64,000 nt of DNA. Source: an uncultured Actinomycetota bacterium. Lineage in GTDB: Bacteria > Actinomycetota > Actinomycetes > Mycobacteriales > Micromonosporaceae. Below the pieces are notes generated by a model that saw only the letters and a list, made by a program, of their open reading frames with translations, did no database searches and was not told the DNA's origin. Of the stretch, positions 1 to 64,000 are shown one piece after another (within the stretch, counting starts at the first letter, position 1; each line of letters begins with the position of its first letter). The DNA lies in NCBI GenBank assembly GCA_963809545.1, contig CAWEKD010000004.1:120971-184970 (forward strand), written 5' to 3'. The position numbers were made by a program, and so were the translations under genes.

Positions 1-577
1 GGTAGAAATCGAGCTGCCCCACAAACCCGAATCGGTCTCGCATCGGGCCGGTCAGCAACCCCGCCCGGGTGGTCGCCCCGACCAGGGTGAACGGCTCCAA
101 CTCCAGCGGGACCGCGGTCGCCCCCGGGCCTTTACCCACCACCACATCGACCCGGAAGTCCTCCATGGCGCTGTAGAGCAACTCCTCCGCCGGCCGGGCT
201 ATCCGGTGGATCTCGTCGATGAACAGCACGTCCCCCGCGGAGAGGCTCGTCAACACCGCCGCCAAGTCACCGGAGCGCTCGATCGCCGGCCCACTGGTCA
301 TCCGCAGCCCCCCGCCCAGCTCCGCGGCGATGATCATGGCGAGGGTGGTCTTACCCAGCCCGGGCGGGCCGCACAGCAGGATGTGGTCGGGCGGGGCCCC
401 TCGCCGCAGGGCGGAGGTCAACAGCAGCTGGAGCTGTTCCCGGACCCGGTGCTGAGCGATGAACTCCGCCAGTCGCCGGGGCCGGACACTCGCCTCCGCG
501 TCCTGCTCATCAGCGGCCGCGTGCGGCGAGACCAGCGCCACCGAATCTTCGCCAGGCAGATCGACCGAGTCGGTCAC
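1..577 (-). CDS. ruvB: Holliday junction branch-migration helicase RuvB (3' end runs off the window)
   Basis: Own minus-strand translation from GTG at 577: [12 protein letters not shown]...[14 protein letters not shown] (Walker A)...LFIDEIHR (Walker B). GTGA overlap with the ruvA stop; ruvC-ruvA-ruvB order. Confidence 0.93.
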
Positions 578-1176
578 CGGACCTCCCCAAGCAGCCGGAT
601 CGCCTGCCGAAGCAGCTGCGGCACCGGCGGTACCTCACCGTCCAGGCTCTGCGCCACCTCCGTCACCGCCCGGTCGGCCTGCGCCGCGCTCCACCCCAGG
701 CCGATCAGCCCGGTCCGCACCTGCTCCTGCCAACCGTCGTCGCTGCCCGGCCCCGCCGCCGGCGTGGCCGGGCTCACCGGCCCGATCCGGTCCCGTAGTT
801 CCAGTACCAGCCGATCGGCGCTCTTCCGCCCGATTCCGGGCACCTGGGTCAGCACCGCCACGTCTCCGTCCGCGATCGCCTTCCGGACCGTCTGGGGCGA
901 GTGGACCGCCAGCACCGCCTGCGCCAGCCGGGGCCCCACGCCGCTGGCGGTCTGCAGCAGCTCGAACAGCTGCCGGGCGTCATCGTCGGGGAACCCGTAC
1001 AGCGTCAGCGAGTCCTCCCGCACCACCAGGCTGGTCGCCAGCTGCGCTGGTTCGCCTACCCGCAGCCCGGTCAGCGTGGCCGGGGTGCAGTGGACGCGCA
1101 GCCCGACGCCACCCACCTCAATCACCGCCGAATCAGCGGTCACCTGCGCCACCCGTCCCTGGACGCTGGCGATCAT
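574..1176 (-). CDS. ruvA: Holliday junction DNA helicase subunit RuvA
   Basis: ORF 574..1674 trimmed to ATG at 1176 ([12 protein letters not shown]...), 200 aa, with HhH-like [20 protein letters not shown] overlap with ruvC. Confidence 0.93.
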
Positions 1177-1709
1177 CCATCTCCTCCGTTCCTGGCCCGG
1201 GCGGCTCGCGCGGTGGCCGCCGCCAGCCGCGCCCGGGTGCCGCCCCGCCACACGTGACAGATGGCCAGAGCCAGCGCATCCGCGGCGTCGGCCGGTCGGG
1301 GCCGGGCCGACAGCCGCAGCAGGCGGGCGACCATGTTGCCCACCTGAGCCTTGTCCGCCTGCCCGGAGCCGGTGACCGCGGCCTTGACCTCGCTGGGAGT
1401 GTAGAGCTGCACCGGCAGCCCGGCGCGGGCGGCGACCAGCACCGCCACCGCCCCGGCCTGGGCGGTGCCCATCACGGTACGGACGTTGTGCTGGCTGAAC
1501 ACCCGCTCCACCGCCACACTGTCGGGCTGATAGGTCGCGATCAGCTCGGTGAGTCGCTGCTCCAGCAACAGCAGCCGCTCCGGCAGCTCCTGGTCGGGGT
1601 CGGTGGTCACCGCCTGGTAGGCGACCAGCCGGCACGGCCGGCCGGGCTGCCCCTCCACCACGCCGACCCCGCATCGGGTCAGCCCTGGGTCCACCCCGAG
1701 CACCCGCAC
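1173..1709 (-). CDS. ruvC: Crossover junction endodeoxyribonuclease RuvC
   Basis: 178 aa [21 protein letters not shown]... typical RuvC N-terminus; lies upstream of ruvA/ruvB. Confidence 0.93.
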
Positions 1710-1797
1710 ACCGGACCTCCTCCCCTACGCCGGCTCACGCACGTGTGTACGAGCCTACGTGGTGCCCCCCACCGGGTCACCACGGACACACCTGGGA

Positions 1798-2397
1798 TCA
1801 GCGCGGGGACAACCCAGCGAGGACGGTGTCGACCACCCGTTCCGGCAGCGTGTCCGGTTCGAGCTGGGGGTGCCAGCGCAACATCCGCTGTACCAACACG
1901 GGAGCGGTCAGCACCGCCACCGCCACCTCAATGTCGAGATCGGAGCGTAGCTCGCCGGTACGGATCCCTCGTCGCAGCACCTGGCGCATCAGCTCTCGGC
2001 GCGGCTCCACCAGGCTCTGGTAGAGCCGATACCGCTGCTCGCTGCGGGTCACCTCCGGAACCAGACAGGACAGGATCCGGTCGAACCGCTCGTCCCGGCG
2101 AGGTCGGACCGGCTGCAGCAGCGTGACCAGGTCTTCCCGCACCGACCGGCCGGCCGGCTGCGGTAGTGGGCCCTTGATGCTGCCGATCGCGTCGATGAGC
2201 AGCGCTTCCTTGCCGGACCAGCGACGGTAGATGGTGGCTTTGCCGACCCCCGCGCGGGCGGCCACCGCCTCGATCGACAGTGTCTCCACACTGCCGCCCT
2301 CGGTGAGCAGCTCCAGCACCGCTTGGATGATGGCCTGATCCACCCGGACGCTGCGGGGCCGGCCGGGCGGGCGGGGGCTCGTGGTGGCGGTGGTCAT
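1798..2397 (-). CDS. TetR/AcrR family transcriptional regulator
   Basis: 199 aa; N-terminal HTH LSIEAVAARAGVGKATIYRRWSGKEALL is the TetR signature. Immediately downstream of an MFS gene. Confidence 0.85.
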   Translation of the reverse strand: MTTATTSPRPPGRPRSVRVDQAIIQAVLELLTEGGSVETLSIEAVAARAGVGKATIYRRWSGKEALLIDAIGSIKGPLPQPAGRSVREDLVTLLQPVRPRRDERFDRILSCLVPEVTRSEQRYRLYQSLVEPRRELMRQVLRRGIRTGELRSDLDIEVAVAVLTAPVLVQRMLRWHPQLEPDTLPERVVDTVLAGLSPR

Positions 2398-2421
2398 CGG
2401 TACTGCCTTACGGGGCCCACC

Positions 2422-4026
2422 CTACGGCATCCGGTCCGCCGCTGCCCGCGCCAGCCGGCGCGCCCGGGGACGGCGACCGGCCCGGGGCCGAGGCGCGCCC
2501 GCCGCGGTATCCGGCCGCCCCGGCAGCCACCGGAGCACGACCAGCACCGACACCACCGCCACCACCGTGGAGGCGGCCGCGGCCAGATGCATCGCGGTCA
2601 CGAACGCGTGGTCGGCCAATCCCGGCAAGTCCGGTAACTCGAGCCGGGTCGCCACCGCGTACGCCGCGGCGATGGACTCGGCCGCCTCTGACCGGACCGG
2701 ATCGGGCAAGCCCGACAGGGCCGGGGTGATCTCCGCCCGGTACACCGCCATGATCAATGAGCCGAGCACCGCGATCCCGAGCGCACCGCCGACCTGCCGC
2801 GCGGTGTTGGCTACCGCCGAGCCCACGCCCGCCCGCTCCCGCGGCATGCACGCCAGGATCGCCTCCATCGCCGGGGGCATCACGTGCGCCATCCCCGCCC
2901 CCTGGACGAAGAACGACGCCGCCACCACCCAGATTGGGGTGTGCTCGTCGAACACGGTCCACACCAGGAGGGACACCGTGGTCAGGGACAGCCCGATCGC
3001 ACAGATCCGTTTCGCGCCGTACCGCTGGACCAACAGCACACTCCGCGGGGCGAACACGATCTGCGCCAACGCGAACGGCAACAGCAGCAGGCCGGTGGCC
3101 AGCGGCGAATAGCCGCGTACCAGTTGCAGGTAGAAGGCGACGAAGAAGAACACCCCGAGCGCGGCGAAGAAGATCAGCGCGGTCACTCCGACCGCGGTGG
3201 CGAATCGGGGATCCCGGAACAGCCGGACGTCCAGGGACGGATGCCGGGCTCGCCGCTCCCACCACACGAACACCGCCAGCCCGAGCAGCCCGCCCCCGAC
3301 CCACAGCCACGGCTCCGGTCGGTCGAACCCGTGCTCGCCGCCGTTGACGATCCCGTACACCAGCGCCCCGAGGGCCACCACCGACAACAGGACCCCGGGC
3401 AGGTCCAGGCCGCTGGGGGTGGGGTCTCGGGACTCCGGTACCAGCAGCGCGGTCAACCCCATGGACAGGAGCACGACCGGCACGTTGATCAGGAAGATCG
3501 AACCCCACCAGAAGTACTCCAGCAGGACCCCGCCGGTCACCGGTCCGATCGCGACCGCGATCCCGACCGCGCCGGACCAGATCCCGATCGCCCGTCCCCG
3601 CTCCGCGGGATGGAATACGTGCGAGATGATCGAGAGCGTGGCCGGCATGATGGCGGCCGCGCCCAGCCCTTTAGCGGCGCGGGCCAGGATCAGTTGGAGC
3701 GGATCCTGGGCGTAGGCGGAGGCGACCGACGCCACCAGGAACACCAGCAGTCCGAACTGCAGCATCCGGCGACGACCGAACCGGTCGCCGAGCACCCCAA
3801 ACATGAACAGGAACCCGGCGAACGCCAGGGTGTAGGAGTTGACCGCCCACTCCAGCTCCGCCTGGCTGGCCGCCAACCCCTGCTCCGGGTCGGCGAGCAC
3901 CTTCAGGGCCACGTTGAGGATGGTGTTCTCCAGCACCACTACCAGCAGGCAGAGCACCATCACGCTGAGCACCCACCACCGGCGCGGATGGCCGGTGGGC
4001 GTAGCGATAGCGGTGGCCGAGCTCAC
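2422..4026 (-). CDS. MFS transporter, DHA2 (EmrB/QacA-like, 14-TMS type)
   Basis: 534 aa, many hydrophobic segments, motif GDRFGRRRMLQFGL, GTG start. Confidence 0.85.
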   Translation of the reverse strand: MSSATAIATPTGHPRRWWVLSVMVLCLLVVVLENTILNVALKVLADPEQGLAASQAELEWAVNSYTLAFAGFLFMFGVLGDRFGRRRMLQFGLLVFLVASVASAYAQDPLQLILARAAKGLGAAAIMPATLSIISHVFHPAERGRAIGIWSGAVGIAVAIGPVTGGVLLEYFWWGSIFLINVPVVLLSMGLTALLVPESRDPTPSGLDLPGVLLSVVALGALVYGIVNGGEHGFDRPEPWLWVGGGLLGLAVFVWWERRARHPSLDVRLFRDPRFATAVGVTALIFFAALGVFFFVAFYLQLVRGYSPLATGLLLLPFALAQIVFAPRSVLLVQRYGAKRICAIGLSLTTVSLLVWTVFDEHTPIWVVAASFFVQGAGMAHVMPPAMEAILACMPRERAGVGSAVANTARQVGGALGIAVLGSLIMAVYRAEITPALSGLPDPVRSEAAESIAAAYAVATRLELPDLPGLADHAFVTAMHLAAAASTVVAVVSVLVVLRWLPGRPDTAAGAPRPRAGRRPRARRLARAAADRMP

Positions 4027-4087
4027 CGCGTCAGGCTAGCCCTCCCAGTTCCGAAACGGAACGGTTCCGTTTCACAAGTGGTCCGAC

Positions 4088-4456
4088 TCACCGATCCCCG
4101 CGCTGCCGCCCCAACTTCTCCGCGACCGGTGCGAGGTCGTCGGTGACCAGCAGGTCCGCCCGGACCTGCTGGTCACGGTAACCAGCCCGACACACCATGT
4201 GCGCGGCCACGGGCGCGGTGGCGAGCTGGAATACCGCCACCAGCACCAGGGTGGTGATGTCCACTCCGGTACGCAGCCGCAGCCCGCATCCGGTCAGCGC
4301 CAACAGCAGCCCCAGCGACTGCGGCTTGGTAGCGGCGTGCAGCCGCGACATCAAGTCCGGAAACCGCAGCAACGCGACTCCGGCGGCCAAGCTGAGCAGC
4401 GCCCCGGCGATGAGGCAGACCGCGGAGATCACGTTCAGGATCGCGTCGAGGTTCAT
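4088..4456 (-). CDS. mrpG: Na+/H+ (monovalent cation/H+) antiporter subunit G
   Basis: 122 aa, MNLDAILNVISAVCLIAGALLSLAAGVALLRFPDLMSRLHAATK is the MnhG/MrpG signature. Last gene of a 4-nt-overlapping operon. Confidence 0.85.
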   Translation of the reverse strand: MNLDAILNVISAVCLIAGALLSLAAGVALLRFPDLMSRLHAATKPQSLGLLLALTGCGLRLRTGVDITTLVLVAVFQLATAPVAAHMVCRAGYRDQQVRADLLVTDDLAPVAEKLGRQRGDR

Positions 4457-4713
4457 CGGCGCTCCCGCATCGCGAACCGCCCCACCGCCACCGAGCCGGT
4501 GAAGCCCAGCAACGACAACACCACCAGCACCGGCAGCGCGGTGCCGTCCTGGTAGTAGGCCGCGCCCGCGGCGATCGCGATCACCGTAATGGCCAACAGG
4601 ACGTCGGTGGCGACGATTCTATCCAGAGTAGACGGACCACGGACGATCCGAATCAAGGTCAGCCCGCCCGCCACCGCCAACAGCAGCGCTACCGCACCAA
4701 CGACAACGGTCAT
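4453..4713 (-). CDS. mrpF: Monovalent cation/H+ antiporter subunit F
   Basis: 86 aa, 3 hydrophobic segments, LIRIVRGPSTLDRIVATD motif; position between mrpE and mrpG. Confidence 0.8.
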   Translation of the reverse strand: MTVVVGAVALLLAVAGGLTLIRIVRGPSTLDRIVATDVLLAITVIAIAAGAAYYQDGTALPVLVVLSLLGFTGSVAVGRFAMRERR

Positions 4714-5330
4714 GACAGGGTGCTCTCCTTCTCCGACGAGGGGGATGGAACGGGCGGAGCCGGGGTGGAGGGAGGTGTGGCCGAGGCCGCGGCCAATTGA
4801 CGCAGCTCCGCCGGGGAGCCGATCGCCCGGACGATCCGGGCCTCCACTCCCCAGGTGCTCTCGCGGAACCGCTGCACCTCTTCCTGGTTCTCCACCCCCA
4901 GCACATGGACGTACAGGGTGCCGGTGTTCCGGTCCGCCTCCACGATCAGACTGCCCGGCACCAGGGACACCGCCTCACCGACCAGCGTGAGGTTGAGGTC
5001 CGAATTGACCCGCAACGGCACCGCCACCACCGCGGTCCGTGGCGGTGGCCCCGGCCGCAGCGCCAACCAGGCCACCTGCACACTGGCCACCACCAGGTCG
5101 GCCAGGAACCGCACCACCAGCCAGATGAACCACACTGGCCGCACCCGGCCGGCGAAGGTGACCGGGGGCAGCGGGAAGAACCACAGCACCAGCGCGGCCA
5201 CCACCAGCCCGCCGATCAGGTTGCCCCACGAGAAGGTGCCCCACAGCAGAATCCAGATCAGTACCAGCACCGCCAAAGCGATGAACTGATTGCGCCACCG
5301 CTGGCGCCGGGACAGGGTCTGGTCGGTCAC
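4710..5330 (-). CDS. mrpE: Monovalent cation/H+ antiporter subunit E
   Basis: 206 aa. Operon position, membrane N-terminus, GSLIVEADRNTGTLYVHVL motif typical of MnhE. Confidence 0.72.
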   Translation of the reverse strand: MTDQTLSRRQRWRNQFIALAVLVLIWILLWGTFSWGNLIGGLVVAALVLWFFPLPPVTFAGRVRPVWFIWLVVRFLADLVVASVQVAWLALRPGPPPRTAVVAVPLRVNSDLNLTLVGEAVSLVPGSLIVEADRNTGTLYVHVLGVENQEEVQRFRESTWGVEARIVRAIGSPAELRQLAAASATPPSTPAPPVPSPSSEKESTLS

Positions 5331-6895
5331 GGCGCCTCCCTCGGGAATACCGCCTCCAGATACGGGGTGCGTTGCAGCAGATCCCGGGCGGCCTGGTCAC
5401 TGACGTCAAACAGTGGGCCAGCCACCAGGGTCAGGCCCGCCCCCAGCGCCACCAACACCAAGGTCGGGACGATCATCAACCGGGGCAGCATCGCCCCGGA
5501 CGGGCTCGGGTCGGACAGCCCCAGCAAGCGGGCGCGCTCCGCCGCGGGGGAGACGTCCGGCACCGACGGCATCTCCGGGTGCGGCATCCGCCAGAATGCC
5601 AGGTTCCACACCCGCGCAATGGCGTACAGGGTGAGCAGGCTGGTCACGACCCCACCGGCGACCAGGGTCCAGGCCATCGGGCTACCCACCTCCACCCCGG
5701 CCTGCAACAACCCGAGCTTGCCCAGGAATCCGGAGAACGGCGGGATCCCGGCCAGGTTCAGCGCGGGTACGAAGAACAGCACCGCCAACAACGGCGACAC
5801 CCGAGACAGCCCGCCCAGCCGGTCCAGGGAGGTGGTGCCGCCTCGGCGTTCGATCAACCCCGCCACCAGGAACAGCGTGGTCTGGATGACGATGTGGTGG
5901 ACCACGTAGAAGATCGCGCCGGTCAGCCCCGCGACGCTGGCCAACCCCACCCCGAACAGCATGTACCCGATGTGGCTGATCAAGGTGAAGGAGAGCAGCC
6001 GCTTGATGTCCGACTGGGCGACCGCGCCCAGGATCCCCACCACCATGGTCAGCAGCGCCAGGAACATCAACATGTCCCCGACCGGGCTGTCCGGGAACAG
6101 CAGCGTTTTGGTCCGAATGATGGCGTACACCCCGACCTTGGTCAGCAACCCGGCGAACACCGCGGTGACCGGGGCGGGGGCGGTCGGGTAGCTGTCCGGC
6201 AGCCAGGCCGACAACGGGAACACCGCCGCCTTGATACCGAACGCCAGCAGCAGCATCCCCTCCAGCGCGAGACTGAGCCCCGGCGGCAGGTCCTGGACCC
6301 GCTCGGCCAGGTGCGCCAGGTTCAAGGTCCCGGTGGCGCCGTACACCAACCCGATCGCCGACAGGAAGATCACCGAGGAGAGCAGGCTGACCACCACGTA
6401 CGTGGTGCCGGCGCGCACCCGGGTGCCGGTGCTGCCCAGCGTCAGCAGCACGTAGCTGGCCACCAGCAGAATCTCAAACCCGACATACAGATTGAACAGA
6501 TCGCCGGACAGGAACGCGTTGGTGACCCCCGCGGCCAGCACCAGATAGGTGGGGTGGTAGACGGTCAGCGGGGTCTCCTCGTTGCCGTCGGCCATACCCT
6601 GGCCGATCGAGTAGATCAGCACGCACAGCGTGACCGCGGCGGACACCACGAGCATCAACGCGGCCAGCTTGTCGGCGACCAGCACGATGCCCACCGGCGC
6701 GGTCCAGGCACCCACCTCCATCACTAGCGGTCCATGTTGAACCGTGAGTGCCAGCAGCGCCACCGCCACCGCCAGGGCGGCGGAGAGTACGGTCAGGGTG
6801 ACCGCTCGCTGCGCCCGCGGGCGCCGGGGCATCATCAACGTCAACGCCGCTCCCAACAGCGGCATCACCACCGGCAGCGGTACCAGCCAGGTCAC
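5327..6895 (-). CDS. mrpD: Monovalent cation/H+ antiporter subunit D (NuoN/NuoM-like)
   Basis: 522 aa polytopic protein with NADH-quinone oxidoreductase chain-like repeats; operon position. Confidence 0.88.
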   Translation of the reverse strand: MTWLVPLPVVMPLLGAALTLMMPRRPRAQRAVTLTVLSAALAVAVALLALTVQHGPLVMEVGAWTAPVGIVLVADKLAALMLVVSAAVTLCVLIYSIGQGMADGNEETPLTVYHPTYLVLAAGVTNAFLSGDLFNLYVGFEILLVASYVLLTLGSTGTRVRAGTTYVVVSLLSSVIFLSAIGLVYGATGTLNLAHLAERVQDLPPGLSLALEGMLLLAFGIKAAVFPLSAWLPDSYPTAPAPVTAVFAGLLTKVGVYAIIRTKTLLFPDSPVGDMLMFLALLTMVVGILGAVAQSDIKRLLSFTLISHIGYMLFGVGLASVAGLTGAIFYVVHHIVIQTTLFLVAGLIERRGGTTSLDRLGGLSRVSPLLAVLFFVPALNLAGIPPFSGFLGKLGLLQAGVEVGSPMAWTLVAGGVVTSLLTLYAIARVWNLAFWRMPHPEMPSVPDVSPAAERARLLGLSDPSPSGAMLPRLMIVPTLVLVALGAGLTLVAGPLFDVSDQAARDLLQRTPYLEAVFPREAP

Positions 6896-7359
6896 GAGTG
6901 CTCCCGTGGGTCACGCGGGGTCGGAATCACGGCGGCCGCCCCGGCCGCGGCGACCTCGCTGTCCGGGGTGTCGTCCTCCCCCACCTCAGACCGGTCCCGA
7001 TCTTGCTCCGCCTGGCGCATGATCCGCCGGTCCTCGACGTCGTCCTGCACCTCGTCGTGCCCGGTCAGGTACCAGCTGCGGTACGCCATCGCCAACAGGA
7101 ACGCGGTCATCCCGAACGTGATCACGATGGCGGTGAGGATCATGGCGTGCGGGAGCGGATCGCTCATCTGGTCCTGCGGAGTGGTGCCGACGATCGGCGC
7201 CCCGCCGGCGCGGCCGGTGGTCAGAATCAGCAGGTTGGCGCCGTTGCCCAGCAGGACCACCCCCATCACCACCCGGGTGAGGCTGCGCTCCAGCAGTAAC
7301 GCCACGCCCGCGGCGAACAGCACCCCGATCAGCAGCACGTACCAGAGGTTGGGACTCAC
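6892..7359 (-). CDS. mrpC: Monovalent cation/H+ antiporter subunit C (NuoK-like)
   Basis: 155 aa. N-terminal NuoK-like membrane part (LLERSLTRVVMGVVLLGNGANLLIL) plus an acidic tail. Confidence 0.82.
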   Translation of the reverse strand: MSPNLWYVLLIGVLFAAGVALLLERSLTRVVMGVVLLGNGANLLILTTGRAGGAPIVGTTPQDQMSDPLPHAMILTAIVITFGMTAFLLAMAYRSWYLTGHDEVQDDVEDRRIMRQAEQDRDRSEVGEDDTPDSEVAAAGAAAVIPTPRDPREHS

Positions 7360-10199
7360 ACCGGCTCCTTCACCCGCATCCGAGCCCGGCTCGGCAGCCC
7401 CGCCTCCTGCTGGCGGTCCACCTCCGCGCCGAGACTACGCAGGATGTCCAGGACCAGACCGATCACGATCAGGTACACCCCGATGTCAAAGAACACCGAG
7501 GTGACCAGGTGCACCTCACCGAACGCCGGCAGCTGCAGGTCGAGCAGCGCGCTCTGTAGCACCTGCCCACCCAGCACCATGGCGGCCACCCCGGTGCCGG
7601 CGGCGAACAACAGCCCGGTGCCCAACACCACGCCCGCATCGGCGGGCGCGGCCGCGTTCAGTTCCTGCCGACCACCGGCCAGATAGCGCAGGGTCAGGGC
7701 GAGCCCCGCCACCAGCCCTCCGGTGAAGCCACCGCCGGGTGCGTTGTGGCCGGAGAACAGCAGGTACAGCGAGAACAGCACGATCGGGTGGAACACGAGC
7801 CGGGCCACCACCTGCAGCATGATCGACTGCCGCCGGGCCTCCGGGCTGTCCCCCGCCATCAGCCACGGCCATCCCCGGTCCCGCTGCCCCCGCACCGGTC
7901 GGCTCCCCCGCCGCCGGGTGAACGCCTGGCTACGGCGGAAGATCAGGCTGGCCACCCCGGTCCCCGCCACCACCAGCACGGAGATCTCCCCCAGGGTGTC
8001 CCAGGCCCGCATGTCGACCAGGGTCACGTTCACCACGTTGCGGCCACCGCCGTCGGCGAAGGCCAGCTCCGGAAAGTCCACAGAGATCGGTATCGCCGCC
8101 CGGCCGGCCACCGCCGCGTACGCCAGTCCGGACATCACCAATCCGACCGCGACCCCGACCGCTATCCGCCACCGCCGGGTACGACGGGCGGGGCGCTCGG
8201 AGAACCGCGCCGGCAACCGGCGTAGCACCAACACGAACAGCACGATCGAGACGGTCTCGACCAGGAACTGGGTCAGCGCCAGGTCCGGCGCACCGTGCAG
8301 GATGAACAACGCCGCGATGGCGTAGCCGCAGACCCCGACCAGGATCGCCGCGGTCATCCGCCGCTGGACCCGGGCGGCGAACACCGCCGCCCCGCCCGCG
8401 ACCGCCCCCACGATCAGCTGGGGCACGGTCATCGCCAGCGACTGCGGCCCCGTCGTGGGGAACAGCCGTCCCCACAGCAGCACTCCCCCGCCGAACACCA
8501 CCAGCACCAGCAAGGTCGTGCCGAGGTAGAACGGCAACGATCCCCGCTGGGTCGCCGCGGTCAACACCACCGCCAGCCGGTCCAACCACCGCCGGCACCA
8601 CTGGTAGACGTCCTCACCGGTAACCGGCAGCCCGCCCCGGGTGAGGCTCGGGCGGCGGCTGATGACCCAGGCCAGGCCGAGCCCCGCGACCAGCGCCAGC
8701 CCGGACAGGGCCAGCGCCACTGTGGGCCCGTGCCACAGCGCCAGGTGCTGGTCGGCCCCCGTCTCCGGAAACGCCGACACGTAGCCGGACAGCAGCCGGT
8801 CCACCACCGGCGCGCCCGCGCCGGCGATCAGGCCGACCGCGGCCAGCACCAGCGCCGGGGCCACCAGCAGCGGGCCTGGCCGCTCCCCGGCGGTGGCGGG
8901 GTGGCCGGCCCGGGTGCCGAACGCCCCCCACAGGAAGCGCAGCGTGTAGGCCACGGTCAGCACCGACCCGGTCACCAGACCGGCCAGCACCAACCGGTCG
9001 ACCGTGCCGCCGGCGGCGAAGGCCGCGAACACCCCCTCCTTGGCCACGAACCCGAGCGTGGGGGGCAGGCCCGCCATGGAGGCGGCCGCCAGGACCGCTA
9101 ATCCGCACACCACCGGCATCCGCCGGCCCAGCCCGGACAGCTCCCGCACATCCCGGGTACCGGTGGCCCGGTCGATGATCCCGACCACCAGGAACAGCGC
9201 GGCCTTGAACAACGCGTGGGCCAGCAGCATGGCCGCACCGGCCAGCGCCGCCGCCCGGGTGCCCGCCCCCAGCGCCACCGTCAACAGCCCCAACTGGCTC
9301 ACCGTGCCGTAGGCCAGCAACAGCTTGAGGTCGTGCTGCCGCAACGCCGCTGCCCCACCCAGCAGCATGGTCACCACCCCGGTGGTGAGCACCACCGCGC
9401 GCCAGGGAGAGTCGGCGGCGAAGGCGGGGGACAGCATCGCCATCAGGAACACCCCCGCCTTGACCATGGCGGCGGCGTGCAGGTAGGCGCTGACCGGGGT
9501 GGGGGCGGCCATGGCCGCCGGCAACCAGAAGCTGAACGGGAAAATCGCCGACTTGGACAGCGCCCCGATCAAGACCAGCACCAACGCCACCGTCAGGTAG
9601 GGCGCCGCCGGCGGGGCGGCGGCCAGCACCTCCGACAGCCGGTACGAGCCGGCGTGCTGCCCCAGCATGATCAGCCCCACCAGCATCGCCAACCCGCCCA
9701 GGGTGGTCACCAGCAGGGCTTGTAGCGCCGCCCGGCGGCTGGTCTGCCGGGCAGGATCATGCCCGATCAGCAGGTAGGAGAAGACGGTGGTCAACTCCCA
9801 GAACACGTACAGCAAGAGCAGATCGTCGCTGACCACCAGGCCGAGCATGGCGCCGGCGAAGGCCAGGAAGGTCGCCGCGAACCGGCCCAGCCCCGCCTCC
9901 TCGGCGTGGAAGTACCGAGCACTGTAGATCAGCACCAGGGTCCCGACCCCGCTGACCAACAGCACCATCAACCACGGCAGGGTGGTCAGCCGGAAGCTGA
10001 GTCCTAACCCGAGTTCCGGTACCCAGGGGTGGCTCTCCACCACCGCACCGGTGCGGATCTGGTCGAACTGGGTCAGTGCCCATCCGAGGGTGCCGGCCGG
10101 CACCACCGCCAGTCCGTACAGAGCAGAGCGGCCCCATTGCCGCACCGCCCAAGGTGCGAATAGGGCCGCCAGCGCGTGAGCAGCCAGCAGTACGAGCAC
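7356..10199 (-). CDS. mrpA: Monovalent cation/H+ antiporter subunit A fused to subunit B (group-2 Mrp MrpA/B)
   Basis: 947 aa. NuoL-like N-terminal region plus a C-terminal MnhB-like region (DTLGEISVLVVAGTGV, LFSGHNAPGGGFTGGLV). Confidence 0.9.
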   Translation of the reverse strand: MLVLLAAHALAALFAPWAVRQWGRSALYGLAVVPAGTLGWALTQFDQIRTGAVVESHPWVPELGLGLSFRLTTLPWLMVLLVSGVGTLVLIYSARYFHAEEAGLGRFAATFLAFAGAMLGLVVSDDLLLLYVFWELTTVFSYLLIGHDPARQTSRRAALQALLVTTLGGLAMLVGLIMLGQHAGSYRLSEVLAAAPPAAPYLTVALVLVLIGALSKSAIFPFSFWLPAAMAAPTPVSAYLHAAAMVKAGVFLMAMLSPAFAADSPWRAVVLTTGVVTMLLGGAAALRQHDLKLLLAYGTVSQLGLLTVALGAGTRAAALAGAAMLLAHALFKAALFLVVGIIDRATGTRDVRELSGLGRRMPVVCGLAVLAAASMAGLPPTLGFVAKEGVFAAFAAGGTVDRLVLAGLVTGSVLTVAYTLRFLWGAFGTRAGHPATAGERPGPLLVAPALVLAAVGLIAGAGAPVVDRLLSGYVSAFPETGADQHLALWHGPTVALALSGLALVAGLGLAWVISRRPSLTRGGLPVTGEDVYQWCRRWLDRLAVVLTAATQRGSLPFYLGTTLLVLVVFGGGVLLWGRLFPTTGPQSLAMTVPQLIVGAVAGGAAVFAARVQRRMTAAILVGVCGYAIAALFILHGAPDLALTQFLVETVSIVLFVLVLRRLPARFSERPARRTRRWRIAVGVAVGLVMSGLAYAAVAGRAAIPISVDFPELAFADGGGRNVVNVTLVDMRAWDTLGEISVLVVAGTGVASLIFRRSQAFTRRRGSRPVRGQRDRGWPWLMAGDSPEARRQSIMLQVVARLVFHPIVLFSLYLLFSGHNAPGGGFTGGLVAGLALTLRYLAGGRQELNAAAPADAGVVLGTGLLFAAGTGVAAMVLGGQVLQSALLDLQLPAFGEVHLVTSVFFDIGVYLIVIGLVLDILRSLGAEVDRQQEAGLPSRARMRVKEPV

Positions 10200-10276
10200 G
10201 CGCCTCCTCGCTGATCAAATTATGGACGGGGCTTCCAGGGTAACGGGCCACACATGATCCGCAGCGGACTGTGAGA

Positions 10277-11152
10277 TCAGTCACTAGAGGCCAGTAGCGT
10301 CTGCAGCTCGGCCGCATTGCGTTGGGCATAGTCGCGGTAGCAGTTGTTCAGTAATGCGTGGGTCTGCTCCGCCTCCCCCGCCAGCCGTCGGATCCGAGAG
10401 GCCCAGTCCGCCAGCTCCTGTTGTGAGTAGCGGTATCCGAATTTTTCATAGATATCCCGGCTGGTCCACTTGCTACTGTGCCCGTGGAGCCGGACCATCG
10501 CTAGCTCACCGGTTACCTCCAACACCGGCGGCACCGATGAGCGGTGCCCCTGCGGCATGTCCACACATACATACGGCAATTGGTGGGCCCGCAGGAACTC
10601 CAGCGTTTCTCGCTGGTTATCCCCAGCGAACCAAGAGGAGTGCCGCAGCTCCACCGCTACCGGGAGTGGCCGGCAGCGGGCGGCCACCTCCAACAAGTAC
10701 TGCTTGTTGTCTTTCCGGATGGTAAACCAGGGCGGGAACTGAAACAGAATCGCCCCCAGCTTGCCGGCCTCGGCCAGTGGCTCCAGTGCAGACAGAAATC
10801 GAGACCACACCTCCTCATACGCCTGCGCGGGTAGATCCTTGGGGTACAGATGCCGTTTGTCAGTGTCCGGGCGCAGATCGGCGTAAAGCGCCTCCGGCCG
10901 GGTCGGGTGCCCCGTCAGCAGGCTGAACGCCTTGACGTTGAAAGTGAACTCGTCTGGAGTGCGATCTGTCCACAGTGCCACTGTCCGTTCGGCTGGAGGG
11001 GCATAGTATGTGGAATCCACCTCGACCAATGGAAATTGGCTGGCGTAATACGCCAACCGACGCGCCGGATTGTCCGCGCTCGGGGGGTACCATCCGGATG
11101 CCAGTAGCGTCCGGTCGGTCCAGGATGCGGTGCCGACCTTGATCTCTCCCAT
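10277..11152 (-). CDS. DUF72 (YecE-like) family protein
   Basis: ORF 10277..11428 trimmed to ATG at 11152 (MGEIKVGTASWTD...YYA...LFQFPPWF), classic DUF72 motifs. Confidence 0.8.
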   Translation of the reverse strand: MGEIKVGTASWTDRTLLASGWYPPSADNPARRLAYYASQFPLVEVDSTYYAPPAERTVALWTDRTPDEFTFNVKAFSLLTGHPTRPEALYADLRPDTDKRHLYPKDLPAQAYEEVWSRFLSALEPLAEAGKLGAILFQFPPWFTIRKDNKQYLLEVAARCRPLPVAVELRHSSWFAGDNQRETLEFLRAHQLPYVCVDMPQGHRSSVPPVLEVTGELAMVRLHGHSSKWTSRDIYEKFGYRYSQQELADWASRIRRLAGEAEQTHALLNNCYRDYAQRNAAELQTLLASSD

Positions 11153-11169
11153 GGTCCCCCCAAGAGCGC

Positions 11170-11922
11170 TCAGCCGACTGCGGCCATCACCTCGTCGGAC
11201 ACGTCGAAGTTGGCGTAGACGTTCTGCACGTCGTCGCAGTCCTCCAGCGCCTCGATCAACCGGAAGACCTTCCGCGCGCCCTCTTCGTCCAACGGCACGC
11301 TCACCGACGGCATGAACGAGGTCTCGGCGGAGTCGTAGTCGATACCCGCGCTCTGCAGCGCCGACCGCACCGCCACCAGGTCGCCGGGCTCGCTCACCAC
11401 TTCGAACGCCTCCCCGAGGTCGTTGCACTCCTCGGCACCGGCGTCGAGCACCGCCCCCAACACATCGTCCTCAGTCAGCCCATCGGCCTTGGGAACCAGC
11501 ACCACGCCCTTGCGCTGGAACAGGTAGGACACGCTGCCGGCATCGGCCAGCGACCCCCCGTTGCGGGTCAGGGCGGTGCGCACCTCGGTGGCGGCCCGGT
11601 TCCGATTGTCGGTCAGGCACTCAATCAGCAGCGCCACCCCGCCCGGGGCGTACCCCTCGTACATGATCGTTTCCCAGTCGGCACCCCCGCTCTCCTGACC
11701 GGAGCCGCGCCGAACTGCCCGTTCGATGTTCTCGTTGGGTACCGAATTCTTCTTGGCCTTCTGGATCGCGTCGTCGAGGGTGGGGTTGGCGGCTGGGTCG
11801 CCGCCGCCGATGCGCGCCGCGACCTCGATGTTCTTGATCAGCCGGGCGAACAGCTTGCCGCGCTTAGCGTCGACCGCTGCCTTCCGGTGCTTGGTCGTGG
11901 CCCACTTGGAATGGCCAGCCAT
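11170..11922 (-). CDS. yebC: YebC/PmpR family DNA-binding transcriptional regulator
   Basis: 250 aa, [37 protein letters not shown] is near-invariant in YebC. Confidence 0.95.
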
Positions 11923-11928
11923 GTATGC

Positions 11929-12549
11929 CTATCCCTCCGTTACCGCCGCCGCCCGCACCAGCTCCAGGAACGACCGATGCACCCGAAGATCACCAGTGAG
12001 CTCCGGATGGAAGGAGGTCGCGAGCAGGCGGTCCTGACGTACCGCCACAATCCTACCGGCGGTGCGGCCAAGCACCGTCACACCGGGACCCACCCGTTCT
12101 ACCCCGGGGGCCCGGATGAACACCGCCGGCACGGACCCAATTCCCGCCAATTCAATGGCGGTCTCGAATGAATCCGCCTGTCGACCGAACGCATTCCGCC
12201 GCACCACCATGTCGATACCGCCGAACGACTCCTGGTCCGGCCTCCCGTCCAGGATCTGACGGGCGAGCATGACCATCCCCGCGCAGGAGCCGTACGTAGG
12301 CATCCCCTGGCGAATCCGGCGCCGGATCGGCTCCAGCAACCCGAACTCCGCGGCGAGCGCGCCGATGGTGGTGGACTCCCCGCCGGGAATCACCAGCCCC
12401 GCCACCTCGGCCAGCTCCGCTGGGCGGCGTACCGGCCGGGCGATGGCCCCGCATGCGGTCAGCATCCGCAGGTGCTCGCGCACATCCCCCTGCAGCGCGA
12501 GCACCCCCACCAGCGGGGCCGCCGCCCGGCCCGACGTCGGTCGGCTCAC
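11929..12549 (-). CDS. pdxT: Pyridoxal 5'-phosphate synthase glutaminase subunit PdxT
   Basis: 206 aa, [13 protein letters not shown]...VIPGGESTT motifs; 4-nt overlap with pdxS. Confidence 0.93.
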
Positions 12550-13496
12550 CAGCCCCGTTCAGCCAGCCGGTGCGGCTGCGGGATCTCCTCCACGTTGATC
12601 CCCACCATCGCCTCCCCGAGCCCCCGGGAGACCTTCGCCAGCACATCCGGGTCGTCGTGGAAGGCGGTCGCCTTGACGATCGCCGCTGCCCGCTTGGCCG
12701 GGTCGCCGGACTTGAAGATGCCGGAGCCGACGAACACGCCCTCGGCCCCCAGCTGCATCATCATGGCCGCGTCCGCGGGCGTGGCGATCCCGCCGGCGGT
12801 GAACAGCGTCACCGGCAGCTTCCCGGTCTCGGCCACCTCCTTGACCAGCTCGTACGGGGCCTGCAGCTCCTTGGCCGCCACGTACAGCTCGTCCGGCGGG
12901 AGCGCGGACAGTCGCGCGATCTCGGAGCGGATCTTCCGCATGTGGGTGGTGGCGTTGGATACGTCCCCGGTGCCGGCTTCGCCCTTGGAACGGATCATGG
13001 CGGCGCCCTCAGCGATCCGGCGCAAGGCCTCGCCCAGGTTGGTCGCCCCGCACACGAACGGCACCGTAAACGCCCACTTGTCGATGTGGTGGGTGTAATC
13101 GGCCGGGGTGAGTACTTCGGACTCGTCGATGAAGTCCACGCCGAGCGCCTGCAGGATCTGGGCCTCGACGAAGTGACCGATCCGTACCTTGGCCATCACC
13201 GGGATGGAGACGGCGTTCATGATCGCCTCGATCAGGTCCGGGTCGCTCATCCGAGCCACCCCGCCCTGGGCGCGGATGTCGGCCGGCACCCGTTCCAGGG
13301 CCATCACCGCCACCGCTCCGGCATCCTCGGCGATCTTGGCCTGTTCGGGGGTCACCACGTCCATGATCACGCCGCCCTTGAGCATGTCCGCCATGCCCCG
13401 CTTGACGCGGGCGGTACCGACCGCGGGGGTGGCGGCGGCGTCGGTGGCGGCCGAGCCAGTCGAGGCCGAGGTCGACGAACTCACAGTGTCGGGCAC
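12546..13496 (-). CDS. pdxS: Pyridoxal 5'-phosphate synthase lyase subunit PdxS
   Basis: 316 aa, [38 protein letters not shown] is the PdxS/SNZ signature. Confidence 0.95.
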
Positions 13497-13587
13497 GGTG
13501 CACTTCTCCTTCGTGCGCGGGATGTGTCATCCATGGTACGCACTGACCCGATCAGGGTCACAGGTGATGATCATCATCCACCGTTGG

Positions 13588-14166
13588 CTATCCGCCGACG
13601 GACTGGTCCACCGGCGCCGGCTGATGCGGATCCACCAGCGAGGGATCGTCGATGTCAAAATACGCCGGCTCCGGGTGACGCCGGGCCAGCCGCAGCATCC
13701 GCACCAGTGGGCGGCCCCGGAGCGCCCGTGCGTCCCGCACCAGGTCGGTGTGCACCTGCCGGGCCAGTCCTACCCGCCGGCTGGCGGTGACCACCGCCTG
13801 CCACCGGGTCATGACCGGCTCCTCGGCGACCATCCGGGCCGGCAGCCGGCGCAGCGCCCGCGTCAGGTCGTTCTCCGCGATCTCCCGGTCGGCCGGGGTG
13901 GCGTCCAAGGCCGCCCGAGCCGCGGCGTACAGGTCGCCGGCCGGCACCGGCTGCTGCGGCGCCAACTCCTCGGCCAGCACCGCCGCTGCCGCCGCCCGCC
14001 GCACCAGCGCCGCGTCCAGCGCCGCCGAGGCCGTAGCCGCCCGCCGGTGCAGTCGGTCCACCCGGCTACCCAACCAGGTGAAGTAGGCGGCTGCCAGGAA
14101 CACCACGATCGCAGCCGACACCCACCACCACATGACGGGCATCGTAACCACGCCGCGCTGCCCCAC
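13588..14166 (-). CDS. Hypothetical membrane-anchored protein (single N-terminal TM, Ala/Arg-rich helical body)
   Basis: 192 aa ORF with WWWVSAAIVVFLAAAYFTW helix. Alternative ATG starts at 14142 and 14133. Conserved position between pimA and pdxS. Confidence 0.5.
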   Translation of the reverse strand: MGQRGVVTMPVMWWWVSAAIVVFLAAAYFTWLGSRVDRLHRRAATASAALDAALVRRAAAAAVLAEELAPQQPVPAGDLYAAARAALDATPADREIAENDLTRALRRLPARMVAEEPVMTRWQAVVTASRRVGLARQVHTDLVRDARALRGRPLVRMLRLARRHPEPAYFDIDDPSLVDPHQPAPVDQSVGG

Positions 14167-14200
14167 AGGTCAGACGGACCGGCGAGACCGCCCTGGCCCT

Positions 14201-15364
14201 TCAGCCCACGAGCGGCGGATCGCCCCGCTCCTCGTCGACCACCCGGCCCCCGCTGGCCTCGATCGCGCTCACGTACACCTCCAACACCCGGGCGGCGACC
14301 ACCGGCCAGTCGTAGGTCGCCACCACCTGGCTGGCCCGGGCCGCCATCGCGGCCCGGGTGGCGGGGTCGTCCAGCAGTGAGCCGGCCAGTTCGGCCAGCG
14401 CCTCGGCGTCGCCGGCCGGAAACAACGCCCCGGAGCCACCGAGCACCCGCCGAAACGCGTCCAGGTCAGTGGCCACGACCGGGGTACCCGCCGCCATCGC
14501 CTCAGTCAGGATCATCCCGAACGACTCCCCACCCAGGTTGGGCGCTACGTAGAGGTGGACGCTCCGGAGCATCCGCGCCTTGTCGGCTTCACTGACCCGG
14601 CCCAGGAAAGTGATCTGGTCCCGCAACGGCGGCGGCACCTCCGCCAGCGCCCCGGCGGCCTCCCCCGGACCGGCCACCAGCAGCCGCAGCCCCGGCCGCT
14701 GCTGCGCCAACCGGACGAACGCCTCCCGCAGCACCCCGAACCCCTTCCGAGGCTCGTCGAACCGGCCGAGGAAGCCGAGCGCGCCGCCGTACCCGGAGCC
14801 GCACTCCCCTGGCCAGCCGGGCAGCGGCTCGGCCCGGACGTACCGCGCCACATCCACCCCGTTGGGGATCTCCACCGCGCCCCCACCCAGGTGCTCCACC
14901 TGGACCCGGCGGGCCAGGGCACTGACCGCGATCCGGGCGGTGATCCGCTCCAGCACCAGCTGCAGCGCGCCCTGCGCGGCGGCCATCGCCCGGGAACGGG
15001 TCATCGCGGTGTGGAAGGTGGCCACCACCGGGCCGCGGGCGGCGAACACCGCCAGCATCGACAGGCTGGGGCTGAACGGCTCGTGCACGTGCAGCACGTC
15101 GAACTGCCCCGCGCGCAGCCACCGGCGTACCCGGGCCGCGGAGAGCGGACCGAACGTCAGCCGGGCCACCGAGCCGTTGTACCGCACCGGCACCGCCCGA
15201 CCGGCCGCCACCACGTACGGCGGCAACTCCGCCTCTTCGTCGGCCGGGGCCAGCACACTCACCTCATGGCCGAGCCCGATCAGCGCCTCGGCCAGCTCCT
15301 GGACGTGGTTCTGCACCCCGCCGGGCACATCCAGCGAGTACGGGCAGACCAGACCGATGCGCAT
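14201..15364 (-). CDS. pimA: Phosphatidyl-myo-inositol alpha-mannosyltransferase (GT4)
   Basis: 387 aa, MRIGLVCPYSLDVPGGVQNHV...; C-terminal GT4 EX7E-type region (ESFGMILTEAMAAGTPVVATD). Sits downstream of pgsA and the acyltransferase as in mycobacteria. Confidence 0.9.
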   Translation of the reverse strand: MRIGLVCPYSLDVPGGVQNHVQELAEALIGLGHEVSVLAPADEEAELPPYVVAAGRAVPVRYNGSVARLTFGPLSAARVRRWLRAGQFDVLHVHEPFSPSLSMLAVFAARGPVVATFHTAMTRSRAMAAAQGALQLVLERITARIAVSALARRVQVEHLGGGAVEIPNGVDVARYVRAEPLPGWPGECGSGYGGALGFLGRFDEPRKGFGVLREAFVRLAQQRPGLRLLVAGPGEAAGALAEVPPPLRDQITFLGRVSEADKARMLRSVHLYVAPNLGGESFGMILTEAMAAGTPVVATDLDAFRRVLGGSGALFPAGDAEALAELAGSLLDDPATRAAMAARASQVVATYDWPVVAARVLEVYVSAIEASGGRVVDEERGDPPLVG

Positions 15365-15379
15365 CGCCAGCGCCTTTCG

Positions 15380-16303
15380 TCAACTCGGTAACGTCGGGTC
15401 GGCGTCCCCCGGCGGCCGATGGCGGGCGAATCCAGCCAGACCCGCTGCAGCATGTGCCAGTCCACCGGATGGGCGGCGATCCCCGCGGCGAACTCGTCGG
15501 CCAACCGCTGGGTCAGCACCCGCACCCGCTCTTCCATCGACCCCTGCTGCGGCACGGAAGCGGGCCCCGCAGCCGGCACAGGCGGCATCCGCCTCGTACC
15601 ACATCTCTACCGCGAACAGCGGCGCCGCGGTACGCAGCGCCAAAAGCGCTGGACCGGCCGGCATCCGGGCCCGGGCACCGAAGAACTCCACGTCGATCCC
15701 CCGCGCCGACAAGTCCCGGTCCGCCAGCAACGCCACGATGTGGGCCTTGTCCAGCGCCTCCACCAGGAGCTCCAGCGGCGTTCGCTGCCCGCCGGTGGTC
15801 GGAATGATCCGCATCCCGAGACCCTCCCGGAAGGCCACAAACCGCTCATACAGGCTCTCTGGTCGGAGCCGCTCCGCCACGGTGGTCAACGGCCAGCCCT
15901 GGCGGCCGCCCACGCCCCGGCCGAGTCCCAGTTGCCCGCGTGCGGCAGCGCCACGATCACGCCGTTGCCGGCCTGCACCGCTGCCCGCAGCAGCTCGCTC
16001 GTTCTCCAGCCGGAAACCGCTGTTGGATCTGCTCCGGGTCAGGGTCGGGAGGCGAAACGCCTCCATCCAGTAGCGGGCGTACGACCGCATCCCGGCCCGC
16101 ACCAGGCGGCGTAGCTGCGGCTCCGGCAGCTCCGGACCCACCACCTGCCGCAGGTTGCCCGCCAGCCGCCGCACCCCCCGCCCTTTGCGCAGGTAGGCCA
16201 GGTCCGCGGCGGCGGTGAACACGGCGCGGGCCACCGGCAACGGCAACGCCCGCACCAGCCGCCAGCCGGCCGCGTAGCCGAGCTCGGCGAGCCGCTCCTT
16301 CAC
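15380..16303 (-). pseudogene. Phosphatidylinositol mannoside acyltransferase (PatA/HtrB-LpxL family) with internal frame changes (real or assembly error)
   Basis: The 307 aa ORF stays open. The acyltransferase HX4D block ELLRAAVQAGNGVIVALPHAGNWDSAGAWAAA is encoded only in another frame (about 15901..15997). The conserved C-terminus MEERVRVLTQRLADEFAAGIAAHPVDWHMLQRVWLD sits in the frame of ORF 15280..15588. Confidence 0.7.
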
Positions 16304-16942
16304 CGCTCACCTCCGGTCGACTCGGGTCGACCGGACTGCCGGTCGGCCCGGTACACATGCCCTACCCGCTGACCCACGGTGATCACGGACAGCACCGCCA
16401 GCAGCCACAGCGCCGCCGGTAGTGCCCACGCCACGCCGACGCCGGTCAGCCAACGCCCCCACGCCGATCAACACCAGCCGCTCGCCCCGTTCGGCGATCC
16501 CGACCTCACACTCGAACCCCAGACTCTGCGCCCGGGCCTTGACGTAGGAGATCACCTGGGCGGCCACCAGACAGACCAGCGCGACCGCCATGGTCACGGA
16601 CTGGCCGGTGGTGGCGTACCAGAACGCCACCGATCCGAAGATGGCCCCGTCGGCGATCCGATCCATGGTGGAGTCCAGCAGCGCGCCAAACCGGGTGCTG
16701 TAGCCCCGGGCCCGGGCCATGGCCCCGTCGATCATGTCGATCGGCGCGAATGCGACCACGATCGCCACCGCGATCAGGAACTGGCCCCGAGCGCCAAACC
16801 CGAGCGCGCCGACCAGCACCCCTACCGTGCCCAGCACGGTCACCACGTCCGGGGAGATCCCCACCCGCAGCAGCCCTCGGGCCACCGGGTCCACGAACCG
16901 GGCCAGCCCCACCCGGGCCGCGCCGCTGAAGATCTTCGCCAT
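16300..16942 (-). pseudogene. pgsA: CDP-alcohol phosphatidyltransferase / phosphatidylinositol phosphate synthase, apparent 1-nt frameshift
   Basis: ATG at 16942 (MAKIFSGAARVGLARFVDP...DGAMAR...DSTMDRIADG CDP-OH-transferase motif). After LVLIGVG the listed frame becomes Arg/Gly junk. The +1 frame reads LTGVGVAWALPAALWLLAVLSVITVGQRVGHVYRADRQ... and stops in a GTGA overlap with the next gene at 16300. Confidence 0.72.
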
Positions 16943-17111
16943 GGCCTCCTCACGATAGTGCGGACGTGGATCGATGCCTGTGCCGGGTTGTGCTCCTGGC
17001 CGGACGGGTGTGGGATCGATACCTGGGGTTACGGACCGGTTGACCGGTGACGGACCACCGCGCGCCGCGTCAGCCGGCTGGCACCCGTAGGCCAGCCTAG
17101 GAGGTGGCGCA

Positions 17112-19262
17112 ATGGCGCAGAAGAACCAGGACAAGGTAGGCACCGGCCCCGCGTCGATCGTCACCGGGCCCGACCAGATCCGCAACGTCGCGCTGGTAGG
17201 GGCCACGGGGGTCGGCAAAACCACACTCATGGAGGCCCTGCTCGCCGCGACCGGCACGATCGACCGGGCCGGCTCGGTGGCGGAAGGTACGACCGTAGGC
17301 GACCACGACCCGGTCGCAGTCCGGCAGCAGCGCTCGATCGGGCTCACCGTGGCCACGCTGCTCCACTCTGGGATCAAAGTCAACCTATTGGACACTCCCG
17401 GCTACGCCGATTTTCTCGGTGAGGTCCGGGCCGGGCTACGGGCCGCCGACGGCGTCTTGTTCGTGGTCTCGGCGGTGACCGGGGTGGACGAGGCCACCGC
17501 CAGCCTGTGGCGGGAGTGCGCGCGCGCCGGGCTGCCCCGGGTGGTGGTGGTCTCCCGGCTGGATCACCCGCGCGCGGATGTGGCCGCCACCGTGGCCGCC
17601 TGCCGCTCCGCGTTCGGCGACGGGGTGCTGCCGCTGTACCTGCCGTTGGCCGAGGGCGACACCCCGGCGACCAGTCTGCTCGGTCTGATCAGCCAGCGGG
17701 TGTACGACCACGCCGGCGGCCACCCCCCGACGGCGCGGGAGCCGGAGCCGCCGCAGCAGCCGGCGCTCGAGTCGGCCCGGGCCGAGCTGATCGAGGGCAT
17801 CATCTCGGAGAGTGAGGACGAGACCCTGCTGGAGCGCTATCTGGCGGGGGAACCGCTGTCCGAGGCGGAGCTGATCGCTGATCTGGAGACCGCGATCGCG
17901 CGCGGCACGTTCCATCCAGCGATCCCCGTCTGCGCGCCGGCCCAGGTCGGTCTGGCCGCCCTCTTGGAGGTGATCACCCGAGCGTTCCCCGCGCCGACCG
18001 GGCGCCCGCTGCCGCCGGTGACCGGATTGGACGGCTCACCCCGGGAGGCGCTGACCGCGGACCCGGCGGGCCCGCTGGTGGCTCAGATCGTCCGCACCAC
18101 CCTGGACCCGTACGTGGGTCGGGTTTCCCTGGTCCGGGTGTTCTCCGGCACCCTGCGCCCGGACAGCACCGTCCACATCGCCGGCTCCGACCCACACGAC
18201 GGCAGCAGCCACGACGCGGTCGAGCGCCTGGCCCACCTCTACTCACCGCGGGGCGCCACCTTGCAGGAGGTGGCGGAGTGTCCGGCCGGTGATCTATGCG
18301 CGATCACCAAATCGACCCACGGCCGCACCGGCGACACCCTGTCGGTCAAGGAGGACCCGCTCCTGGTAGCGGGGTGGGAGGTGCCGGAACCGCTGCTGCC
18401 GGTGGCGGTGGTAGCGCGCTCCCGGGCCGCCGAGGATGCGCTGGCCAAGAATCTCGGACGGCTGGTGGCCGCCGATCCGACGCTGCGGCTGGAGCGCAAT
18501 GTGGAGACCCATCAGCAGGTGCTGTGGTGTACCGGGGAGGCGCACGCCGACCTGGTGTTGGAGCGGCTGCGGGCCAGTGGGGCCGAGGTGGACACCGAAC
18601 CGGTCCGGGTGGCGCTGCGGGAAACGTTCACCACCACCGCCACCGGTCACGGCCGCCATGTCAAGCAGTCCGGCGGACACGGCCAGTACGCCATCTGTGA
18701 CGTCCGGGTGGAGCCGCTCCCCCGGGGAGCCGGCTACCAGTTCGATTCGGAGGTGGTCGGCGGGGCGGTGCCCACCCACTACCTCCCGTCGGTGGACAAA
18801 GGCGTCCGGGCGCAGATGGAGAAGGGGCTGCTCGCCGGCTATCCGGTCGTGGACATCCGCGTGGTGGTGTTCGATGGTAAGGCCCACAGCGTGGACTCTT
18901 CGGATGCGGCGTTCCAGACCGCGGGGGCGCTGGCGCTGAAAGCGGCCGCGGCCAGTGGTCAACTCACCCTGTTGGAGCCGGTGGACGAGGTCAGGGTCCG
19001 GGTGCCGGACAGCTACGTCGGCGCGGTGCTCAGCGACCTGTCCGGTCGGCGGGGTCGGGTGCTGGGCACCGAGCCGGACCCGGCCCACCACGGCCACACC
19101 CTGATCCGCGCGGAAGTGCCTCAGCGGGAGCTGCTCCACTACCTCGTGGCGCTGCGGGCGATCACCTCCGGCGCCGGCACCTTCACCCGGTCTTTTGTCA
19201 GATACGAAGCAATGCCGCCCCAGGTGGTCGCGGAGGTCCAGCAGGAGCATGCGATGGCGTAA
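17112..19262 (+). CDS. Elongation factor G-like GTPase (EF-G2 type)
   Basis: 716 aa, G1 motif GATGVGKTTL, DTPGYADF (G3). EF-G domain IV/V-like C-terminus. AGGAGGTGG SD 6 nt upstream of ATG. Confidence 0.85.
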   Translation: MAQKNQDKVGTGPASIVTGPDQIRNVALVGATGVGKTTLMEALLAATGTIDRAGSVAEGTTVGDHDPVAVRQQRSIGLTVATLLHSGIKVNLLDTPGYADFLGEVRAGLRAADGVLFVVSAVTGVDEATASLWRECARAGLPRVVVVSRLDHPRADVAATVAACRSAFGDGVLPLYLPLAEGDTPATSLLGLISQRVYDHAGGHPPTAREPEPPQQPALESARAELIEGIISESEDETLLERYLAGEPLSEAELIADLETAIARGTFHPAIPVCAPAQVGLAALLEVITRAFPAPTGRPLPPVTGLDGSPREALTADPAGPLVAQIVRTTLDPYVGRVSLVRVFSGTLRPDSTVHIAGSDPHDGSSHDAVERLAHLYSPRGATLQEVAECPAGDLCAITKSTHGRTGDTLSVKEDPLLVAGWEVPEPLLPVAVVARSRAAEDALAKNLGRLVAADPTLRLERNVETHQQVLWCTGEAHADLVLERLRASGAEVDTEPVRVALRETFTTTATGHGRHVKQSGGHGQYAICDVRVEPLPRGAGYQFDSEVVGGAVPTHYLPSVDKGVRAQMEKGLLAGYPVVDIRVVVFDGKAHSVDSSDAAFQTAGALALKAAAASGQLTLLEPVDEVRVRVPDSYVGAVLSDLSGRRGRVLGTEPDPAHHGHTLIRAEVPQRELLHYLVALRAITSGAGTFTRSFVRYEAMPPQVVAEVQQEHAMA

Positions 19263-19271
19263 CCGGAGCGC

Positions 19272-19523
19272 TCAGTTCGGCCAGCTGCCGGTCAACCGGC
19301 GCATCCCCTGCGCACCGGCCCGGTCCACCGCCGCCTTCACCAGCGCGAACAGCGCCCCCTGCAGCGCCGCGGCGAGCAGCACCTCTCCCCAGCCGCGGTC
19401 TTCCTCCTGCGCCTGCGGGGGGCGCTCCTGGCCGGTGGCGGTGGTCCAGAGCCGCTGGAATACCGCGTTGGCCACCAGTCCGGCGGCCGCGCCGAGGAGC
19501 AGACCGACCGGTTTGTAGGCCAT
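19272..19523 (-). CDS. DUF4235-like small membrane protein
   Basis: ORF trimmed to ATG at 19523: MAYKPVGLLLGAAAGLVANAVFQRLW...DRGWGEVLLAAALQGALFALVKAAVDRAG, matching my recollection of DUF4235. Confidence 0.6.
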   Translation of the reverse strand: MAYKPVGLLLGAAAGLVANAVFQRLWTTATGQERPPQAQEEDRGWGEVLLAAALQGALFALVKAAVDRAGAQGMRRLTGSWPN

Positions 19524-19534
19524 TTGGCGAGTGT

Positions 19535-19795
19535 TCACGAGCGCCTCCGACGGATCAGGATCGTGATCAGCGCGACCGCGGCGGCGGAGGCCGCCACCAC
19601 CAGCCACGGGGTGCCGGTGCCGCCCGCTTCCCGCATCCGGGCCGCGGTGCGCCGGGCGGTGGCCCGCGCCCGGGCCGGTACGTCGACCCGGGCGGCCAGT
19701 TCCTGCACCGTCTGCGCCAGCTCCTGGCGGGTCTGCGTGATCTCCTCCCGCAGCGCCGCCGGATCGGTGGTCTGATTCGGATTCGCTGCGGTCAT
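19535..19795 (-). CDS. DUF3618-like protein (coiled coil plus C-terminal TM anchor)
   Basis: 86 aa, DPAALREEITQTRQELAQTVQELAARVDVPARA then hydrophobic tail WLVVAASAAAVALITILI. Confidence 0.6.
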   Translation of the reverse strand: MTAANPNQTTDPAALREEITQTRQELAQTVQELAARVDVPARARATARRTAARMREAGGTGTPWLVVAASAAAVALITILIRRRRS

Positions 19796-20310
19796 GGCCT
19801 CTCCTCGGATGCGCCGTTGCTCCGGTGCTCACCCCGATGCCGCACCCCGGTGGTCACGGCGTCGATGTCCTCCCGGAGACTGCGGCTGCGCTCATCCAGC
19901 ATCGGAGGCATCGCTTCCTGCACCCGATTGCGGCCGATCAGCGCCGCGATCCCGGCCACGATGAACAGCGCCACCGTGACGATCAATGCCGCCACCCAGG
20001 CCGGCATCACTTCCGCCAGCAGCAGGATCACGGTCGCCACCAGCGCCCCACCGCCGTACAACGCGATGAGTGCCCCACCGCCGAGGAAGCCGGCTCCCTT
20101 GCCGGCCTGCCGTCCCCGCTCGGCCAGTTCGATCTTTGCCAGGGTGAACTCGTCCCGGATCAGTCGGGACAGCTGCTCGGTGGCCTGCTGTACCAGGCGA
20201 GGGGTGGATTCCTCCTCCACCGGCCGAGTCGGTTCCCCCAGCACCGGACGCGGTGAGGCGGTCGGTCGGGTATCCGTACGGGTCGGGCCGCCGTTCGCCA
20301 ATTCGGACAT
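19792..20310 (-). CDS. Actinobacterial holin-X / phage holin family (superfamily III)-like membrane protein
   Basis: ORF trimmed to ATG at 20310 (MSELANGG...). ATEQLSRLIRDEFTLAKIELAERGRQAGKGAGFLGGGALIALYGG followed by a second TM helix. Confidence 0.6.
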   Translation of the reverse strand: MSELANGGPTRTDTRPTASPRPVLGEPTRPVEEESTPRLVQQATEQLSRLIRDEFTLAKIELAERGRQAGKGAGFLGGGALIALYGGGALVATVILLLAEVMPAWVAALIVTVALFIVAGIAALIGRNRVQEAMPPMLDERSRSLREDIDAVTTGVRHRGEHRSNGASEERP

Positions 20311-20438
20311 GGTTACCTCCTCGTCGGCTCGTCCGAGTGGTACCCGGTGGACCGGGCAGTCATACCTGGCTGGTCCGCCCGGCGCGGGTGGAGAAATCCA
20401 CGGGTGTGTCCACCGACCGGGTGGGGTATCGCATCGGT

Positions 20439-21008
20439 ATGACCTCCAGTGACCAGCCACGGCACTACCCCTCGCCCGAGGACGAGGGCATTCCGGACTA
20501 CGCCGATGACACCTCGACCGCGTTCGACGAAGCCGACCGGCCGCGGTTCAACGACTCACCCCAGGTGTTCCCGGCTGACCGGCCGCAGGCGCTGGACGAG
20601 TTCGGGCTGACCGCGGAGGAGCAGCGGCGAGGTGAACCATTGGCGCGGCGGCTGGCTCGGGAGGAGCCGGACGTGGGGGACGAATGGTCACCTGGAGGTG
20701 GGCACCTCACCGATGAGGCGGACCCGGCCTCGTCGGAGGAGGAGATGGCGCAGGACTCGGAGGTGCTCGGTACCGAGCCGGAACCATCCCCCGACCCGGC
20801 TGCGCGCCGGCTCGGCGCCGGCTACGACGACGACTCCCTCCCCGAGTACGGGGAGGTGGGGCGGCTCCTGGAGCCGGACGAGGGGGCGGGCCCCGACGAG
20901 GAGAAGGACGTGCTGGCGCAGGACGAGGGTGAGGCCGGCGGCGGCCTGTCCGCGGAGGAGGCGGCGCTGCATGAGCTGCCGGACGACGAGGTGCCGTACG
21001 AGCGGTAA
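20439..21008 (+). CDS. Highly acidic hypothetical protein (DUF5709-like)
   Basis: ORF trimmed to ATG at 20439. 189 aa, D/E-rich (EDEGIPDYADD...), divergent from the holin-like gene. Family name from memory only. Confidence 0.5.
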   Translation: MTSSDQPRHYPSPEDEGIPDYADDTSTAFDEADRPRFNDSPQVFPADRPQALDEFGLTAEEQRRGEPLARRLAREEPDVGDEWSPGGGHLTDEADPASSEEEMAQDSEVLGTEPEPSPDPAARRLGAGYDDDSLPEYGEVGRLLEPDEGAGPDEEKDVLAQDEGEAGGGLSAEEAALHELPDDEVPYER

Positions 21009-21029
21009 CACCTCACCGGTCCGTGGGCG

Positions 21030-21545
21030 TCACTGACCGGGCCAGGCCTTGGCCAGCAGTTCCCGGGTGTCGGCCAGCAGCTGGGGCAGCACCTTGGTGC
21101 GCCCGATCACCGGCATGAAGTTGGTGTCACCACCCCACCGGGGCACCACGTGCTGGTGGAGGTGGGCGGCGATGCCGGCACCGGCTACCGAACCCTGGTT
21201 CATGCCCAGATTGAAGCCGTGGGCCCGGCTGACTTGTCGGATCACCCGCATGGCGATCTGGGTGAATTCGGCCAACTCCAGGGTCTCGGTGCGGTCCAGC
21301 TCCGGATAGTCGGCCACGTGCCGATACGGGCAGATCAGCAGGTGCCCCGGGTTGTACGGGTAGCGGTTGAGCACCGCGTACACCGTCTCCCCGGTGGCCA
21401 CCACCAGGTTGTCTTCTCCCTCGGCGTGCGGCGCCCGGCAGAACGGGCAGCCGGTGGGGTCCTCGTACCCCTGTGCCGGCCGATCCTCGCCGGCGATGTA
21501 GCTCATGCGGTGCGGCGTCCACAGCCGCTCCAGCTGCTCGGGCAC
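21030..21545 (-). CDS. HIT family protein (Ap4A phosphorylase-like, Rv2613c-type)
   Basis: 171 aa, histidine triad AHLHQHVVPRW and CPFC zinc-type motif. Conserved neighbour of pgsA/thrS in actinobacteria. Confidence 0.88.
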   Translation of the reverse strand: MPEQLERLWTPHRMSYIAGEDRPAQGYEDPTGCPFCRAPHAEGEDNLVVATGETVYAVLNRYPYNPGHLLICPYRHVADYPELDRTETLELAEFTQIAMRVIRQVSRAHGFNLGMNQGSVAGAGIAAHLHQHVVPRWGGDTNFMPVIGRTKVLPQLLADTRELLAKAWPGQ

Positions 21546-21588
21546 GCGTAACCTCCCTGCGGGTGACCTCAGGCGATGCTACCGGTCC

Positions 21589-24333
21589 TCATCCGGCGGA
21601 GCGTTCGTCACCGGTACGGGGGCGGGGCAGCCGCACCACCGTGGCGCTCGCCGAGGGACCGGGCAGTGGGTCGGCCAAGGCTCCCGGCCGACCGGACACC
21701 CCCTGGGTGAGACTAGCGAGCAGTCGATCCGCGGGGCCGGGGCGGGCGAACAGGTGCCCCTGCCCGGCGGCGCAGCCCAACTCCCACAGCAGCTGCCGCT
21801 GTTCCGGCGACTCCACCCCTTCCGCGACCACGGTGAGGTCGAGGGTACGCCCCAGCTGGACGGTGGAGCGCACCACCGCCTGGGCCTGCCCGACCTCGGG
21901 GTCCGCCTCCGTGGAGGCGGGTTCCGCACCGTGCCGCAGCGCCTGGACGAAGCTGCGGTCGATCTTGAGTTGATGCACCGGGATCCGCGACAGCACCGCG
22001 AGGGAGGAAAACCCGGTGCCGAAGTCGTCCAGGGCCAGCCGCACCCCGAGGTCGTGCAGCTGGGTGAGGACCTGGTCGACGGTGTCGAGCTGGCTGATCG
22101 CCAAGGTCTCCGTCAACTCCAGACACAGGCGGTCCGGTGGGGTGTGGTGGGCGTCGAGCGCGGCCAACACCTGCCGGGGCAGACTGACATCCAGCAGGCT
22201 CCGGGCGGAGATGTTCACCGCCACCCGCAGATCGTGACCGGCGGCCCGCCACATCGCCGCCGCCGCCAACGCCTCGTCCAGCACCGCCTGGGTGAACGCG
22301 GTCAGTTGCGCCGATCGCTCCAGCAGGTCGAGAAAGTAGCGTGGATCGAGTTGTCCGCGGGTGGGGTGCCGCCACCGGGCCAGCGCCTCCGCCGCGATCA
22401 CCTGTCCACTGCCGAGGTCCACGATGGGCTGGAAGTGCAGGGTGAACTCCCGTTGGGAGATGGCCCGAGGCAGCTGCCCCGCCAGGGCCAGCCGGTCCCG
22501 GTCGGCCGGGTCGTGGGCAGCGGTGTACCGCACCAGTGGCTGCCCGGTGCGTTTGGCGCGATACATCGCCACGTCGGCCCGGCGAAGCAGTTCGACCATC
22601 CAGCGACGCGGATCCCCTTGCCAGGGCAGCGTCATCGCCGCCCTGCTCGTTGTCGCCGATCCCGCTCCGGTCGACGTGACCGCGGTCTTCTCCGGAGCGG
22701 CGGTGGGGGTTTCCGCTGTGGTCGGCGCGGAAGTGTCAGCGGTCAAGGTCGACGCTTCCCCCGCGGGGTCCACTCCGGTGGGCAGCCCGTCCTGGGGATC
22801 GATCGCCAGGGCCAGCCCACCACTGGCCTCCACCATGATCGGTAATCCGTCTACGGTGACCGGTTCCGCCAACGCCCGCAGCACGCGACGGGCGCGCGCC
22901 TCCACTCGGGCTGGTCGCCAGGCGCTGCGCAGCAGGATCGCGAACTCGTCCCCGCCGAACCGGCTGACCAGGTCGGTGGGGCCGGCCGCCGCCCGCAGCC
23001 GCTCCGCCACCTGGACCAGCACCCGATCCCCGGCCAGGTGTCCCAGCGCGTCGTTGACTTCCTTGAAGTGCCGCAAGTCGATCAGCATCACCGCGATCCG
23101 CGCCTCCAGCGCGGCGGGGTCGACCAGGGCGGTGGTCAGCTGGCGTTCCAGCTCACGGCGGTTGGCCAGGCCGGTCAGGGCATCATGGGCGGCGGCGTGG
23201 GCGTGCGCCTCGGTGGCCTCACCCAGCTGCTGGTACGCGATCGCGTTGCGGACCGCGGTGTCCAGCGCCGCCGCGTAGCTGGCCAGCATCGCCTCTTCCC
23301 GTTCGGTGACCTTGACCTGCTGCCGGAACCGCAGCCGCAGCACCCCGATGTCCCGACGGCCCGGGTAGCCGTGCAGCGCCACCACGTACACGTTGGTGGT
23401 CTCCGGCGGGGCGTGGGCCGGGTCGCCGTCGTAGACGATCCGGTCCGCGCCCCGTACCAGCCGTCGGGTATCGCCCCACCACACCTCGACCTCGAGCTGG
23501 TCGGCGGAGAACAGCCGGGCGCCTCGGATCACCGCCTCATGCAGCACCACCGTCAGGTCGACTCCGGTGAACGCCTCGGTCGCCGCCGCCAGGTGCTGCC
23601 ACGCCTGCCGCTCTTCCCGGGCCCGGACCCAACGCTCGTGCCACAGGTGCGCCAGCAGCACCGCCAGCGGGATGGCGTAGATGAACTCCGGCTGCAGCTG
23701 CAGCGCGATCACGGTCAGGGCGGCCACCATGAATCGGGCCGAGTTGGTGGCCAGCCGGACGTCCCAGTTCATCCGGAACCGCTCCCGCACCGGGGTGCGG
23801 GAGGAGAGCGCGATCACCGGCACGGTCAGCAGCGGGTCCGCCAGGGTCATCACCAGGAAGGCCAACCCAAGGATGGGTAGGGGCAGCGGATCGGCCATGG
23901 ATCCGCTCTGTCCGAACAGGGACACCACCAGCCCGCCCAGGGCGGCGGTGATCGACTCCTTGCCGACGGCGAAGGCGAACTTCATCGCCGGGGAGCGCCG
24001 CATCGCCCGCGACAGGATGGTCCCGAGCGCGGTCACCGCCACCACCCACGGCCAGGGCATCACGGCTAACCCGACCAGGATCACCGCGTCCGACCAGGCA
24101 ATGCCGTGGACGGTGGAGCGGATCCGTACCTCGACGGTCAATCGGTCCGCGGCGGCGATCAACGCGATCAGTACCGCGAGTACGGTCCAGGAGGGTCGCG
24201 GCCCCTCGGTCAGGCCGGTCACCACCGTCGGGCCGGACAGCAGCACCGCGGTGGCTCCCAGCGACACGACTAGGCCGACCAGCAGTCGTAACTGCTGCTC
24301 GGCCTGGTCGTGATCTCGGCTCATGGCCCGCAC
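21589..24333 (-). CDS. Membrane-bound diguanylate cyclase/phosphodiesterase (GGDEF + EAL)
   Basis: 914 aa. About 6 N-terminal TM helices, RFGGDEF, EALARW, DDFGTGFSSL, QLKIDRSF. GTG at 24333 or ATG at 24324. Confidence 0.9.
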   Translation of the reverse strand: MRAMSRDHDQAEQQLRLLVGLVVSLGATAVLLSGPTVVTGLTEGPRPSWTVLAVLIALIAAADRLTVEVRIRSTVHGIAWSDAVILVGLAVMPWPWVVAVTALGTILSRAMRRSPAMKFAFAVGKESITAALGGLVVSLFGQSGSMADPLPLPILGLAFLVMTLADPLLTVPVIALSSRTPVRERFRMNWDVRLATNSARFMVAALTVIALQLQPEFIYAIPLAVLLAHLWHERWVRAREERQAWQHLAAATEAFTGVDLTVVLHEAVIRGARLFSADQLEVEVWWGDTRRLVRGADRIVYDGDPAHAPPETTNVYVVALHGYPGRRDIGVLRLRFRQQVKVTEREEAMLASYAAALDTAVRNAIAYQQLGEATEAHAHAAAHDALTGLANRRELERQLTTALVDPAALEARIAVMLIDLRHFKEVNDALGHLAGDRVLVQVAERLRAAAGPTDLVSRFGGDEFAILLRSAWRPARVEARARRVLRALAEPVTVDGLPIMVEASGGLALAIDPQDGLPTGVDPAGEASTLTADTSAPTTAETPTAAPEKTAVTSTGAGSATTSRAAMTLPWQGDPRRWMVELLRRADVAMYRAKRTGQPLVRYTAAHDPADRDRLALAGQLPRAISQREFTLHFQPIVDLGSGQVIAAEALARWRHPTRGQLDPRYFLDLLERSAQLTAFTQAVLDEALAAAAMWRAAGHDLRVAVNISARSLLDVSLPRQVLAALDAHHTPPDRLCLELTETLAISQLDTVDQVLTQLHDLGVRLALDDFGTGFSSLAVLSRIPVHQLKIDRSFVQALRHGAEPASTEADPEVGQAQAVVRSTVQLGRTLDLTVVAEGVESPEQRQLLWELGCAAGQGHLFARPGPADRLLASLTQGVSGRPGALADPLPGPSASATVVRLPRPRTGDERSAG

Positions 24334-24845
24334 CGTCCCTATTAGGCATCAATTCTCCGCCCCAGCCTACGATGCGGCCCTGGTTTTGGGTGCTCGGTCA
24401 GTTCCACTGGTCGCTACGCATGTCCCTGCTCCTGTGTGCTCGCTTTCCCGGTGTGTTACGTCTACGCCGTCGACCTCGGGGGTCGTGGCTGACATTCACG
24501 CTAGGCGGGATCGGGCCGGGAGCCGAGGAAAAGCGGGTCAATCACCGGACTCTGGTAATAACGACCTTTTGCGCACTCTGTCCGTATTCGGAGTATTCAC
24601 AGATAGTGACGAATAGCTAGGAGTCACCACTCCATAGAATGGCGCAGCTGGCTCTACCCGTCGAGCAGACGTCCGCGATACTTCGCTCCACCTCGGGCAG
24701 TGTCGTGATCCCCGCAGCCCCCACGCGTTACCAACGCAGCCAGTAGCAACTCGATGACTCTGCGACGAGAGTACGGGGCAGCCCGCAAGAACGCGAGTTT
24801 TCTTGCGAATCTGCCTCTCGCCAGGCCGGAGCGGCGCCTACCGCC

Positions 24846-25063
24846 CTACCCTCCGTGCGCACACTGCCCGAACGCGCCGGCGGTGGTCGTGTGTGGCGGT
24901 CCGTGGTAGGTCGGCGGAGGCTGGTTGTCCACACCCACCAGCGCACCGATCACGATATTCCCGGCGACCGTGGGCGCGGAGGAGGCGGTGTTGCGGGTCA
25001 GGTACACCGACCCGGTCACCTGGTCACCGAACCACCCCACCGGCCGGTCCGGGTATCGGTCAT
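24846..25063 (-). CDS. Small hypothetical protein (about 72 aa if a 1-nt indel is repaired)
   Basis: ATG at 25063 preceded by GGGAGGAG 7 nt upstream. That frame stops after 15 codons. The listed ORF 24846..25040 continues one frame over (VGWFGDQVTGSVYLTRNTASSAPTVAGNIVIGALVGV...) with high third-position G/C. Confidence 0.35.
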
Positions 25064-25100
25064 GTCGCTTCTCCTCCCACCGGCAGGCGTGGGCGGGACC

Positions 25101-25283
25101 TCAGGCAGGCAGCCAGCCGTCCTCGGCTAACAGCCCGGTCTCGTCCCCACCGGACAGCTCCGCCGATGGCTCCGCCTCGTCCAAGGCCTCGGCGGGCACC
25201 GCGGCCGAAACGGTCGGCGGCGGAGTCAGAGAGGTCTCCGGCGCGGCGGCACGCTCCCGGCCGGATGGATCTGTGTCAGCCAC
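25101..25283 (-). CDS. Small acidic hypothetical protein (60 aa)
   Basis: GTG start right after an in-frame TAG. D/E/P/A-rich, ends GLLAEDGWLPA. Fairly high GC3, no obvious SD. Confidence 0.3.
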   Translation of the reverse strand: MADTDPSGRERAAAPETSLTPPPTVSAAVPAEALDEAEPSAELSGGDETGLLAEDGWLPA

Positions 25284-25357
25284 GCTCTACAGCATCATCA
25301 GCGCCGCCGGCCGCGACCATGCCAAGGAATGATCAATTTTCAAGGAGTCGGCGACGG

Positions 25358-28230
25358 TCACTGTTCCGCCAGTCGATTGGCGATGGCCGCTCGGGAACGT
25401 ACGTCCAACTTCCGCATGGCGGAGGTGATGTGCCGGGCCACGGTGTGCACCGACAGGTACAGCTCCGCGGCGATCTCCTTGTTGGACCGGCCGATCGCGG
25501 CCAGCTCGGCCACCTGCCGTTCCCGTGGGGACAGCTGGTTACCGTAGCTCCGCCGCCCTCCCCGGTGCCGGGCCGGCACCGGCAAGCCATGCTTCCGGGC
25601 CAACCGGCTGACCCGGGCGGCATCCCAGTTGGCCCCCAGCCGTCGGTAGTCGGCCAGCGCCGCCAACAGGGTGGGGCCGGCGCGGTCATCGGCGGTGCCG
25701 AACAGCGATCGCGCGGCCTCCTCCTGCGCCTGTGCCGCTTCGTACGGGCATTCCCGGGCCCGGTACTCCCGCGCCGCCTGCCGGAACCGGTCGGCCGCGG
25801 CCGGCTCGTCACCGTCGAAGCGGGCGAGCAACCCGCTGGCCTGCGCCAGGGCGGCGGTGCCCAGCGGCACATCCAGTTCGGCTAGTTCGGTGGTGGCGTG
25901 CCGCACCAGGTGCCGGGCCCGCTCGGGCTGATCCGCGGCGAGCAGCGTCTCCACCATCGCCGGCAGCGCCCGTACCGCGGTGGCCCATACCCGCTTGTCC
26001 GCCACTATCGTCAACAGCCGCTCGACCGTCGCCAGCGCGACGGGCACCTCGTCTCGCGCCAGCGCCAGCCGCAGCCGGGCCGCCGCCGGTAGCGGGAGCA
26101 GATCGAACCCGCCCAGCGCCTCGATCTGAGTCAGCAGCTCCGACAGCTGCTGCTCCGCCTGGTCCAGTTCCCCCCGGGCCAGCGCCAGGCAGCCGCCCGC
26201 CACCCGTGCATCGGCGCTGGCCCGAGGGTGCCCGGCCAACTCGTCGAGAAGCGCCTCGATCTCGTCGGCCAGCCCGTCCCACTCCCCTCGGCAGAACCGC
26301 AGCAGCGACATGCCGGAGCGGATACTCAGCTGCAACCGGGGGCTCTCCCCCACCGTGGAGCCGGCCAGCGCCCGGGCGAGCAACCGCTGCGCGGTCTGGT
26401 AGTGCCCGGCGTAGCACGCCTCGGTCCCCACCGACCAGTACGCGTTGACCTCCGACCGGTGCCGGGGAGTGTCACCGGCGCTCCGCTCGATGCCCTCAAT
26501 CAGTTCCCGCCACCCCGGGTCACCGATCGAGGCGAGCACCATCGCCGCCTTACCCCGCACAAACGCCTGGAAGGTGGGGTCGGGCACGCGGGGCAGCAGT
26601 TCCAGCGCCCGCTGCAGCCACCGGCGGTGTTCCGCCAGCTCCACTCCGGCCTCGGTGGGGATCCCCAGCACCATCGCCGCCCAGGCCTGCAAATCCGGGC
26701 GTTCGTCCAGTTCGGCCACGGCATCGGTGAACACCTGCCGCTCCCGGGCCGGGTCGTCCCCCAGCTCGTGCAGGAGCAACGCCAACCGGAACCGCAGCTC
26801 GCCTCGGATGGCGGGGACAGCTCCCGCTGCAGGATGTCCGCCAGCAGGTCCGCCGTCTCCCGAGTGGCCAGGGCCTCGATCGCCGCCTGCCCCAGCTTGA
26901 TCGCCAACTGGCCGGCCCGGTCCGGCGACAGGGGCGCGTGGCGCAGCACCTGCTCCAACAGCCGGACCGCCTCGGCGTCATGCCCGAGCGCCAACGCTTG
27001 CTCCGCGGCGCGCTCCGCCGCCACCACCCACTCCTCGGTCTGCCCCGCATGCTGAAGGTGGTGGGCGATCTGCCCGAGCCGGGTCGGGGCCGCCTCCGCC
27101 AACACCTGGGCGGCCTGGGCGTGCAGCGTACGCCGACGAGGACCGGGGATCTCCTCGTATACCGCCTGCGCGGCCAGGACGTGCCGGAAGCCGACCTTGT
27201 CGCCGTCCTCAACCAGCAGCCCGGACTCCAGCGCCTCCTCCAGCCCCAGCAGCACTGACTCGCTGATCGGGCGGCTGGTCGCCTCCAACACCGCCAGCGG
27301 CACCGCCACGTGCAGCACCGCCGCGGCCTCCACCACCGCCCGGGCCGCCGCGGACAGTCGGCTGACCCGCTCCGCCACCGATTCCCGGATGCTGGTGGGC
27401 ACGTCCAGTTCGGCCAGCGCCCGCCGCGCCCAGCCGCCACCTCGGCGCACCAGCGTGCCCCGGGTCCGCAGCAACGCCAGCAGCTCCTCGATCGCGAACG
27501 GGGAACCGGAGGCGCGCTCACACAGGTAGGCGGCGAACTCGTCGGACACCCGGTCCACGCCCAGGATGGCCGCGGCCAGCACCCCGGTCTGGGCGGCATC
27601 CAGCGGTGCCAAGGTCAGATCGGTGCGGGTCATGGACTGGTGCCGCTTGACGGTCAACGCCCGGACGGCCGGATCCACGTCCTCACCTCGGAAGGTGAGG
27701 ACCACCGACAGCCCGGCCGGGGCTTCCGACAGCAGGTATCCCACGAAATCAGCGGTCTGCTCGTCGGCCCAGTGCAGGTCCTCCAACACCACAATCGCCG
27801 GAGCAAGTGCACTCAGCACTTCCACCAGGCCCCGGAACACCCGATGCCGCTCCACCCCCTGGTCGGCCAGGGAGTCCGGCGGTGGGGGCAGCTGATCGGC
27901 CAGTTCGGGCAGTAACGGCCGCAGCGCCCCCGCCACCGGTGACAGGCTCACCCGGGTGAGCTGTTCGCCCTGGTCACGCAGCGCCTCGATCACCGGACCA
28001 AGTGGAAACGACTCCCGGATGCCGTGGCACCGCCCCACCAACAGCCGCCGATCGCGGATCTCCGGCCGCGCCGCCAGCTCGGTGACCAGCCGGGTCTTGC
28101 CGATCCCGGCCTCTCCTTCGATTACCACCACCGCCGGTGGGGCGAGCACCGCCGCCACCAGCCGCTCCAGCTCGGCCGCCCGCCCCACCTGCGCGGGGGA
28201 AACCACCCGCCCGGCTTCGTTGTCCGCCAT
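25358..28230 (-). pseudogene. Large ATP-binding LuxR-family (LAL) transcriptional regulator, apparent 1-nt frameshift
   Basis: ORF 26500..28230 gives the AAA/NACHT-like N-terminus (VVVIEGEAGIGKTRLV, VVLEDLHWADEQT). ORF 25358..26785 gives TPR-like repeats and the C-terminal LuxR HTH (LSPRERQVAELAAIGRSNKEIAAELYLSVHTVARHI). The two join near 26806..26815. Confidence 0.8.
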
Positions 28231-28338
28231 ATCGCCTCTGGCCCGTCAGCTGACCGCGCCCCCTCCACCCCAGGATCGCGGGGCGCCATCGGCAGCCTAC
28301 CTGAGACGTCTGTACGAGGCGGTCGGCCGAGCGGCCGG

Positions 28339-30351
28339 TTATTGCGCGGACGGGCCGACGTTGGTCCGGGAGCGGACCACCTCGCACACGTGCGCCACCG
28401 CCTCGTCCAGCGGTACGCCGTTGCGCTGCGACCCGTCCCGGTACCGGAACGAGACCGTCCCGGCGGCCACGTCGTTGTCCCCGGCGATCACCATGAACGG
28501 CACCTTCTGCTGCTGCGCGTTGCGGATCTTCTTCTGCATCCGCTCCGCGGAGGTATCCACCTCCGCCCGAATCCGCTCCGCCCGCAGTCGGGACACGAAC
28601 TCCGCCAGGTAGTCGATGTGGTCGTCCCGCACCGGGATGCCCACCACCTGCACCGGCGCCAGCCAGGCCGGGAAGGCGCCCGCATAGTGCTCAGTGAGGA
28701 CGCCGAAGAACCGCTCGATCGACCCGAACAAGGCCCGGTGGATCATCACCGGCCGCTGCCGGCTGCCGTCCGCGGCCTGGTATTCCAGCTCGAACAACCG
28801 CGGCAACTGGAAGTCCACCTGGATAGTGGACATCTGCCAGGTCCGGCCGATCGCATCCCGCGCCTGCACCGAGATCTTCGGGCCGTAGAAGGCCGCCCCA
28901 CCCGGATCCGGCACCAGCTCCAGGCCGGACTCCTGGGCCACCGTCCGCAGGGTCTCCGTGGCCTCTTCCCACTCCTCAGGCGCTCCGACGAACTTGTCCT
29001 TCGAGTCGTCCCGGGTGGACAGCTCCAGGTAGAAGTCTTCCAACCCGTAGTCGCGCAGCAGATCCAGCACGAAGGTCAGCAGGTTGCGCAGCTCGTCGGC
29101 CATCTGCTCCTTGGTGCAGTAGATGTGCGCGTCATCCTGGGTCAGTCCCCGCACCCGGGTCAGCCCGTGCACCACCCCCGACTTCTCGTACCGGTAGACG
29201 GTGCCGAACTCGAACAGCCGCAGCGGCAGCTCCCGATAGGAGCGCCCCCGCGACCGGAAGATCAGGTTGTGCATGGGGCAGTTCATCGGCTTGAGGTAGT
29301 ACTCCGCCCCTTCCAACTGCATCGGCGGGTACATGTTGTCCTTGAACCAGCCCAGGTGCCCCGAGATCTCGAACAGGGTGCCCTTGGTGATGTGCGGGGT
29401 GTTGACGAATTCGTACCCCGCCTGCTCGTGCCGCTCGCGGGAGTAGTTCTCCAGCTCCCGCCGGATGATCCCGCCCTTGGGGTGGAACACCGCCAGCCCC
29501 GACCCGATCTCCTCCGGGAAGGAGAACAGATCCAGCTCCAGCCCCAGCTTGCGGTGGTCGCGCCGGGCCGCCTCCTCCCGCATCCGCAGATACGCCTTCA
29601 GCTGGTCCCGGGTCGGCCAGGCGGTGCCGTACACCCGCTGCAGCTGCGGGTTGGCCTCACTCCCACGCCAGTACGCGGCGGCGGTGCGCATCAGCTTGAC
29701 CGCCCGCGGGTCGATCAGGTCGGTGGACGGCAGGTGCGGCCCCCGGCACAGGTCCGACCAGCGCACCTCGCCGGTCTCCCGGTCCAGGTTGTCGTAGATG
29801 GTCAGCTCGTCGCCGCCGAGCTCCATCACTTCGGTGTCGTCCAGCCCGTCCCCGCTGGCGCCGAGCAGGTCCAGCTTGTACGGCTCGTGGGCCAGCTCGG
29901 CCCGGGCCTGCTCCACGCTGTCGAACCGACGCCGGCGGAACCGCTGCCCCGACTTGATGATCTCGGTCATCCGCTGCTCTAGCTTGGATAGATCCTCCGG
30001 GTGCAGCGGCGGGACGTCGAAGTCGTAGTAGAACCCGTCGTGGATGGGCGGACCGATCCCCAGCTTCGCCTCCGGGAACAGGTCCTGCATGGCCTGGGCG
30101 AGCACGTGGGCGGTGGAGTGGCGCAGCACGTTGAGGCCGTCCGGGGAATCCATCGGCACCGGCTCGACCGTGGTCTCCACCTCCGGCGCCCAGGACAGAT
30201 CCCGCAGCTGGCCGTTCGGGTCCCGGACCACCACCACCGCCTTCGGCCCCCGCAACGGCAGGCCGGCCGCGGCCACCGCGTCCGCGCACGTCGTCCCGGC
30301 CGGGACGACGACGGGGTCGGCCACGGCGGAAACGGGACGGGATGCGGACAC
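28339..30351 (-). CDS. thrS: Threonine--tRNA ligase
   Basis: 670 aa. TGS-like N-terminus, [10 protein letters not shown] editing motif, class II motifs ([25 protein letters not shown]). Confidence 0.95.
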
Positions 30352-30489
30352 GATGACTCCTTCGGGTCGTGCTTGTGCGGTCGTACGTGCGAAGTCGGTC
30401 AGCCGGCCCCGTCGCCGCCTCCGGGCAGACGACGGACCGTCGGATCCGCCACGATGCTATCGACTGCGGCAATCCGGTTTGGGATCGGC

Positions 30490-31833
30490 TCAGCCCCGTA
30501 CCGGCGGATCGTTGGCCAGCAGGTCCAGCGTCAGCGCGGCGGTCCAACTGAACGCAGCCGTGCCGACACCGGCCCCGGTTTCGGTGTGGAAATATTCGTA
30601 GCAGCCTGACGAGCGCACCAGGTCGAGCATCGCTCGCCGCAGCGCATCCGCCAACACCGGCTGCTCCTGCAGGTGCAGGGCTCGCCACAGCAGCCAGTTC
30701 ATGTTGACCCACAGGGGGCCCCGCCAGTACCGGACAGGATCCAGGTCGGCGGCGGTGCGGTCGTAGCTGGGCAGCGGCAGCCGCATCTGCTCGGACAACC
30801 CGAATCGCGGCGAAGCCGCCTCGGCGATCACGCTCTTGACCACATCATCGGGTAGTTCGGGCAGAATCAGCGGAATCAACCCACCCAGGTAGCGCTGGGG
30901 GCAGAGCTGCCCGGTGCGCAGATCAAGGGCGTGGAACATGCCGGTGGCCGGGTTGTACAGGCGGTCCACCAGCGCCTCGGTGATGGCCCGGGCCCGCTCG
31001 AGGTGCGGCTTGGGGTCGTGTCCCAGCACACGGGCGATGTCGGCCAGCGCGTACTCCGCCGCGGCGAGGATGGCGTTGAACGCCGAGCACTCCGCCAGGA
31101 ACGGATGCCACTCGGCGGCGCCCTGGTCGCGGTACTGGTGGTCCCGGTAGCTGGCGGCCAAGAGGATGTACCGGGCGTAGTCGATGTCGGTGGGGCGGTG
31201 GGAGCGTTCGGAAACATCCAGGTCCAGTCGCCGGTACTGGCGCAGCAGCTCCAGGTCGGCCGGCACCGCCTGCATCGGCACGTCCCAGGCCGGGCTGTTG
31301 TCCTGCCCGGACTCCCATGGGTGCACGATGCAGGCCAGACCACCCCCGCCCAGATCCCGGTGGGTGGTCAGGTACCGCTGCTGGGCCACCAGTCGCGGGT
31401 ACAGCCAGTGCAGCTCCGCCAACGCCTGCTGCCGGGCCGCGGGATCGGTGGCTCGGCGGTAGAGCTCCCAGACCCCGACGGCGTGCACCGGCGGCTGCAC
31501 GATCCCGCTGGTGGGGCGGGCCGGGGCGAACGGGGTCTCGGTCGAGCGCCAGAACTGCGGGCCGGGGAAGTAGGTCTCGGACCGGTCGCTGTGGGCGTCG
31601 AACACGATGTGCGGTACCCGTCCGTCTCCCCACTGCGCCTCGAACAGCGTCCGCAGATCACGCCAGCCGCGGGCGGGATCGACGTGGGCTAGCCCCACCG
31701 CGATGAAACCAGCGTCCCAGCTCCACTGGTACGGATACAGGGTGCGGGACGGCACCGTATGGTCATGCCACCAGTTGTCGGCCAAGGTGGTTATCGCCAG
31801 CCGCCGCAGCTGCTTATCGCTGATCGGTTCCAT
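30490..31833 (-). CDS. GH63-like six-hairpin glycosidase (glucosylglycerate/mannosylglycerate hydrolase-like)
   Basis: 447 aa, YPYQWSWDAGFIA, HPWESGQDNSPAWD, YWRGPLWVNMNWL, YEYFHTETG. Resembles MGH1-like GH63 enzymes from memory. Confidence 0.75.
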   Translation of the reverse strand: MEPISDKQLRRLAITTLADNWWHDHTVPSRTLYPYQWSWDAGFIAVGLAHVDPARGWRDLRTLFEAQWGDGRVPHIVFDAHSDRSETYFPGPQFWRSTETPFAPARPTSGIVQPPVHAVGVWELYRRATDPAARQQALAELHWLYPRLVAQQRYLTTHRDLGGGGLACIVHPWESGQDNSPAWDVPMQAVPADLELLRQYRRLDLDVSERSHRPTDIDYARYILLAASYRDHQYRDQGAAEWHPFLAECSAFNAILAAAEYALADIARVLGHDPKPHLERARAITEALVDRLYNPATGMFHALDLRTGQLCPQRYLGGLIPLILPELPDDVVKSVIAEAASPRFGLSEQMRLPLPSYDRTAADLDPVRYWRGPLWVNMNWLLWRALHLQEQPVLADALRRAMLDLVRSSGCYEYFHTETGAGVGTAAFSWTAALTLDLLANDPPVRG

Positions 31834-31964
31834 GCGCTACCTCGGTGTGTCGAACCGTTCGTCACATTACCCCGATCCGCGATAAATGTTCCAAACCCCG
31901 GGTGGGAAGGTCGCCAAGCCCACATTCTGCGGGCCGGCGGCCGCGGGCCCTGAGAAAACTCGTC

Positions 31965-32030
31965 CGGGAAAAACAGCGCCGGCCCATCTGACCGGAGCAC
32001 CGCGTAGGGCACCGATCGGATGGGCCGGCG
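31965..32030 (-). terminator. Candidate intrinsic terminator of the cold-shock gene
   Basis: 12-bp inverted arms cgccggcccatc (31977..31988) and gatgggccggcg (32019..32030). On the minus strand they are followed by CTGTTTTTCC. The 30-nt loop is long. Confidence 0.45.
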
Positions 32031-32050
32031 ATTTGACGTCTAGGGCGTTC

Positions 32051-32254
32051 TCAGATAGCGCGCACCTGGTCGGCCTGCGGCCCCTTCGGGCCCTGCGTTA
32101 CCTGGAACTCGACCCGCTGGTTCTCCTCCAGCGTCCGGTAGCCGTTCGACTGGATGGCCGAGAAGTGGACGAACACGTCCTCCCCGCCGCCGTCGACGGA
32201 GATGAAACCGAATCCCTTCTCAGCGTTGAACCACTTGACGGTGCCCTGTGCCAT
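32051..32254 (-). CDS. csp: Cold-shock protein (CspA family)
   Basis: ORF trimmed to ATG at 32254: [34 protein letters not shown], 67 aa with RNP1/RNP2 motifs. Long upstream untranslated region. Confidence 0.95.
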
Positions 32255-32503
32255 GTCCTGCTCCCTTGATGCAACAAACTTTGACGGCCCACGCACGCCG
32301 CATGGCCATCAGGCCAATTTCGTGCAGCGGCGTGCTCCCGCGGACGGGTGGCACAGACCACATACCCAAAAAAGCCCACACTGAGCATAGCCCAGCGGGA
32401 TTCATATCGCCTCCCGCCACAAGCTGTGCCGGTGATCTCAATTCGGAAAATCCCGGTAGACCCGGCCCTGCCCCGGCGAACCTCGCCGGAAAGCGCCAGC
32501 CGG

Positions 32504-34018
32504 CTACGGGCCGGCCGGCTCCCCCGCGGGACGCTCCGGCTCCGAAACGACCCGAGGTGGCGGGGTCGAGGTGGCCGAGGTCGGCAAGGCGCTGCCCGTG
32601 GTCGCCTCCGCCCGCTGGCGCAGCAGTCGCGCCACCGCGGTGATGTCCGCCGGAGAGCTACGAGAAGCCAGCCAGAACATGGCCGCGGTCGGCAGGAAGA
32701 ACAACTGGAAGATGGCCAGCCCCACCGCGTAGTTGACCGGAGACGGCAGCGCCCGCGCCACGGCCTCGAACGTCCGCACCACCAGCGAGGCGCCGGCCGC
32801 CCGCCCGAGCCCGTTGGCGAGGTTGCCGAGGCTGAACACGGTGCCCCGGTGCTCCGGCGGATTGACCTCCGCCAACAGTGCGTAGGTGTTCGGCGCCTGG
32901 GCCGACAGCAGCCCGATCGCCAACAGTGCCAGCAGGAAGGTGGCGGCCATGGCCGGTTCGGTGACCACGCTCCGCAGCACCGCCAGCGCGATCTCCCCCT
33001 GGTCCCGGGTCTCCGGCGACAGATCCAGCCGCAACGGCACGAAGAACAGGCCGATGAACAGCGGTACCGCCAGGAACACCCCGATCGCCGCCACCTGGGC
33101 GCGGCCCCGGAGCGTACGGCGTTGCCGCCGGTCCCCCACCAGCCCACCGATCAGCGACAGCACCGCCCCGCTGTAGGCCAGGATGGTGAACATGCTGCCG
33201 ATCTCGATCGCGGTCGGTTCGGGGTAGCCCAACTCCTCGGCCTTGGCTTGGAACAGCCGCGGCACCCACACCAGCGAGCCGTACGCGATCTGGGCGGTGA
33301 ACCCCTGCGCGACCAGCCAGAGGTTGGTCCGCCGGGTGAACAACTGCGGCAGGTCGGCCCGCCGGATCCGGTACTGGTAGACCTCCCCGGCCTCGTACAG
33401 CGCCTGCAGCGCCGGCTCCCGCTGGCCACGCGGGACGTTGATGGTGAACAGGTAGGCCACCGTGGCCAACAGCCCGGCCAGCGCCAGCACCCGGAACGGC
33501 GCCCGCCAGTCCGCGGAGCCCACCAGCCCCGCCAGCGCGACTCCCACCAGGGTGCCCGCGCCTTGGGACAGCCCCCACAGCCCCATCACCAGCCCGCGTC
33601 GGCGCGGCGAGATCAGGTCGCTGACCACGCTGAAGCCGACCGAGGCCACCGCACCCAGGCCGATTCCGGCCAGGGCTTGGGCGGCGAGGAACGCCGGATA
33701 CCCGGTGGTGACGGCGGTGGCGCCCATTCCGGCCGACCACAGCAGGGTGCCGAGCATCAGCACCCGCTTCCGGTCGGCCCGGTCCCCCAGATACCCCCAG
33801 CCCAGCGCGGCGACCGCCGTGAGCAGGAGGTTGAGGGAGACCGCGGTGGCCACGCCCGCCTCCGAGGTGGCCAGATCGCGGCTGATCGGACTGAGCAGCG
33901 GGGGCGGTAGCGCGATCGCGACGTTGTCCAACGCCGCGAGCACCACGAACACCGTCACGCTGTAGGCGCGGTGGGCGGCGCTTCCCCGCACCCGCCGGGT
34001 AGAGCCGGTACCGGTCAC
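32504..34018 (-). CDS. MFS transporter
   Basis: 504 aa, 12-14 hydrophobic segments, GYLGDRADRKRVLMLG loop 2-3 motif. Confidence 0.8.
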   Translation of the reverse strand: MTGTGSTRRVRGSAAHRAYSVTVFVVLAALDNVAIALPPPLLSPISRDLATSEAGVATAVSLNLLLTAVAALGWGYLGDRADRKRVLMLGTLLWSAGMGATAVTTGYPAFLAAQALAGIGLGAVASVGFSVVSDLISPRRRGLVMGLWGLSQGAGTLVGVALAGLVGSADWRAPFRVLALAGLLATVAYLFTINVPRGQREPALQALYEAGEVYQYRIRRADLPQLFTRRTNLWLVAQGFTAQIAYGSLVWVPRLFQAKAEELGYPEPTAIEIGSMFTILAYSGAVLSLIGGLVGDRRQRRTLRGRAQVAAIGVFLAVPLFIGLFFVPLRLDLSPETRDQGEIALAVLRSVVTEPAMAATFLLALLAIGLLSAQAPNTYALLAEVNPPEHRGTVFSLGNLANGLGRAAGASLVVRTFEAVARALPSPVNYAVGLAIFQLFFLPTAAMFWLASRSSPADITAVARLLRQRAEATTGSALPTSATSTPPPRVVSEPERPAGEPAGP

Positions 34019-34096
34019 GTCCGGACACTCAACCAGACCCGCGGAACCGGGTCACGGCTGGGGCCGTGGTGACCGGCCCGGCACCTCATCCGACCG

Positions 34097-34524
34097 TTAG
34101 CGACCAGTCACCAACCGGTTGACCGCGGCGTCTACGTCCAGGTACTCCGATTCCTGGCCTCGAGGCACCACCACGTACGTGCGGCGTAGGAACCGCACCA
34201 ACACACTGCGCGGGACCTCGAACAAGGCGTTACCGTCCGGCGACGACAGCGCCAGCGCGACGAAATCCCCCGCGGGTTCGCCCACGGCCAGACCCGAACG
34301 TCCCCGATACCGGCCGGCTCGTCCAGCCCAGTCACCAGTAGCTCCCGAGCGAACGACCAGCCGACCGCCTCCCCGCCGGCGGAGTCGGCGTGGAAGAGTA
34401 CGTGCACCGCGTACGGGTCAGCTGGGTCGTACCGAAGGCTGGCGCGCACCGGCAGTGCGGTCGCGTCAGGTGCTACCAGTCGCAGCGATGTTTCGACCTC
34501 AACGGTCGTTGGTTTGACGTTCAT
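34097..34524 (-). pseudogene. ssgB: SsgA/SsgB-family sporulation-specific cell division protein, apparent frameshift
   Basis: ATG at 34524: MNVKPTTVEVETSLRLVAPDATALPVRASLRYDPADPYAVHVLFH...GDVRVWPW, then junk. ORF 34097..34285 carries the rest (GEPAGDFVALALSSPDGNALFEVPRSVLVRFLRRTYVVVPRGQE). Both halves align to Streptomyces SsgB as I remember it. Confidence 0.8.
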
Positions 34525-34955
34525 CGGTTTCTCCCCCCGGCACCGCTGCGGAGCCGACGTACTCCGCCCCATCCATGATCAGACGGCGTACGTGACTACG
34601 CTCCGCTATGAGCCTATCTCACTCTGTAGTGGGACCACGCGCCCTGAGTCCAACCACCTGTCCGCTGCTTTCCCCTGTTCCGTCCGGTTCCATGCATGCA
34701 AACGACAAGCTCATCGACGACATTGCCGCGGTGCAGAGGTCGACTACCCCGGTAACGCCCACTCCCCGGGGCGAGTGACGGGTATCCGGTCACCCGAAGC
34801 CGACAGCGGTGTAATTTGTCCGGATTCCTGGTGGAAGATCCACCCACTGGTCGCACCCCGAAACTCCCGCGCCCGCCCTCGAGCGGGCCTTCCCGACATC
34901 CGCCGACCCCGGGTGTGCAACCGGGCCGCAAATGCGCTACAGTGCTCAACGGCTC

Positions 34956-35030
34956 GGGCGGTTGGCGCAGCGGGAGCGCGCTTCGTTCACACCGAAGAGG
35001 TCACTGGTTCGATCCCAGTACCGCCCACCA
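34956..35030 (+). tRNA. tRNA-Val (anticodon CAC), CCA encoded
   Basis: Manual cloverleaf. Acceptor GGGCGGT/ACCGCCC, D stem GCGC/GCGC, anticodon stem CTTCG/CGAAG with loop TTCACAC, T arm ACTGG-TTCGATC-CCAGT, then ACCA. Confidence 0.9.
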
Positions 35031-35048
35031 TCAAAAACCCCAGCTCAC

Positions 35049-35080
35049 AGCCCCTCCTCGGAGGGGCTTTCTGCTTTCTC
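35049..35080 (+). terminator. Intrinsic terminator after tRNA-Val
   Basis: agcccctcc / ggaggggct stem (35049..35068) followed by ttctgctttctc. Confidence 0.6.
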
Positions 35081-35335
35081 GACCGTCCCTCACCGCCAGA
35101 AGGCGGCACAAAGGCGTCAAGGCACCCCACACGCGCCGGTCCCGCTCCCGGGTCGGGTGGGTGATCCCGCCACCGGCTACCGGCGTTGCCCGCTGGCGCT
35201 GTTGCGGTTCCCGGTGTTCCGGGAGGGCGGTCACCCCGCGGTGAGGTAGGGCGAGGGCACGACAGGACGCGAAGGGTTGATTCCGCCGATGACCACGCCG
35301 GCCAACCCGATCAGCGCGGCGGCCAAGGACCATGC

Positions 35336-35416
35336 GAACGAGTCACCGCCCTCGGCGGTCGCTTGCGCGCGGCACCGCGCGGCGAAGACGGCTTCACTGT
35401 CCACGCCGAACTTCCC
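35336..35416 (+). pseudogene. Remnant of the C-terminus of a NarL-partner (DesK/LiaS-type) sensor histidine kinase
   Basis: ERVTALGGRLRAAPRGEDGFTVHAELP matches the conserved kinase tail RERVxALGGxLxAGPxxxGGFxVxAxLP. No upstream kinase body and no proper stop. Confidence 0.4.
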
Positions 35417-35705
35417 ATGATGAATATGTCTTCAACACGCCGCCCGCATGGTGATCAGCCCCCTGATTGGATGCTGGGGACGACGGGACAGGAACGCCAA
35501 CCAGCGCGCCACATAGTCCCTACACCGCAGCCGCCCGGCACCCGGAGCCATGTACTCACCCGGTTGAGTGCAGTCTCGACCTCAACAAAGAACACGGAAG
35601 CTTCCTACCGGTGTGGAACGGGTGCCGTGGGCTGTCCGAGTTCTACACTTGCCCGGTGATTCTTCCGCGCCATGTTGGCCTTCCTACTCATAGGAGGCTG
35701 ACGCC

Positions 35706-36272
35706 ATGCGAAAACTGACCTTCGGTATGAACCTGAGCCTGGACGGCTTCATCGCCGCGCCCGGTGGCGACCTCAGCTGGAGTGAGCCGAGCGCCGAGCT
35801 GTTCCAGTGGTGGTCCGACCGGATCGGGGCGACCGGCACCGCGCTGTACGGGCGCAAACTGTGGGAGACGATGAGCTCCTACTGGCCGACCGCCGACCAG
35901 CAGCCGGATGTGACACCGGCGGAGATCGAGTTCGCCCGCCGCTGGCGAGCCATGCCGAAGGTGGTGTTCTCCTCGACGATCAGCACGGTCGACTGGAACG
36001 CCCGCCTAGTCACCGGCGACGCGATCACCGAGATCACCCGGCTCAAGGCCGAGGACGGCGGCTCCCTGGACATCGGCGGCGCCACACTCGCCGCAGCAGC
36101 CATGCGGAACGGACTGATCGACGAGTACGTGCTCATCACCCATCCGGTCCTGCTAGGTAGCGGCACACCGTTCTTTACGGCCCTGGACAACTGGGTGAAC
36201 CTGAACCTGGTGGAAACTCGGACGTTCCCCGACGGCGTGCTCCTGACCAGGTACGAGACCAGGCGCGCGTGA
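35706..36272 (+). CDS. Dihydrofolate reductase family protein (RibD C-terminal domain-like)
   Basis: 188 aa, MRKLTFGMNLSLDGFIAAPGGDLSW...YGRKLWETM...GGATLAAAAMRNGLIDEY. AGGAGG SD upstream. Confidence 0.8.
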   Translation: MRKLTFGMNLSLDGFIAAPGGDLSWSEPSAELFQWWSDRIGATGTALYGRKLWETMSSYWPTADQQPDVTPAEIEFARRWRAMPKVVFSSTISTVDWNARLVTGDAITEITRLKAEDGGSLDIGGATLAAAAMRNGLIDEYVLITHPVLLGSGTPFFTALDNWVNLNLVETRTFPDGVLLTRYETRRA

Positions 36273-36335
36273 TGGCACTGCCGCCCGTCCCCACTTATGG
36301 ATCGAGTACGGGCACGGTCACGGTAGGTTGTCCGT

Positions 36336-37070
36336 GTGGCGGCGCTGAGGGCGACCCGAGTGCAGATCTGGACCGATGGTGCGTGCAGCGGTAACCCGGG
36401 ACCCGGTGGCTGGGGTGCCCTGTTGCGCTACGGCAAAGCCGAGAAGGAGCTGTACGGCGGTGAACCCACCCCCACGACGAACAACCGGATGGAGCTCACC
36501 GCCCCCATCCAGGCGCTGAACGCGCTGACCCGGGCATGCGTCATCGACCTGTACACGGACAGCACCTACGTGCGCAACGGCGTCATGTCGTGGATGGCGA
36601 ACTGGAAACGCAACGGCTGGCGTACGAAAGACGGGCAGCCGGTCAAGAACGCGGACCTGTGGCGTGAACTCGACGCCGCCATTGCCCGCCACCAGGAGGT
36701 CGTCTGGCATTGGGTGAAAGGCCACGCCGGTCAGGTGGAGAACGAACGCGCCGACCAACTCGCCGCTCGCGGTCTGCGGTCGGCCCTAGCGGCTGCCGGC
36801 GCTCCGGTACCGCCGTTGCCGCCGCCACGCCGCCAGGCCGCACCGCGGCCGTCAGCGACCGGCGAGGCAACCCAGTGTCGAGCCAGGACAAAAGCTGGCA
36901 AGCCCTGCCCGATCACCGCCCGACCTTCCGGCTTCTGCCATGTCCATGACCCCGCTGTTCTCTGCGGTGCCCCCACCAACCGCGGCACCCCGTGCGGTGT
37001 TGCTACCGGTGGCGGTCGGTGCCGTGCCCATGCGCATGTGACGATCACCGACGATGCCCTCGACCTCTGA
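36336..37070 (+). CDS. rnhA: Ribonuclease HI with C-terminal tandem Cys3His repeats
   Basis: 244 aa. RNase H core [20 protein letters not shown]...TNNRMEL...DSTYV...[18 protein letters not shown]. Pro-rich linker, then [24 protein letters not shown] and [23 protein letters not shown]. Confidence 0.85.
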
Positions 37071-37700
37071 TCACATGCCCGCCCTGATAGTGGATGTCTG
37101 CGCATAACCCCAGCGAACTCAGCTGCCCGGGCACGGCGGGGCGGGCAGGGGCGTAACAGCCTCCAGTGATTGCCGCTTGGCGTATGAAACCGCATCCGGG
37201 ATGCTGGCGACGATGGCGATGCCACCGGCCAAGGCCGCGAGCAAGGCCCAGGCGAAATGAGCCGGGCCACTAGCCACCACCGTACGGGGTGTGAGTCCAG
37301 GGATCGGCTCGGGTGGTTTGCCGGAGTAGCAGTAGTAGCAGGTCTGTTGGCGCTGGCCCAAACTCGATGCGTTCCCAGTTACCGGCGGGCGAGACCGTCG
37401 CGACCGTTTACGCGGCCTTCAGGACATGATCGTTGAGGAACAGCAGCCCGGTGGCTGCCACCGTCACCGGGTGCATCAGCCAGGCCAGAGCTATCTGGAA
37501 GGGGCTTCGGGCCACCTCGGACGGTCCTCTGTCCACCGGCGCGCTGCTCATCTGTTGAAGCTATCGACTTCCGCTGCGCCGGACCAGTCCTGGCGCTCGT
37601 CACGATCGTGGTCGGTGCCGGCCCGCCCATAGCACCCATGTCGTTTAACCCTCCGGTGCGCGGGTAGCGACCGCAGATCTACGAGACCCCGGAGGCGGCC

Positions 37701-38909
37701 ATGAACCTGAGCACCGCACTGCGTGCCACCCTGCTGGGGGCGGCGACCGGACTGCGCAGTATGACCGGACTGGCGGCGGTCGCGCTGACCACGCCCCGTA
37801 GCGCCCACCCGGCCTGGGTGGGCCGCCTGGGTGGGGGGTGGGGACGCGGGGTGACCTCGCTCGCTGCCGCGAGTGAACTACTCACCGACAAGAGCGTGGG
37901 GTTGCCGAGCCGGCTCGAATCGCCGCTGTTCGGGCAGCGGCTCGCCGCGAGCGCGGTGAACGCCACTGCCCTGGCCAGGCGGGAAGGCGCCCGGCCGGTC
38001 CTGCCGGTGGTGCTGGCGATGGCCGGGGCGGCCGCCGCCACGTACCTGGGGGTGCGCTGGCGGACGTTCGCTCACCAGCGTGGGCGCGCCACCGCGGGCG
38101 CGGTGGTGGAGGACCTCGCCGCCATCGGCCTGGCTGCTGCGGCGACCCGGCGCGCGGGCGCGAGGCGGCTGGGCATGCCCCCGACGATCACGCCGCGGGA
38201 GAGCCCGATCCGACCCGCTGGCAGGGGCAAGGGCGCCTGGCTCACCAGCCTGGAGCTGGGCGCCAACCTGCTGCAGCAGACCACTCCGCTGAAGGATTTC
38301 GACGTGTACGTGGTCGGCTTCCACCCGGCCAAGGAGCACCCGGATATGCAGATGGAGGCGCATCACTACTGCCGGGTGGTCAACGACGATCTGATCCAGT
38401 GTGTGTTGTTCGACGGCAACACCCGGGACGCGAACCTGATCGGCGTGGAATACATCGTCTCGGAGCGGCTGTTCGAGACCCTGCCGGAGTCGGAGCGACG
38501 CTACTGGCATCCGCACAACTTCGAGATCCTCTCGGCGCAGCTGGTCGCTCCCGGGCTGCCCGAGGTGGCGGAGAAGTCGTTGATGAAGAAATTGCTCAAC
38601 GGCTACGGCAAGACCTGGCACACCTGGCACACCGGACGCCACGACGGCGAGCCGGGCCACGACCTGCCGGTGGGCGAGCCGATGCTGATGTGGTCCTTCA
38701 ACCGGGAAGGCGAGTGCGACGAGTCGCTGAAGCAGCACCGCAACCGAGCCATGGGCCTCGACGTGGCCAAGAAATACCGCGATCGACAGGATCTGGTGGC
38801 ACTGGCCCGTCCACAGTCAGGGGTGAATGACCTCAAGGACCGGTTCCGCGACACTACCCCGGTCCCCGGAGTGGTGGACATCTCCGACGCCGGCCGACCG
38901 GCACGATGA
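37701..38909 (+). CDS. Single ORF combining a DUF4126-like membrane segment and a DUF1264 (OBAP-like) domain
   Basis: 402 aa, GGAGG SD before ATG 37701. Residues 1-158 are hydrophobic/Gly-Ala-rich. Residues about 190-400 carry PLKDFDVYVVGFHPAKEHPDMQMEAHHYC...LIGVEYIVSERLF...YGKTWHTWH. Internal ATG at 38175. Confidence 0.65.
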   Translation: MNLSTALRATLLGAATGLRSMTGLAAVALTTPRSAHPAWVGRLGGGWGRGVTSLAAASELLTDKSVGLPSRLESPLFGQRLAASAVNATALARREGARPVLPVVLAMAGAAAATYLGVRWRTFAHQRGRATAGAVVEDLAAIGLAAAATRRAGARRLGMPPTITPRESPIRPAGRGKGAWLTSLELGANLLQQTTPLKDFDVYVVGFHPAKEHPDMQMEAHHYCRVVNDDLIQCVLFDGNTRDANLIGVEYIVSERLFETLPESERRYWHPHNFEILSAQLVAPGLPEVAEKSLMKKLLNGYGKTWHTWHTGRHDGEPGHDLPVGEPMLMWSFNREGECDESLKQHRNRAMGLDVAKKYRDRQDLVALARPQSGVNDLKDRFRDTTPVPGVVDISDAGRPAR

Positions 38910-38971
38910 CCGCCCGCCATCCCGCGTCGGTCTCACCGGCACCCGGCCTCACCTAGGTAGGGTGGTGGCTC

Positions 38972-39787
38972 ATGAGGGTGGCGACGTGGAACGTCAACTC
39001 CGTGGTGGCGCGCCTACCACGGTTGCTGGCGTGGCTGGAGCTCGCCAACCCCGACGTGGTGTGCCTGCAGGAGACCAAGTGCGCCGCGGAGGCGTTCCCC
39101 ACCGAAGCGATCGCTGAGCGCGGTTACCAGGTCGCGGCCCACGGCATGGGGCGGTGGAACGGGGTGGCGATCCTGTCCCGGGTCGGGCTGGCTGAGGTGA
39201 CCCGCGACCTGCCCGACCAGCCGCCGGCGCCGTCCGATCAGGACCCGGAGGCGCTGCTCGCGCCGCCGCGGGTGATCGAAGCCCGGGCGATCGCGGCTAC
39301 CTGCGGCCCGCTCCGGATCTGGTCGGTCTACGTGCCCAACGGCCGTAGCCCGGACAGTCCGCACTACGACTACAAGCTGCGTTGGCTCGCCGCCCTGCGG
39401 GACGCGCTCGTGCCGGAGCTGGCCGCCGGCGGTGCCCTGTTGGTGGCGGGTGACTTCAACGTCGCCCCCACCGACGCCGATGTGTGGGACCCGGCCGCGT
39501 TCGTCGGTGCCACCCACGTCACCGATGCGGAACGGCAGGCCCTGGCGCAGTTGCAGGCGTTGGGCCTGACCGACGTGGTGCCCCGGGCGCTGAAGTACGA
39601 CACCCCCTTCACCTATTGGGACTACCGGGCGGGGATGTTCCCCAAAAACTTCGGCATGCGCATCGACCTGGTCTACGCCAACCCGGCCGCCGCCGCGCGG
39701 GTCACCGACGCGTACGTCGACCGCGAGGCTCGCAAGGGCAAGGCCCCCTCCGACCACGCGCCAGTGGTGCTTGACCTGAACCTGTGA
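38972..39787 (+). CDS. xthA: Exodeoxyribonuclease III
   Basis: 271 aa, MRVATWNVNSV...VVCLQETK...GDFNVAP...SDHAPVVLDL. Confidence 0.9.
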   Translation: MRVATWNVNSVVARLPRLLAWLELANPDVVCLQETKCAAEAFPTEAIAERGYQVAAHGMGRWNGVAILSRVGLAEVTRDLPDQPPAPSDQDPEALLAPPRVIEARAIAATCGPLRIWSVYVPNGRSPDSPHYDYKLRWLAALRDALVPELAAGGALLVAGDFNVAPTDADVWDPAAFVGATHVTDAERQALAQLQALGLTDVVPRALKYDTPFTYWDYRAGMFPKNFGMRIDLVYANPAAAARVTDAYVDREARKGKAPSDHAPVVLDLNL

Positions 39788-40013
39788 ACTGCTTCCGAAC
39801 TGTTGAATCAGGACCTTTCACTCCTAGGAACTGCTGTCAGTCCTTTGTAGGATTTCTCTGATCAGCCTGGTTTTCAGCCCAACAACCACCTCCCTGCCGG
39901 GTTGACGGATTCGCGGTATTCGCCGCTCACATCGCGCTCATCAGCGGTCAGCCGGGTGGATCTCGCTGGCTACCATCCCCCTCCAGCCCGGCCTATCCGG
40001 ACCACTTGCCCCA

Positions 40014-40385
40014 GTGGACACCGGCCTGCCTCACCGGTTCCCCCGCCTGCGGGTGGCCGGCGACCTGCTGGTGGGCTGGTCCGGCAACGTGGTCGGTGCG
40101 CTCGACCTCCGGGACGGAAGCGTCCGATGGGTCCACCAGCCGACGTCCTACCAGAACAACCACGGCGCGATCGCGGCGTCCCCGTCCGGTGTGGTCATCG
40201 GACCGTTCGGTGGCGCGGTGATGGAGGTGATCGGTCTGGACGGCACCGCGCGGTCAACGCTCGATCAGCTCGGCGACATCACGGAGTTGCGGCAGATCGG
40301 GCCGGTCGTGGACGATCAGGTCGTCGTACGGTTCGCAGTCCGCCGCTGGGAAGCCTCGATCGCGTTGATCAGCCTCACCGGATGA
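40014..40385 (+). pseudogene. Fragment of a PQQ-like/beta-propeller repeat protein
   Basis: 123 aa from GTG with no SD. GDLLVGWSGNVVGALDLRDGSVRWVH resembles PQQ-propeller repeats. The open frame extends upstream to 39906 without a start. Confidence 0.3.
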
Positions 40386-40488
40386 TCAACGCCGCCGTGG
40401 GCCGGGCCGGTCCCATAGCCCTGAAGTGGGATGGCCGAGGTCGGCTGGGTTGTGCCGAGCAACGCGAAGGAGCGACAGGTGCTGGACT

Positions 40489-41127
40489 GGCTGAACTCCA
40501 CGGCGGTCACCGCCTTCGGGGTGCCGACGTCCTGGGCGGAGCTGCTGGGTTTCGGCACCGGCGCCCTCTGTGTGCTGCTGGTGGTGCGCCAGCACATCGC
40601 GAACTGGCCGATCGGCATCCTCAACGTCCTGCTGCTGATGGTGGTGTTCTGGACCGCCGGGCTGTACGCCGATGCGGGCCCTGCAGATCGTCTACGTGCT
40701 CCTCGGCGCGTACGGCTGGTGGCACTGGGCCCGTGGCGGAGCTGACCGCGGCACCCTGCCGGTGCGGCGCACCACCGGCACCGAGTGGCTGGCTTTAGCG
40801 GCGGCCGGCGCCGCGGGCACCGGCGCGCTGTGGTTCTTCCTGGCGCACTACACCGACTCCACGGTGCCGCTGCCGGACGCGCTCACCACCGCGTTGTCGC
40901 TGCTGGCCACGTACGGGCAGGCCCGCAAACTGGTGGAGAGCTGGTGGCTGTGGATCACCGCCGACCTGATCTACATCCCGCTGTACGGCTACAAGGGGCT
41001 CTGGTTGACCGCGCTGCTCTACGTCGGGTTCCTGTGTCTGTGTGTGCTCGGGCTGCGGGCCTGGCGCGCCGATCTACGCCGCCGCACCGGCGCCGGTGAC
41101 CCGGCCGTGACGGGGGTGGCCGGATGA
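40489..41127 (+). pseudogene. pnuC: Nicotinamide riboside transporter PnuC, apparent 1-nt frameshift
   Basis: GTG at 40489 with GAAGGAG SD: VLDWLNSTAVTAFGVPTSWAELLGFGTGALCVLLVVRQHIANWPIGILNV...LYADA. It continues in the frame of ORF 40672..41127 (QIVYVLLGAYGWWHW...). Junction gcgggccctgcag at about 40672..40684. Confidence 0.8.
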
Positions 41128-42242
41128 CCCGCCGGTTCTCCCACGGGCTGGTGGTCGGCAAGTTCTACCCGCCGCACGCTGGGCATCATTACCTGATCGA
41201 GACCGCCGCCGCGGCCTGCTCCCGGGTCACCGTGGTGGTGGCACCGTCGAGCGTGGAGTCGATCCCGCTGGAGCTGCGGCTGAGCTGGTTGCGGGAGGTC
41301 CACTCCCCTACCCCGTGGGTGCGGTTCGTCGGGGTCATCGACGACCACCCGGTCGACTACGAGGATCCGCAGATCTGGGACGCCCACTGTCGATTGTTCC
41401 GACAGGCCGCCGGGGACGAGGTCGACGCCGTCTTCAGCTCCGAGGGTTACGGGCCGGAGCTGGCCCGGCGGTTCGCGGCCACGCATGTGGAGGTGGACGC
41501 TGCCCGTACCGCCGTACCGGTGTCCGGCACCGCGGTACGCGCCGACCCGATCGCGCACTGGCATCACCTGGCCCCACCGGTGCGGGCCTGGTTCACCCGC
41601 CGGGTGGTGGTCGTGGGCGCGGAGTCGACCGGCACCACCACGCTGGCCCGCTCCCTCGCCGAGGCGCTGCGACGTCGCGGTGGGGCCTGGGCGGAGACCC
41701 AGTGGGTTCCGGAGTACGGCCGGGAGTTGACGGCCCGGAAGTTGGCCGCGCTGCACGCCGTCGATCCGGACGCGACGATATTCGACGTGACCTGGTCGCC
41801 GGCGGACTTCGTGGAGGTCGCCACGGCGCAGAACGCGGCCGAGGACGCCGCCGCCCGCGTCGGTGGGCCGATCCTGGTCTGCGACACCGACGCCCGCGCC
41901 ACCGCGGTCTGGCAGGAGCGCTACCTCGGCACCGTTTCCCCGCAGGTACGGGCCGCGGCCCGGATGCCGGACCTCTATCTGCTCACCGACCACACCGATG
42001 TGCCGTTTGAGGACGACGGGCTGCGCGACGGTGAGCACCTGCGGGCCTGGATGACCGACCGGTTCCGGACCGAGTTGCGCCGCGCCCACGCTCCGGTGGT
42101 GGAGGTGACCGGCCCGCCCGAGGTGCGGCTGGCGACCGCGCTCACGGCCTGTGACGCGCTGGTGGCCCGGGGATGGTCGTTGGCGGACCCGTTGCCGGAG
42201 CGCGGGGCGGTCACCGGTCCGTCGACGGCACCGACGCGTTGA
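41124..42242 (+). CDS. nadR: NadR-type NMN adenylyltransferase / ribosylnicotinamide kinase (no HTH domain)
   Basis: 372 aa, GKFYPPHAGHHYLI (nucleotidyltransferase HxGH), GAESTGTTTLA (kinase P-loop). ATGA overlap with pnuC. Confidence 0.85.
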   Translation: MTRRFSHGLVVGKFYPPHAGHHYLIETAAAACSRVTVVVAPSSVESIPLELRLSWLREVHSPTPWVRFVGVIDDHPVDYEDPQIWDAHCRLFRQAAGDEVDAVFSSEGYGPELARRFAATHVEVDAARTAVPVSGTAVRADPIAHWHHLAPPVRAWFTRRVVVVGAESTGTTTLARSLAEALRRRGGAWAETQWVPEYGRELTARKLAALHAVDPDATIFDVTWSPADFVEVATAQNAAEDAAARVGGPILVCDTDARATAVWQERYLGTVSPQVRAAARMPDLYLLTDHTDVPFEDDGLRDGEHLRAWMTDRFRTELRRAHAPVVEVTGPPEVRLATALTACDALVARGWSLADPLPERGAVTGPSTAPTR

Positions 42243-42255
42243 CCGCCGACGGGCG

Positions 42256-42795
42256 TTACTCGCCGGTGAGCCCGTCCACGGACTGCCGCAGCAGGTCGGC
42301 GTGCCCGTTGTGGCGGGCGTACTCCTCGATCATGTGGACCAGGATCCACCGCAGGCTGGGGGTACGTCCGTCCGACCAGCCCCGCGCGGCGAGCCGGTCC
42401 AGCCCGCCGTCGGCCAGCGCCTCCTCGGTCAACGCCCGGGAGCGGGCCACCGCGTCCTCCCAGAGCGCGAACAGCTGCTCCGGGGAGTCGTGGGCGGCCG
42501 AGTGCCACGGCCAGTCCGGGTCGGCTTTCCAGTCCACCGCGGCCCACACCGGGTGCGGGTCCCGGCCGTGCAGCCGGTAGGCGAACCAGTAGTCCTCCAC
42601 CCAGGCCAGGTGCTTGAGCAACCCACCGAGGGTGATGGTGGCGGGGCCGACGGTCGCTTGTAGGCCCTTGGCGTCGAGGCCTCGGCATTTCCACGCCAGG
42701 GTGGCGCGGTGGAACTCCAGGAACCCCACCAGGGTCGCGGTCTCGTCGGCCGCCAGCGGCGGCTCCGGGCGGCCCTGCTCATCTAGTGCGGTCAC
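42256..42795 (-). CDS. DinB/DUF664 family (mycothiol transferase-like) protein
   Basis: ORF trimmed to GTG at 42795. LVGFLEFHRATLAWKCRGLD...LKHLAWVEDYWF...HMIEEYARHNGHADLLRQ. Confidence 0.78.
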   Translation of the reverse strand: MTALDEQGRPEPPLAADETATLVGFLEFHRATLAWKCRGLDAKGLQATVGPATITLGGLLKHLAWVEDYWFAYRLHGRDPHPVWAAVDWKADPDWPWHSAAHDSPEQLFALWEDAVARSRALTEEALADGGLDRLAARGWSDGRTPSLRWILVHMIEEYARHNGHADLLRQSVDGLTGE

Positions 42796-42839
42796 GACCG
42801 GCAAGCCTAGCGGCGCCGGTCGGCCGGGCGGGAGTCCGG

Positions 42840-43472
42840 TCAGCCCGCCCCCGAGTGGGCATGGACGGCGGCGGAGACGGCCTCGACCACGCCGTCCCGG
42901 GCGATGCCCCCGAGGAGGGCCCCGACCGCGGCGTCGATCTCCGGTTCGGTGACCGGGGCGTGCCGGAACAGCAGTCGGTAGTGGACCAGCGAGGCCAGGG
43001 TGTCGACCGCGAGGGTCAGGTCGACGCCGTCCCGCAGGTCGCCCCGGTCCCGCGCCTGCTCGAGGGTGACCCGAACCGCCGCCCGGGGTGGTTCGAACAC
43101 CGTGGTCATGAAGGTCCGGCGTAGTTCCGGGTCGTCGGTGCAGTCGGCCAGCAGAGCGCTGACCGTCTCGGCCCCCATGCAGGTGAGCACCCGGGCGAAC
43201 AGCTCCAACGACTCGACCAGGTCGCACCGGGTGCAGCCGGTCTGGGGTGGCACCACCCGCCCCATGCGCCGCTGCAACTCGGCCAGCACCAGCTGCTGGC
43301 GACCAGGCCAGCGCCGGTAGATGGCGGTCTTGCTCACCCCCGCCCGCCGGGCGACGTGCTCGATCGCGAGTTCGGGGTAGCCGAGTTCGTCCAGCAGCTC
43401 GGAGGTGCTGTCGAGGACCGCGCGGTCGATGGACGAGTCCCGCGGTCGCCCCCCACGGAGACCGGTTGTCAC
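42840..43472 (-). CDS. TetR/AcrR family transcriptional regulator
   Basis: 210 aa, IEHVARRAGVSKTAIYRRWPGRQQL HTH. Divergent from an MFS gene. Confidence 0.85.
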   Translation of the reverse strand: MTTGLRGGRPRDSSIDRAVLDSTSELLDELGYPELAIEHVARRAGVSKTAIYRRWPGRQQLVLAELQRRMGRVVPPQTGCTRCDLVESLELFARVLTCMGAETVSALLADCTDDPELRRTFMTTVFEPPRAAVRVTLEQARDRGDLRDGVDLTLAVDTLASLVHYRLLFRHAPVTEPEIDAAVGALLGGIARDGVVEAVSAAVHAHSGAG

Positions 43473-43501
43473 GCTTCCATGGTAACTTTCGCTACGCTAC
43501 G

Positions 43502-43514
43502 TTTCGTATCGAAA
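43502..43514. promoter_or_regulatory. Candidate TetR operator in the divergent TetR/MFS intergenic region
   Basis: TTTCG-TAT-CGAAA inverted repeat inside the 56-bp intergenic spacer, next to the direct repeat ctacgctacg. Confidence 0.3.
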
Positions 43515-43528
43515 TGAGGGAGACCCGC

Positions 43529-45040
43529 ATGGCACCCACCCCACCCGCCGGCTACCGGGCATGGCTCGGGCTCGGGCTGCTGACCTTGCCACTGTTCGTG
43601 CTGGCGGTGGACGCCAGCGTCCTCTACCTGGCGGCACCCCACATCGGTGCGGCGCTCGCCCCTTCCGCTTCCCAATGGCTGTGGATCCTCGACAGCTACG
43701 GCTTCCTGATCGCCGGCTGTCTGGTGACCATGGGCTCCGTCGGAGACCGAATCGGACGCCGACGGCTGTTGCTGCTGGGGGCCGGGGCGTTCGCGCTCCT
43801 GTCCGGACTCGCGGCCTACGCGCCGAACCCAGAACTGCTGATCGGGGCCCGGGCCCTGCTAGGGGTGGCCGGGGCGACCCTGATGCCGTCCACGCTGGCG
43901 CTGATCCGGACCCTGTTCCCGGACGACCGCCGCCGCACCATCGCGATCGCGGTCTGGATGACCACCTTCTCCGCCGGGGTGGCGCTCGGCCCGGTGATCG
44001 GTGGGGTGCTGCTGACCGCGTTCTGGTGGGGGGCGGTGTTCCTGCTCGCGGTACCGGTGATGCTGCTGGTCCTGCTCCTCGGACGCTGGCTACTGCCGGA
44101 GAGCCGGGCCACCGCACCGGACCCGGTCGACCTGGCCAGTGTCCTGCTGTCGGTCGCCTCGGTGATCGGCCTGGTGTACGGGATGAAGACCATGGCCGAC
44201 ACCGGACCGACCGCCGGGGCGTGGGGGTCCCTCACCACCGGCGGCCTGCTCGGACTGCTGTTCCTACGCCGGCAACGGCGCCTGTCCCATCCGCTGGTCG
44301 ACGTGAACCTGTTCGCGGGGCGCGGGTTCCGGACCGCCCTGACGCTGCTCCTGCTGGGAATCTTCGCGGTCACCGCGGTGAACTTCCTGGTCCCGCAGTT
44401 CCTCCAGTCGGTCGCCGGCCTGGACCCCCTTCGGGCCGGATTGCTGACCGCCCCGTTGGCGCTGGCCGCGGTCGGCGGCTCCCTGGCCGCGCCCTGGCTG
44501 GCCGGACGGTACGGCCCGGCATGGGTGATCGCGGGCGGCGCGGTCGGGTCGATCGCCGGGTACCTGCTCCTGACCCAGATTCGGGCGGACTCAGTGGGGC
44601 TGCTCCTGGTCGGCGGCGCGCTGGCGGTGCTGGGGTTGAGTCCGATGACGGTGCTCACCACCGACCTGGTGGTGAGCACCGCGCCGTCGGACCGCGCCGG
44701 CTCGGCCGCGGCCCTGTCCGAAACCAGCGGCGAACTAGGAGTGGCGCTGGGGGTGGCGGTGATGGGCAGCCTGGTCACCGCGGCGTACCGGTGGCGGTTC
44801 GACCGGCACCTGCCGGCGGACGTGCCAGAGGAGGTGGCCGCGGCCGCCCGGGAACACGTCAGCCAGGCCGGGACGGCGGTGGTGGACCTGCCTACCACCC
44901 TGGCGGAGCTCGTCACCGGTCACGCCGCGGACGCGTTCACGTTCGGTATCCGGCTGGTCGGGTACGTCGGTGCCGGGCTCATGTGCGGTCTGGTGGTGCT
45001 CGCCCTGACCGGGCTGCGCCGCCGGTCACCCGGTGGCTGA
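43529..45040 (+). CDS. MFS transporter, DHA2 family
   Basis: ORF trimmed to ATG at 43529 (GAGGGAG SD). MAPTPPAGYRAWLGLGLLTLPLFVLAVDASVLYLA...GDRIGRRRLLLLG. Confidence 0.85.
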   Translation: MAPTPPAGYRAWLGLGLLTLPLFVLAVDASVLYLAAPHIGAALAPSASQWLWILDSYGFLIAGCLVTMGSVGDRIGRRRLLLLGAGAFALLSGLAAYAPNPELLIGARALLGVAGATLMPSTLALIRTLFPDDRRRTIAIAVWMTTFSAGVALGPVIGGVLLTAFWWGAVFLLAVPVMLLVLLLGRWLLPESRATAPDPVDLASVLLSVASVIGLVYGMKTMADTGPTAGAWGSLTTGGLLGLLFLRRQRRLSHPLVDVNLFAGRGFRTALTLLLLGIFAVTAVNFLVPQFLQSVAGLDPLRAGLLTAPLALAAVGGSLAAPWLAGRYGPAWVIAGGAVGSIAGYLLLTQIRADSVGLLLVGGALAVLGLSPMTVLTTDLVVSTAPSDRAGSAAALSETSGELGVALGVAVMGSLVTAAYRWRFDRHLPADVPEEVAAAAREHVSQAGTAVVDLPTTLAELVTGHAADAFTFGIRLVGYVGAGLMCGLVVLALTGLRRRSPGG

Positions 45041-46108
45041 TGATCGGCCGCGGGGGGTGAGGAAGGTGCGGAGCCGGTCCACTTCGGCGTCGAACGCGGC
45101 TGCGAACCGGCGGGACTTCGGCACCCCGTCGATGAACCCGGCCTCCACCGTCTCCCCGTCCCGCGCGCAGTTGACCCAGCCGATCACCCGGTCCCGCCAC
45201 AGCAGCGGCAGGGCGTAGTAGCCCCACCGGCGCTTGGCCGCCGGGGTGTAGGCCTCGAACCGGTACTCCCACCCCCACAGGTGGGCGAACCGGCGCCGGT
45301 CCCACACCACCGGGTCGAACGGGGCCAGGAATCGTACCCGCCCATCCGGCTCCGCGGGCACCTCCGGCAACACCGTCGGCCACACGTACCGCATGCCGTC
45401 CACAGTGGCGACGGTCAGCTCACCGGAGTCGACCAACTGCGACACGAGAGCGGCGGGGCGGACCAGGAAGCGGGTCATCCGCAGCAGCTCCCGGAAAGTG
45501 GCCTCGGGCAACGGCGCGAACGTGGCCGCCACCCGCAGCGCGATCCGCCGGGCCCGCTCCTCGGCCGCCAGTGGCTCCGGCAACGGCGGGGCCGGCTCGT
45601 ACAGCCGCACCCCCCGCTCGCGCCGCGCCACCCGCACCAGCCCGTGCCAGTGCAGCTCCTCCAGCGCCCGGGTGGTGGCCGCCGACCGCCCGCCCCAGCC
45701 GTTGGTCACTGACCGCCGGCCGAACGCGGCCTGGGCGTCCCGGGGATGGGTCACACCCCGCTGCCGTACGAACGCCAACACCTCGGCCGCCAGCCCGGTC
45801 GGCCGGTAGTTGCCGTCGGGGGCGATCCGGGTCCGGCGAGGATGCAGCACCCGCCGCAGCGGCTGGGTGACGAACCCGTACGCGTAGAGGAGGTCCTCAT
45901 CCAGCGGCAGCGAAGGATAGGCGCGCTCCAGGTCCCCGACCCGGTAACCCGGTACCCGCTGCCGCAGGATCAGGTCTTGGGCGGGGGCGGGCGCCCGGAT
46001 CGGGTCGGCCTGCACAAACTCCAGCCGCGCCATCACCTCCGCCAGGCTGGCGCCCCGGGTCAACGCCCCACCCACCGCCTGTCCCCGCAGCCATGCCATG
46101 GTGGTCAT
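45026..46108 (-). CDS. Winged-helix DNA glycosylase-like protein (AlkZ/YcaQ, DUF1006 family)
   Basis: ORF trimmed to ATG at 46108 (or 46099). LEFVQADPIRAPAPAQDLILRQRV...FDPVVWDRRRFAHLWGWEYRFEAYTPAAKRRWGYYALPLL. Confidence 0.7.
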   Translation of the reverse strand: MTTMAWLRGQAVGGALTRGASLAEVMARLEFVQADPIRAPAPAQDLILRQRVPGYRVGDLERAYPSLPLDEDLLYAYGFVTQPLRRVLHPRRTRIAPDGNYRPTGLAAEVLAFVRQRGVTHPRDAQAAFGRRSVTNGWGGRSAATTRALEELHWHGLVRVARRERGVRLYEPAPPLPEPLAAEERARRIALRVAATFAPLPEATFRELLRMTRFLVRPAALVSQLVDSGELTVATVDGMRYVWPTVLPEVPAEPDGRVRFLAPFDPVVWDRRRFAHLWGWEYRFEAYTPAAKRRWGYYALPLLWRDRVIGWVNCARDGETVEAGFIDGVPKSRRFAAAFDAEVDRLRTFLTPRGRSSATG

Positions 46109-46190
46109 GCCCGGCAGGCTAGCCACCACCACCGACATCGCCGCTGACTCGACCGGGGCCCCGCCCGGCAGCAGACGGTACGGTGGCCGG

Positions 46191-47081
46191 GTGCGGATCG
46201 TGTCTCTCTTGCCCTCGGCCACCGAGATCCTGTTCGCGCTCGGCGCGGGAGAACAGGTGGTGGGAGTGACCTTCGAGTGCGACTACCCGCCGGAGGCGCG
46301 CCAGCGGCGGATCGTCTCCACCAGTGCCCTGCCGTCCACCTCCGACCCGGCCGAGATTGACCGGCTCGTGGCGGAACGGATGGCCGCCGGGGAGGACCTG
46401 TACCGGCTGGATCAGGACGCGCTGGCCGATCTGAACGCGGATCTGGTGGTCACCCAGGATCTGTGTGCGGTGTGCGCGGTGGACGTCTCCGAAGTGCACG
46501 ACGCCCTGGACTACCTGGGGTGCCGGGCGGAGGTGCTGACCGTCGACCCGCATCGGCTGACGGAGGTGCTGGACTCGATCCGGACACTGGGCGAGGTCAC
46601 CGGCACCGCGTCACGCGCCGACGAGTTGGTGGCGGCGCTGACCACCCGGCTGGACACGGTCCGGGCCGCGGTGGCAGGGCAGCCGCCGGTGCCGACCCTG
46701 GTGCTGGAGTGGACCGACCCCCCGTTCGCCCCCGGCCACTGGGTGCCCGATCTCGTCACCGCCGCCGGTGGGGTGAACGTGCTGGGCTCCGCGGGCCAGG
46801 ATTCGTTCCGCACCACCTGGGAGCAGGTGACGGCCAGCCGCCCCGAGGTGATCGTGTGCGCCCCGTGCGGGTTCGGGTTGGCCGACTCGTACCGGTTGGC
46901 GGAGCAGGTGGTGGCGCAGGGAGTGCTGCCGGAGGGGGTGCCGGTGTGGGCGGTGGACGCCAACGCCTCCTTCGCGCGCCCGGGGCCCCGGCTGGTGGAC
47001 GGGGTGGAGGCGCTGGCCGGCATCCTGCACCCGGACGTGGCCGGGCCACCGGACCCGGCCATGGCGCGCCGGGTCCGGTGA
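46191..47081 (+). CDS. Cobalamin/siderophore periplasmic-binding-protein-like protein without an obvious signal peptide
   Basis: GTG at 46191: VRIVSLLPSATEILFALGAGEQVVGVTFECDYP...VVTQDLCAVC. BtuF-like fold signature. Confidence 0.7.
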   Translation: MRIVSLLPSATEILFALGAGEQVVGVTFECDYPPEARQRRIVSTSALPSTSDPAEIDRLVAERMAAGEDLYRLDQDALADLNADLVVTQDLCAVCAVDVSEVHDALDYLGCRAEVLTVDPHRLTEVLDSIRTLGEVTGTASRADELVAALTTRLDTVRAAVAGQPPVPTLVLEWTDPPFAPGHWVPDLVTAAGGVNVLGSAGQDSFRTTWEQVTASRPEVIVCAPCGFGLADSYRLAEQVVAQGVLPEGVPVWAVDANASFARPGPRLVDGVEALAGILHPDVAGPPDPAMARRVR

Positions 47082-47093
47082 ACACACGTCCGG

Positions 47094-49223
47094 TCAGGAC
47101 GGGGTGAGGCGGATCCGGCGCAGCAACTGGGCGTTGAGCGCGACCACGATGGTGGAGGCAGACATCAGCACGGCCCCGACCGCCGGGCTGAGCGTCACCC
47201 CGACCCCGGCCAGGACCCCGGCGGCCAGAGGCAGCGCCACCACGTTGTAGCCCACCGCCCAGGCCAGGTTCTGCACCATCTTCCGGTACGAGGCCCGGGC
47301 CAGCCGCAGCACCGCCGCCACCCCGCGCGGATCGGAGGAGCCGAGTACCAACTCGGCCGACTCGATCGCCACCTCGGTGCCGGCGCCGATGGCGATCCCC
47401 ACGTCCGCCCGGGCCAGGGCCGGCGCGTCGTTGACCCCGTCACCGACCATCGCCACGACCGCACCGCGTTCCCGCAGTTCCCGGACGATCCGTTCCTTGT
47501 CGGCCGGCAGCACCTCGGCGTACACCTCGTCCACGCCGGACCGGAAGCCGAGGTCGGTGGCGACGGTCTCGGCCACGGACCGGGCGTCACCGGTGATCAT
47601 CGCGATCCGGGTGACCCCGAGCGCCCGCAGATCCTCGACGGCCGCCCGCGCCTGGGGGCGGACCTGGTCAGCCAGCGCCAGCGCCCCCAGCACCACCGGT
47701 TGTCCCTCGTCTACCCGCAACAGGTGCAGTACGGTGGCGCCGCGGCGGCGCCACGGGGTGGTGCGGTCGGTCAGGTCGGCGGGCACCGTGGCCGACAGCC
47801 GCCGCAGCAGGGCCGGGCCACCGACCGCGTACCGCTTCCCCTCCACAGTGGCCCGTACCCCGTGTCCGGGGAGGGATTCGAACTCGCTGGCCACGGGTGG
47901 CTGGTCGGAGTCGGCGGCGGCGACGATCGCCTGGGCCAGCGGATGCTCGCTGTCGGACTCCACCGCGGCGGCGAGCCGAAGCACCTCCGCTTCCGTGCGG
48001 TCGCCGGCCGGGGCCACCCCGATCACGGTGGGGGCGCCGGTGGTCAGGGTGCCGGTCTTGTCGAACAGCACCGCGTCCACCTCCCGCATCCGCTCCAGCG
48101 CCCGCCGGTCCCGGATCAGGATCCCGCGGTGGGCGGAGAGGGCGGTGGTCAGCGACACCACCAGCGGGATCGCCAGGCCGAGCGCGTGCGGGCAGGCGAT
48201 CACCAGCACGGTGACGGCCCGGAGCACCGACTCGCCCGGCTCCCCCAGCAGCCACCAGACGCCGAAGGTCAGCAGCGCGACCGCCACCGCGAGGTAGAAC
48301 AGCCAGCCGGCGAACCGGTCCGCCAGCACCTGTCCCCGCCCCCGGGAGGCCTGGGCTTCGGCCACCAGCCGGTGGATGCCGGCCAGGGCGGTCCCCTCGC
48401 CGACCGCGGTCACCTCCACCCGGACGGCGGAGTCCAGCGCGACGGTGCCGGCCACCACCCGGTCGTCGACGGTGCGGACGACCGGCGTGGACTCCCCCGT
48501 GATCATGGACTCGTCGAATTCCGCCCGCCCCTGGACCACCCGGCCATCGGCCGGCACCCGCCCGCCGGGGCGAACCAGCACCACGTCCCCGACCCGGAGG
48601 TCGGAGACGGGCACCTGGCGGGTGTCTCCGGTCGGCTCCAGGCGCTCGGCCTGGTCGGGCAGCAACGCCGCCAACGCCCCGAGCGCGCCCCGCGCCTGCC
48701 TGATCGCCCGCGTCTCCTGCCAGTGCCCCAGCAGCATGACGGTCACCAGCGCGGACAGCTCCCACCAGAAGTCCAGCGCGAACCAGCCCAGGGTGCTGGC
48801 GAGGGAGGCAACGAACGCGACCGTGATCGCCATGGAGATCAGCAGCATCATCCCGGGGGCGCGGGCCCGTACCTCCGCCACCGCGCCGGTCAGGAACGGC
48901 GCCCCGCCGTAGGCGAACACCACCGTGCCGAGCACCGGCGCCACCCCGTCGGCCCAGCCGGGCACCTCGTACCCGAACCAGCCGGCGACCATCGGGCTGG
49001 TCAGCACCACCGGGACGGTCAGCGCCAGACTGAGCCAGAACCGCCGCCGGAATCCCGCCGGGTCATGCCCGACGTGGTGGTCATGCCCGTCCTGCCCCGC
49101 GTGGTGGTCATGCCCACGGTTGTGGTCAGCGGGCCCGGTGTGACCACCGGCGTGGTCGCCGGGTCGATGCCCGGAGGCGGGTCCAGGCCGGTGACCGGCG
49201 TGGTTGTGGTCAACATGTCCCAT
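47094..49223 (-). CDS. Heavy-metal P1B-type ATPase, CPH-motif / His-rich N-terminus (CopB-like, P1B-3)
   Basis: ACPHALGLAIP, DKTGTLT, GDGVNDAPAL. N-terminus MGHVDHNHAGHRPG...HDHHAGQDGHDHHVGH from ATG 49223. The listed ORF begins at a TTG at 49322. Confidence 0.85.
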   Translation of the reverse strand: MGHVDHNHAGHRPGPASGHRPGDHAGGHTGPADHNRGHDHHAGQDGHDHHVGHDPAGFRRRFWLSLALTVPVVLTSPMVAGWFGYEVPGWADGVAPVLGTVVFAYGGAPFLTGAVAEVRARAPGMMLLISMAITVAFVASLASTLGWFALDFWWELSALVTVMLLGHWQETRAIRQARGALGALAALLPDQAERLEPTGDTRQVPVSDLRVGDVVLVRPGGRVPADGRVVQGRAEFDESMITGESTPVVRTVDDRVVAGTVALDSAVRVEVTAVGEGTALAGIHRLVAEAQASRGRGQVLADRFAGWLFYLAVAVALLTFGVWWLLGEPGESVLRAVTVLVIACPHALGLAIPLVVSLTTALSAHRGILIRDRRALERMREVDAVLFDKTGTLTTGAPTVIGVAPAGDRTEAEVLRLAAAVESDSEHPLAQAIVAAADSDQPPVASEFESLPGHGVRATVEGKRYAVGGPALLRRLSATVPADLTDRTTPWRRRGATVLHLLRVDEGQPVVLGALALADQVRPQARAAVEDLRALGVTRIAMITGDARSVAETVATDLGFRSGVDEVYAEVLPADKERIVRELRERGAVVAMVGDGVNDAPALARADVGIAIGAGTEVAIESAELVLGSSDPRGVAAVLRLARASYRKMVQNLAWAVGYNVVALPLAAGVLAGVGVTLSPAVGAVLMSASTIVVALNAQLLRRIRLTPS

Positions 49224-49286
49224 ACCGGACCGCACCCCTACCCGTACCCGGTGAAGCTGCCATCCCGACGCCGTCCGGTCGGCACC

Positions 49287-49304
49287 GGCCACCTCTAGGT
49301 GGCC
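49287..49304. promoter_or_regulatory. 18-bp perfect palindrome between the ATPase and the Pat-like gene
   Basis: GGCCACCT-CT-AGGTGGCC, 64 nt upstream of the ATPase ATG and 58 nt upstream of the Pat-like ATG. Confidence 0.35.
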
Positions 49305-49361
49305 CGGCAGAAGATCTCGCAAACGTGGTTAACCGGCCGGTGATCCGGAAAGGTGGCACTC

Positions 49362-52010
49362 ATGACCACCGTGGTGCAGGAGCAGCCTCCGACGATCCAT
49401 GCGCTGACCGCTGATGGGGACATCGTCACCATCCGGCCGGTCTCCGAGCAGGACGCCGATGCCATCAACGCGTTGTTCGCGCGGGCCTCCGGCGCCAACC
49501 TGCGGCTACGGTTCTTCGTCAACCCCGCCGGCCCGCTGCTGTCGGCGGAGGTCCAGCGGTTGGCCCAGTCACCGTCGCCGACCGAGGTGACACTGGGGGC
49601 GGAGCTGGCCGGGCAGCTGGTGGGGGTGGCTTCCTACGCCCGCGCCCATCCCGCCGACGCCCGCGCCGAGTTCGCCCTGTTCGTCGACGACGCCCAGCAG
49701 GGACGGGGCATCGGCACCCTGCTGTTGGAGCACCTGACCCGATACGCCCGCAGCCAAGGCATCCGCCAGCTGTACGGGGAGGTGCTCGAAGCCAACGCCC
49801 GCATGATGCGACTCGCCACCGACCTCGCCCCCGGCGCCACCCTCCAGCACCGGGACGGGATCGTGGAGGTCACCCTGCCGACCGAGGCGGACGAGACCGC
49901 GCTGGCCGCCGCCGAGGCCCGCGACCGGGCCGCGGGCCGCGCCTCGCTGCGACCGCTGCTACAGCCGGCCTCGGTGGCGGTGGTAGGGGCCGGCCGCCGG
50001 GGCGGGGTCGGTCATGAGGTGCTCAAAGGTCTGGTGCGGTACGGATTCCACGGCCCGGTCTACCCGATCAACCCGCACGCCACCGCGGTGGCCGGGGTGC
50101 CGGCCTACCCGTCCCTCCGGGGCGTCCCGGGCCGGGTGGAGCTGGCGGTGATCGCGGTCCCGGCGGACCAGGTCCTGGGGGTGATGAACGACGCCGCCGC
50201 GGTCGGCGTCCGCGCCGCGGTGGTGCTCACCGCGGGGTTCGCCGAGACCGGACACGCCGGCCAGGCCACCCAGGCCGAGCTGCTGCACACCGCCCGCCGG
50301 CACGGCATCCGGCTGGTCGGACCGAACTGCCTCGGGGTGATCAACACGGATCCGCAGATCCGACTGGACGCCAGCTTCCTGCCCACCCCGCCCGCCACCG
50401 GGGGCCTGGCGGTGGCCTCCCAATCCGGGGCGGTCGGGATCGCGATGCTGGACCACCTCAGCCGGACCGGGACCGGGGTGTCCAGCTTCGTCTCGTTGGG
50501 CAACAAAGCCGACGTCAGCGGTAATGACCTGATCGCGTACTGGTACGACGACCCGGACACCCGGGCCGTGGCGCTGTATCTGGAGTCGTTCGGCAACCCC
50601 CGTAAGTTCGCCCGGGTGGCCCGGGCGTTGGCGCGGCGCAAACCAGTCCTGGCGGTCTTCTCTGGACGCTCGGAGTCCGGACGGCGGGCCGGCGCCTCCC
50701 ACACCGCCGCGGCCGCCGCCCCGTACGTGGCGGTGGACACGCTGTTCGCCCAGGCCGGGGTGGTGCGAGTGGACAACCTCGGGGAGCTGGTGGACGCGTC
50801 CCGGATGCTGACGGGCCAGCCGCTGCCCGCGGGGTCGCGGCTGGGGGTGGTCAGCAACGCCGGTGGGGCGAACATTCTGGCCGCCGACGCCGCCGAGCTG
50901 CACGGGCTGCGGTTGCCGGACCGGGTGGGTGGGTTGGCCAACCCCCTGGACCTGGGCGCCGGCGCCACCCCGGATGCGCTGGGGCAGGCGCTGGCTACGA
51001 TGGCGAGCACCAACGAGGTCGACACCCTGCTGGTGATCGTGGCGGCCACCCGGGCCAACGATCCGGCCGCGTTGTGGCGGTCAGCCGGGGCGGTCGTGGA
51101 CCGGTATCCACAACTGCCGATGGCGGGGGTGATGCTCGGCGGGCCGGAAGTGACGTCGATGGGGGGACGGCAGGCGCCGGTGTTTCTGTTCCCGGAACAG
51201 GCGGTGCGGGCCATCGGACAGGCCGCCGCCTACGCCGCCTGGCGGCGGCAACCGCTAGGCTCCCGGCCTCAGCTCACCGGAGTGGACACCGCCGCCGCCC
51301 AGCAGCGGGTGCAGGCGGCGTTGGCCGCCCACACGGGATGGCAGCCGTACGAGCGGACCCGGGACATCCTGGGCGCCTACGGGATCCCGCTGGTACCGGC
51401 CCGCACGGTCACCGCGCCGGAGCAGGCGGTCACCGCGGCCGACCAGCTCGGATACCCGGTCGTGCTCAAGGCCGCCGACCCGGAATTGGTGCACAAGACC
51501 GAACTCGGGGCGGTCAAACTGAAACTGGCCGACGCGGGGGCGGTCACTCGGGCGTACCGGGAGATCGCGGAGGCGCTGCAGCAGCCGACCCCGCCGGTGC
51601 TGGTGCAGCCGATGGCCGCCGGCGAGGTGGAGCTGGTGACCGGGATCGTCCACGACCCGCTGTTCGGGTCGCTGGTCATGCTGGGCCTCGGCGGGATCTT
51701 CACCGATCTGCTGGGGGATCGGGCGTTCCGGCTGGTGCCCATGACCGACTTGGACGCGGGCCGCATGTGGCGGTCGCTGCGCAGCGCCCCGCTGCTGACC
51801 GGCTACCGCAACCGCCCGGCGGTCGACACCGACGCGCTGGAGGACCTGCTGCTGCGGCTCGGCCGGCTGGCGGAGGAGCTGCCGGAGGTGGCGGAGCTGG
51901 ACCTCAACCCGGTGCTGGCGGGCCCGGACGGGGTGGTGGCGGTGGACGCGAAGCTGCGGCTGGCCCCGACCGGGCCGGAGCCGGAACCGGTTCCGGGTCG
52001 GCTGCGCTGA
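49362..52010 (+). CDS. Protein lysine acetyltransferase Pat-like: N-terminal GNAT fused to NDP-forming acyl-CoA synthetase-like domains
   Basis: ATG at 49362 (AAGGTGG SD). GNAT Q/RxxGxG/A block [14 protein letters not shown], CoA-binding [19 protein letters not shown]-grasp C-terminus. Domain order as in Streptomyces PatA. Confidence 0.82.
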
Positions 52011-52041
52011 CGCGCGGGCAGGCCCACCTACCCGGTCACCG

Positions 52042-52064
52042 GCGCTACGCATATCCCCGCACCG
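52042..52064. promoter_or_regulatory. Inverted repeat between the Pat-like gene and the phosphoketolase gene
   Basis: TATCCCCGC-ACCGG-GCGGGGATA (9-bp arms, 5-nt spacer), 44 nt upstream of the xfp ATG. No T tract after it. Confidence 0.3.
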
Positions 52065-52107
52065 GGCGGGGATAGGTATAGCCGGCAACCGACGTGGAAG
52101 GGCTGTG

Positions 52108-54480
52108 ATGTCTACCCTGCCGGCGACCATCGACCCGTTGACCGACGAGGAGCTACGTCGGCTGGACGCGTACTGGCGTGCCGCCAACTATCTCACCGTC
52201 GGCCAGATCTACCTGCTCGCCAATCCGCTGCTGCGGGAACCGCTCCGGCCGGAACACATCAAGCCTCGGCTCCTGGGGCACTGGGGCACGTCGCCGGGAC
52301 TGAACCTGATCTACGCCCACCTCAGCCGGGTGATCGTGGCGCGCGACCTCAACATGATCTTCATTACGGGTCCGGGGCACGGCGGCCCGGCGATCGTGGC
52401 CAACACCTGGCTGGAAGGCACCTACAGCGAGCTGTATCCGTCGGTGAGCCTGGACGAGGCCGGCATGGCGCGTTTGTTCCAGCAGTTCTCGTTCCCGGGC
52501 GGTATCCCCAGCCACGTGGCCGCGGAGATACCTGGATCCATTCACGAGGGCGGCGAGCTGGGGTACTCCCTGGCGCACGCGTTCGGCGCCGCCTACGACA
52601 ACCCGGACCTGATCGTGGCCTGTGTGGTCGGTGACGGGGAGGCCGAGACCGGGCCGCTGGCGGCCAGTTGGCTGTCCAACGCGTTCCTCAACCCGGTCAC
52701 CGACGGCGCGGTGCTGCCGATCCTGCACCTGAACGGCTACAAAATCGCCAACCCCACCGTGCTGGCACGGATCCCGGAGGAGGATCTGCTGGCGATGCTG
52801 CGGGGATACGGCTACCAGCCGTACCTGGTCTCCGGCGACGACCCGGCGCTGGTCCACCCACAGTTGGCGGCCACATTGGACCACTGCGTGGACGAGATCA
52901 CCGCGATTCAGGCCCAGGCCCGCACCGAGGGGCGGGTGCAACGGCCGCGCTGGCCGATGGTGGTGCTGCGTACCCCCAAAGGATGGACCGGGCCGGTGGA
53001 GCGGGAGGGGATGCCGGTGGAGGGCAGCTGGCGTTCCCACCAGGTGCCGCTGGAGCGGGTGCGGCAGGACGCGACACAGCTCGCCGAGCTGGAACGGTGG
53101 CTGCGCAGCTACCGCCCGGAGGAGCTGTTCGACGCCATCGGCGCACCCGTGCCGGAACTGCGCGCGCTGCCGCCGACCGGTCGGCGGCGGATGAGCGCCA
53201 ATCCACACGCCAATGGCGGCGAGCTGCGGCGGGAGCTGGTGCTACCGGATTTCCGGGAGTACGGGGTGGACGTCCACCGCCCGGGCGACCCGCCCGCCCA
53301 GGCCACCCGGGTACTCGGCGCCTGGCTGCGGGACGTGATGGCGCTCAACCCGGACCGGTTCCGGCTGTTCGGCCCGGACGAGGTGGCCTCCAACCGGTTG
53401 GACGCGGTGTTCGAGGTGACCGACCGGGTGTTCCTGCCCCCCACCACCCCGACCGACACCCAGTTGGCCCCGACCGGGCGGGTGATGGAGGTGCTGTCGG
53501 AGCACCTGTGCCAGGGGTGGCTGGAAGGGTATCTGCTCACCGGCCGCCACGGCGTGTTCACCAGCTACGAGGCGTTCATCCACATTGTGGACTCGATGGT
53601 CAACCAGCACGCGAAGTGGCTGAAGGTGAGCAACGAGATCCCCTGGCGGCAGCCGATCTCCTCCCTCAACTACCTCCTGTCCAGTCACGTCTGGCGGCAG
53701 GACCACAACGGGTTCTCCCATCAGGATCCCGGCTTCATCGACCATGTGCTCAACAAGAAGCCGGAGCTGGTGCGGGTCTATCTGCCTCCGGACAGCAACA
53801 CGCTGCTGTACGTGATGGACGAGTGCCTCCGCAGCCGGCAGCGGATCAACGTGGTGGTGGCGGGAAAACAGTCCCAGCCGACCTGGCTGGGGATGGACGA
53901 CGCCGTCCGCCACTGCCAGCGCGGGTTGGGCATCTGGCCCTGGGCCTCCACCGACGACGGTGCCACCCCGGACGTGGTGCTGGCCTGCGCCGGCGACGTC
54001 CCCACCCTGGAGACACTGGCCGCGGCGGACCTGCTGCGACAACGGCTGCCGCAGTTGAAGGTACGGGTCATCAACGTGGTGAACCTGCTGCGGTTGCAGT
54101 CACCGTCGACCCAGCCGGAGGGGTTGTCCGACGCGCTGTTCGATGCGCTGTTCACCACCGACCGTCCGGTGATCTTCGCGTACCACGGTTATCCCTGGTT
54201 GATCCACCGCTTGGCGTACCGCCGCGCCAACCACCACAACTTCCATGTGCGGGGGTACCAGGAGGAGGGCACCACCACGACCCCGTTCGACATGGTGATG
54301 CTGAATAACCTGGACCGGTTTCACCTGGTCATGGATGTGATCGACCGGGTGCCGGGGCTGGGTCAGGACGCGGCCGGGCTGCGGCAGGAGATGGTGGACG
54401 CCCGCCAGGACGCCCGGGACTACACCCGCCGCTACGGGCAGGACACCCCGCAGATCCAGAGTTGGTCGTGGCCAGGGTGA
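52108..54480 (+). CDS. xfp: Xylulose-5-phosphate/fructose-6-phosphate phosphoketolase
   Basis: About 790 aa. [42 protein letters not shown] signatures. ATG at 52108 (GTG at 52105 also in frame). Confidence 0.95.
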
Positions 54481-54505
54481 CCGGCGCAGGACCAGGAGGT
54501 AGGCG

Positions 54506-55495
54506 ATGACGACCGGACCCGGTGACCGCACCCAGGTGGCGGCCCTGCGCACCGCCGCACAGGCGGCCAGTCAGGCGCCCTCGGTGCACAACACCCAACC
54601 GTGGCGATGGCGGTTGGGACCGGAACAACTGGAGTTGTTCGCCGAACGGGAGCGCCAGCTGAAGATCGCCGACCCCGCCGGTCGGCTGCTGACGATCAGT
54701 TGTGGGGCGGCGCTGCACCACACCCTGGTGACGCTCGCCGCCGCCGGCTGGGTGACCCGGGTGTCCCGGTTGCCCGACGATGACCCCGACCATCTCGCCA
54801 CGGTCCGGCTCGACGCCCGCGGGCCGGCCGACCCGCACGCCCAGCAACTGGCGGAGGCGATCCCGAAGCGCCGCACCGACCGACGCTCCCCCAGCGCCCA
54901 GCCGGTGCCGGCGCAGGTGCTGGCGGAGCTGCGCGCCGACTGTGAAGCCCAGCAGATCCATCTGCATCTCCTGCCTCCGGAGCAGGTCGCTGACCTCGCG
55001 GCGGCCGCGGAGCGGGCCAACGAGCAGAGCACGGCCAACCCCGCCGCCCACCAGGAGCTGCGCTACTGGATCGAGGGTCCCCACCCGCCCGGCACCGGGA
55101 TGCCGCCGGCCGTCCTGCCGGACCAGCCCGGGCATACCCGGGTGCCGACGCGCGAGTTCGGGCTGCCGGGCACCCTCCCCTTACGGAACGGTGGGGACCG
55201 GGCCGCCACGTACGCGGTGTTCTTTGGGGAGCATGACACCGCCGAGGCGTGGCTGCGCGCCGGAGAGGCGCTGTCGGCCACCTGGTTGGCCGCCACCCGG
55301 CACGGACTGGCCCTGTTGCCGTTCAGCGGCGTCATGGAGGTACCGGTCACCCGGATCTTCCTCACCAAGCTGCTGTCCGGCATCGGCTACCCCTACCTGG
55401 TGGCGCGTCTTGCTTACCCGGATCCGCACCAGCCGGCGCCTCCCCGGACCCCTCGGCTCGCGCCCACGGAGACGATCCAGGAGGAGGGTGGGTGA
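54506..55495 (+). CDS. Acg-family FMN-binding nitroreductase-like protein
   Basis: 329 aa, AASQAPSVHNTQPWRWRL...ADPAGRLLTISCGAALHH. Resembles Rv2032/Acg-type proteins. GGAGG SD. Confidence 0.8.
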   Translation: MTTGPGDRTQVAALRTAAQAASQAPSVHNTQPWRWRLGPEQLELFAERERQLKIADPAGRLLTISCGAALHHTLVTLAAAGWVTRVSRLPDDDPDHLATVRLDARGPADPHAQQLAEAIPKRRTDRRSPSAQPVPAQVLAELRADCEAQQIHLHLLPPEQVADLAAAAERANEQSTANPAAHQELRYWIEGPHPPGTGMPPAVLPDQPGHTRVPTREFGLPGTLPLRNGGDRAATYAVFFGEHDTAEAWLRAGEALSATWLAATRHGLALLPFSGVMEVPVTRIFLTKLLSGIGYPYLVARLAYPDPHQPAPPRTPRLAPTETIQEEGG

Positions 55496-56388
55496 TGAGC
55501 CCGGAGGCCCAGGCGCCGGTGGTGGTGGGGGTGGACGGTTCCTCCTCCTCCCACGCGGCGATCGATCTGGCGGCCCGGCAGGCCCGCCTGCACCACCGCC
55601 CCTTGCGGGTGGTGCACGCGTTCGAGTGGCCGTTGACCGGGGTCTACCTGGGACCGTCCCCGGAGGGGCCGGAGGAGGGCGGGCTGGCCGCCGACGCGGA
55701 GCGCATCCTGGCCGACGGGGTGTCCCGAGCCCGACAGGTCGGTGGCGAGGAGCTACCGGTCGACGGGGAAGTGATCACCGGCGCCACCGTGCCGGTGCTG
55801 CTGCGCCAATCGGCCCGGGCCAGCCAGCTGGTGATCGGAAATCGAGGCCTCGGGGGCTTCGCCGGACTGCTGCTGGGTTCGGTGGCGATGCAGCTGACCG
55901 CGCACGCCCCGGTGCCGGTACTGGTCGCTCGAGGACAGGTGGCGGCGGACGGGCCGGTGGTGGTCGGGGTGGACGGCTCGTCCCACTCGCGGCGGGCGTT
56001 GGCGGCGGCGTTCGTGGAGGCCGCGGTCCGGCAGACCACGCTGCTGGCGGTGTCCGCATGGTACGGGCGACCGGCTCTCGACACCCAGGACAAGCTTCCG
56101 CTGGTGTACGACGCGGAGGACGTGTCCCGGGTGGTCGCACAGCAGCTGGCGGACGTCCTGGCGCCGGTCCGCGCCCAGCATCCGGACGTGCCGGTCCGGT
56201 CGGAGGTCCGGCGGGCCCGGCCGGCCAAAGCGCTCCTGGAGGTCGCCACCGGGGCGCAGCTGCTGGTGGTGGGGGCCCGGGGACGGGGCGGATTCACCGG
56301 GCTGCTGCTCGGATCGGTCAGCCAGTCGATGCTGTCGCACTCTCCCTGCCCGGTGCTGGTCACCCGGAAGGCGTCGGGCACTGACTGA
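55495..56388 (+). CDS. Tandem-domain universal stress protein
   Basis: ORF trimmed to ATG at 55495 (GTGATGA overlap with the acg stop). Two USP repeats: VVVGVDGSSSSHAA...GNRGLGGFAGLLLGSV and VVVGVDGSSHSRRA...GARGRGGFTGLLLGSVS. Confidence 0.85.
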   Translation: MSPEAQAPVVVGVDGSSSSHAAIDLAARQARLHHRPLRVVHAFEWPLTGVYLGPSPEGPEEGGLAADAERILADGVSRARQVGGEELPVDGEVITGATVPVLLRQSARASQLVIGNRGLGGFAGLLLGSVAMQLTAHAPVPVLVARGQVAADGPVVVGVDGSSHSRRALAAAFVEAAVRQTTLLAVSAWYGRPALDTQDKLPLVYDAEDVSRVVAQQLADVLAPVRAQHPDVPVRSEVRRARPAKALLEVATGAQLLVVGARGRGGFTGLLLGSVSQSMLSHSPCPVLVTRKASGTD

Positions 56389-56413
56389 CTCCGGGGGATC
56401 GGCTCCGACGAGG

Positions 56414-56454
56414 CGGCCGGTGGGGGCGGGCGGGCCGCCCGCCCCCACCGGCCG
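56414..56454. terminator. Bidirectional GC-rich hairpin between convergent genes
   Basis: 18-bp perfect arms cggccggtgggggcgggc / gcccgcccccaccggccg with a 5-nt loop. Confidence 0.6.
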
Positions 56455-56469
56455 ATCTGGCTGGGAAGA

Positions 56470-58326
56470 TCAGAGCCGGACGATCCGCCCCTCTCCCCCT
56501 TCGGGGTAGTCAGCGGCGCTGACCCGGCCGTCCAGCCCGACGACCAGGTAGTCGGCCAACGCCTGCTGATAGGTCAGGCCGACCGAGGTGAACGGCAATC
56601 CCCGGAACGGGTACTGGTCGCCGCCGCGGGCGCTGAAGTCGTTGGTGGCCACCGAAATCGGTGCCCCCGGCACCACCTGCCCGTCCTGCACGATCACGGT
56701 CCCGTCATCGAGCACCACCTGGCGGATCCGCTCCCCCGGCACCAGCACGGTGCCGTGGTCGTCCACCTGCTGGGCCTGTCGGGTCGGGTCGTAGACGAAC
56801 CGGAATCCGGCCACCTGGGCGAACCGGCCGTCGGCGGCCGGAATGCCGGAGACCGCGTTCTCCAGGATCTCCTTGAACTGCTCCCGCGGCACCTCCGGCA
56901 CCACCGCCACGAAGTTGCCGAACGGGGCGATGTCGAACGTGGTCAGCGCGGTCAACTCGCCCGGCGGGATCAGCGAGTTGTTCCGGATACCGCCGCCGTT
57001 CTGCAGCGCCACGTCCGGCGCGGCCACCCCGTACTCGGCGGCCCGCTGCCGTCCGGCGAACAGCAGCGCGTCCGCCATGAGGTTGCCCAGGTTGGTTTCC
57101 TCCGTCCGCACCCCGGGCTCCCGGCGCCCCTCCAGCGCCACCTCGGAGGTGGCCAGCACGGTGGTGGCCAGGTTCTCGGTGTAGGCGATCACCGGGTCGA
57201 CCACGGTGCGCTGCAGGTGCCGGTCCGGAGCGACCGCGTCGGGGGCCACCCCGGACACCCGGACCAGGCCGCTGTCGGGGCCCACACTGAGCACCCGGCC
57301 GTGCCGGTCGAAGTTGACCACGAGCTGCCCCACGTACTTGTAGTCACCGGGGGTGGTGACCACCGGGACGTCGATCCCGGCGGCGTCGGTGACGTACAGC
57401 GGGTAGCGCAGCGGCTGCCCGGTCTCCGGGTCCAGCGAGATCTCGTCCCCGGGCACCAGCGGGGTGTCGTCGGCGGCCAGCAGCTCATCCCCGCCCCCGG
57501 CGATCGCCACATCCACGTTGCGCAGCAGGGGGATCAGGGCCCGGTCCTCGGACAGCCCCTGCAGGTGGCTGATCAGGATGATCTTGTTCACGCCGCGAGC
57601 GGTCAGCCGGTCCACCTCGTCCTGGACCAGCTCCGCCACGTTCTCCAGCACCTTCACGTTGCGTGGGCTGGAGATGCTCGCCAGCGCCGGGGTGGTGGCG
57701 CCGACGATCCCGATCTGCTCTCCCCGCTCGCGGACCACCGTGCTGGCGACGATGGTGCCGTCGGCGGCCAGCGCCGCCAACCGGGGCTCGTCACTGACGT
57801 CCAGGTTGGCGGACAGGAACGGAGGCGCGTTCCGGCCGAATCCCTCGATGAAGTCGGCCAACACGTCCGGTCCGAAGTCGAACTCGTGGTTGCCGATCGC
57901 GATCGCGTCGTAGTCCAGCGACTTCAGCGCCAGCGAGTCGTAGAACGGCACCCCCTTGGTCAGGCTGGCGTTGAACTCCGGCCCGGCCAGGAAGTTGTCG
58001 CCGGAGGAGACCAGCAGCACTCCCCGCCGGCCGGCCGCGCCGGCGGGTGGTTTACCGGTGGTGGCCTCCCGCTTCAGCTGCTGCACCAGGGTGGCGAATC
58101 GCGCTATTCCTCCAAAGTCCGGGTTGTCCGGGGCATGGATCAGCTGGGACTCACCGTCGTTGTGGTGCAGGATGGTCAGGGTGTACGCCGGCCGGTCGGT
58201 TCCCGGGTGCGCCTCGGCCGGGGCCGCCGCCATCGTAGCGGCCACCGCTGCCGCCACCACCGCCGCAGTCACCGACCGCAGTGGGCGCCGGCCCTTCCGT
58301 CTGTTCCATTGTGAGAACACGGTCAT
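56470..58326 (-). CDS. Secreted bifunctional metallophosphatase / 5'-nucleotidase
   Basis: 618 aa. Signal peptide ending AAPAEA-HP, HHNDGESQL, GNHEFD, C-terminal 5'-nucleotidase domain (GGGIRN, NDFSARGGDQY). Confidence 0.85.
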   Translation of the reverse strand: MTVFSQWNRRKGRRPLRSVTAAVVAAAVAATMAAAPAEAHPGTDRPAYTLTILHHNDGESQLIHAPDNPDFGGIARFATLVQQLKREATTGKPPAGAAGRRGVLLVSSGDNFLAGPEFNASLTKGVPFYDSLALKSLDYDAIAIGNHEFDFGPDVLADFIEGFGRNAPPFLSANLDVSDEPRLAALAADGTIVASTVVRERGEQIGIVGATTPALASISSPRNVKVLENVAELVQDEVDRLTARGVNKIILISHLQGLSEDRALIPLLRNVDVAIAGGGDELLAADDTPLVPGDEISLDPETGQPLRYPLYVTDAAGIDVPVVTTPGDYKYVGQLVVNFDRHGRVLSVGPDSGLVRVSGVAPDAVAPDRHLQRTVVDPVIAYTENLATTVLATSEVALEGRREPGVRTEETNLGNLMADALLFAGRQRAAEYGVAAPDVALQNGGGIRNNSLIPPGELTALTTFDIAPFGNFVAVVPEVPREQFKEILENAVSGIPAADGRFAQVAGFRFVYDPTRQAQQVDDHGTVLVPGERIRQVVLDDGTVIVQDGQVVPGAPISVATNDFSARGGDQYPFRGLPFTSVGLTYQQALADYLVVGLDGRVSAADYPEGGEGRIVRL

Positions 58327-58365
58327 GCGCCTCCGCTCCTTGGTAGGTCGCTACCAGTACAGCAG

Positions 58366-58959
58366 CTAACCAGCGGAGGCGGAACCGCCGTCTACCAAGA
58401 AGTGTCCGAGAGGCGACTGTGGAGTGTCACGGTGCCAACCGAGGGCTTCAAACAGCGCACCGGCGGTGACGAGATCCACCGCCCCATTGGCGGTGATCAG
58501 CTGCTGCAGGTCCCGCCGGACCGTCCGGACGCTCACCCCCAGCTCCTCGGCGAGCTGCGCGTACGACCGACCGCCGCTCATCCGGATGATGATCACATGT
58601 TGGCGGCGGGTGGGTGGCTGCCAGTTACGGATTCCGGCGCGTTCCCGTACCAGCTCACGAATCGCGGCCGCGGCGACGTACCCCCACCGCACGCTGGCCG
58701 CGCCCAGGGTGTACCGGGTGCGCGCGGACAGCTTCCGCCGCAGTTCCGCCACGTCGTTTTCGATGGTCCGGAGTGAGAGCTTCAGCTCCCGGGCAATGGT
58801 GTCCTGGGTGGCTCCCGTCAGCAAGCGCCATAGTATCGCCACTTGTCGGGTTGACACTGGACGAGTGTCCGATAAACTCGGCCGGATCTTCTTAGACATT
58901 CGACGTGATGTCAGGTTGTCTGAACCCCCTGACAAGGGTTCTAAAACCTTGGCGCGCAC
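58366..58959 (-). CDS. Transcriptional regulator made of two tandem LuxR/GerE-type HTH domains
   Basis: STRQVAILWRLLTGATQDTIARELKLSLRTIENDVAELRRKL and RRQHVIIIRMSGGRSYAQLAEELGVSVRTVRRDLQQL. Start uncertain (GTG 58959 or ATG 58899). Divergent from the sdpC-like gene. Confidence 0.68.
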   Translation of the reverse strand: MRAKVLEPLSGGSDNLTSRRMSKKIRPSLSDTRPVSTRQVAILWRLLTGATQDTIARELKLSLRTIENDVAELRRKLSARTRYTLGAASVRWGYVAAAAIRELVRERAGIRNWQPPTRRQHVIIIRMSGGRSYAQLAEELGVSVRTVRRDLQQLITANGAVDLVTAGALFEALGWHRDTPQSPLGHFLVDGGSASAG

Positions 58960-59382
58960 CTCAGGAAGTGGATCACCCCCACCGCCATAAAGGCGCTGGA
59001 ATATAGATGCACTTCGCGACCGGGACAGCGCTCATAGACCCCCCTTGGGATCAATCCCCGCGCAACACTCCGCTGTGCGCAGCATACCCGCTGTCGAAGC
59101 CGACGATAAGTCCGGCGACTTATAGAAGTTAACCACTTAAATGATGTGGCCAAATTAGACATAACACTACATCACGCCCATAGGTGGATGAGGTAAGCAA
59201 TCTCCAAAGATCCACCATTGTCCGAATGGCAAGCTCCATGCGGAATTGACTGTCCACTTTCCGTAAATATCAATTGTTCAGCTTGCCATCGGGCAATTAC
59301 GCATTACCATCCGGACACGGTGCCCCAGCCCCATCTGACTGGGACACCTACTTCCCCCAGTGATCCACATAGGAGGGACACC

Positions 59383-60069
59383 ATGCGGAGGAAACTCCTA
59401 CTGGTGGCGACGATCTGCGCCCTGACCGTCGGGGTCACGTCTCCGCCAGCCGGCGCCTACCAGTCGCTCGGCGCCACCGACACCCCGGCGGCCGAGACGG
59501 TGCACACCGACTCGCTCGCCCCCGCTGGCAGCATCGACGCCACCGAGCGGGACATCCTGGCCGGCCTGCTCTTCGGCATCGGCGACTTCGCTGCGGAGAT
59601 CGGCAATGAGGTCCCGGCGATCGCCGGGCTCTCGAAGGCGGAATACCAGGCTCAGGCTGAGGAGATGCTGGACGGCTTCATCTCCGCCCACAGTGTGGAG
59701 CTGAAGCCGGTACTGGCAGACATTCGCAGCGGTGACATCAACCGGGTCGAGGTCGGCCTGGATGGCCTGGCCCGGCTCTACCTCGGCTACGTGGAGAGTC
59801 GGGTCAGCGCGGAGGAGTACGCCCTGCTGCAGCAGGGGCAGGAGTACCTCCCCGCCTGCGGTCTGGCGTGGGCCTGCGTCGTTACCGTAGTCATTCACAA
59901 CACCGTCGCGATCACCTCGGCGGCTGCCGTCGCTATATCCGCGGCTCTTGCCCTCGCCATCACGGTGTGGTGCGGGGTCACGGCCGAGGATTGCCAGATC
60001 GAGCGCGCTCCCTCTCGTGCGGAGGCGGAATACTTCCGCGCAGAAATCGCCCGCGCCGCACGGGCGTAA
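59383..60069 (+). CDS. SdpC-family antimicrobial peptide precursor-like secreted protein
   Basis: ATG 59383 with AGGAGGG SD. Signal peptide MRRKLLLVATICALTVGVTSPPAGA-YQ. GLLFGIGDF and PACGLAWACVVTVVIHNTVAITSAAAVAISAALALAITVW parallel B. subtilis SdpC GLLFGQGEV and PSCGLYAVCVAAGYLYVVGVNAVALQTAAAVTTAVW (recalled from memory). Confidence 0.72.
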   Translation: MRRKLLLVATICALTVGVTSPPAGAYQSLGATDTPAAETVHTDSLAPAGSIDATERDILAGLLFGIGDFAAEIGNEVPAIAGLSKAEYQAQAEEMLDGFISAHSVELKPVLADIRSGDINRVEVGLDGLARLYLGYVESRVSAEEYALLQQGQEYLPACGLAWACVVTVVIHNTVAITSAAAVAISAALALAITVWCGVTAEDCQIERAPSRAEAEYFRAEIARAARA

Positions 60070-60076
60070 CGTACAC

Positions 60077-60111
60077 CCTGGCCGGACCAGCGCGTGGCTG
60101 GTCCGGCCAGG
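60077..60111 (+). promoter_or_regulatory. Strong intra-operon stem-loop between the precursor and processing genes
   Basis: 15-bp perfect stem cctggccggaccagc / gctggtccggccagg, 5-nt loop gcgtg, 8 nt after the precursor stop. No T tract. Confidence 0.55.
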
Positions 60112-60150
60112 CCCCCCTGCACACGGTGAAATCTCCGGAGACGGACTCTG

Positions 60151-60792
60151 ATGCCCCGCACCGCTCTAGCTCCTCATCAGGAAGCACCCCGTACTGCCAG
60201 CGATCAACAGCATTCCGATCCAGCCACGCCGGATCCGGCGGTGGTACGACGCATTCGCATGGTCACCGCTGTCGTGGTCGTGCTCATCGCAGCCACAACA
60301 GCGCTTTTCTCTCTTCCCTCCCACATTCACCTGCCCCGCAGCTGGCAGACCGGCTTCTCCTCCGTGCAGTCCCTGGTACCTCAAGGGTGGGGATTCTTCA
60401 CGCGTAACCCACGGGAAGCGAGCATGATCCCGTACGTCTACGACGGTACGACGTGGGTCAACGCCAACCGCGGCCCTAATGCGCAACTGCGGTATCTCCT
60501 GGGGCTCAACCGGGAAAGCCGCCTCACCGAATTCGACATCGTCCAGCTTCTGCAGCAGTCCGCCACCGTCACGACGTGGACCCCCTGCGCCGAGCCGGAG
60601 GTCGACTCATGCGTCGCCTCCGCCACCGCCGCCGGCGTGGTCCCGGTGGTGACCTACGGCTACCAACTCCGGCTGTGCGGTGACGTGCTCATCATCCGGC
60701 AGGAGCCGATCCCGCTGGCGTACGCCGGCTTGGGTTACCGCCCACCCATGGAGGCGATCCGTTTCCATGTCACCTGCCAGGAGCCCGCATGA
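60151..60792 (+). CDS. SdpA-family antimicrobial peptide system protein-like
   Basis: 213 aa, one N-terminal TM helix (MVTAVVVVLIAATTALFSL), then LVPQGWGFFTRNPRE, which matches the PQGWxFF(T/S)xxPR motif I associate with SdpA. ATGA coupling to the next gene. Confidence 0.62.
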   Translation: MPRTALAPHQEAPRTASDQQHSDPATPDPAVVRRIRMVTAVVVVLIAATTALFSLPSHIHLPRSWQTGFSSVQSLVPQGWGFFTRNPREASMIPYVYDGTTWVNANRGPNAQLRYLLGLNRESRLTEFDIVQLLQQSATVTTWTPCAEPEVDSCVASATAAGVVPVVTYGYQLRLCGDVLIIRQEPIPLAYAGLGYRPPMEAIRFHVTCQEPA

Positions 60793-61775
60793 GCAGTACC
60801 GTCCCGACCTCCGCCCGGGAAGAGAAGACCCTGGTTCAGCGCCTCGATCAGTTCATCCTGCGCGTCTCCCCGTTCAACCAGGTGTTGGGGCTGACCCGCA
60901 CCATGCTGGCGATCGCCACCGCCCTCACCCTGGCGGCCACCCCGAACGACCAGCTGTTCTTCCGCAGCGTCAACTACCCCGAGGGAGTGGTGTGCGGGCG
61001 CGGCCTGGGCCAGTGGACGCTCTACTGTCTCACCGGCGGCAGCCGGTACTTTGACCTGGTCGTCTGGGGCTCCGTGCTGGTGCTCCTGGTGGTCGCCACC
61101 GGCTTCGCTCCGCGGTGGACCGCGATCCCCCACTGGTACATCGCGTGGAGTTTCGCCGCCAGCAGCCCGATCCCTGACGGGGGCGACCACATCACCACGA
61201 ACCTGGCCCTGCTGTTGGTGCCGCTGTGCCTGCTGGATCGGCGGCGCTGGCACTGGTCACCGGACACCACGTACCACCAGCGCAGTGTAGGGGTGAAGTT
61301 CGCCGCCTACGGAGCTATCGCACTGTGGATCCTCCAGATCTTCGTGCTCTACTTCCAGGCGGCGGTGGCGAAGTTCGGCGTCACCGAGTGGGCGGACGGC
61401 AGTGCGCTGTGGTACTGGATGCAGAACCCCACCTTCGGCCCCGCCGGATGGATGCGGGACCTGGCCCTCGGCATCCTGCAGTATCCGCTGTTCGTGCTGC
61501 TGGTCACCTACGGCACCCTGCTGTTCCAGGTGACGCTGGCGTTCTCCCCGCTGTACTCCTGGGGGTGGCGGCGCTTCTACCTGTTCGCCGCGGTGGTGTT
61601 CCACTTGGGGATCGCGGTCACGATGGGGCTGTGGTCGTTCTCCATCGCCATGATCGCCGCCGACCTGATCTTCCTCATCCGGCCCCATGAGTCGCTCCAC
61701 GTCCCATGGTTGTCCCGGCTATGGCAGGTCGGGCGAGAACGCGTACTCAGCCTCAGCGGTAGATCCCACTCCTGA
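60789..61775 (+). CDS. SdpB-family (HTTM / vitamin-K-carboxylase-like) polytopic membrane protein
   Basis: 328 aa, about 7-8 TM helices. DGGDHITTNLALLLVPLCLLDRRRWHW resembles the SdpB/HTTM DGGDQ...L motif. Size equals B. subtilis SdpB (about 320 aa). Confidence 0.72.
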   Translation: MSSTVPTSAREEKTLVQRLDQFILRVSPFNQVLGLTRTMLAIATALTLAATPNDQLFFRSVNYPEGVVCGRGLGQWTLYCLTGGSRYFDLVVWGSVLVLLVVATGFAPRWTAIPHWYIAWSFAASSPIPDGGDHITTNLALLLVPLCLLDRRRWHWSPDTTYHQRSVGVKFAAYGAIALWILQIFVLYFQAAVAKFGVTEWADGSALWYWMQNPTFGPAGWMRDLALGILQYPLFVLLVTYGTLLFQVTLAFSPLYSWGWRRFYLFAAVVFHLGIAVTMGLWSFSIAMIAADLIFLIRPHESLHVPWLSRLWQVGRERVLSLSGRSHS

Positions 61776-61792
61776 CCCCACACCGGTACGGC

Positions 61793-61828
61793 GTGGCCCC
61801 GGTCCTTGCGCACAAGGACCGGGGCCAC
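61793..61828. terminator. Bidirectional hairpin terminator between the sdpB-like and GH130 genes
   Basis: 16-bp perfect stem gtggccccggtccttg / caaggaccggggccac with 4-nt loop cgca. Confidence 0.68.
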
Positions 61829-61841
61829 CCGGTTACGCCCG

Positions 61842-62861
61842 CTAGGCGCCAGACGGTTCCGGTGCCGGACAGGTCAGCAGGAAATCCACCACTTCGGAGT
61901 AGGACGCGCTGGCGAGCCCGACGCAGGTGTCGGCGGCCCCGTAGTACAGCCGGAGCCGGTCCTGCTCCACGTCATGCACCAGGCCGGTCGGGAACACCAC
62001 GTTCGGGGCGTCGCCGGTCCGCTCGTACGGCTCGACCGGGCTGAACACCCACTCGTCGGTGCGGCGCAGCACCCGCTCCGGCCGCTCGGCGTCCAACAAC
62101 GCCAGCCCGGCCCGGTAGACCAGCCCACCCGCCACGCTCTTGATGCCGTGGTAGACCGCCAGCCACCCGTGCGTGGTCAACACCGGCGGGGGCCCCATGC
62201 CGATGCGGACGTTGTCCCACCACGGGCCCGGCCGCGCCGGCAACACCAGCGTCGGTTCGGACCAGGACCGCAGATCCGGGGAGCGGGACAGCCACACATC
62301 CGAGCGCTGCGTGTCCTGGATGGTGGGGCGATGGAACATCACGTACTGGCCATCGATCCGGTACGGCAGCAGCGAGGCGTTCTTGTCCGGCGGCGGCATC
62401 ACCACCCCCAGCAGCTCCACCTCGACGAAGTCGGTGGTGCGCGCCATCGCCACCGCCGGGCCGGCGGGGCCGTAGGCGGTGAATGTCAACACCCAGGCGG
62501 CCTGGTCCTCCAGCCAGACCACCCGTGGATCTTCCACCCCCCACCGGGACGCCTCTCCGAGGTCCCCGGCGCTGATCAGCGGAGTGGGCGAGATCTCCCA
62601 CCCGGTCGCCCCGTCCAGGCTGCGGGCGACCGTGAGGTGGGAGATCCCGCGTCGGTCCTCCACTCGACACACCAGCACCGTCTGCCCATCGACCTGGGCA
62701 GCGGCCGGGTTGAAGACGGTGTTGACCGGATAGGGCCAGTCCGCCGGGCTCAACACCGGGTTGTGCGGACTACGCCGAAACAGCCCGGCTACCTGCTGGC
62801 CGGGCCGGTGGCGCTCGGTGGCTGCGAGCTGTGATCCGGCAGCCGAGGGCTCGTCGCCCAC
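61842..62861 (-). CDS. Glycoside hydrolase family 130 (beta-mannoside phosphorylase/glycosidase-like)
   Basis: 339 aa from GTG 62861 (GGAGGTG SD). NPVLSP...VFNPAA...GVEDPRV...DKNASLLP...HGWLAVYHG...YRAGLALLD...NVVFPTG...YYGAADT. Confidence 0.85.
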   Translation of the reverse strand: MGDEPSAAGSQLAATERHRPGQQVAGLFRRSPHNPVLSPADWPYPVNTVFNPAAAQVDGQTVLVCRVEDRRGISHLTVARSLDGATGWEISPTPLISAGDLGEASRWGVEDPRVVWLEDQAAWVLTFTAYGPAGPAVAMARTTDFVEVELLGVVMPPPDKNASLLPYRIDGQYVMFHRPTIQDTQRSDVWLSRSPDLRSWSEPTLVLPARPGPWWDNVRIGMGPPPVLTTHGWLAVYHGIKSVAGGLVYRAGLALLDAERPERVLRRTDEWVFSPVEPYERTGDAPNVVFPTGLVHDVEQDRLRLYYGAADTCVGLASASYSEVVDFLLTCPAPEPSGA

Positions 62862-64000
62862 CGGGGTTCACCTCCTGCCGCGCGGGGCACACGGATCTCA
62901 CCAAACAGTTTCCGGAGCTTAACCGGGTGGGTCCGGTGCGGCGCACGCAGTCGGCGGGTAGGAGCGGCGGCGGTCCGGAACACCTCGGCGAACGTGGCCG
63001 CCACCGCCGGCCAGCTCAGTGCCGCGGCGGTGGTCAGCGCGGCCTGCTGGGCGGTGCGGAACCGCTCCGAATCACCCAGCAGGTCACAGACCGCCTCTGC
63101 CAGGGCGTCCGGGTCCTCGAACGGCACCAGGGTGCCGGCGGCCGGCCGGCCGGCCGGGGTGACGAGTTCCCGGGCGTACGGGTAGGAGGTGGATACCACC
63201 GGGCAGCCGGCGGCCATCGCGAACGTCAACGCGCCCGAGGAGGCCTGCTGCGAGGTCCGGTAGGGGGTCAGGTAGAGGTCGGTGCGCTGCAGCAGGGCCG
63301 CCAGCTCAGGATCGGTCAGGAAGGTGTCGACGAACCGGACATGGTCGGCTACCTGCAGCCGCTGGGCCAGCGCGACCAGTTCCTCGCGGTACTGCTCACC
63401 GCTGGTGCGGACCACCTCCGGGTGGGTGGCCCCGGCGATCAGGTAGACCACCTCCGGGTGCTGACGGACGATCGCGGGCATGGCCTCGATGGCGGTCTCC
63501 AGCCCCTTGCCCGGGCGCAGCAGGCCGAACGTGGTCAGCACCCGCCGCCCCGCGGTGTCGGACAGGGCTTCCGCCACCACCGGCCCAATCTCGGCCGGGT
63601 CTACCGGCTCCGCCAGCGAGGTCGGCACACCGTGTGGCACCACCACGAGCTGCTCCGGCGTCCCCCAGCCGGCCTTCAGCGCGATCTCGCGGGCGCTCTC
63701 GGTGAACACCGTCACCCGCCGCGCCCGCCGGCACAGCTGGGTGAGCACCTCCGCCTGCTCCGGCTCCGGGCTGGACAGCACAGTGTGCAGGGTCACCGCG
63801 TACGGCATCCCGATCGCCGACAGTTCGTCCGCGAAATCCAGGACGTACCGACCCTGCGAGCCGCCGAAGATGCCGTACTCGTGCTGGATCACCACCAGGT
63901 CTGCGCCGGTGGCCGCTACCGCGTGCGCTGCCCGCCGGTAGTCGCCCCGGTCGTCCTGCCGGATCACCTCGACCACTTCCGGCCCGTACGACAGGCCGTC
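62789..64000 (-). CDS. GT4 family glycosyltransferase (5' end runs off the window)
   Basis: The frame stays open to position 64000 upstream of the listed GTG. GT4 C-terminal block SGALTFAMAAGCPVVSTSYPYARELV. The tail overlaps the GH130 start by 73 nt. Confidence 0.78.
   Translation of the reverse strand, partial: DGLSYGPEVVEVIRQDDRGDYRRAAHAVAATGADLVVIQHEYGIFGGSQGRYVLDFADELSAIGMPYAVTLHTVLSSPEPEQAEVLTQLCRRARRVTVFTESAREIALKAGWGTPEQLVVVPHGVPTSLAEPVDPAEIGPVVAEALSDTAGRRVLTTFGLLRPGKGLETAIEAMPAIVRQHPEVVYLIAGATHPEVVRTSGEQYREELVALAQRLQVADHVRFVDTFLTDPELAALLQRTDLYLTPYRTSQQASSGALTFAMAAGCPVVSTSYPYARELVTPAGRPAAGTLVPFEDPDALAEAVCDLLGDSERFRTAQQAALTTAAALSWPAVAATFAEVFRTAAAPTRRLRAPHRTHPVKLRKLFGEIRVPRAAGGEPRWATSPRLPDHSSQPPSATGPASR

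Follow-up and report, generated by a model that had tools for sequence, protein, structure and literature searches.

A Natronosporangium SDP-type toxin locus and, just past the window end, a small membrane protein as its candidate self-protection component

A locus that resembles the cannibalism-toxin genes of Bacillus and has no recognizable sdpI- or sdpR-type gene beside it raises the question of how the producer would protect itself from its own peptide. We analyzed such a locus in a 64,000-nucleotide stretch of DNA (hereafter, the window) from Natronosporangium sp. (Micromonosporaceae). The segment 58366-61828 is the left part of an island for predicted membrane-active peptide toxins of the SDP family, a genuine but rather ordinary actinobacterial relative of the Bacillus genes. 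The apparent lack of immunity genes is largely due to the window edge, which cuts the locus, and the missing self-protection gene probably lies just beyond that edge and codes for a small membrane protein that is as yet unstudied. SDP-type loci are widespread in Actinomycetota, where PGAP names them routinely, and were recorded earlier in Brevibacterium (PMC5719810). Consistent with the initial annotation, our literature searches found no experimental work on an SDP-like locus in any actinomycete.

The segment contains, in order, a luxR-type gene, an AT-rich promoter region of 423 bp, an sdpC-like gene, a 15-bp hairpin, sdpA, sdpB and a 16-bp hairpin (Table 1). The lower GC content, the three genes with their motifs and the closing hairpin, all described in the initial annotation, are in place. 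The GC content is 0.52-0.55 at 58800-59400 and 0.63-0.69 across the genes of the locus, compared with 0.70-0.74 in the flanks; GC3 is 0.74 for luxR, 0.85 for sdpC, 0.77 for sdpA and 0.91 for sdpB, compared with 0.88-0.93 for the neighboring genes.

Table 1. Features of the locus, in window positions unless contig L001 is indicated
Feature	Position	Strand	Evidence and properties
LuxR/GerE-type regulator, two HTH domains	58366-58959	-	Pfam GerE residues 36-82; HTH_11/Sigma70_r4_2 residues 116-159
AT-rich divergent promoter/regulatory region, luxR to sdpC1	58960-59382	.	composition, 53% GC
Conserved box GTCCACTTTCCG	59252-59263	+	131 nt upstream of sdpC1 start codon
sdpC1, Sec-exported pre-pro-toxin, 228 aa	59383-60069	+	TIGR04032 below cut-off, PF26137, context-derived profile
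Predicted mature toxin core C159-C204	59857-59994	+	46 aa, 4.53 kDa, GRAVY 1.59; putative cleavage sites
Stem-loop between sdpC1 and sdpA	60077-60111	+	perfect 15-bp GC-rich stem, 5-nt loop
sdpA, 213 aa	60151-60792	+	TIGR04034 71.4 bits (cut-off 53.1); Pfam PF17418 82.7 bits
sdpB, polytopic membrane protein, 328 aa	60789-61775	+	TIGR04033 235.8 bits (cut-off 178.4)
Stem-loop between convergent sdpB and GH130	61793-61828	.	perfect 16-bp stem, 4-nt loop
GH130 and glycosyltransferase (GT) genes	61842-64000	-	lineage-specific DNA; GC3 0.89-0.90, host-like
sdpC2	L001 13857-14525		outside window, second sdpC paralogue
orf167	L001 14797-15300		outside window, 167-aa membrane protein

The family assignments of SdpA and SdpB made in the initial annotation held, both proteins scoring above the respective cut-offs. 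SdpA carries VPQGWGFFTRNPRE and, as read from the sequence, a single N-terminal hydrophobic helix; an alternative start at 60259 would yield a protein of 177 aa. The sdpA and sdpB reading frames share 4 nt, and SdpB contains the motif DGGDHIT...RRRWHW. The proposed HTTM identity of SdpB found no support in a local scan with Pfam HTTM at E<=1, but was recovered by profile and structure comparison. In a search of the PDB with the SdpB profile, human GGCX was the sole match (E 4e-8), and all 15 top Foldseek PDB matches of the AF2 model (pLDDT 94) were GGCX, with TM-scores of 0.48-0.59 across about 290-330 aligned columns. The invariant K195 of SdpB, within the segment YF.A.vKKL..W..G shared with GGCX, aligns with K218, the catalytic lysine of GGCX. 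Thus, SdpB has the HTTM/vitamin-K gamma-carboxylase membrane fold with the catalytic lysine retained, although it is much shorter than GGCX (328 vs 758 aa) and is missing the latter's large lumenal domain. To our knowledge, no gamma-carboxylation of SDP has been described.

For the precursor, too, the initial family assignment is right. The match of SdpC1 to TIGR04032 (E 1.2e-6, 27.6-28.5 bits) is far below the curated cut-off of 99.2, but SdpC1 as well as SdpC2 (E 2e-11 against TIGR04032) have precomputed matches to Pfam PF26137 (Toxin_SdpC), and both are matched by a context-derived SdpC profile, built from the genes that precede sdpAB elsewhere (other genomes; E 7.8e-23 for SdpC1). The sdpC1 gene has AGGAGG 7 nt upstream of the ATG, and its product bears MRRKLLLVATICALTVGVTSPPAGA followed by YQ, GLLFGIGDF and PACGLAWAC, then an Ala/Val-rich core. 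Residues ~1-25 (59383-59457) read as a signal peptide, beyond which lie a pro-region with GLLFGIGDF, the hydrophobic core and, at the C-terminus, a conserved amphipathic tail, where the conserved acidic residue of SdpC is Asp as often as Glu. Two Cys pairs (C-x5-C and C-x6-C), which may form disulfides, mark the ends of the predicted core; its C-x5-C start coincides with the start position of the B. subtilis SDP, which comprises C141-S182 (PMC6818787). Further similarities to the B. subtilis sdpABC-sdpRI system include the homologous SdpA, SdpB and SdpC, the Sec signal peptide, the GLLFG motif in the pro-region, a strongly hydrophobic core of ~42-46 residues starting at C-G-L-x3-C and, presumably, by analogy with B. 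subtilis (PMC6818787), processing that depends on SdpA and SdpB. Unlike SDP, the core predicted here ends in a second Cys pair, and unlike B. subtilis, the window species has two precursor paralogues, with a predicted core of 42 residues in SdpC2. The single sdpC of the sister species is C2-like rather than C1-like, so C1 may be a duplicate that is diverging or does not function.

The C-A-B gene order and the hairpin between the precursor and sdpAB differ from the A-B-C arrangement of B. subtilis, and the initial annotation singled out both. Among related loci, neither is peculiar: C-A-B is the family norm, found in 74 of the 80, and a comparably strong hairpin, of unrelated sequence, comes right after the sdpC stop in 44/65. 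SdpC is present in 77/80 of these loci, and sdpA in all 80 by HMM; in 77, tblastn places sdpA immediately before sdpB in the same orientation. The hairpin in the window folds with dG of -36.1 kcal/mol (z -4.4; 0/200 shuffles fold equally well) and is probably a partial terminator or a transcript stabilizer that sets the precursor-to-enzyme ratio. The hairpin that closes the segment (dG -41.9 kcal/mol, z -6.0 on the + strand; -41.3, z -6.5 on the - strand) has no T-tract and is likely a bidirectional terminator.

The LuxR-type gene, transcribed divergently from sdpC1, encodes a product of 197 aa in its longest ORF and of 163-177 aa in other gene calls, and the double HTH noted initially was confirmed by the Pfam domain matches. 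Its position is conserved in the sister species (contigs L091 and L092), and it was found in none of the 80 more distant sdp loci; in B. subtilis, by contrast, the regulator is the ArsR-type SdpR. The region between luxR and sdpC1 matched no Rfam family and includes a sigma-70-like site at 59283-59310 (a consensus match only). The 12-mer GTCCACTTTCCG recurs at -131 of sdpC2 (contig L001) and at -136 of the sister-species sdpC, the upstream regions being otherwise diverged, and is, on these sequence grounds, a candidate operator or promoter element.

The contigs that extend the window come from a Natronosporangium sp. MAG and are nearly identical to it, differing at two bases over 1.1 kb of aligned sequence. 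In this MAG, the GH130/GT DNA and sdpC2 stand between sdpB and the fourth gene of the operon, orf167; sdpC2 and orf167 together span approximately window positions 64645-66088, beginning about 0.65 kb past base 64000. On the sister contig (L091), GH130, GT and sdpC2 are all missing, and the operon reads luxR | sdpC-sdpA-sdpB-orf167, with orf167 starting 2 nt after the sdpB stop (a 1-nt gap). The initial observation of no SdpI- or SdpR-type gene is correct for the window itself (SdpI, DUF1648, ArsR and YtrA-type GntR were found neither there nor within 8 kb downstream), but the locus it described was incomplete.

The orf167 product combines two transmembrane helices with a PH-like domain; it matched nothing in Pfam (bPH families included), NCBIfam or PDB sequences and shows no sequence similarity to SdpI. 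The structure model (pLDDT 86) comprises strand beta1, a TM hairpin and a PH fold; in the predicted topology, the two helices form the hairpin with the N-terminus inside, and the PH-like domain is cytoplasmic. Its best structural match is EROS (8kei_D, E 8e-5), present there as the partner of a polytopic membrane enzyme. Since EROS acts as a chaperone for such an enzyme, NOX2, the match is as compatible with a biosynthetic role of orf167 as with immunity.

Profiling of co-occurring genes, proposed in the initial annotation as a route to immunity candidates, showed that 39 of the 80 related loci have an orf167-family gene no more than 6 kb from sdpB. In 11 loci, Calidithermus among them, the gene comes directly after sdpB, and in 24, it is part of a second operon, read divergently, that also encodes a regulator and an SdpI-type DUF1648 module. 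In Streptomyces, an operon DUF1648 - orf167-like - GntR diverges from sdpCAB, and the orf167-like gene is either co-operonic with or fused to DUF1648 (PF07853). Fusions of the orf167 module to the C-terminus of the DUF1648 membrane domain predominate in the family: 9/9 sampled long members match DUF1648, 5 above the Pfam cut-off. The DUF1648 domain of these fusions carries SdpI motif 1 (LP[ED]R[VI][PA][VI]H[WF]..G..D[GR][YF]), the proposed external toxin-binding loop of SdpI (PMC2910880), and the fusion genes adjoin small regulators, as sdpI does (PMC2910880). The analogy with Streptomyces transfers only partly because the window species lacks DUF1648 and the GntR regulator: it has only the stand-alone two-TM, PH-like module, with no SdpI motif 2, and this module, rather than SdpI as in B. 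subtilis, is the accessory membrane protein linked to the locus.

Immunity proteins of other types have precedents. The SDP-family paralogue yitPOM of B. subtilis is counteracted by the membrane protein YitQ, which is unrelated to SdpI and whose gene shares an operon apart from yitPOM, yizB-yitQ-yitR, with a regulator gene (PMC6818787), the same logic as in the Streptomyces GntR/orf167-like/DUF1648 operon; gene order sets yitPOM apart from the window locus, as does the DegSU regulation, which has no counterpart here. In the enterocin DD14 cluster, DdE and DdF, small TM-hairpin PH-like proteins of the YdbS/YdbT type, keep the bacteriocin from poisoning its producer, and loss of either leads to self-intoxication (PMC8657885), although, in contrast to that leaderless bacteriocin, the predicted toxin of the window locus leaves the cell by Sec, and the locus has no ABC transporter gene.

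Given its position in the sister operon, the linkage in 39/80 loci and the partnering or fusion with DUF1648/GntR in Streptomyces, orf167 is the best candidate for an immunity or sensing component. In the overall explanation that we favor, with a probability of roughly 65%, the LuxR-type regulator and the AT-rich promoter region with the GTCCACTTTCCG box would control sdpC1; Sec would export pre-pro-SdpC1; SdpA and the HTTM-fold SdpB would be required to release the very hydrophobic peptide of ~46 residues; and the stem-loop after sdpC would keep the precursor message in excess of the sdpAB message. The island would continue past the window with the second precursor and then with orf167, the putative ancestral fourth gene of the operon, acting in self-protection and/or toxin sensing in place of SdpI/SdpR. 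The toxin activity is extrapolated from the two B. subtilis systems.

It is less probable, although worth considering, that orf167 is an accessory of biosynthesis or export, either a membrane chaperone or partner subunit that serves SdpB in the way EROS serves NOX2, or a handler of the hydrophobic peptide comparable to DdE/DdF, with immunity located elsewhere. The translational coupling between sdpB and orf167 in the sister species, the 11 loci with the gene directly after sdpB, the EROS match and the requirement of PH-domain membrane proteins for bacteriocin export in E. faecalis (PMC8657885) all fit such a role. However, the 24 separate divergent operons with a regulator and DUF1648, along with the common fusions to DUF1648 and a single one to GntR (P0193), argue against it, and orf167 is missing from 41/80 sdpCAB loci and, as far as known, from B. 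subtilis, so that SdpAB function in general does not depend on it.

We consider it improbable that there is no dedicated immunity gene, the producer being protected by the nature of its envelope or by general resistance functions encoded elsewhere, comparable to the SigW regulon, YfhL and YknWXYZ of B. subtilis. Secondary unlinked resistance is documented in that bacterium (PMC2910880, PMC6818787), half of the related loci have no recurrent accessory gene, and the searches of the window and the 8 kb downstream are compatible with this possibility, but a conserved fourth gene that is present in this species and its sister and is recurrently linked or fused to an SdpI-type module is hard to account for without a role in the system. 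Least probable is that the products are not antimicrobial: the machinery would make a membrane-embedded or signaling peptide that serves development or the envelope, or sdpC1 would be a duplicate in decay, part of an island that had been acquired horizontally and silenced. The atypical codon usage of luxR and sdpA, the AT-rich promoter, the difference of the C1 core from the sister-type C2 in length and composition, and the fact that SDP of B. subtilis also signals via SdpI (PMC2910880) point in this direction. Nevertheless, the ORFs are intact, the RBS is strong, and the promoter box and RBS are common to C1, C2 and the sister gene; SDP and YIT, both family members studied experimentally, are toxins (PMC6818787); and an identical SdpB sequence occurs in 237 indexed blocks of the public assembly collection (21 contigs read), so the gene is widespread and intact, selection being a separate matter.

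A few members of the orf167 family are encoded away from sdp genes: P0163 stands alone, whereas P0204 and P0211 adjoin lnt.

The locus encodes a genuine SDP-family system. SdpB matches TIGR04033 over profile positions 2-274 of 276 with 235.8 bits (E 6.7e-70), above the curated cut-off of 178.4 bits, and SdpA scores 71.4 bits against TIGR04034 (cut-off 53.1) and 82.7 against Pfam PF17418 (cut-off 25), so that the earlier assignment of both genes is borne out by curated NCBIfam models. PGAP labels an identical protein, HLU46106.1, as SdpB family protein. The sdpA and sdpB genes are adjacent and co-directional with the precursor gene upstream, and the four ORFs, motifs, composition dip and two hairpins described in the initial annotation were all recovered in place (see the table). 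The 423-bp spacer between the luxR-type gene and sdpC1, the precursor gene within the window, has 53% GC compared to the window average of 70%, and GC3, which is about 0.90 in the neighboring genes, drops to 0.74 in luxR and 0.77 in sdpA. An Rfam search of window positions 58000-62200 (E<=1) returned no riboswitch or leader RNA, the sole match being a chance miRNA hit on the terminal hairpin, and a scan for consensus terminators came out empty, as the hairpins have no T-tract. Two sigma-70-like sites match the consensus weakly and were given no weight.

Features of the sdp locus in the window and of its continuation on the near-identical contig L001
Feature	Position	Strand	Details
double-HTH LuxR/GerE-type gene	window 58366-58959	-	
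inverted repeat, two arms	window 59226-59235 and 59280-59289		10 bp, perfect
12-mer GTCCACTTTCCG	window 59252-59263		
sdpC-like gene (sdpC1)	window 59383-60069	+	228 aa; AGGAGG 7 nt 5' of ATG
SdpC1 tail	window 60019-60069		C-terminal ~17 residues
stem-loop	window 60077-60111		15 bp, perfect; -36.1 kcal/mol, z -4.4; 0/200 shuffles fold as well
sdpA	window 60151-60792	+	81 nt 3' of sdpC1
sdpB	window 60789-61775	+	4-nt overlap with sdpA stop
stem-loop	window 61793-61828		16 bp, perfect; -41.9 kcal/mol, z -6.0; 0/200 shuffles fold as well
sdpC2	L001 13857-14525		222 aa; TIGR04032 E 2e-11
orf167	L001 14797-15300		167 aa; no Pfam/NCBIfam match

The proposed relationship of SdpB to HTTM proteins did not hold at the level of Pfam, where a local scan of this protein at E<=1 gave no match to HTTM (PF05090) or any other family, but it did hold at the superfamily level. 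PF05090 is present on many SdpB homologues of 35-56% identity, and a profile of 30 SdpB homologues run against the PDB matched only the human vitamin-K gamma-carboxylase, GGCX (E 4e-8). In the profile alignment, the invariant K195 of SdpB is aligned with K218, the catalytic lysine of GGCX, and the top 15 Foldseek matches of the SdpB AF2 model (pLDDT 94) are all GGCX, with TM-scores of 0.48-0.59. By fold and conserved lysine, SdpB belongs to the HTTM/vitamin-K carboxylase-like superfamily, and retention of the catalytic lysine in the SdpB family suggests chemistry, more than scaffolding.

The identification of SdpC was less straightforward. Both SdpC1 and SdpC2, the product of a second precursor gene located past the window edge, fall below the 99.2-bit cut-off of TIGR04032, a model built on Bacillus-type sequences, with 27.6-28.5 bits (E about 1e-6) and 44 bits, respectively, and neither had a match in a local Pfam scan, where the Pfam copy seemingly lacks PF26137. 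The claim is nevertheless upheld by precomputed matches of both proteins to Pfam PF26137, Toxin_SdpC (E<=1e-5 class), by the match of SdpC1 (E 7.8e-23) to a context profile built from 60-odd genes that precede sdpAB in other genomes, and by the position 5' of sdpAB, along with a signal peptide and a C-terminal hydrophobic core (motifs read by eye). SdpC1 and SdpC2 have in common the signal peptide, the GLLFGIGDFAAEIGNE block and a core starting with A-C-G-L-A-x-x-C, containing H-N-T-V and ending on a second Cys pair, C-G-V-x4-C; the core comprises 46 aa in SdpC1 (C159-C204; 4.53 kDa) and 42 aa in SdpC2. The core start is equivalent in position to C141, where the B. subtilis SDP begins (PMC6818787). 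By analogy, the product of sdpC1, sdpA and sdpB is predicted to be an SDP-type peptide that is processed via SdpA and SdpB and has toxin activity. The four-Cys type of precursor is also found in Microbacteriaceae loci, and Streptomyces precursors have a single Cys. Across phyla, the precursors carry a C-terminal tail motif, L-x-x-[ED]-x-x-[VI]-A-x-h-[TA]-x-x-L, with the acidic residue present in 66 of the 67 non-redundant precursors from the related loci (L007-L086); speculatively, this tail may be a recognition helix for one of the processing proteins, SdpA or SdpB. The idea that SdpB carboxylates Glu at the acidic tail position was set aside, given that this position is Asp in 27 of the 67 sequences.

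Identical copies of SdpB are encoded on many metagenomic contigs and by a MAG of Natronosporangium sp. (Micromonosporaceae), in which PGAP named SdpB and left SdpC1 and orf167, a 167-aa protein gene, as "hypothetical". Contigs almost identical to the window, with two base differences in the 1.1 kb compared, show that the island outruns the window end: sdpC2 and orf167 follow convergent GH130 and glycosyltransferase (GT) genes and span approximately window positions 64645-66088, that is, ~0.65-2.1 kb past base 64000. The window thus holds a truncated locus, which is to be read with the next 2.1 kb. In a sister species, in which SdpB is 76% identical and the flanking genes are the same, the arrangement is compact, with luxR followed by sdpC-sdpA-sdpB-orf167 and orf167 beginning 2 nt after the sdpB stop; its contig lacks GH130, GT and a second sdpC, and its one sdpC resembles C2 more than C1. 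Thus, the functional unit is luxR plus C-A-B-orf167, to which a duplicate of the precursor and an insert of two unrelated genes were added in the window species. GH130 and GT, which form an insert when compared with the sister species, were rejected as components of the system. In 80 related loci, tblastn detected no equivalent of these two, of the LuxR-type protein or of a 135-aa neighbor. The phosphoketolase gene (xfp) is full length (790 aa) at window 52105-54480 and reduced to a 186-aa remnant at positions 2284-2844 of the sister contig L091. Farther downstream, a few kb from the island, L001 carries a gene for a bacterial eRF1-like protein of the baeRF family (17942-19132), which is kept in the sister species and adjoins, on L001, a small protein whose similarity to NYN/PIN is weak.

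Scanning one genome per species yielded 238 SdpB relatives, of which the best 80 loci, from Microbacteriaceae, Streptomyces, Micromonosporaceae, Myxococcota, Bacteroidota, Calidithermus and others, were analyzed by clustering neighbor ORFs de novo and running the cluster HMMs on six-frame translations. Among these best 80 of 238 loci, SdpA was present in all 80 and an SdpC-like gene in 77, and the order C-A-B on a single strand was observed in 74; the orf167 family was represented within 6 kb of sdpB in 39 loci, a YtrA-like GntR regulator in 29 and a stand-alone DUF1648 protein in 16. The C-A-B order, which had been presented as a special feature, is therefore the family norm. The hairpin after the precursor gene is no more exceptional: a strong stem-loop (z<-2; median best dG -31.6 kcal/mol) immediately follows the sdpC stop in 44 of 65 loci. 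Because the sequences of these stem-loops are unrelated, their recurrence indicates a conserved function, and we infer partial termination or 3'-end stabilization that raises the precursor message above the sdpAB message. The C1/C2 pair is not unusual either, given that 11 of the best 80 loci encode at least two precursors. The SdpC-A-B cassette with a hairpin following the precursor gene is a widespread, conserved design in Actinomycetota, Myxococcota, Bacteroidota and Deinococcota. Weak sdpABC homologues have been noted in a Brevibacterium genomic island (PMC5719810). The closest relatives of the SdpB of the window are from Microbacteriaceae (50-53% identity), with other Micromonosporaceae at about 42-45%, which, together with the dip in codon usage, suggests horizontal acquisition before the split of the two sister species.

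Upstream of the precursors, the 12-mer GTCCACTTTCCG is found at -131 of sdpC1, -131 of sdpC2 and -136 of the sdpC of the sister species, within sequence that has diverged among the three, and in the sdpC1 promoter, it lies between the arms of a perfect inverted repeat. All three genes also share the ribosome-binding site context (C)TAGGAGGGA. This shared 12-mer and context suggest that the two precursors are under common control, with the LuxR-type protein, which is syntenic, as the obvious candidate for the regulator.

The initial annotation had noted the lack of recognizable sdpRI genes, which encode immunity and signaling functions of SDP in B. subtilis. With respect to SdpI and SdpR themselves, this conclusion stands. 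Neither an SdpI-family protein nor an ArsR-type SdpR was detected nearby: precomputed Pfam annotation of the called genes ~10 kb on either side of sdpB includes no SdpI, DUF1648 or ArsR, and cluster-derived DUF1648 and GntR profiles found nothing in six-frame translations of the whole window and L001. Ten window ORFs with at least two predicted TM segments, a set that omitted five Mrp-operon ORFs and two soluble-looking ORFs on the list, all belong to other families, namely, Mrp antiporter subunits, MFS transporters, PnuC, holin-X, a CDP-alcohol transferase and two signaling/ATPase proteins. The absence of any candidate does not stand, however, with orf167 lying beyond the window, and the locus is probably not a system devoid of self-protection. 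In place of SdpI and SdpR of B. subtilis, there is a gene for a two-TM, PH-like protein. Even within B. subtilis, sdpABC homologues pair with different or unrelated immunity partners, such as YitQ, which serves yitPOM, and other membrane proteins are encoded downstream of homologues 2 and 4 (PMC6818787).

A single-sequence search with orf167 gave only 5 matches and was repeated with an alignment. The family aligns over a pair of hydrophobic helices and a domain of some 90 residues, in which two motifs, P-[FL]-x-R-[TR]-R-[FL]-P and GGWG, are near-invariant. The AF2 model (pLDDT 86) consists of an N-terminal strand, a TM hairpin, six more strands and a C-terminal helix, so that orf167 combines the strand and hairpin with a PH-like sandwich bearing both motifs, and Foldseek matched it to EROS/CYBC1 (E 8e-5) and to classical PH and PTB domains. 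The stretch RRPLSRRQR before TM1 and the acidic inter-helix loop suggest an N-in topology that would place the PH domain on the cytoplasmic side. No Pfam family was matched at E<=1, bPH_2 (YdbS-YdbT) included, so that the similarity to these proteins is limited to fold and topology, and the orf167 profile gave nothing significant against PDB sequences.

Among the best 80 of 238 loci, orf167 is located directly 3' of sdpB in 11 (Microbacteriaceae, Aldehydirespiratoraceae, Calidithermus), upstream of sdpC in 24, mostly from Streptomyces and many in a divergent operon, and elsewhere downstream in 4. The order in the Streptomyces operon is DUF1648, orf167-like gene, GntR, and about ten loci encode DUF1648::orf167 fusions. 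An exhaustive profile search extended the family to 5,510 representative clusters at E<=1e-3; the majority of the best 150 of these are 300-345 aa long with the module at the C-terminus, and in the sampled long proteins, an N-terminal DUF1648 was identified in 9 of 9 (E<=0.01), with 5 above the Pfam cut-off. The DUF1648 of orf167-linked proteins (e.g., FPDKIATHFTLDGAADGYSS) matches "motif 1" of SdpI, the external loop that has been proposed to bind the SdpC toxin (PMC2910880). In one protein, P0193 of Streptomyces noursei (261 aa), a GntR HTH domain is fused to an orf167-like module; this protein would be a membrane-tethered regulator that ties the module functionally to the adjacent GntR genes.

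Because it is linked and fused both to the immunity half of SdpI and to a regulator, orf167 ranks as the best candidate for immunity or sensing. More specifically, the stand-alone orf167 module could be a toxin-responsive immunity and signaling partner of non-Bacillus SDP-family toxins, in which the TM hairpin would neutralize or sense the membrane-inserted peptide and the cytoplasmic PH domain would sequester a transcription factor, replacing the SdpR-binding half of SdpI; in Streptomyces, the target would be GntR, and in the window species, it could be the double-HTH LuxR protein. This reading is tentative, with a probability of about 0.3. Reverse look-ups detected the orf167 superfamily also outside sdp loci, half of the best 80 of 238 loci lack the family, the window species has neither DUF1648 nor GntR, and a role in chaperoning or export is equally compatible with the analogies to EROS and to the DdE/DdF membrane proteins (PMC8657885). 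If the immunity and signaling role of orf167 is real, it would define a widespread, unrecognized class of bacteriocin immunity sensors and supply the component missing for rebuilding SDP-like systems outside Firmicutes. In lineages without SdpI and SdpR, the module provides a testable candidate for self-protection or sensing: a family of about 5,500 representative clusters, mostly DUF1648 fusions, that has no Pfam or NCBIfam model and is tied, through its genomic neighbors and through fusions, to the proposed toxin-binding module of SdpI.

To our knowledge, Bacillus subtilis is the only organism in which SDP-family toxins have been studied, and our literature search found no experimental work on any actinobacterial SDP system, in agreement with the earlier statement to this effect for actinomycetes. 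The distinguishing features of the present locus are the dual four-Cys precursors, the LuxR-type regulator and the fourth gene that is present in place of SdpI and SdpR.

Several other membrane protein genes of the window merit mention. A run of polytopic membrane genes at 2422-10199 (-), including MnhE and NuoK-like subunits, resembles an operon for a multisubunit Na+/H+ antiporter of the Mrp/Mnh type, in keeping with an origin from Natronosporangium, a soda-lake genus. A 222-aa protein encoded at 19792-20460 (-) has a strong match to the actinobacterial Holin-X (PF07332, E 6e-35). The NMN transporter PnuC (PF04973) is split between two overlapping ORFs, 40431-40745 and 40672-41127 (+), that cover profile positions 1-50 and 50-174, respectively, which could reflect a frameshift, a pseudogene or a sequencing error.

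Follow-up and report, generated by a model that had tools for sequence, protein, structure and literature searches.

Gene organization of the sdpC-type locus

We have analyzed a window of 64,000 nucleotides, which is the whole stretch of DNA considered here, and found that it contains an sdpC-sdpA-sdpB operon of a Micromonosporaceae-type actinobacterium (Table 1). A near-identical protein is on deposit as Natronosporangium sp. The sdpA and sdpB genes lie directly downstream of the precursor gene. Both are intact and translationally coupled, the stop codon of sdpA and the start codon of sdpB overlapping as ATGA, and both exceed the NCBIfam cut-offs; SdpB contains about five hydrophobic segments. 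A regulator gene with two helix-turn-helix (HTH) modules diverges from the operon. Its orthologue (209-280 aa) stands at the same position beside sdpC in the syntenic loci L009-L011 and was not found in the Microbacterium, Cellulomonas, and Corynebacterium loci. The operon neighbors are a 5'-nucleotidase, this double-HTH regulator, a GH130 enzyme, and a glycosyltransferase, and farther upstream lie Usp, nitroreductase, phosphoketolase, GNAT-CoA ligase, and P-type ATPase genes.

The promoter-like region upstream of the precursor gene holds three elements and is followed by a Shine-Dalgarno sequence, where TAGGAGGGA is also kept in L009. Between the precursor gene and sdpA there is a perfect hairpin; L009 also has a perfect hairpin there, 14 bp long and unlike this one in sequence. 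A scan for intrinsic terminators did not find a canonical hairpin with a U-tract. The hairpin between the precursor and maturation genes is probably an attenuator or an mRNA stabilizer.

Table 1. Features of the locus, with positions in the window
Feature	Position	Strand	Description
Divergent regulator gene	58366..58959	-	Two helix-turn-helix modules (GerE/LuxR-type and HTH_11/sigma-70 region 4-type); Pfam matches
Promoter-like region	59226..59310	+	Low-GC intergenic stretch (0.52-0.55); putative function
Inverted repeat	59226-59235/59280-59289		In promoter-like region
Conserved block	~59250-59270		TGTCCACTTTCCG(T/C)A(A/G)ATA, in promoter-like region
Sigma-70-like element	59283-59310		TTGCCA-16-TACCAT, in promoter-like region
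Shine-Dalgarno sequence	59371..59376	+	AGGAGG, 6 nt before the ATG; read from sequence
sdpC-family precursor gene	59383..60069	+	228 aa and stop; ATG at 59383, stop at 60067-60069
Predicted Sec signal peptide	59383..59457	+	Residues 1-25 (MRRKLLLVATICALTVGVTSPPAGA, then YQS); by inspection
N-terminal pro-region	59458..59856	+	Helical domain (residues ~50-150) with motifs GLLFGxG and RSGDxxxVE
Loop 1	59857..59877	+	C159-G-L-A-W-A-C165 (Cx5C); homologous to the SDP ring C141-C147
Hydrophobic segment	59878..59970	+	Residues 166-196; conserved polar positions H172, N173, T174, T178
Loop 2	59971..59994	+	C197-G-V-T-A-E-D-C204 (Cx6C); clade-specific second Cys pair
C-terminal pro-region	59995..60066	+	Residues 205-228; amphipathic helix 212-227 (pLDDT 91-95), family motif ExF(V/A)xxV/I
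Hairpin	60077..60111	+	Perfect 15-bp stem, 5-nt loop, 8 nt past the sdpC stop, no U-tract; z = -2.9
sdpA homologue	60151..60792	+	213 aa; PF17418, 82.7 bits; TIGR04034, 71.4 bits (cut-off 53.1)
sdpB homologue	60789..61775	+	328 aa, multi-pass membrane protein; TIGR04033, 235.8 bits (cut-off 178.4)

A genome scan by sequence pattern, with a 14-sequence alignment, yielded seven loci and a metagenome scan yielded two; the neighbor genes at fetched loci were identified by direct phmmer searches. The C-A-B gene order was present in 7 of the 7 genome loci fetched by the pattern, as well as on the contigs of P0003 and P0006. In terms of immunity, no sdpI/sdpR-like pair (sdpR, an ArsR-type repressor; sdpI, a multi-pass immunity/signaling protein) was found near the operon, and no small multi-pass membrane gene was found within about 10 kb of it. 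Most actinobacterial loci, for example L009 at 10364-10864, keep a conserved fourth gene, which is a candidate immunity gene. When the window was searched for homologues of this gene, the M. suaedae DUF1648 protein, and the L006 CAAX protease, none was found; a weak match at 40431-40745 is an unrelated small membrane protein. Since neither an sdpI/sdpR pair nor the fourth gene lies near the operon, one may ask by what means this strain would make an active toxin, and whether it does so at all.

The precursor and its hydrophobic core

By profile alignment, the precursor shows remote homology to B. subtilis SdpC (SDPC_BACSU) over both the pro-domain and the core. Comparison with Bacillus SdpC by hhalign gave a probability of 96.5% and an E-value of 8e-10 over 160 aligned columns, in which the N-terminal pro-region aligned with SdpC residues 21-140. 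With TIGR04032, the precursor scored 28.5 bits (E-value 1.2e-6), far under the cut-off of 99.2 bits; other actinobacterial relatives reached 42-61 bits and B. subtilis SdpC 178.9 bits. This model is tuned to Bacillus-like members. The Pfam model PF26137 (Toxin_SdpC) appears in the precomputed annotation of a 98%-identical protein (P0001) and also of P0002-P0005. Our own Pfam scan gave no match for the precursor and none for B. subtilis SdpC either, in a set lacking PF26137, and a missing match was therefore dropped as a sign of unrelatedness. Our family profile recovered Bacillus SdpC at 7.9e-37; its search of a 5.8-billion-protein set gave nine proteins, with a candidate list swamped by hydrophobic words. 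A PDB sequence search with the precursor gave no match. Foldseek comparison of its AlphaFold model with the PDB returned nothing meaningful (best E-value 1.2), and low-ranked BAX and Mcl-1 rows were not significant and were set aside.

The predicted signal peptide consists of a basic n-region (MRRK), a hydrophobic h-region, and AGA before the cut, and relatives have a counterpart N-terminal hydrophobic segment. A lipoprotein signal was rejected because C12 is without a lipobox and is not conserved, and a Tat signal because the RR pair is not conserved. In the AlphaFold model of the precursor, a low-confidence stretch at residues 155-199 lies between a confident N-domain (pLDDT 88-97 at residues 51-140) and the C-terminal helix, as in SdpC. 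In the SdpC model, pLDDT is below 50 at residues 131-184, bracketing the experimental 141-182 with confident domains on either side, and the equivalent C-terminal helix (187-202, pLDDT about 90) begins just past the known cleavage site S182|S183. The sequence-only reading had proposed that polar, helix-like segments flank the core, and the models bear this out: the flanks EEYALLQQ... and ...SRAEAEYFRAEIARAARA are predicted to be helical (residues 143-150 and 212-227). SdpC, whose flanks are known to be cut away, has the same predicted architecture. Within the core, where pLDDT is below 50, the model places helices at residues 163-171 and 181-196, which the conserved HNTVxxT(S/G) stretch interrupts.

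Positions 59857-59994 of the forward strand translate to CGLAWACVVTVVIHNTVAITSAAAVAISAALALAITVWCGVTAEDC, which comprises 46 residues (159-204). This is the predicted core peptide of the sequence-only reading, which had described a hydrophobic segment bracketed by Cx5C and Cx6C pairs, the first spaced as in the ring of SDP. Position, sequence, and spacing (C159/C165 and C197/C204) were all reproduced, and the first CGxxxxC aligned with C141/C147 of SdpC. The 31 residues between the pairs form the hydropathy maximum of the precursor, with a Kyte-Doolittle 19-residue mean of up to 2.28, and the core peptide as a whole has a GRAVY of 1.59 and a pI of about 4.4. The core is also the best-conserved region of the family: its mean majority fraction is 0.55, compared with 0.38 in the N-domain. 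In the alignment, W196 falls on W174 of SDP, and the next eight residues, CGVTAEDC, match the eight C-terminal residues KYVAKYSS. Accordingly, a positionally conserved cut would end the peptide at C204.

To describe the cysteines across relatives, we used 35 family representatives sharing at most 50% identity. C159 and C165 are invariant or nearly so in these sequences. After the first pair, 20 of the 35 have two further cysteines and 15 have none, and one or three never occur (Fisher p = 3e-10, relatedness uncorrected). A neighbor-joining tree of the N-terminal domain alone indicated about four coupled gain/loss events. Based on the both-or-none counts and these coupled events, we consider that the cysteine pattern is beyond chance. 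The conservation of the second pair, which the sequence-only reading had left to an alignment, thus holds within a clade, where both cysteines are present or neither, and does not extend to the whole family. That reading had named no counterpart of the pair in SdpC, rightly so, as C141 and C147 (CGLYAVC) are the only cysteines in SdpC 141-182.

The second loop begins with CG in 20 of 20 members and takes the form CGx(4-6)C; the pair is also present in loci L002, L003, L005-L009, L012, and L013. In the loop 2 columns, two-cysteine relatives show (A/T)G-x-W-x-W-(V/A/G), and in the alignment loop 2 overlays this older G-x-W-x-W motif. These relatives show Ala/Val at the positions of C197 and C204. 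In the present precursor, loop 2 has a polar, acidic character and no longer contains the Trp residues of most four-cysteine relatives, so its role may differ from that in those relatives. Judged by their sequences, the four-cysteine proteins are an undescribed subfamily of the known SdpC kind, in which the pair is gained and lost only together. In the literature, we found no description of the second cysteine pair or of the product of any actinobacterial locus.

Proposed maturation and alternative readings

We consider that residues 159-204 are probably the toxin core, which SdpAB would mature to a membrane-active peptide of about 46 residues closed into two small loops by disulfides (probability roughly 0.6). 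The excision, the exact termini, both disulfides, and their connectivity we infer by homology and co-occurrence. By analogy with B. subtilis SDP, the Sec pathway would export the pre-pro-protein, the signal peptide would be lost at about A25|Y26, and the N-terminal helical domain and C-terminal helix would hold the hydrophobic core in a soluble, inactive state. A step that depends on SdpA/SdpB would then cut before C159 and near C204, the C-terminal site being a positional guess, to release a hydrophobic, acidic peptide of about 46 residues. In this peptide, C159-C165 would correspond to the ring known from SDP, and C197-C204 would form a second small ring, rigidifying an interfacial C-terminal motif, which reads G-x-W-x-W in most relatives but KYVAKYSS in SDP. 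By the same analogy, the peptide may insert into competing Gram-positive membranes and dissipate the proton motive force. Inter-species competition is at least as likely as sibling killing that delays sporulation.

The same excised toxin could instead have its cysteines cross-linking the ends of a hairpin, either as C159-C204 with C165-C197 or as C159-C197 with C165-C204, which we regard as unlikely. That a confident N-domain and a confident C-terminal helix flank the core, both in the precursor and in SdpC, suggests that its two ends emerge close to each other. The split of the core into two modeled helices and the CG start common to both loops would also fit, although the low pLDDT of the core gives the predicted break little weight. 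However, C1-C2 is the only possible disulfide in two-cysteine relatives, SDP included, and this first pair is unchanged in four-cysteine members, so a second vicinal ring is the simplest addition. Also, the C2-to-C3 distance is not constant (27, 31, or 33 residues). In a broader form of this idea, SdpC-type precursors may be "split" pro-proteins in which the N-domain and the C-terminal helix fold as a single unit and cage the core as an extruded hairpin, stapled in the four-cysteine clade by the two CG-x(4-6)-C motifs lying side by side, and the conserved fourth gene, kept by syntenic relatives, would have been lost in this strain. Taken as a whole, this is a tentative and rather improbable reading. 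If the hairpin part were true, the product would be a membrane toxin with two cross-links, and its fold would be one that no bacteriocin is yet known to have; if the fourth gene was lost, the strain would need some other protection against its own toxin, or the operon would have to stay unexpressed.

The mature toxin could also end at or just after W196, leaving the second pair in the discarded pro-region for precursor folding, for recognition by SdpA/SdpB, or for cleavage. We hold this to be doubtful. Apart from its cysteines, loop 2 shows the lowest conservation within the core (0.29, compared with 0.58 in the hydrophobic segment), its polar, acidic character here is unlike that of a membrane-active element, and the low-pLDDT stretch stops at residue 199. 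On the other hand, the eight residues past the equivalent Trp belong to the mature peptide in SDP, and two-cysteine relatives also keep the G-x-W-x-W motif that underlies loop 2.

It is very unlikely that no excision occurs and that the precursor is a secreted helical domain with a C-terminal membrane anchor and incidental or structural cysteines. The one long hydrophobic segment lies close to the C-terminus, with a mildly basic tail behind it (five Arg against four Glu), and so resembles a stop-transfer anchor; if it acted as one, C197 and C204 would be on the reducing, cytoplasmic side. However, the equivalent segment is excised in a homologous protein, sdpA and sdpB are linked to the gene in all the pattern-fetched genome loci, and the conserved polar residues H172, N173, T174, and T178 stand beside cysteines that are gained or lost in pairs. 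The conservation of the supposed anchor above that of the domain it would hold likewise argues against a plain membrane anchor. Finally, the four cysteines, arranged as two CG-x(4-5)-C pairs, might conceivably come together as a metal site (e.g., for Zn) or oligomerize the peptide by intermolecular disulfides, but this is scarcely credible considering that in SDP the first pair has been proven to form a disulfide, that the compartment is extracytoplasmic and oxidizing, and that 15 of the 35 relatives do with two cysteines.

Comparison with known systems

To our knowledge, the Bacillus SDP toxin is the only member of the SdpC family that has been studied, together with the YIT paralogue at the genetic level. 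The actinobacterial clade provides natural variants with and without the second cysteine pair, at the positions of the C-terminal end of mature SDP. The gain is modest, as a known toxin family is extended and no new mechanism is revealed.

Mature SDP is a peptide of 42 aa (C141-S182) with a single intramolecular disulfide; its processing needs SdpAB, and the toxin collapses the proton motive force (PMC6818787; PMC4887032). On the one hand, the precursor resembles B. subtilis SdpC in its Sec signal peptide, a helical pro-domain of about 110-130 aa with GLLFGxG, an internal hydrophobic core starting with CGxxxxC, a Trp closing the hydrophobic segment, and a short helical C-terminal tail, and its locus resembles the sdp locus in the adjacent sdpA and sdpB. 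On the other hand, the identity to SdpC is about 19-23%, and the gene order is C-A-B rather than the A-B-C of B. subtilis. The predicted product has 46 aa against the 42 aa of SDP, its hydrophobic segment is four residues longer, and its second cysteine pair stands at K175 and S182 of SDP. The core is acidic, whereas SDP is basic (pI about 8.7). While sdpR/sdpI adjoin sdpABC in B. subtilis, none is adjacent here, and the regulator is the divergent double-HTH protein.

YitM/YIT (yitPOM) and other Bacillus SdpC homologue groups are encoded in paralogous sdpABC-like operons, each with its own C-terminal hydrophobic core (PMC6818787). The YitM core is acidic like the one described here, but YitM is from Bacillota and its core has no sequence similarity to SDP (PMC6818787). 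In contrast to YitM, loop 1 and the HN/VN position of our precursor can still be aligned with SDP. Among actinobacteria, weak sdpABC homologues of Brevibacterium aurantiacum have received a one-line mention (PMC5719810).

Actinobacterial proteins annotated as "SdpC family antimicrobial peptide" belong to the same family, show the same sdpA/sdpB linkage, and are covered by PF26137. The SdpC family name already stands on relatives at JGI (P0003) and in one NCBI record (P0030). Because the NCBIfam model is drawn too narrowly, most relatives, including the Natronosporangium sp. MAG record of at least 90% identity, carry the label "hypothetical protein". Therefore, a class of putative membrane-active peptides of Micrococcales and Micromonosporales is missed in genome mining.

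An analogy for the possible role of loop 2 is offered by the pediocin-like (class IIa) bacteriocins, all of which have an N-terminal disulfide, and a subset of which adds a C-terminal one that stabilizes the membrane-inserting half. There is no homology between the two kinds of peptide. Pediocin-like bacteriocins are small peptides with a leader, exported by ABC transporters or Sec, whereas the predicted toxin would be cut from the interior of a 200-aa precursor in an SdpAB-dependent maturation.

Homology and predicted architecture of the precursor

Translation of the predicted core region yields CGLAWACVVTVVIHNTVAITSAAAVAISAALALAITVWCGVTAEDC, residues 159-204 of a 228-aa ORF, and bears out the Cx5C (C159-C165) and Cx6C (C197-C204) spacings that the sequence-only reading had claimed for its cysteines. 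The hydropathy peak of the precursor is formed by the 31 residues between the two pairs. The predicted peptide has 46 aa, a GRAVY of 1.59, a pI of about 4.4 and, with two disulfides, a computed monoisotopic mass of 4523.27 Da. A longer ORF from TTG 59218 was set aside, as the Shine-Dalgarno sequence and the homologues favor the ATG at 59383.

The precursor matched TIGR04032 (toxin_SdpC) with an E-value of 1.2e-6 and 28.5 bits, under the cut-off of 99.2, while other actinobacterial relatives scored 42-61 bits and B. subtilis SdpC 178.9. PF26137 (Toxin_SdpC) is present in the precomputed annotation of the 98%-identical relative P0001 and of other close relatives. In a profile-profile comparison, 14 actinobacterial sequences matched Bacillus SdpC with 96.5% probability (E 8e-10) over the pro-domain, including the GLLFGxG and SxD motifs, and the core start. 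The order sdpC-sdpA-sdpB was the same in all seven genome loci fetched by sequence pattern (four Microbacterium, Cellulomonas, a Corynebacterium MAG and an Actinomycetales MAG), and also on contigs of two further relatives (L009-L011, three metagenome contigs syntenic with the window, and L012). On this evidence, homology to SdpC and membership of an sdp system are well supported, with a score below the NCBIfam cut-off.

All actinobacterial SdpC-like precursors tested (P0003, P0010, P0014 and others) scored 28-61 bits against the same cut-off and are therefore labeled "hypothetical protein" by NCBI, with their sdpA and sdpB neighbors recognized. This naming is an annotation gap. One relative clustering with the precursor, from a Natronosporangium sp. 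MAG (family Micromonosporaceae), was deposited under this label. The identical precursor sequence also occurs in public data, on a contig of 203.6 kb.

AlphaFold2 was run for the precursor on a 35-sequence alignment, and this alignment also served to model B. subtilis SdpC. The precursor showed a helical N-domain predicted with confidence (pLDDT 88-97 at residues 51-140), a core with pLDDT below 50 over 155-199 (helices 163-171 and 181-196, break at 172-180) and a confident C-terminal helix (212-227, pLDDT 91-95). In SdpC, the N-domain and a helix at 187-202 were likewise confident, while pLDDT fell below 50 over 131-184, a stretch bracketing the experimentally excised 141-182. This parallel supports the earlier proposal that both polar flanks of the core are pro-regions. 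It also suggests that the two flanks may fold together with the core looping out between them, in which case both cysteine pairs would share one side of the membrane, the extracytoplasmic one.

Both-or-neither conservation of the second cysteine pair

Thirty-two relatives were retrieved when 1.84 billion representatives were searched exhaustively with HMMER. Together with closer matches and B. subtilis SdpC, and after removal of one 4049-aa and one cysteine-less protein, these formed a set of 35 sequences. The sequence-only reading had left the conservation of its second pair to such an alignment: after the first pair, 20 of the 35 sequences carry both cysteines and 15 carry neither, with one or three found in none. 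A naive Fisher test on co-occurrence gave 3e-10. Parsimony on a rough neighbor-joining tree, computed from the N-terminal domain alone, required about four state changes, few as independent events, and both cysteines changed each time. At the sequence level, the two cysteines are thus conserved as a coupled pair.

Named four-cysteine members come from Microbacterium, Leifsonia, Cellulomonas, an Actinomycetales MAG and Natronosporangium; those with two include Actinomyces, a Bifidobacteriaceae MAG, Actinopolyspora, Corynebacterium and Bacillus. CG opens loop 2 in 20/20, as in loop 1, and its spacing is Cx5C (CGAWAWC type), Cx6C (the precursor and CGVWWVDC type) or, once, Cx7C. The two-cysteine relatives retain the underlying motif (LW-A-GAWRW-V-G versus LW-C-GAWAW-C-G), so that the cysteines overlie an older G-x-W-x-W interfacial motif. 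In the precursor and its nearest relatives, the loop 2 tryptophans are replaced by polar or acidic residues (CGVTAEDC, CGVTDKDC, CGAPSSKC, CGVVNEQC).

The operon, its surroundings and candidate immunity genes

Features of the sdp region and of comparison loci
Feature	Sequence	Position	Strand	Remarks
Precursor ORF	window	ATG 59383, stop 60067-60069	+	AGGAGG at 59371-59376, six bases before ATG
Core	window	59857-59994	+	residues 159-204
sdpA	window	60151-60792	+	PF17418 82.7 bits; TIGR04034 71.4 bits (cut-off 53.1)
sdpB	window	60789-61775	+	TIGR04033 235.8 bits (cut-off 178.4)
Divergent regulator	window	upstream of sdpC	opposite	197 aa, two HTH modules
Regulator-sdpCAB block	window	58366-61775		low GC
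Putative operator	window	59226-59310		intergenic, GC 0.52-0.55
Inverted repeat	window	59226-59235/59280-59289		10 bp
Hairpin	window	60077-60111		15-bp stem, 5-nt loop
Gap to GH130	window	61775-61842		66 bp
Hydrophobic gene run	window	2422-10199	-	947/155/522/206/86/122/534 aa
Hairpin	L009	about 8668-8702		14 bp
Fourth gene	L009	10364-10864
Fourth gene	L003	10133-10651
Fourth gene	L005	10140-10607
Fourth gene	L006	10222-10716
Fourth gene	L007	about 10170-10652
Fourth gene	L008	10169-10651
GntR/DUF1648 pair	L001 (M. suaedae)	8428-9886
Transposase genes	L001 (M. suaedae)	5838-6248, 12676-13853

The ATGA overlap of sdpA and sdpB indicates translational coupling. The surrounding genes are of housekeeping type (5'-nucleotidase, Usp, nitroreductase, phosphoketolase, GH130, glycosyltransferase), and the divergent regulator is conserved only in syntenic relatives. 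The three sdp genes, and the block including the regulator, lie 4-8 GC points below their flanks; sdpC and sdpA fail a GC3 filter of >= 0.80 that nearly all other window genes pass. Considering also the transposase genes bordering the M. suaedae locus, this composition suggests that the cassette may have spread horizontally.

The perfect hairpin between sdpC and sdpA (8 nt past the stop, 40 nt before sdpA, no U-tract) folds with -46 kcal/mol for its 96-nt context (z = -2.9), and in L009 the corresponding position is occupied by a perfect hairpin whose sequence is unrelated. Its probable role is that of an attenuator or a stabilizer of the mRNA, raising the precursor-to-enzyme ratio. Upstream of sdpC, the inverted repeat overlaps a sigma-70-like TTGCCA-16-TACCAT, and a block TGTCCACTTTCCG(T/C)A(A/G)ATA is shared with L009; this region may be an operator for the double-HTH regulator. 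The distant run of seven co-directional genes for highly hydrophobic proteins resembles an operon for a multi-subunit cation/proton antiporter of the Mrp type and is unrelated to the sdp finding.

An sdpR/sdpI pair was not found among the genes around the sdp operon. Most actinobacterial loci, including syntenic ones, have a fourth gene after sdpB, directly 3' of it in six loci (L003, L005-L008 and the syntenic L009 group); L010 and L011 have a gene of equal size at this place. In its product (155-166 aa), two transmembrane segments are combined with a conserved domain at the C-terminus, RPFEDFGGWGIKG...DGRRYLV; the protein had no match in Pfam or NCBIfam and is a candidate for an immunity or accessory role. 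No copy was found by tblastn or HMM in the 64-kb window, where a convergent GH130 gene follows sdpB. M. suaedae has instead, directly upstream of sdpC, genes for a regulator of the GntR family and for a membrane protein of 339 aa whose N-terminus matches DUF1648 (23.3 bits, below the Pfam cut-off of 28.7); the two are a possible counterpart of the immunity-signaling pair sdpR/sdpI. A CAAX-type protease is additionally encoded in one Microbacterium locus.

Predicted maturation and comparison with SDP

SDP is C141-S182 of SdpC, its processing requires SdpA and SdpB, and it is reported to collapse the proton motive force (PMC6818787). The SdpC sequence used is exactly SDPC_BACSU, in which CGLYAVC begins at C141 and residues 141-182 comprise 42 aa; the single intramolecular disulfide of SDP (PMC4887032) can only be C141-C147. 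By analogy, we infer that the precursor would be exported by Sec with cleavage of its signal peptide, and that an internal peptide would be released in an SdpA/SdpB-dependent manner. Precursor W196 aligns with SdpC W174, and CGVTAEDC has the same number of residues, eight, as KYVAKYSS after the Trp of SDP. The N-terminal cut in SDP lies directly before C141 (TPS|CG), two or three residues past a conserved Pro, and the precursor has LPA|CG. Given these correspondences, a positionally conserved maturation would yield exactly residues 159-204, retaining the second pair. The released peptide would close the SDP-type ring through C159-C165 and another through C197-C204, and would insert into target membranes, collapsing the proton motive force as reported for SDP (PMC6818787).

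Three main rivals are considered. On the one hand, the four cysteines could be connected so as to staple a hairpin, and the modeled looping-out would present both pairs on one side. On the other hand, the second pair could belong to a discarded tail, although the matching eight residues are part of mature SDP. Lastly, the hydrophobic segment could be a non-excised anchor, but the core is more conserved than any other part in the family alignment (0.55 versus 0.38 for the N-domain), a pattern unexpected for a simple membrane anchor.

Weak sdpABC homologues have been mentioned in Brevibacterium (PMC5719810) and Streptomyces spp. (PMC3924187), and some database records of actinobacterial relatives already carry the SdpC family name. 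The searched literature, with most subscription journals outside it, held no description of the second cysteine pair or of the product of any actinobacterial locus. Among Bacillus SdpC homologue groups, the hydrophobic core varies (PMC6818787). Because the family is known and the second pair is without description in the searched literature, we rate the core, at the conservative end, as defining a four-cysteine subfamily of the known SdpC-type toxins.
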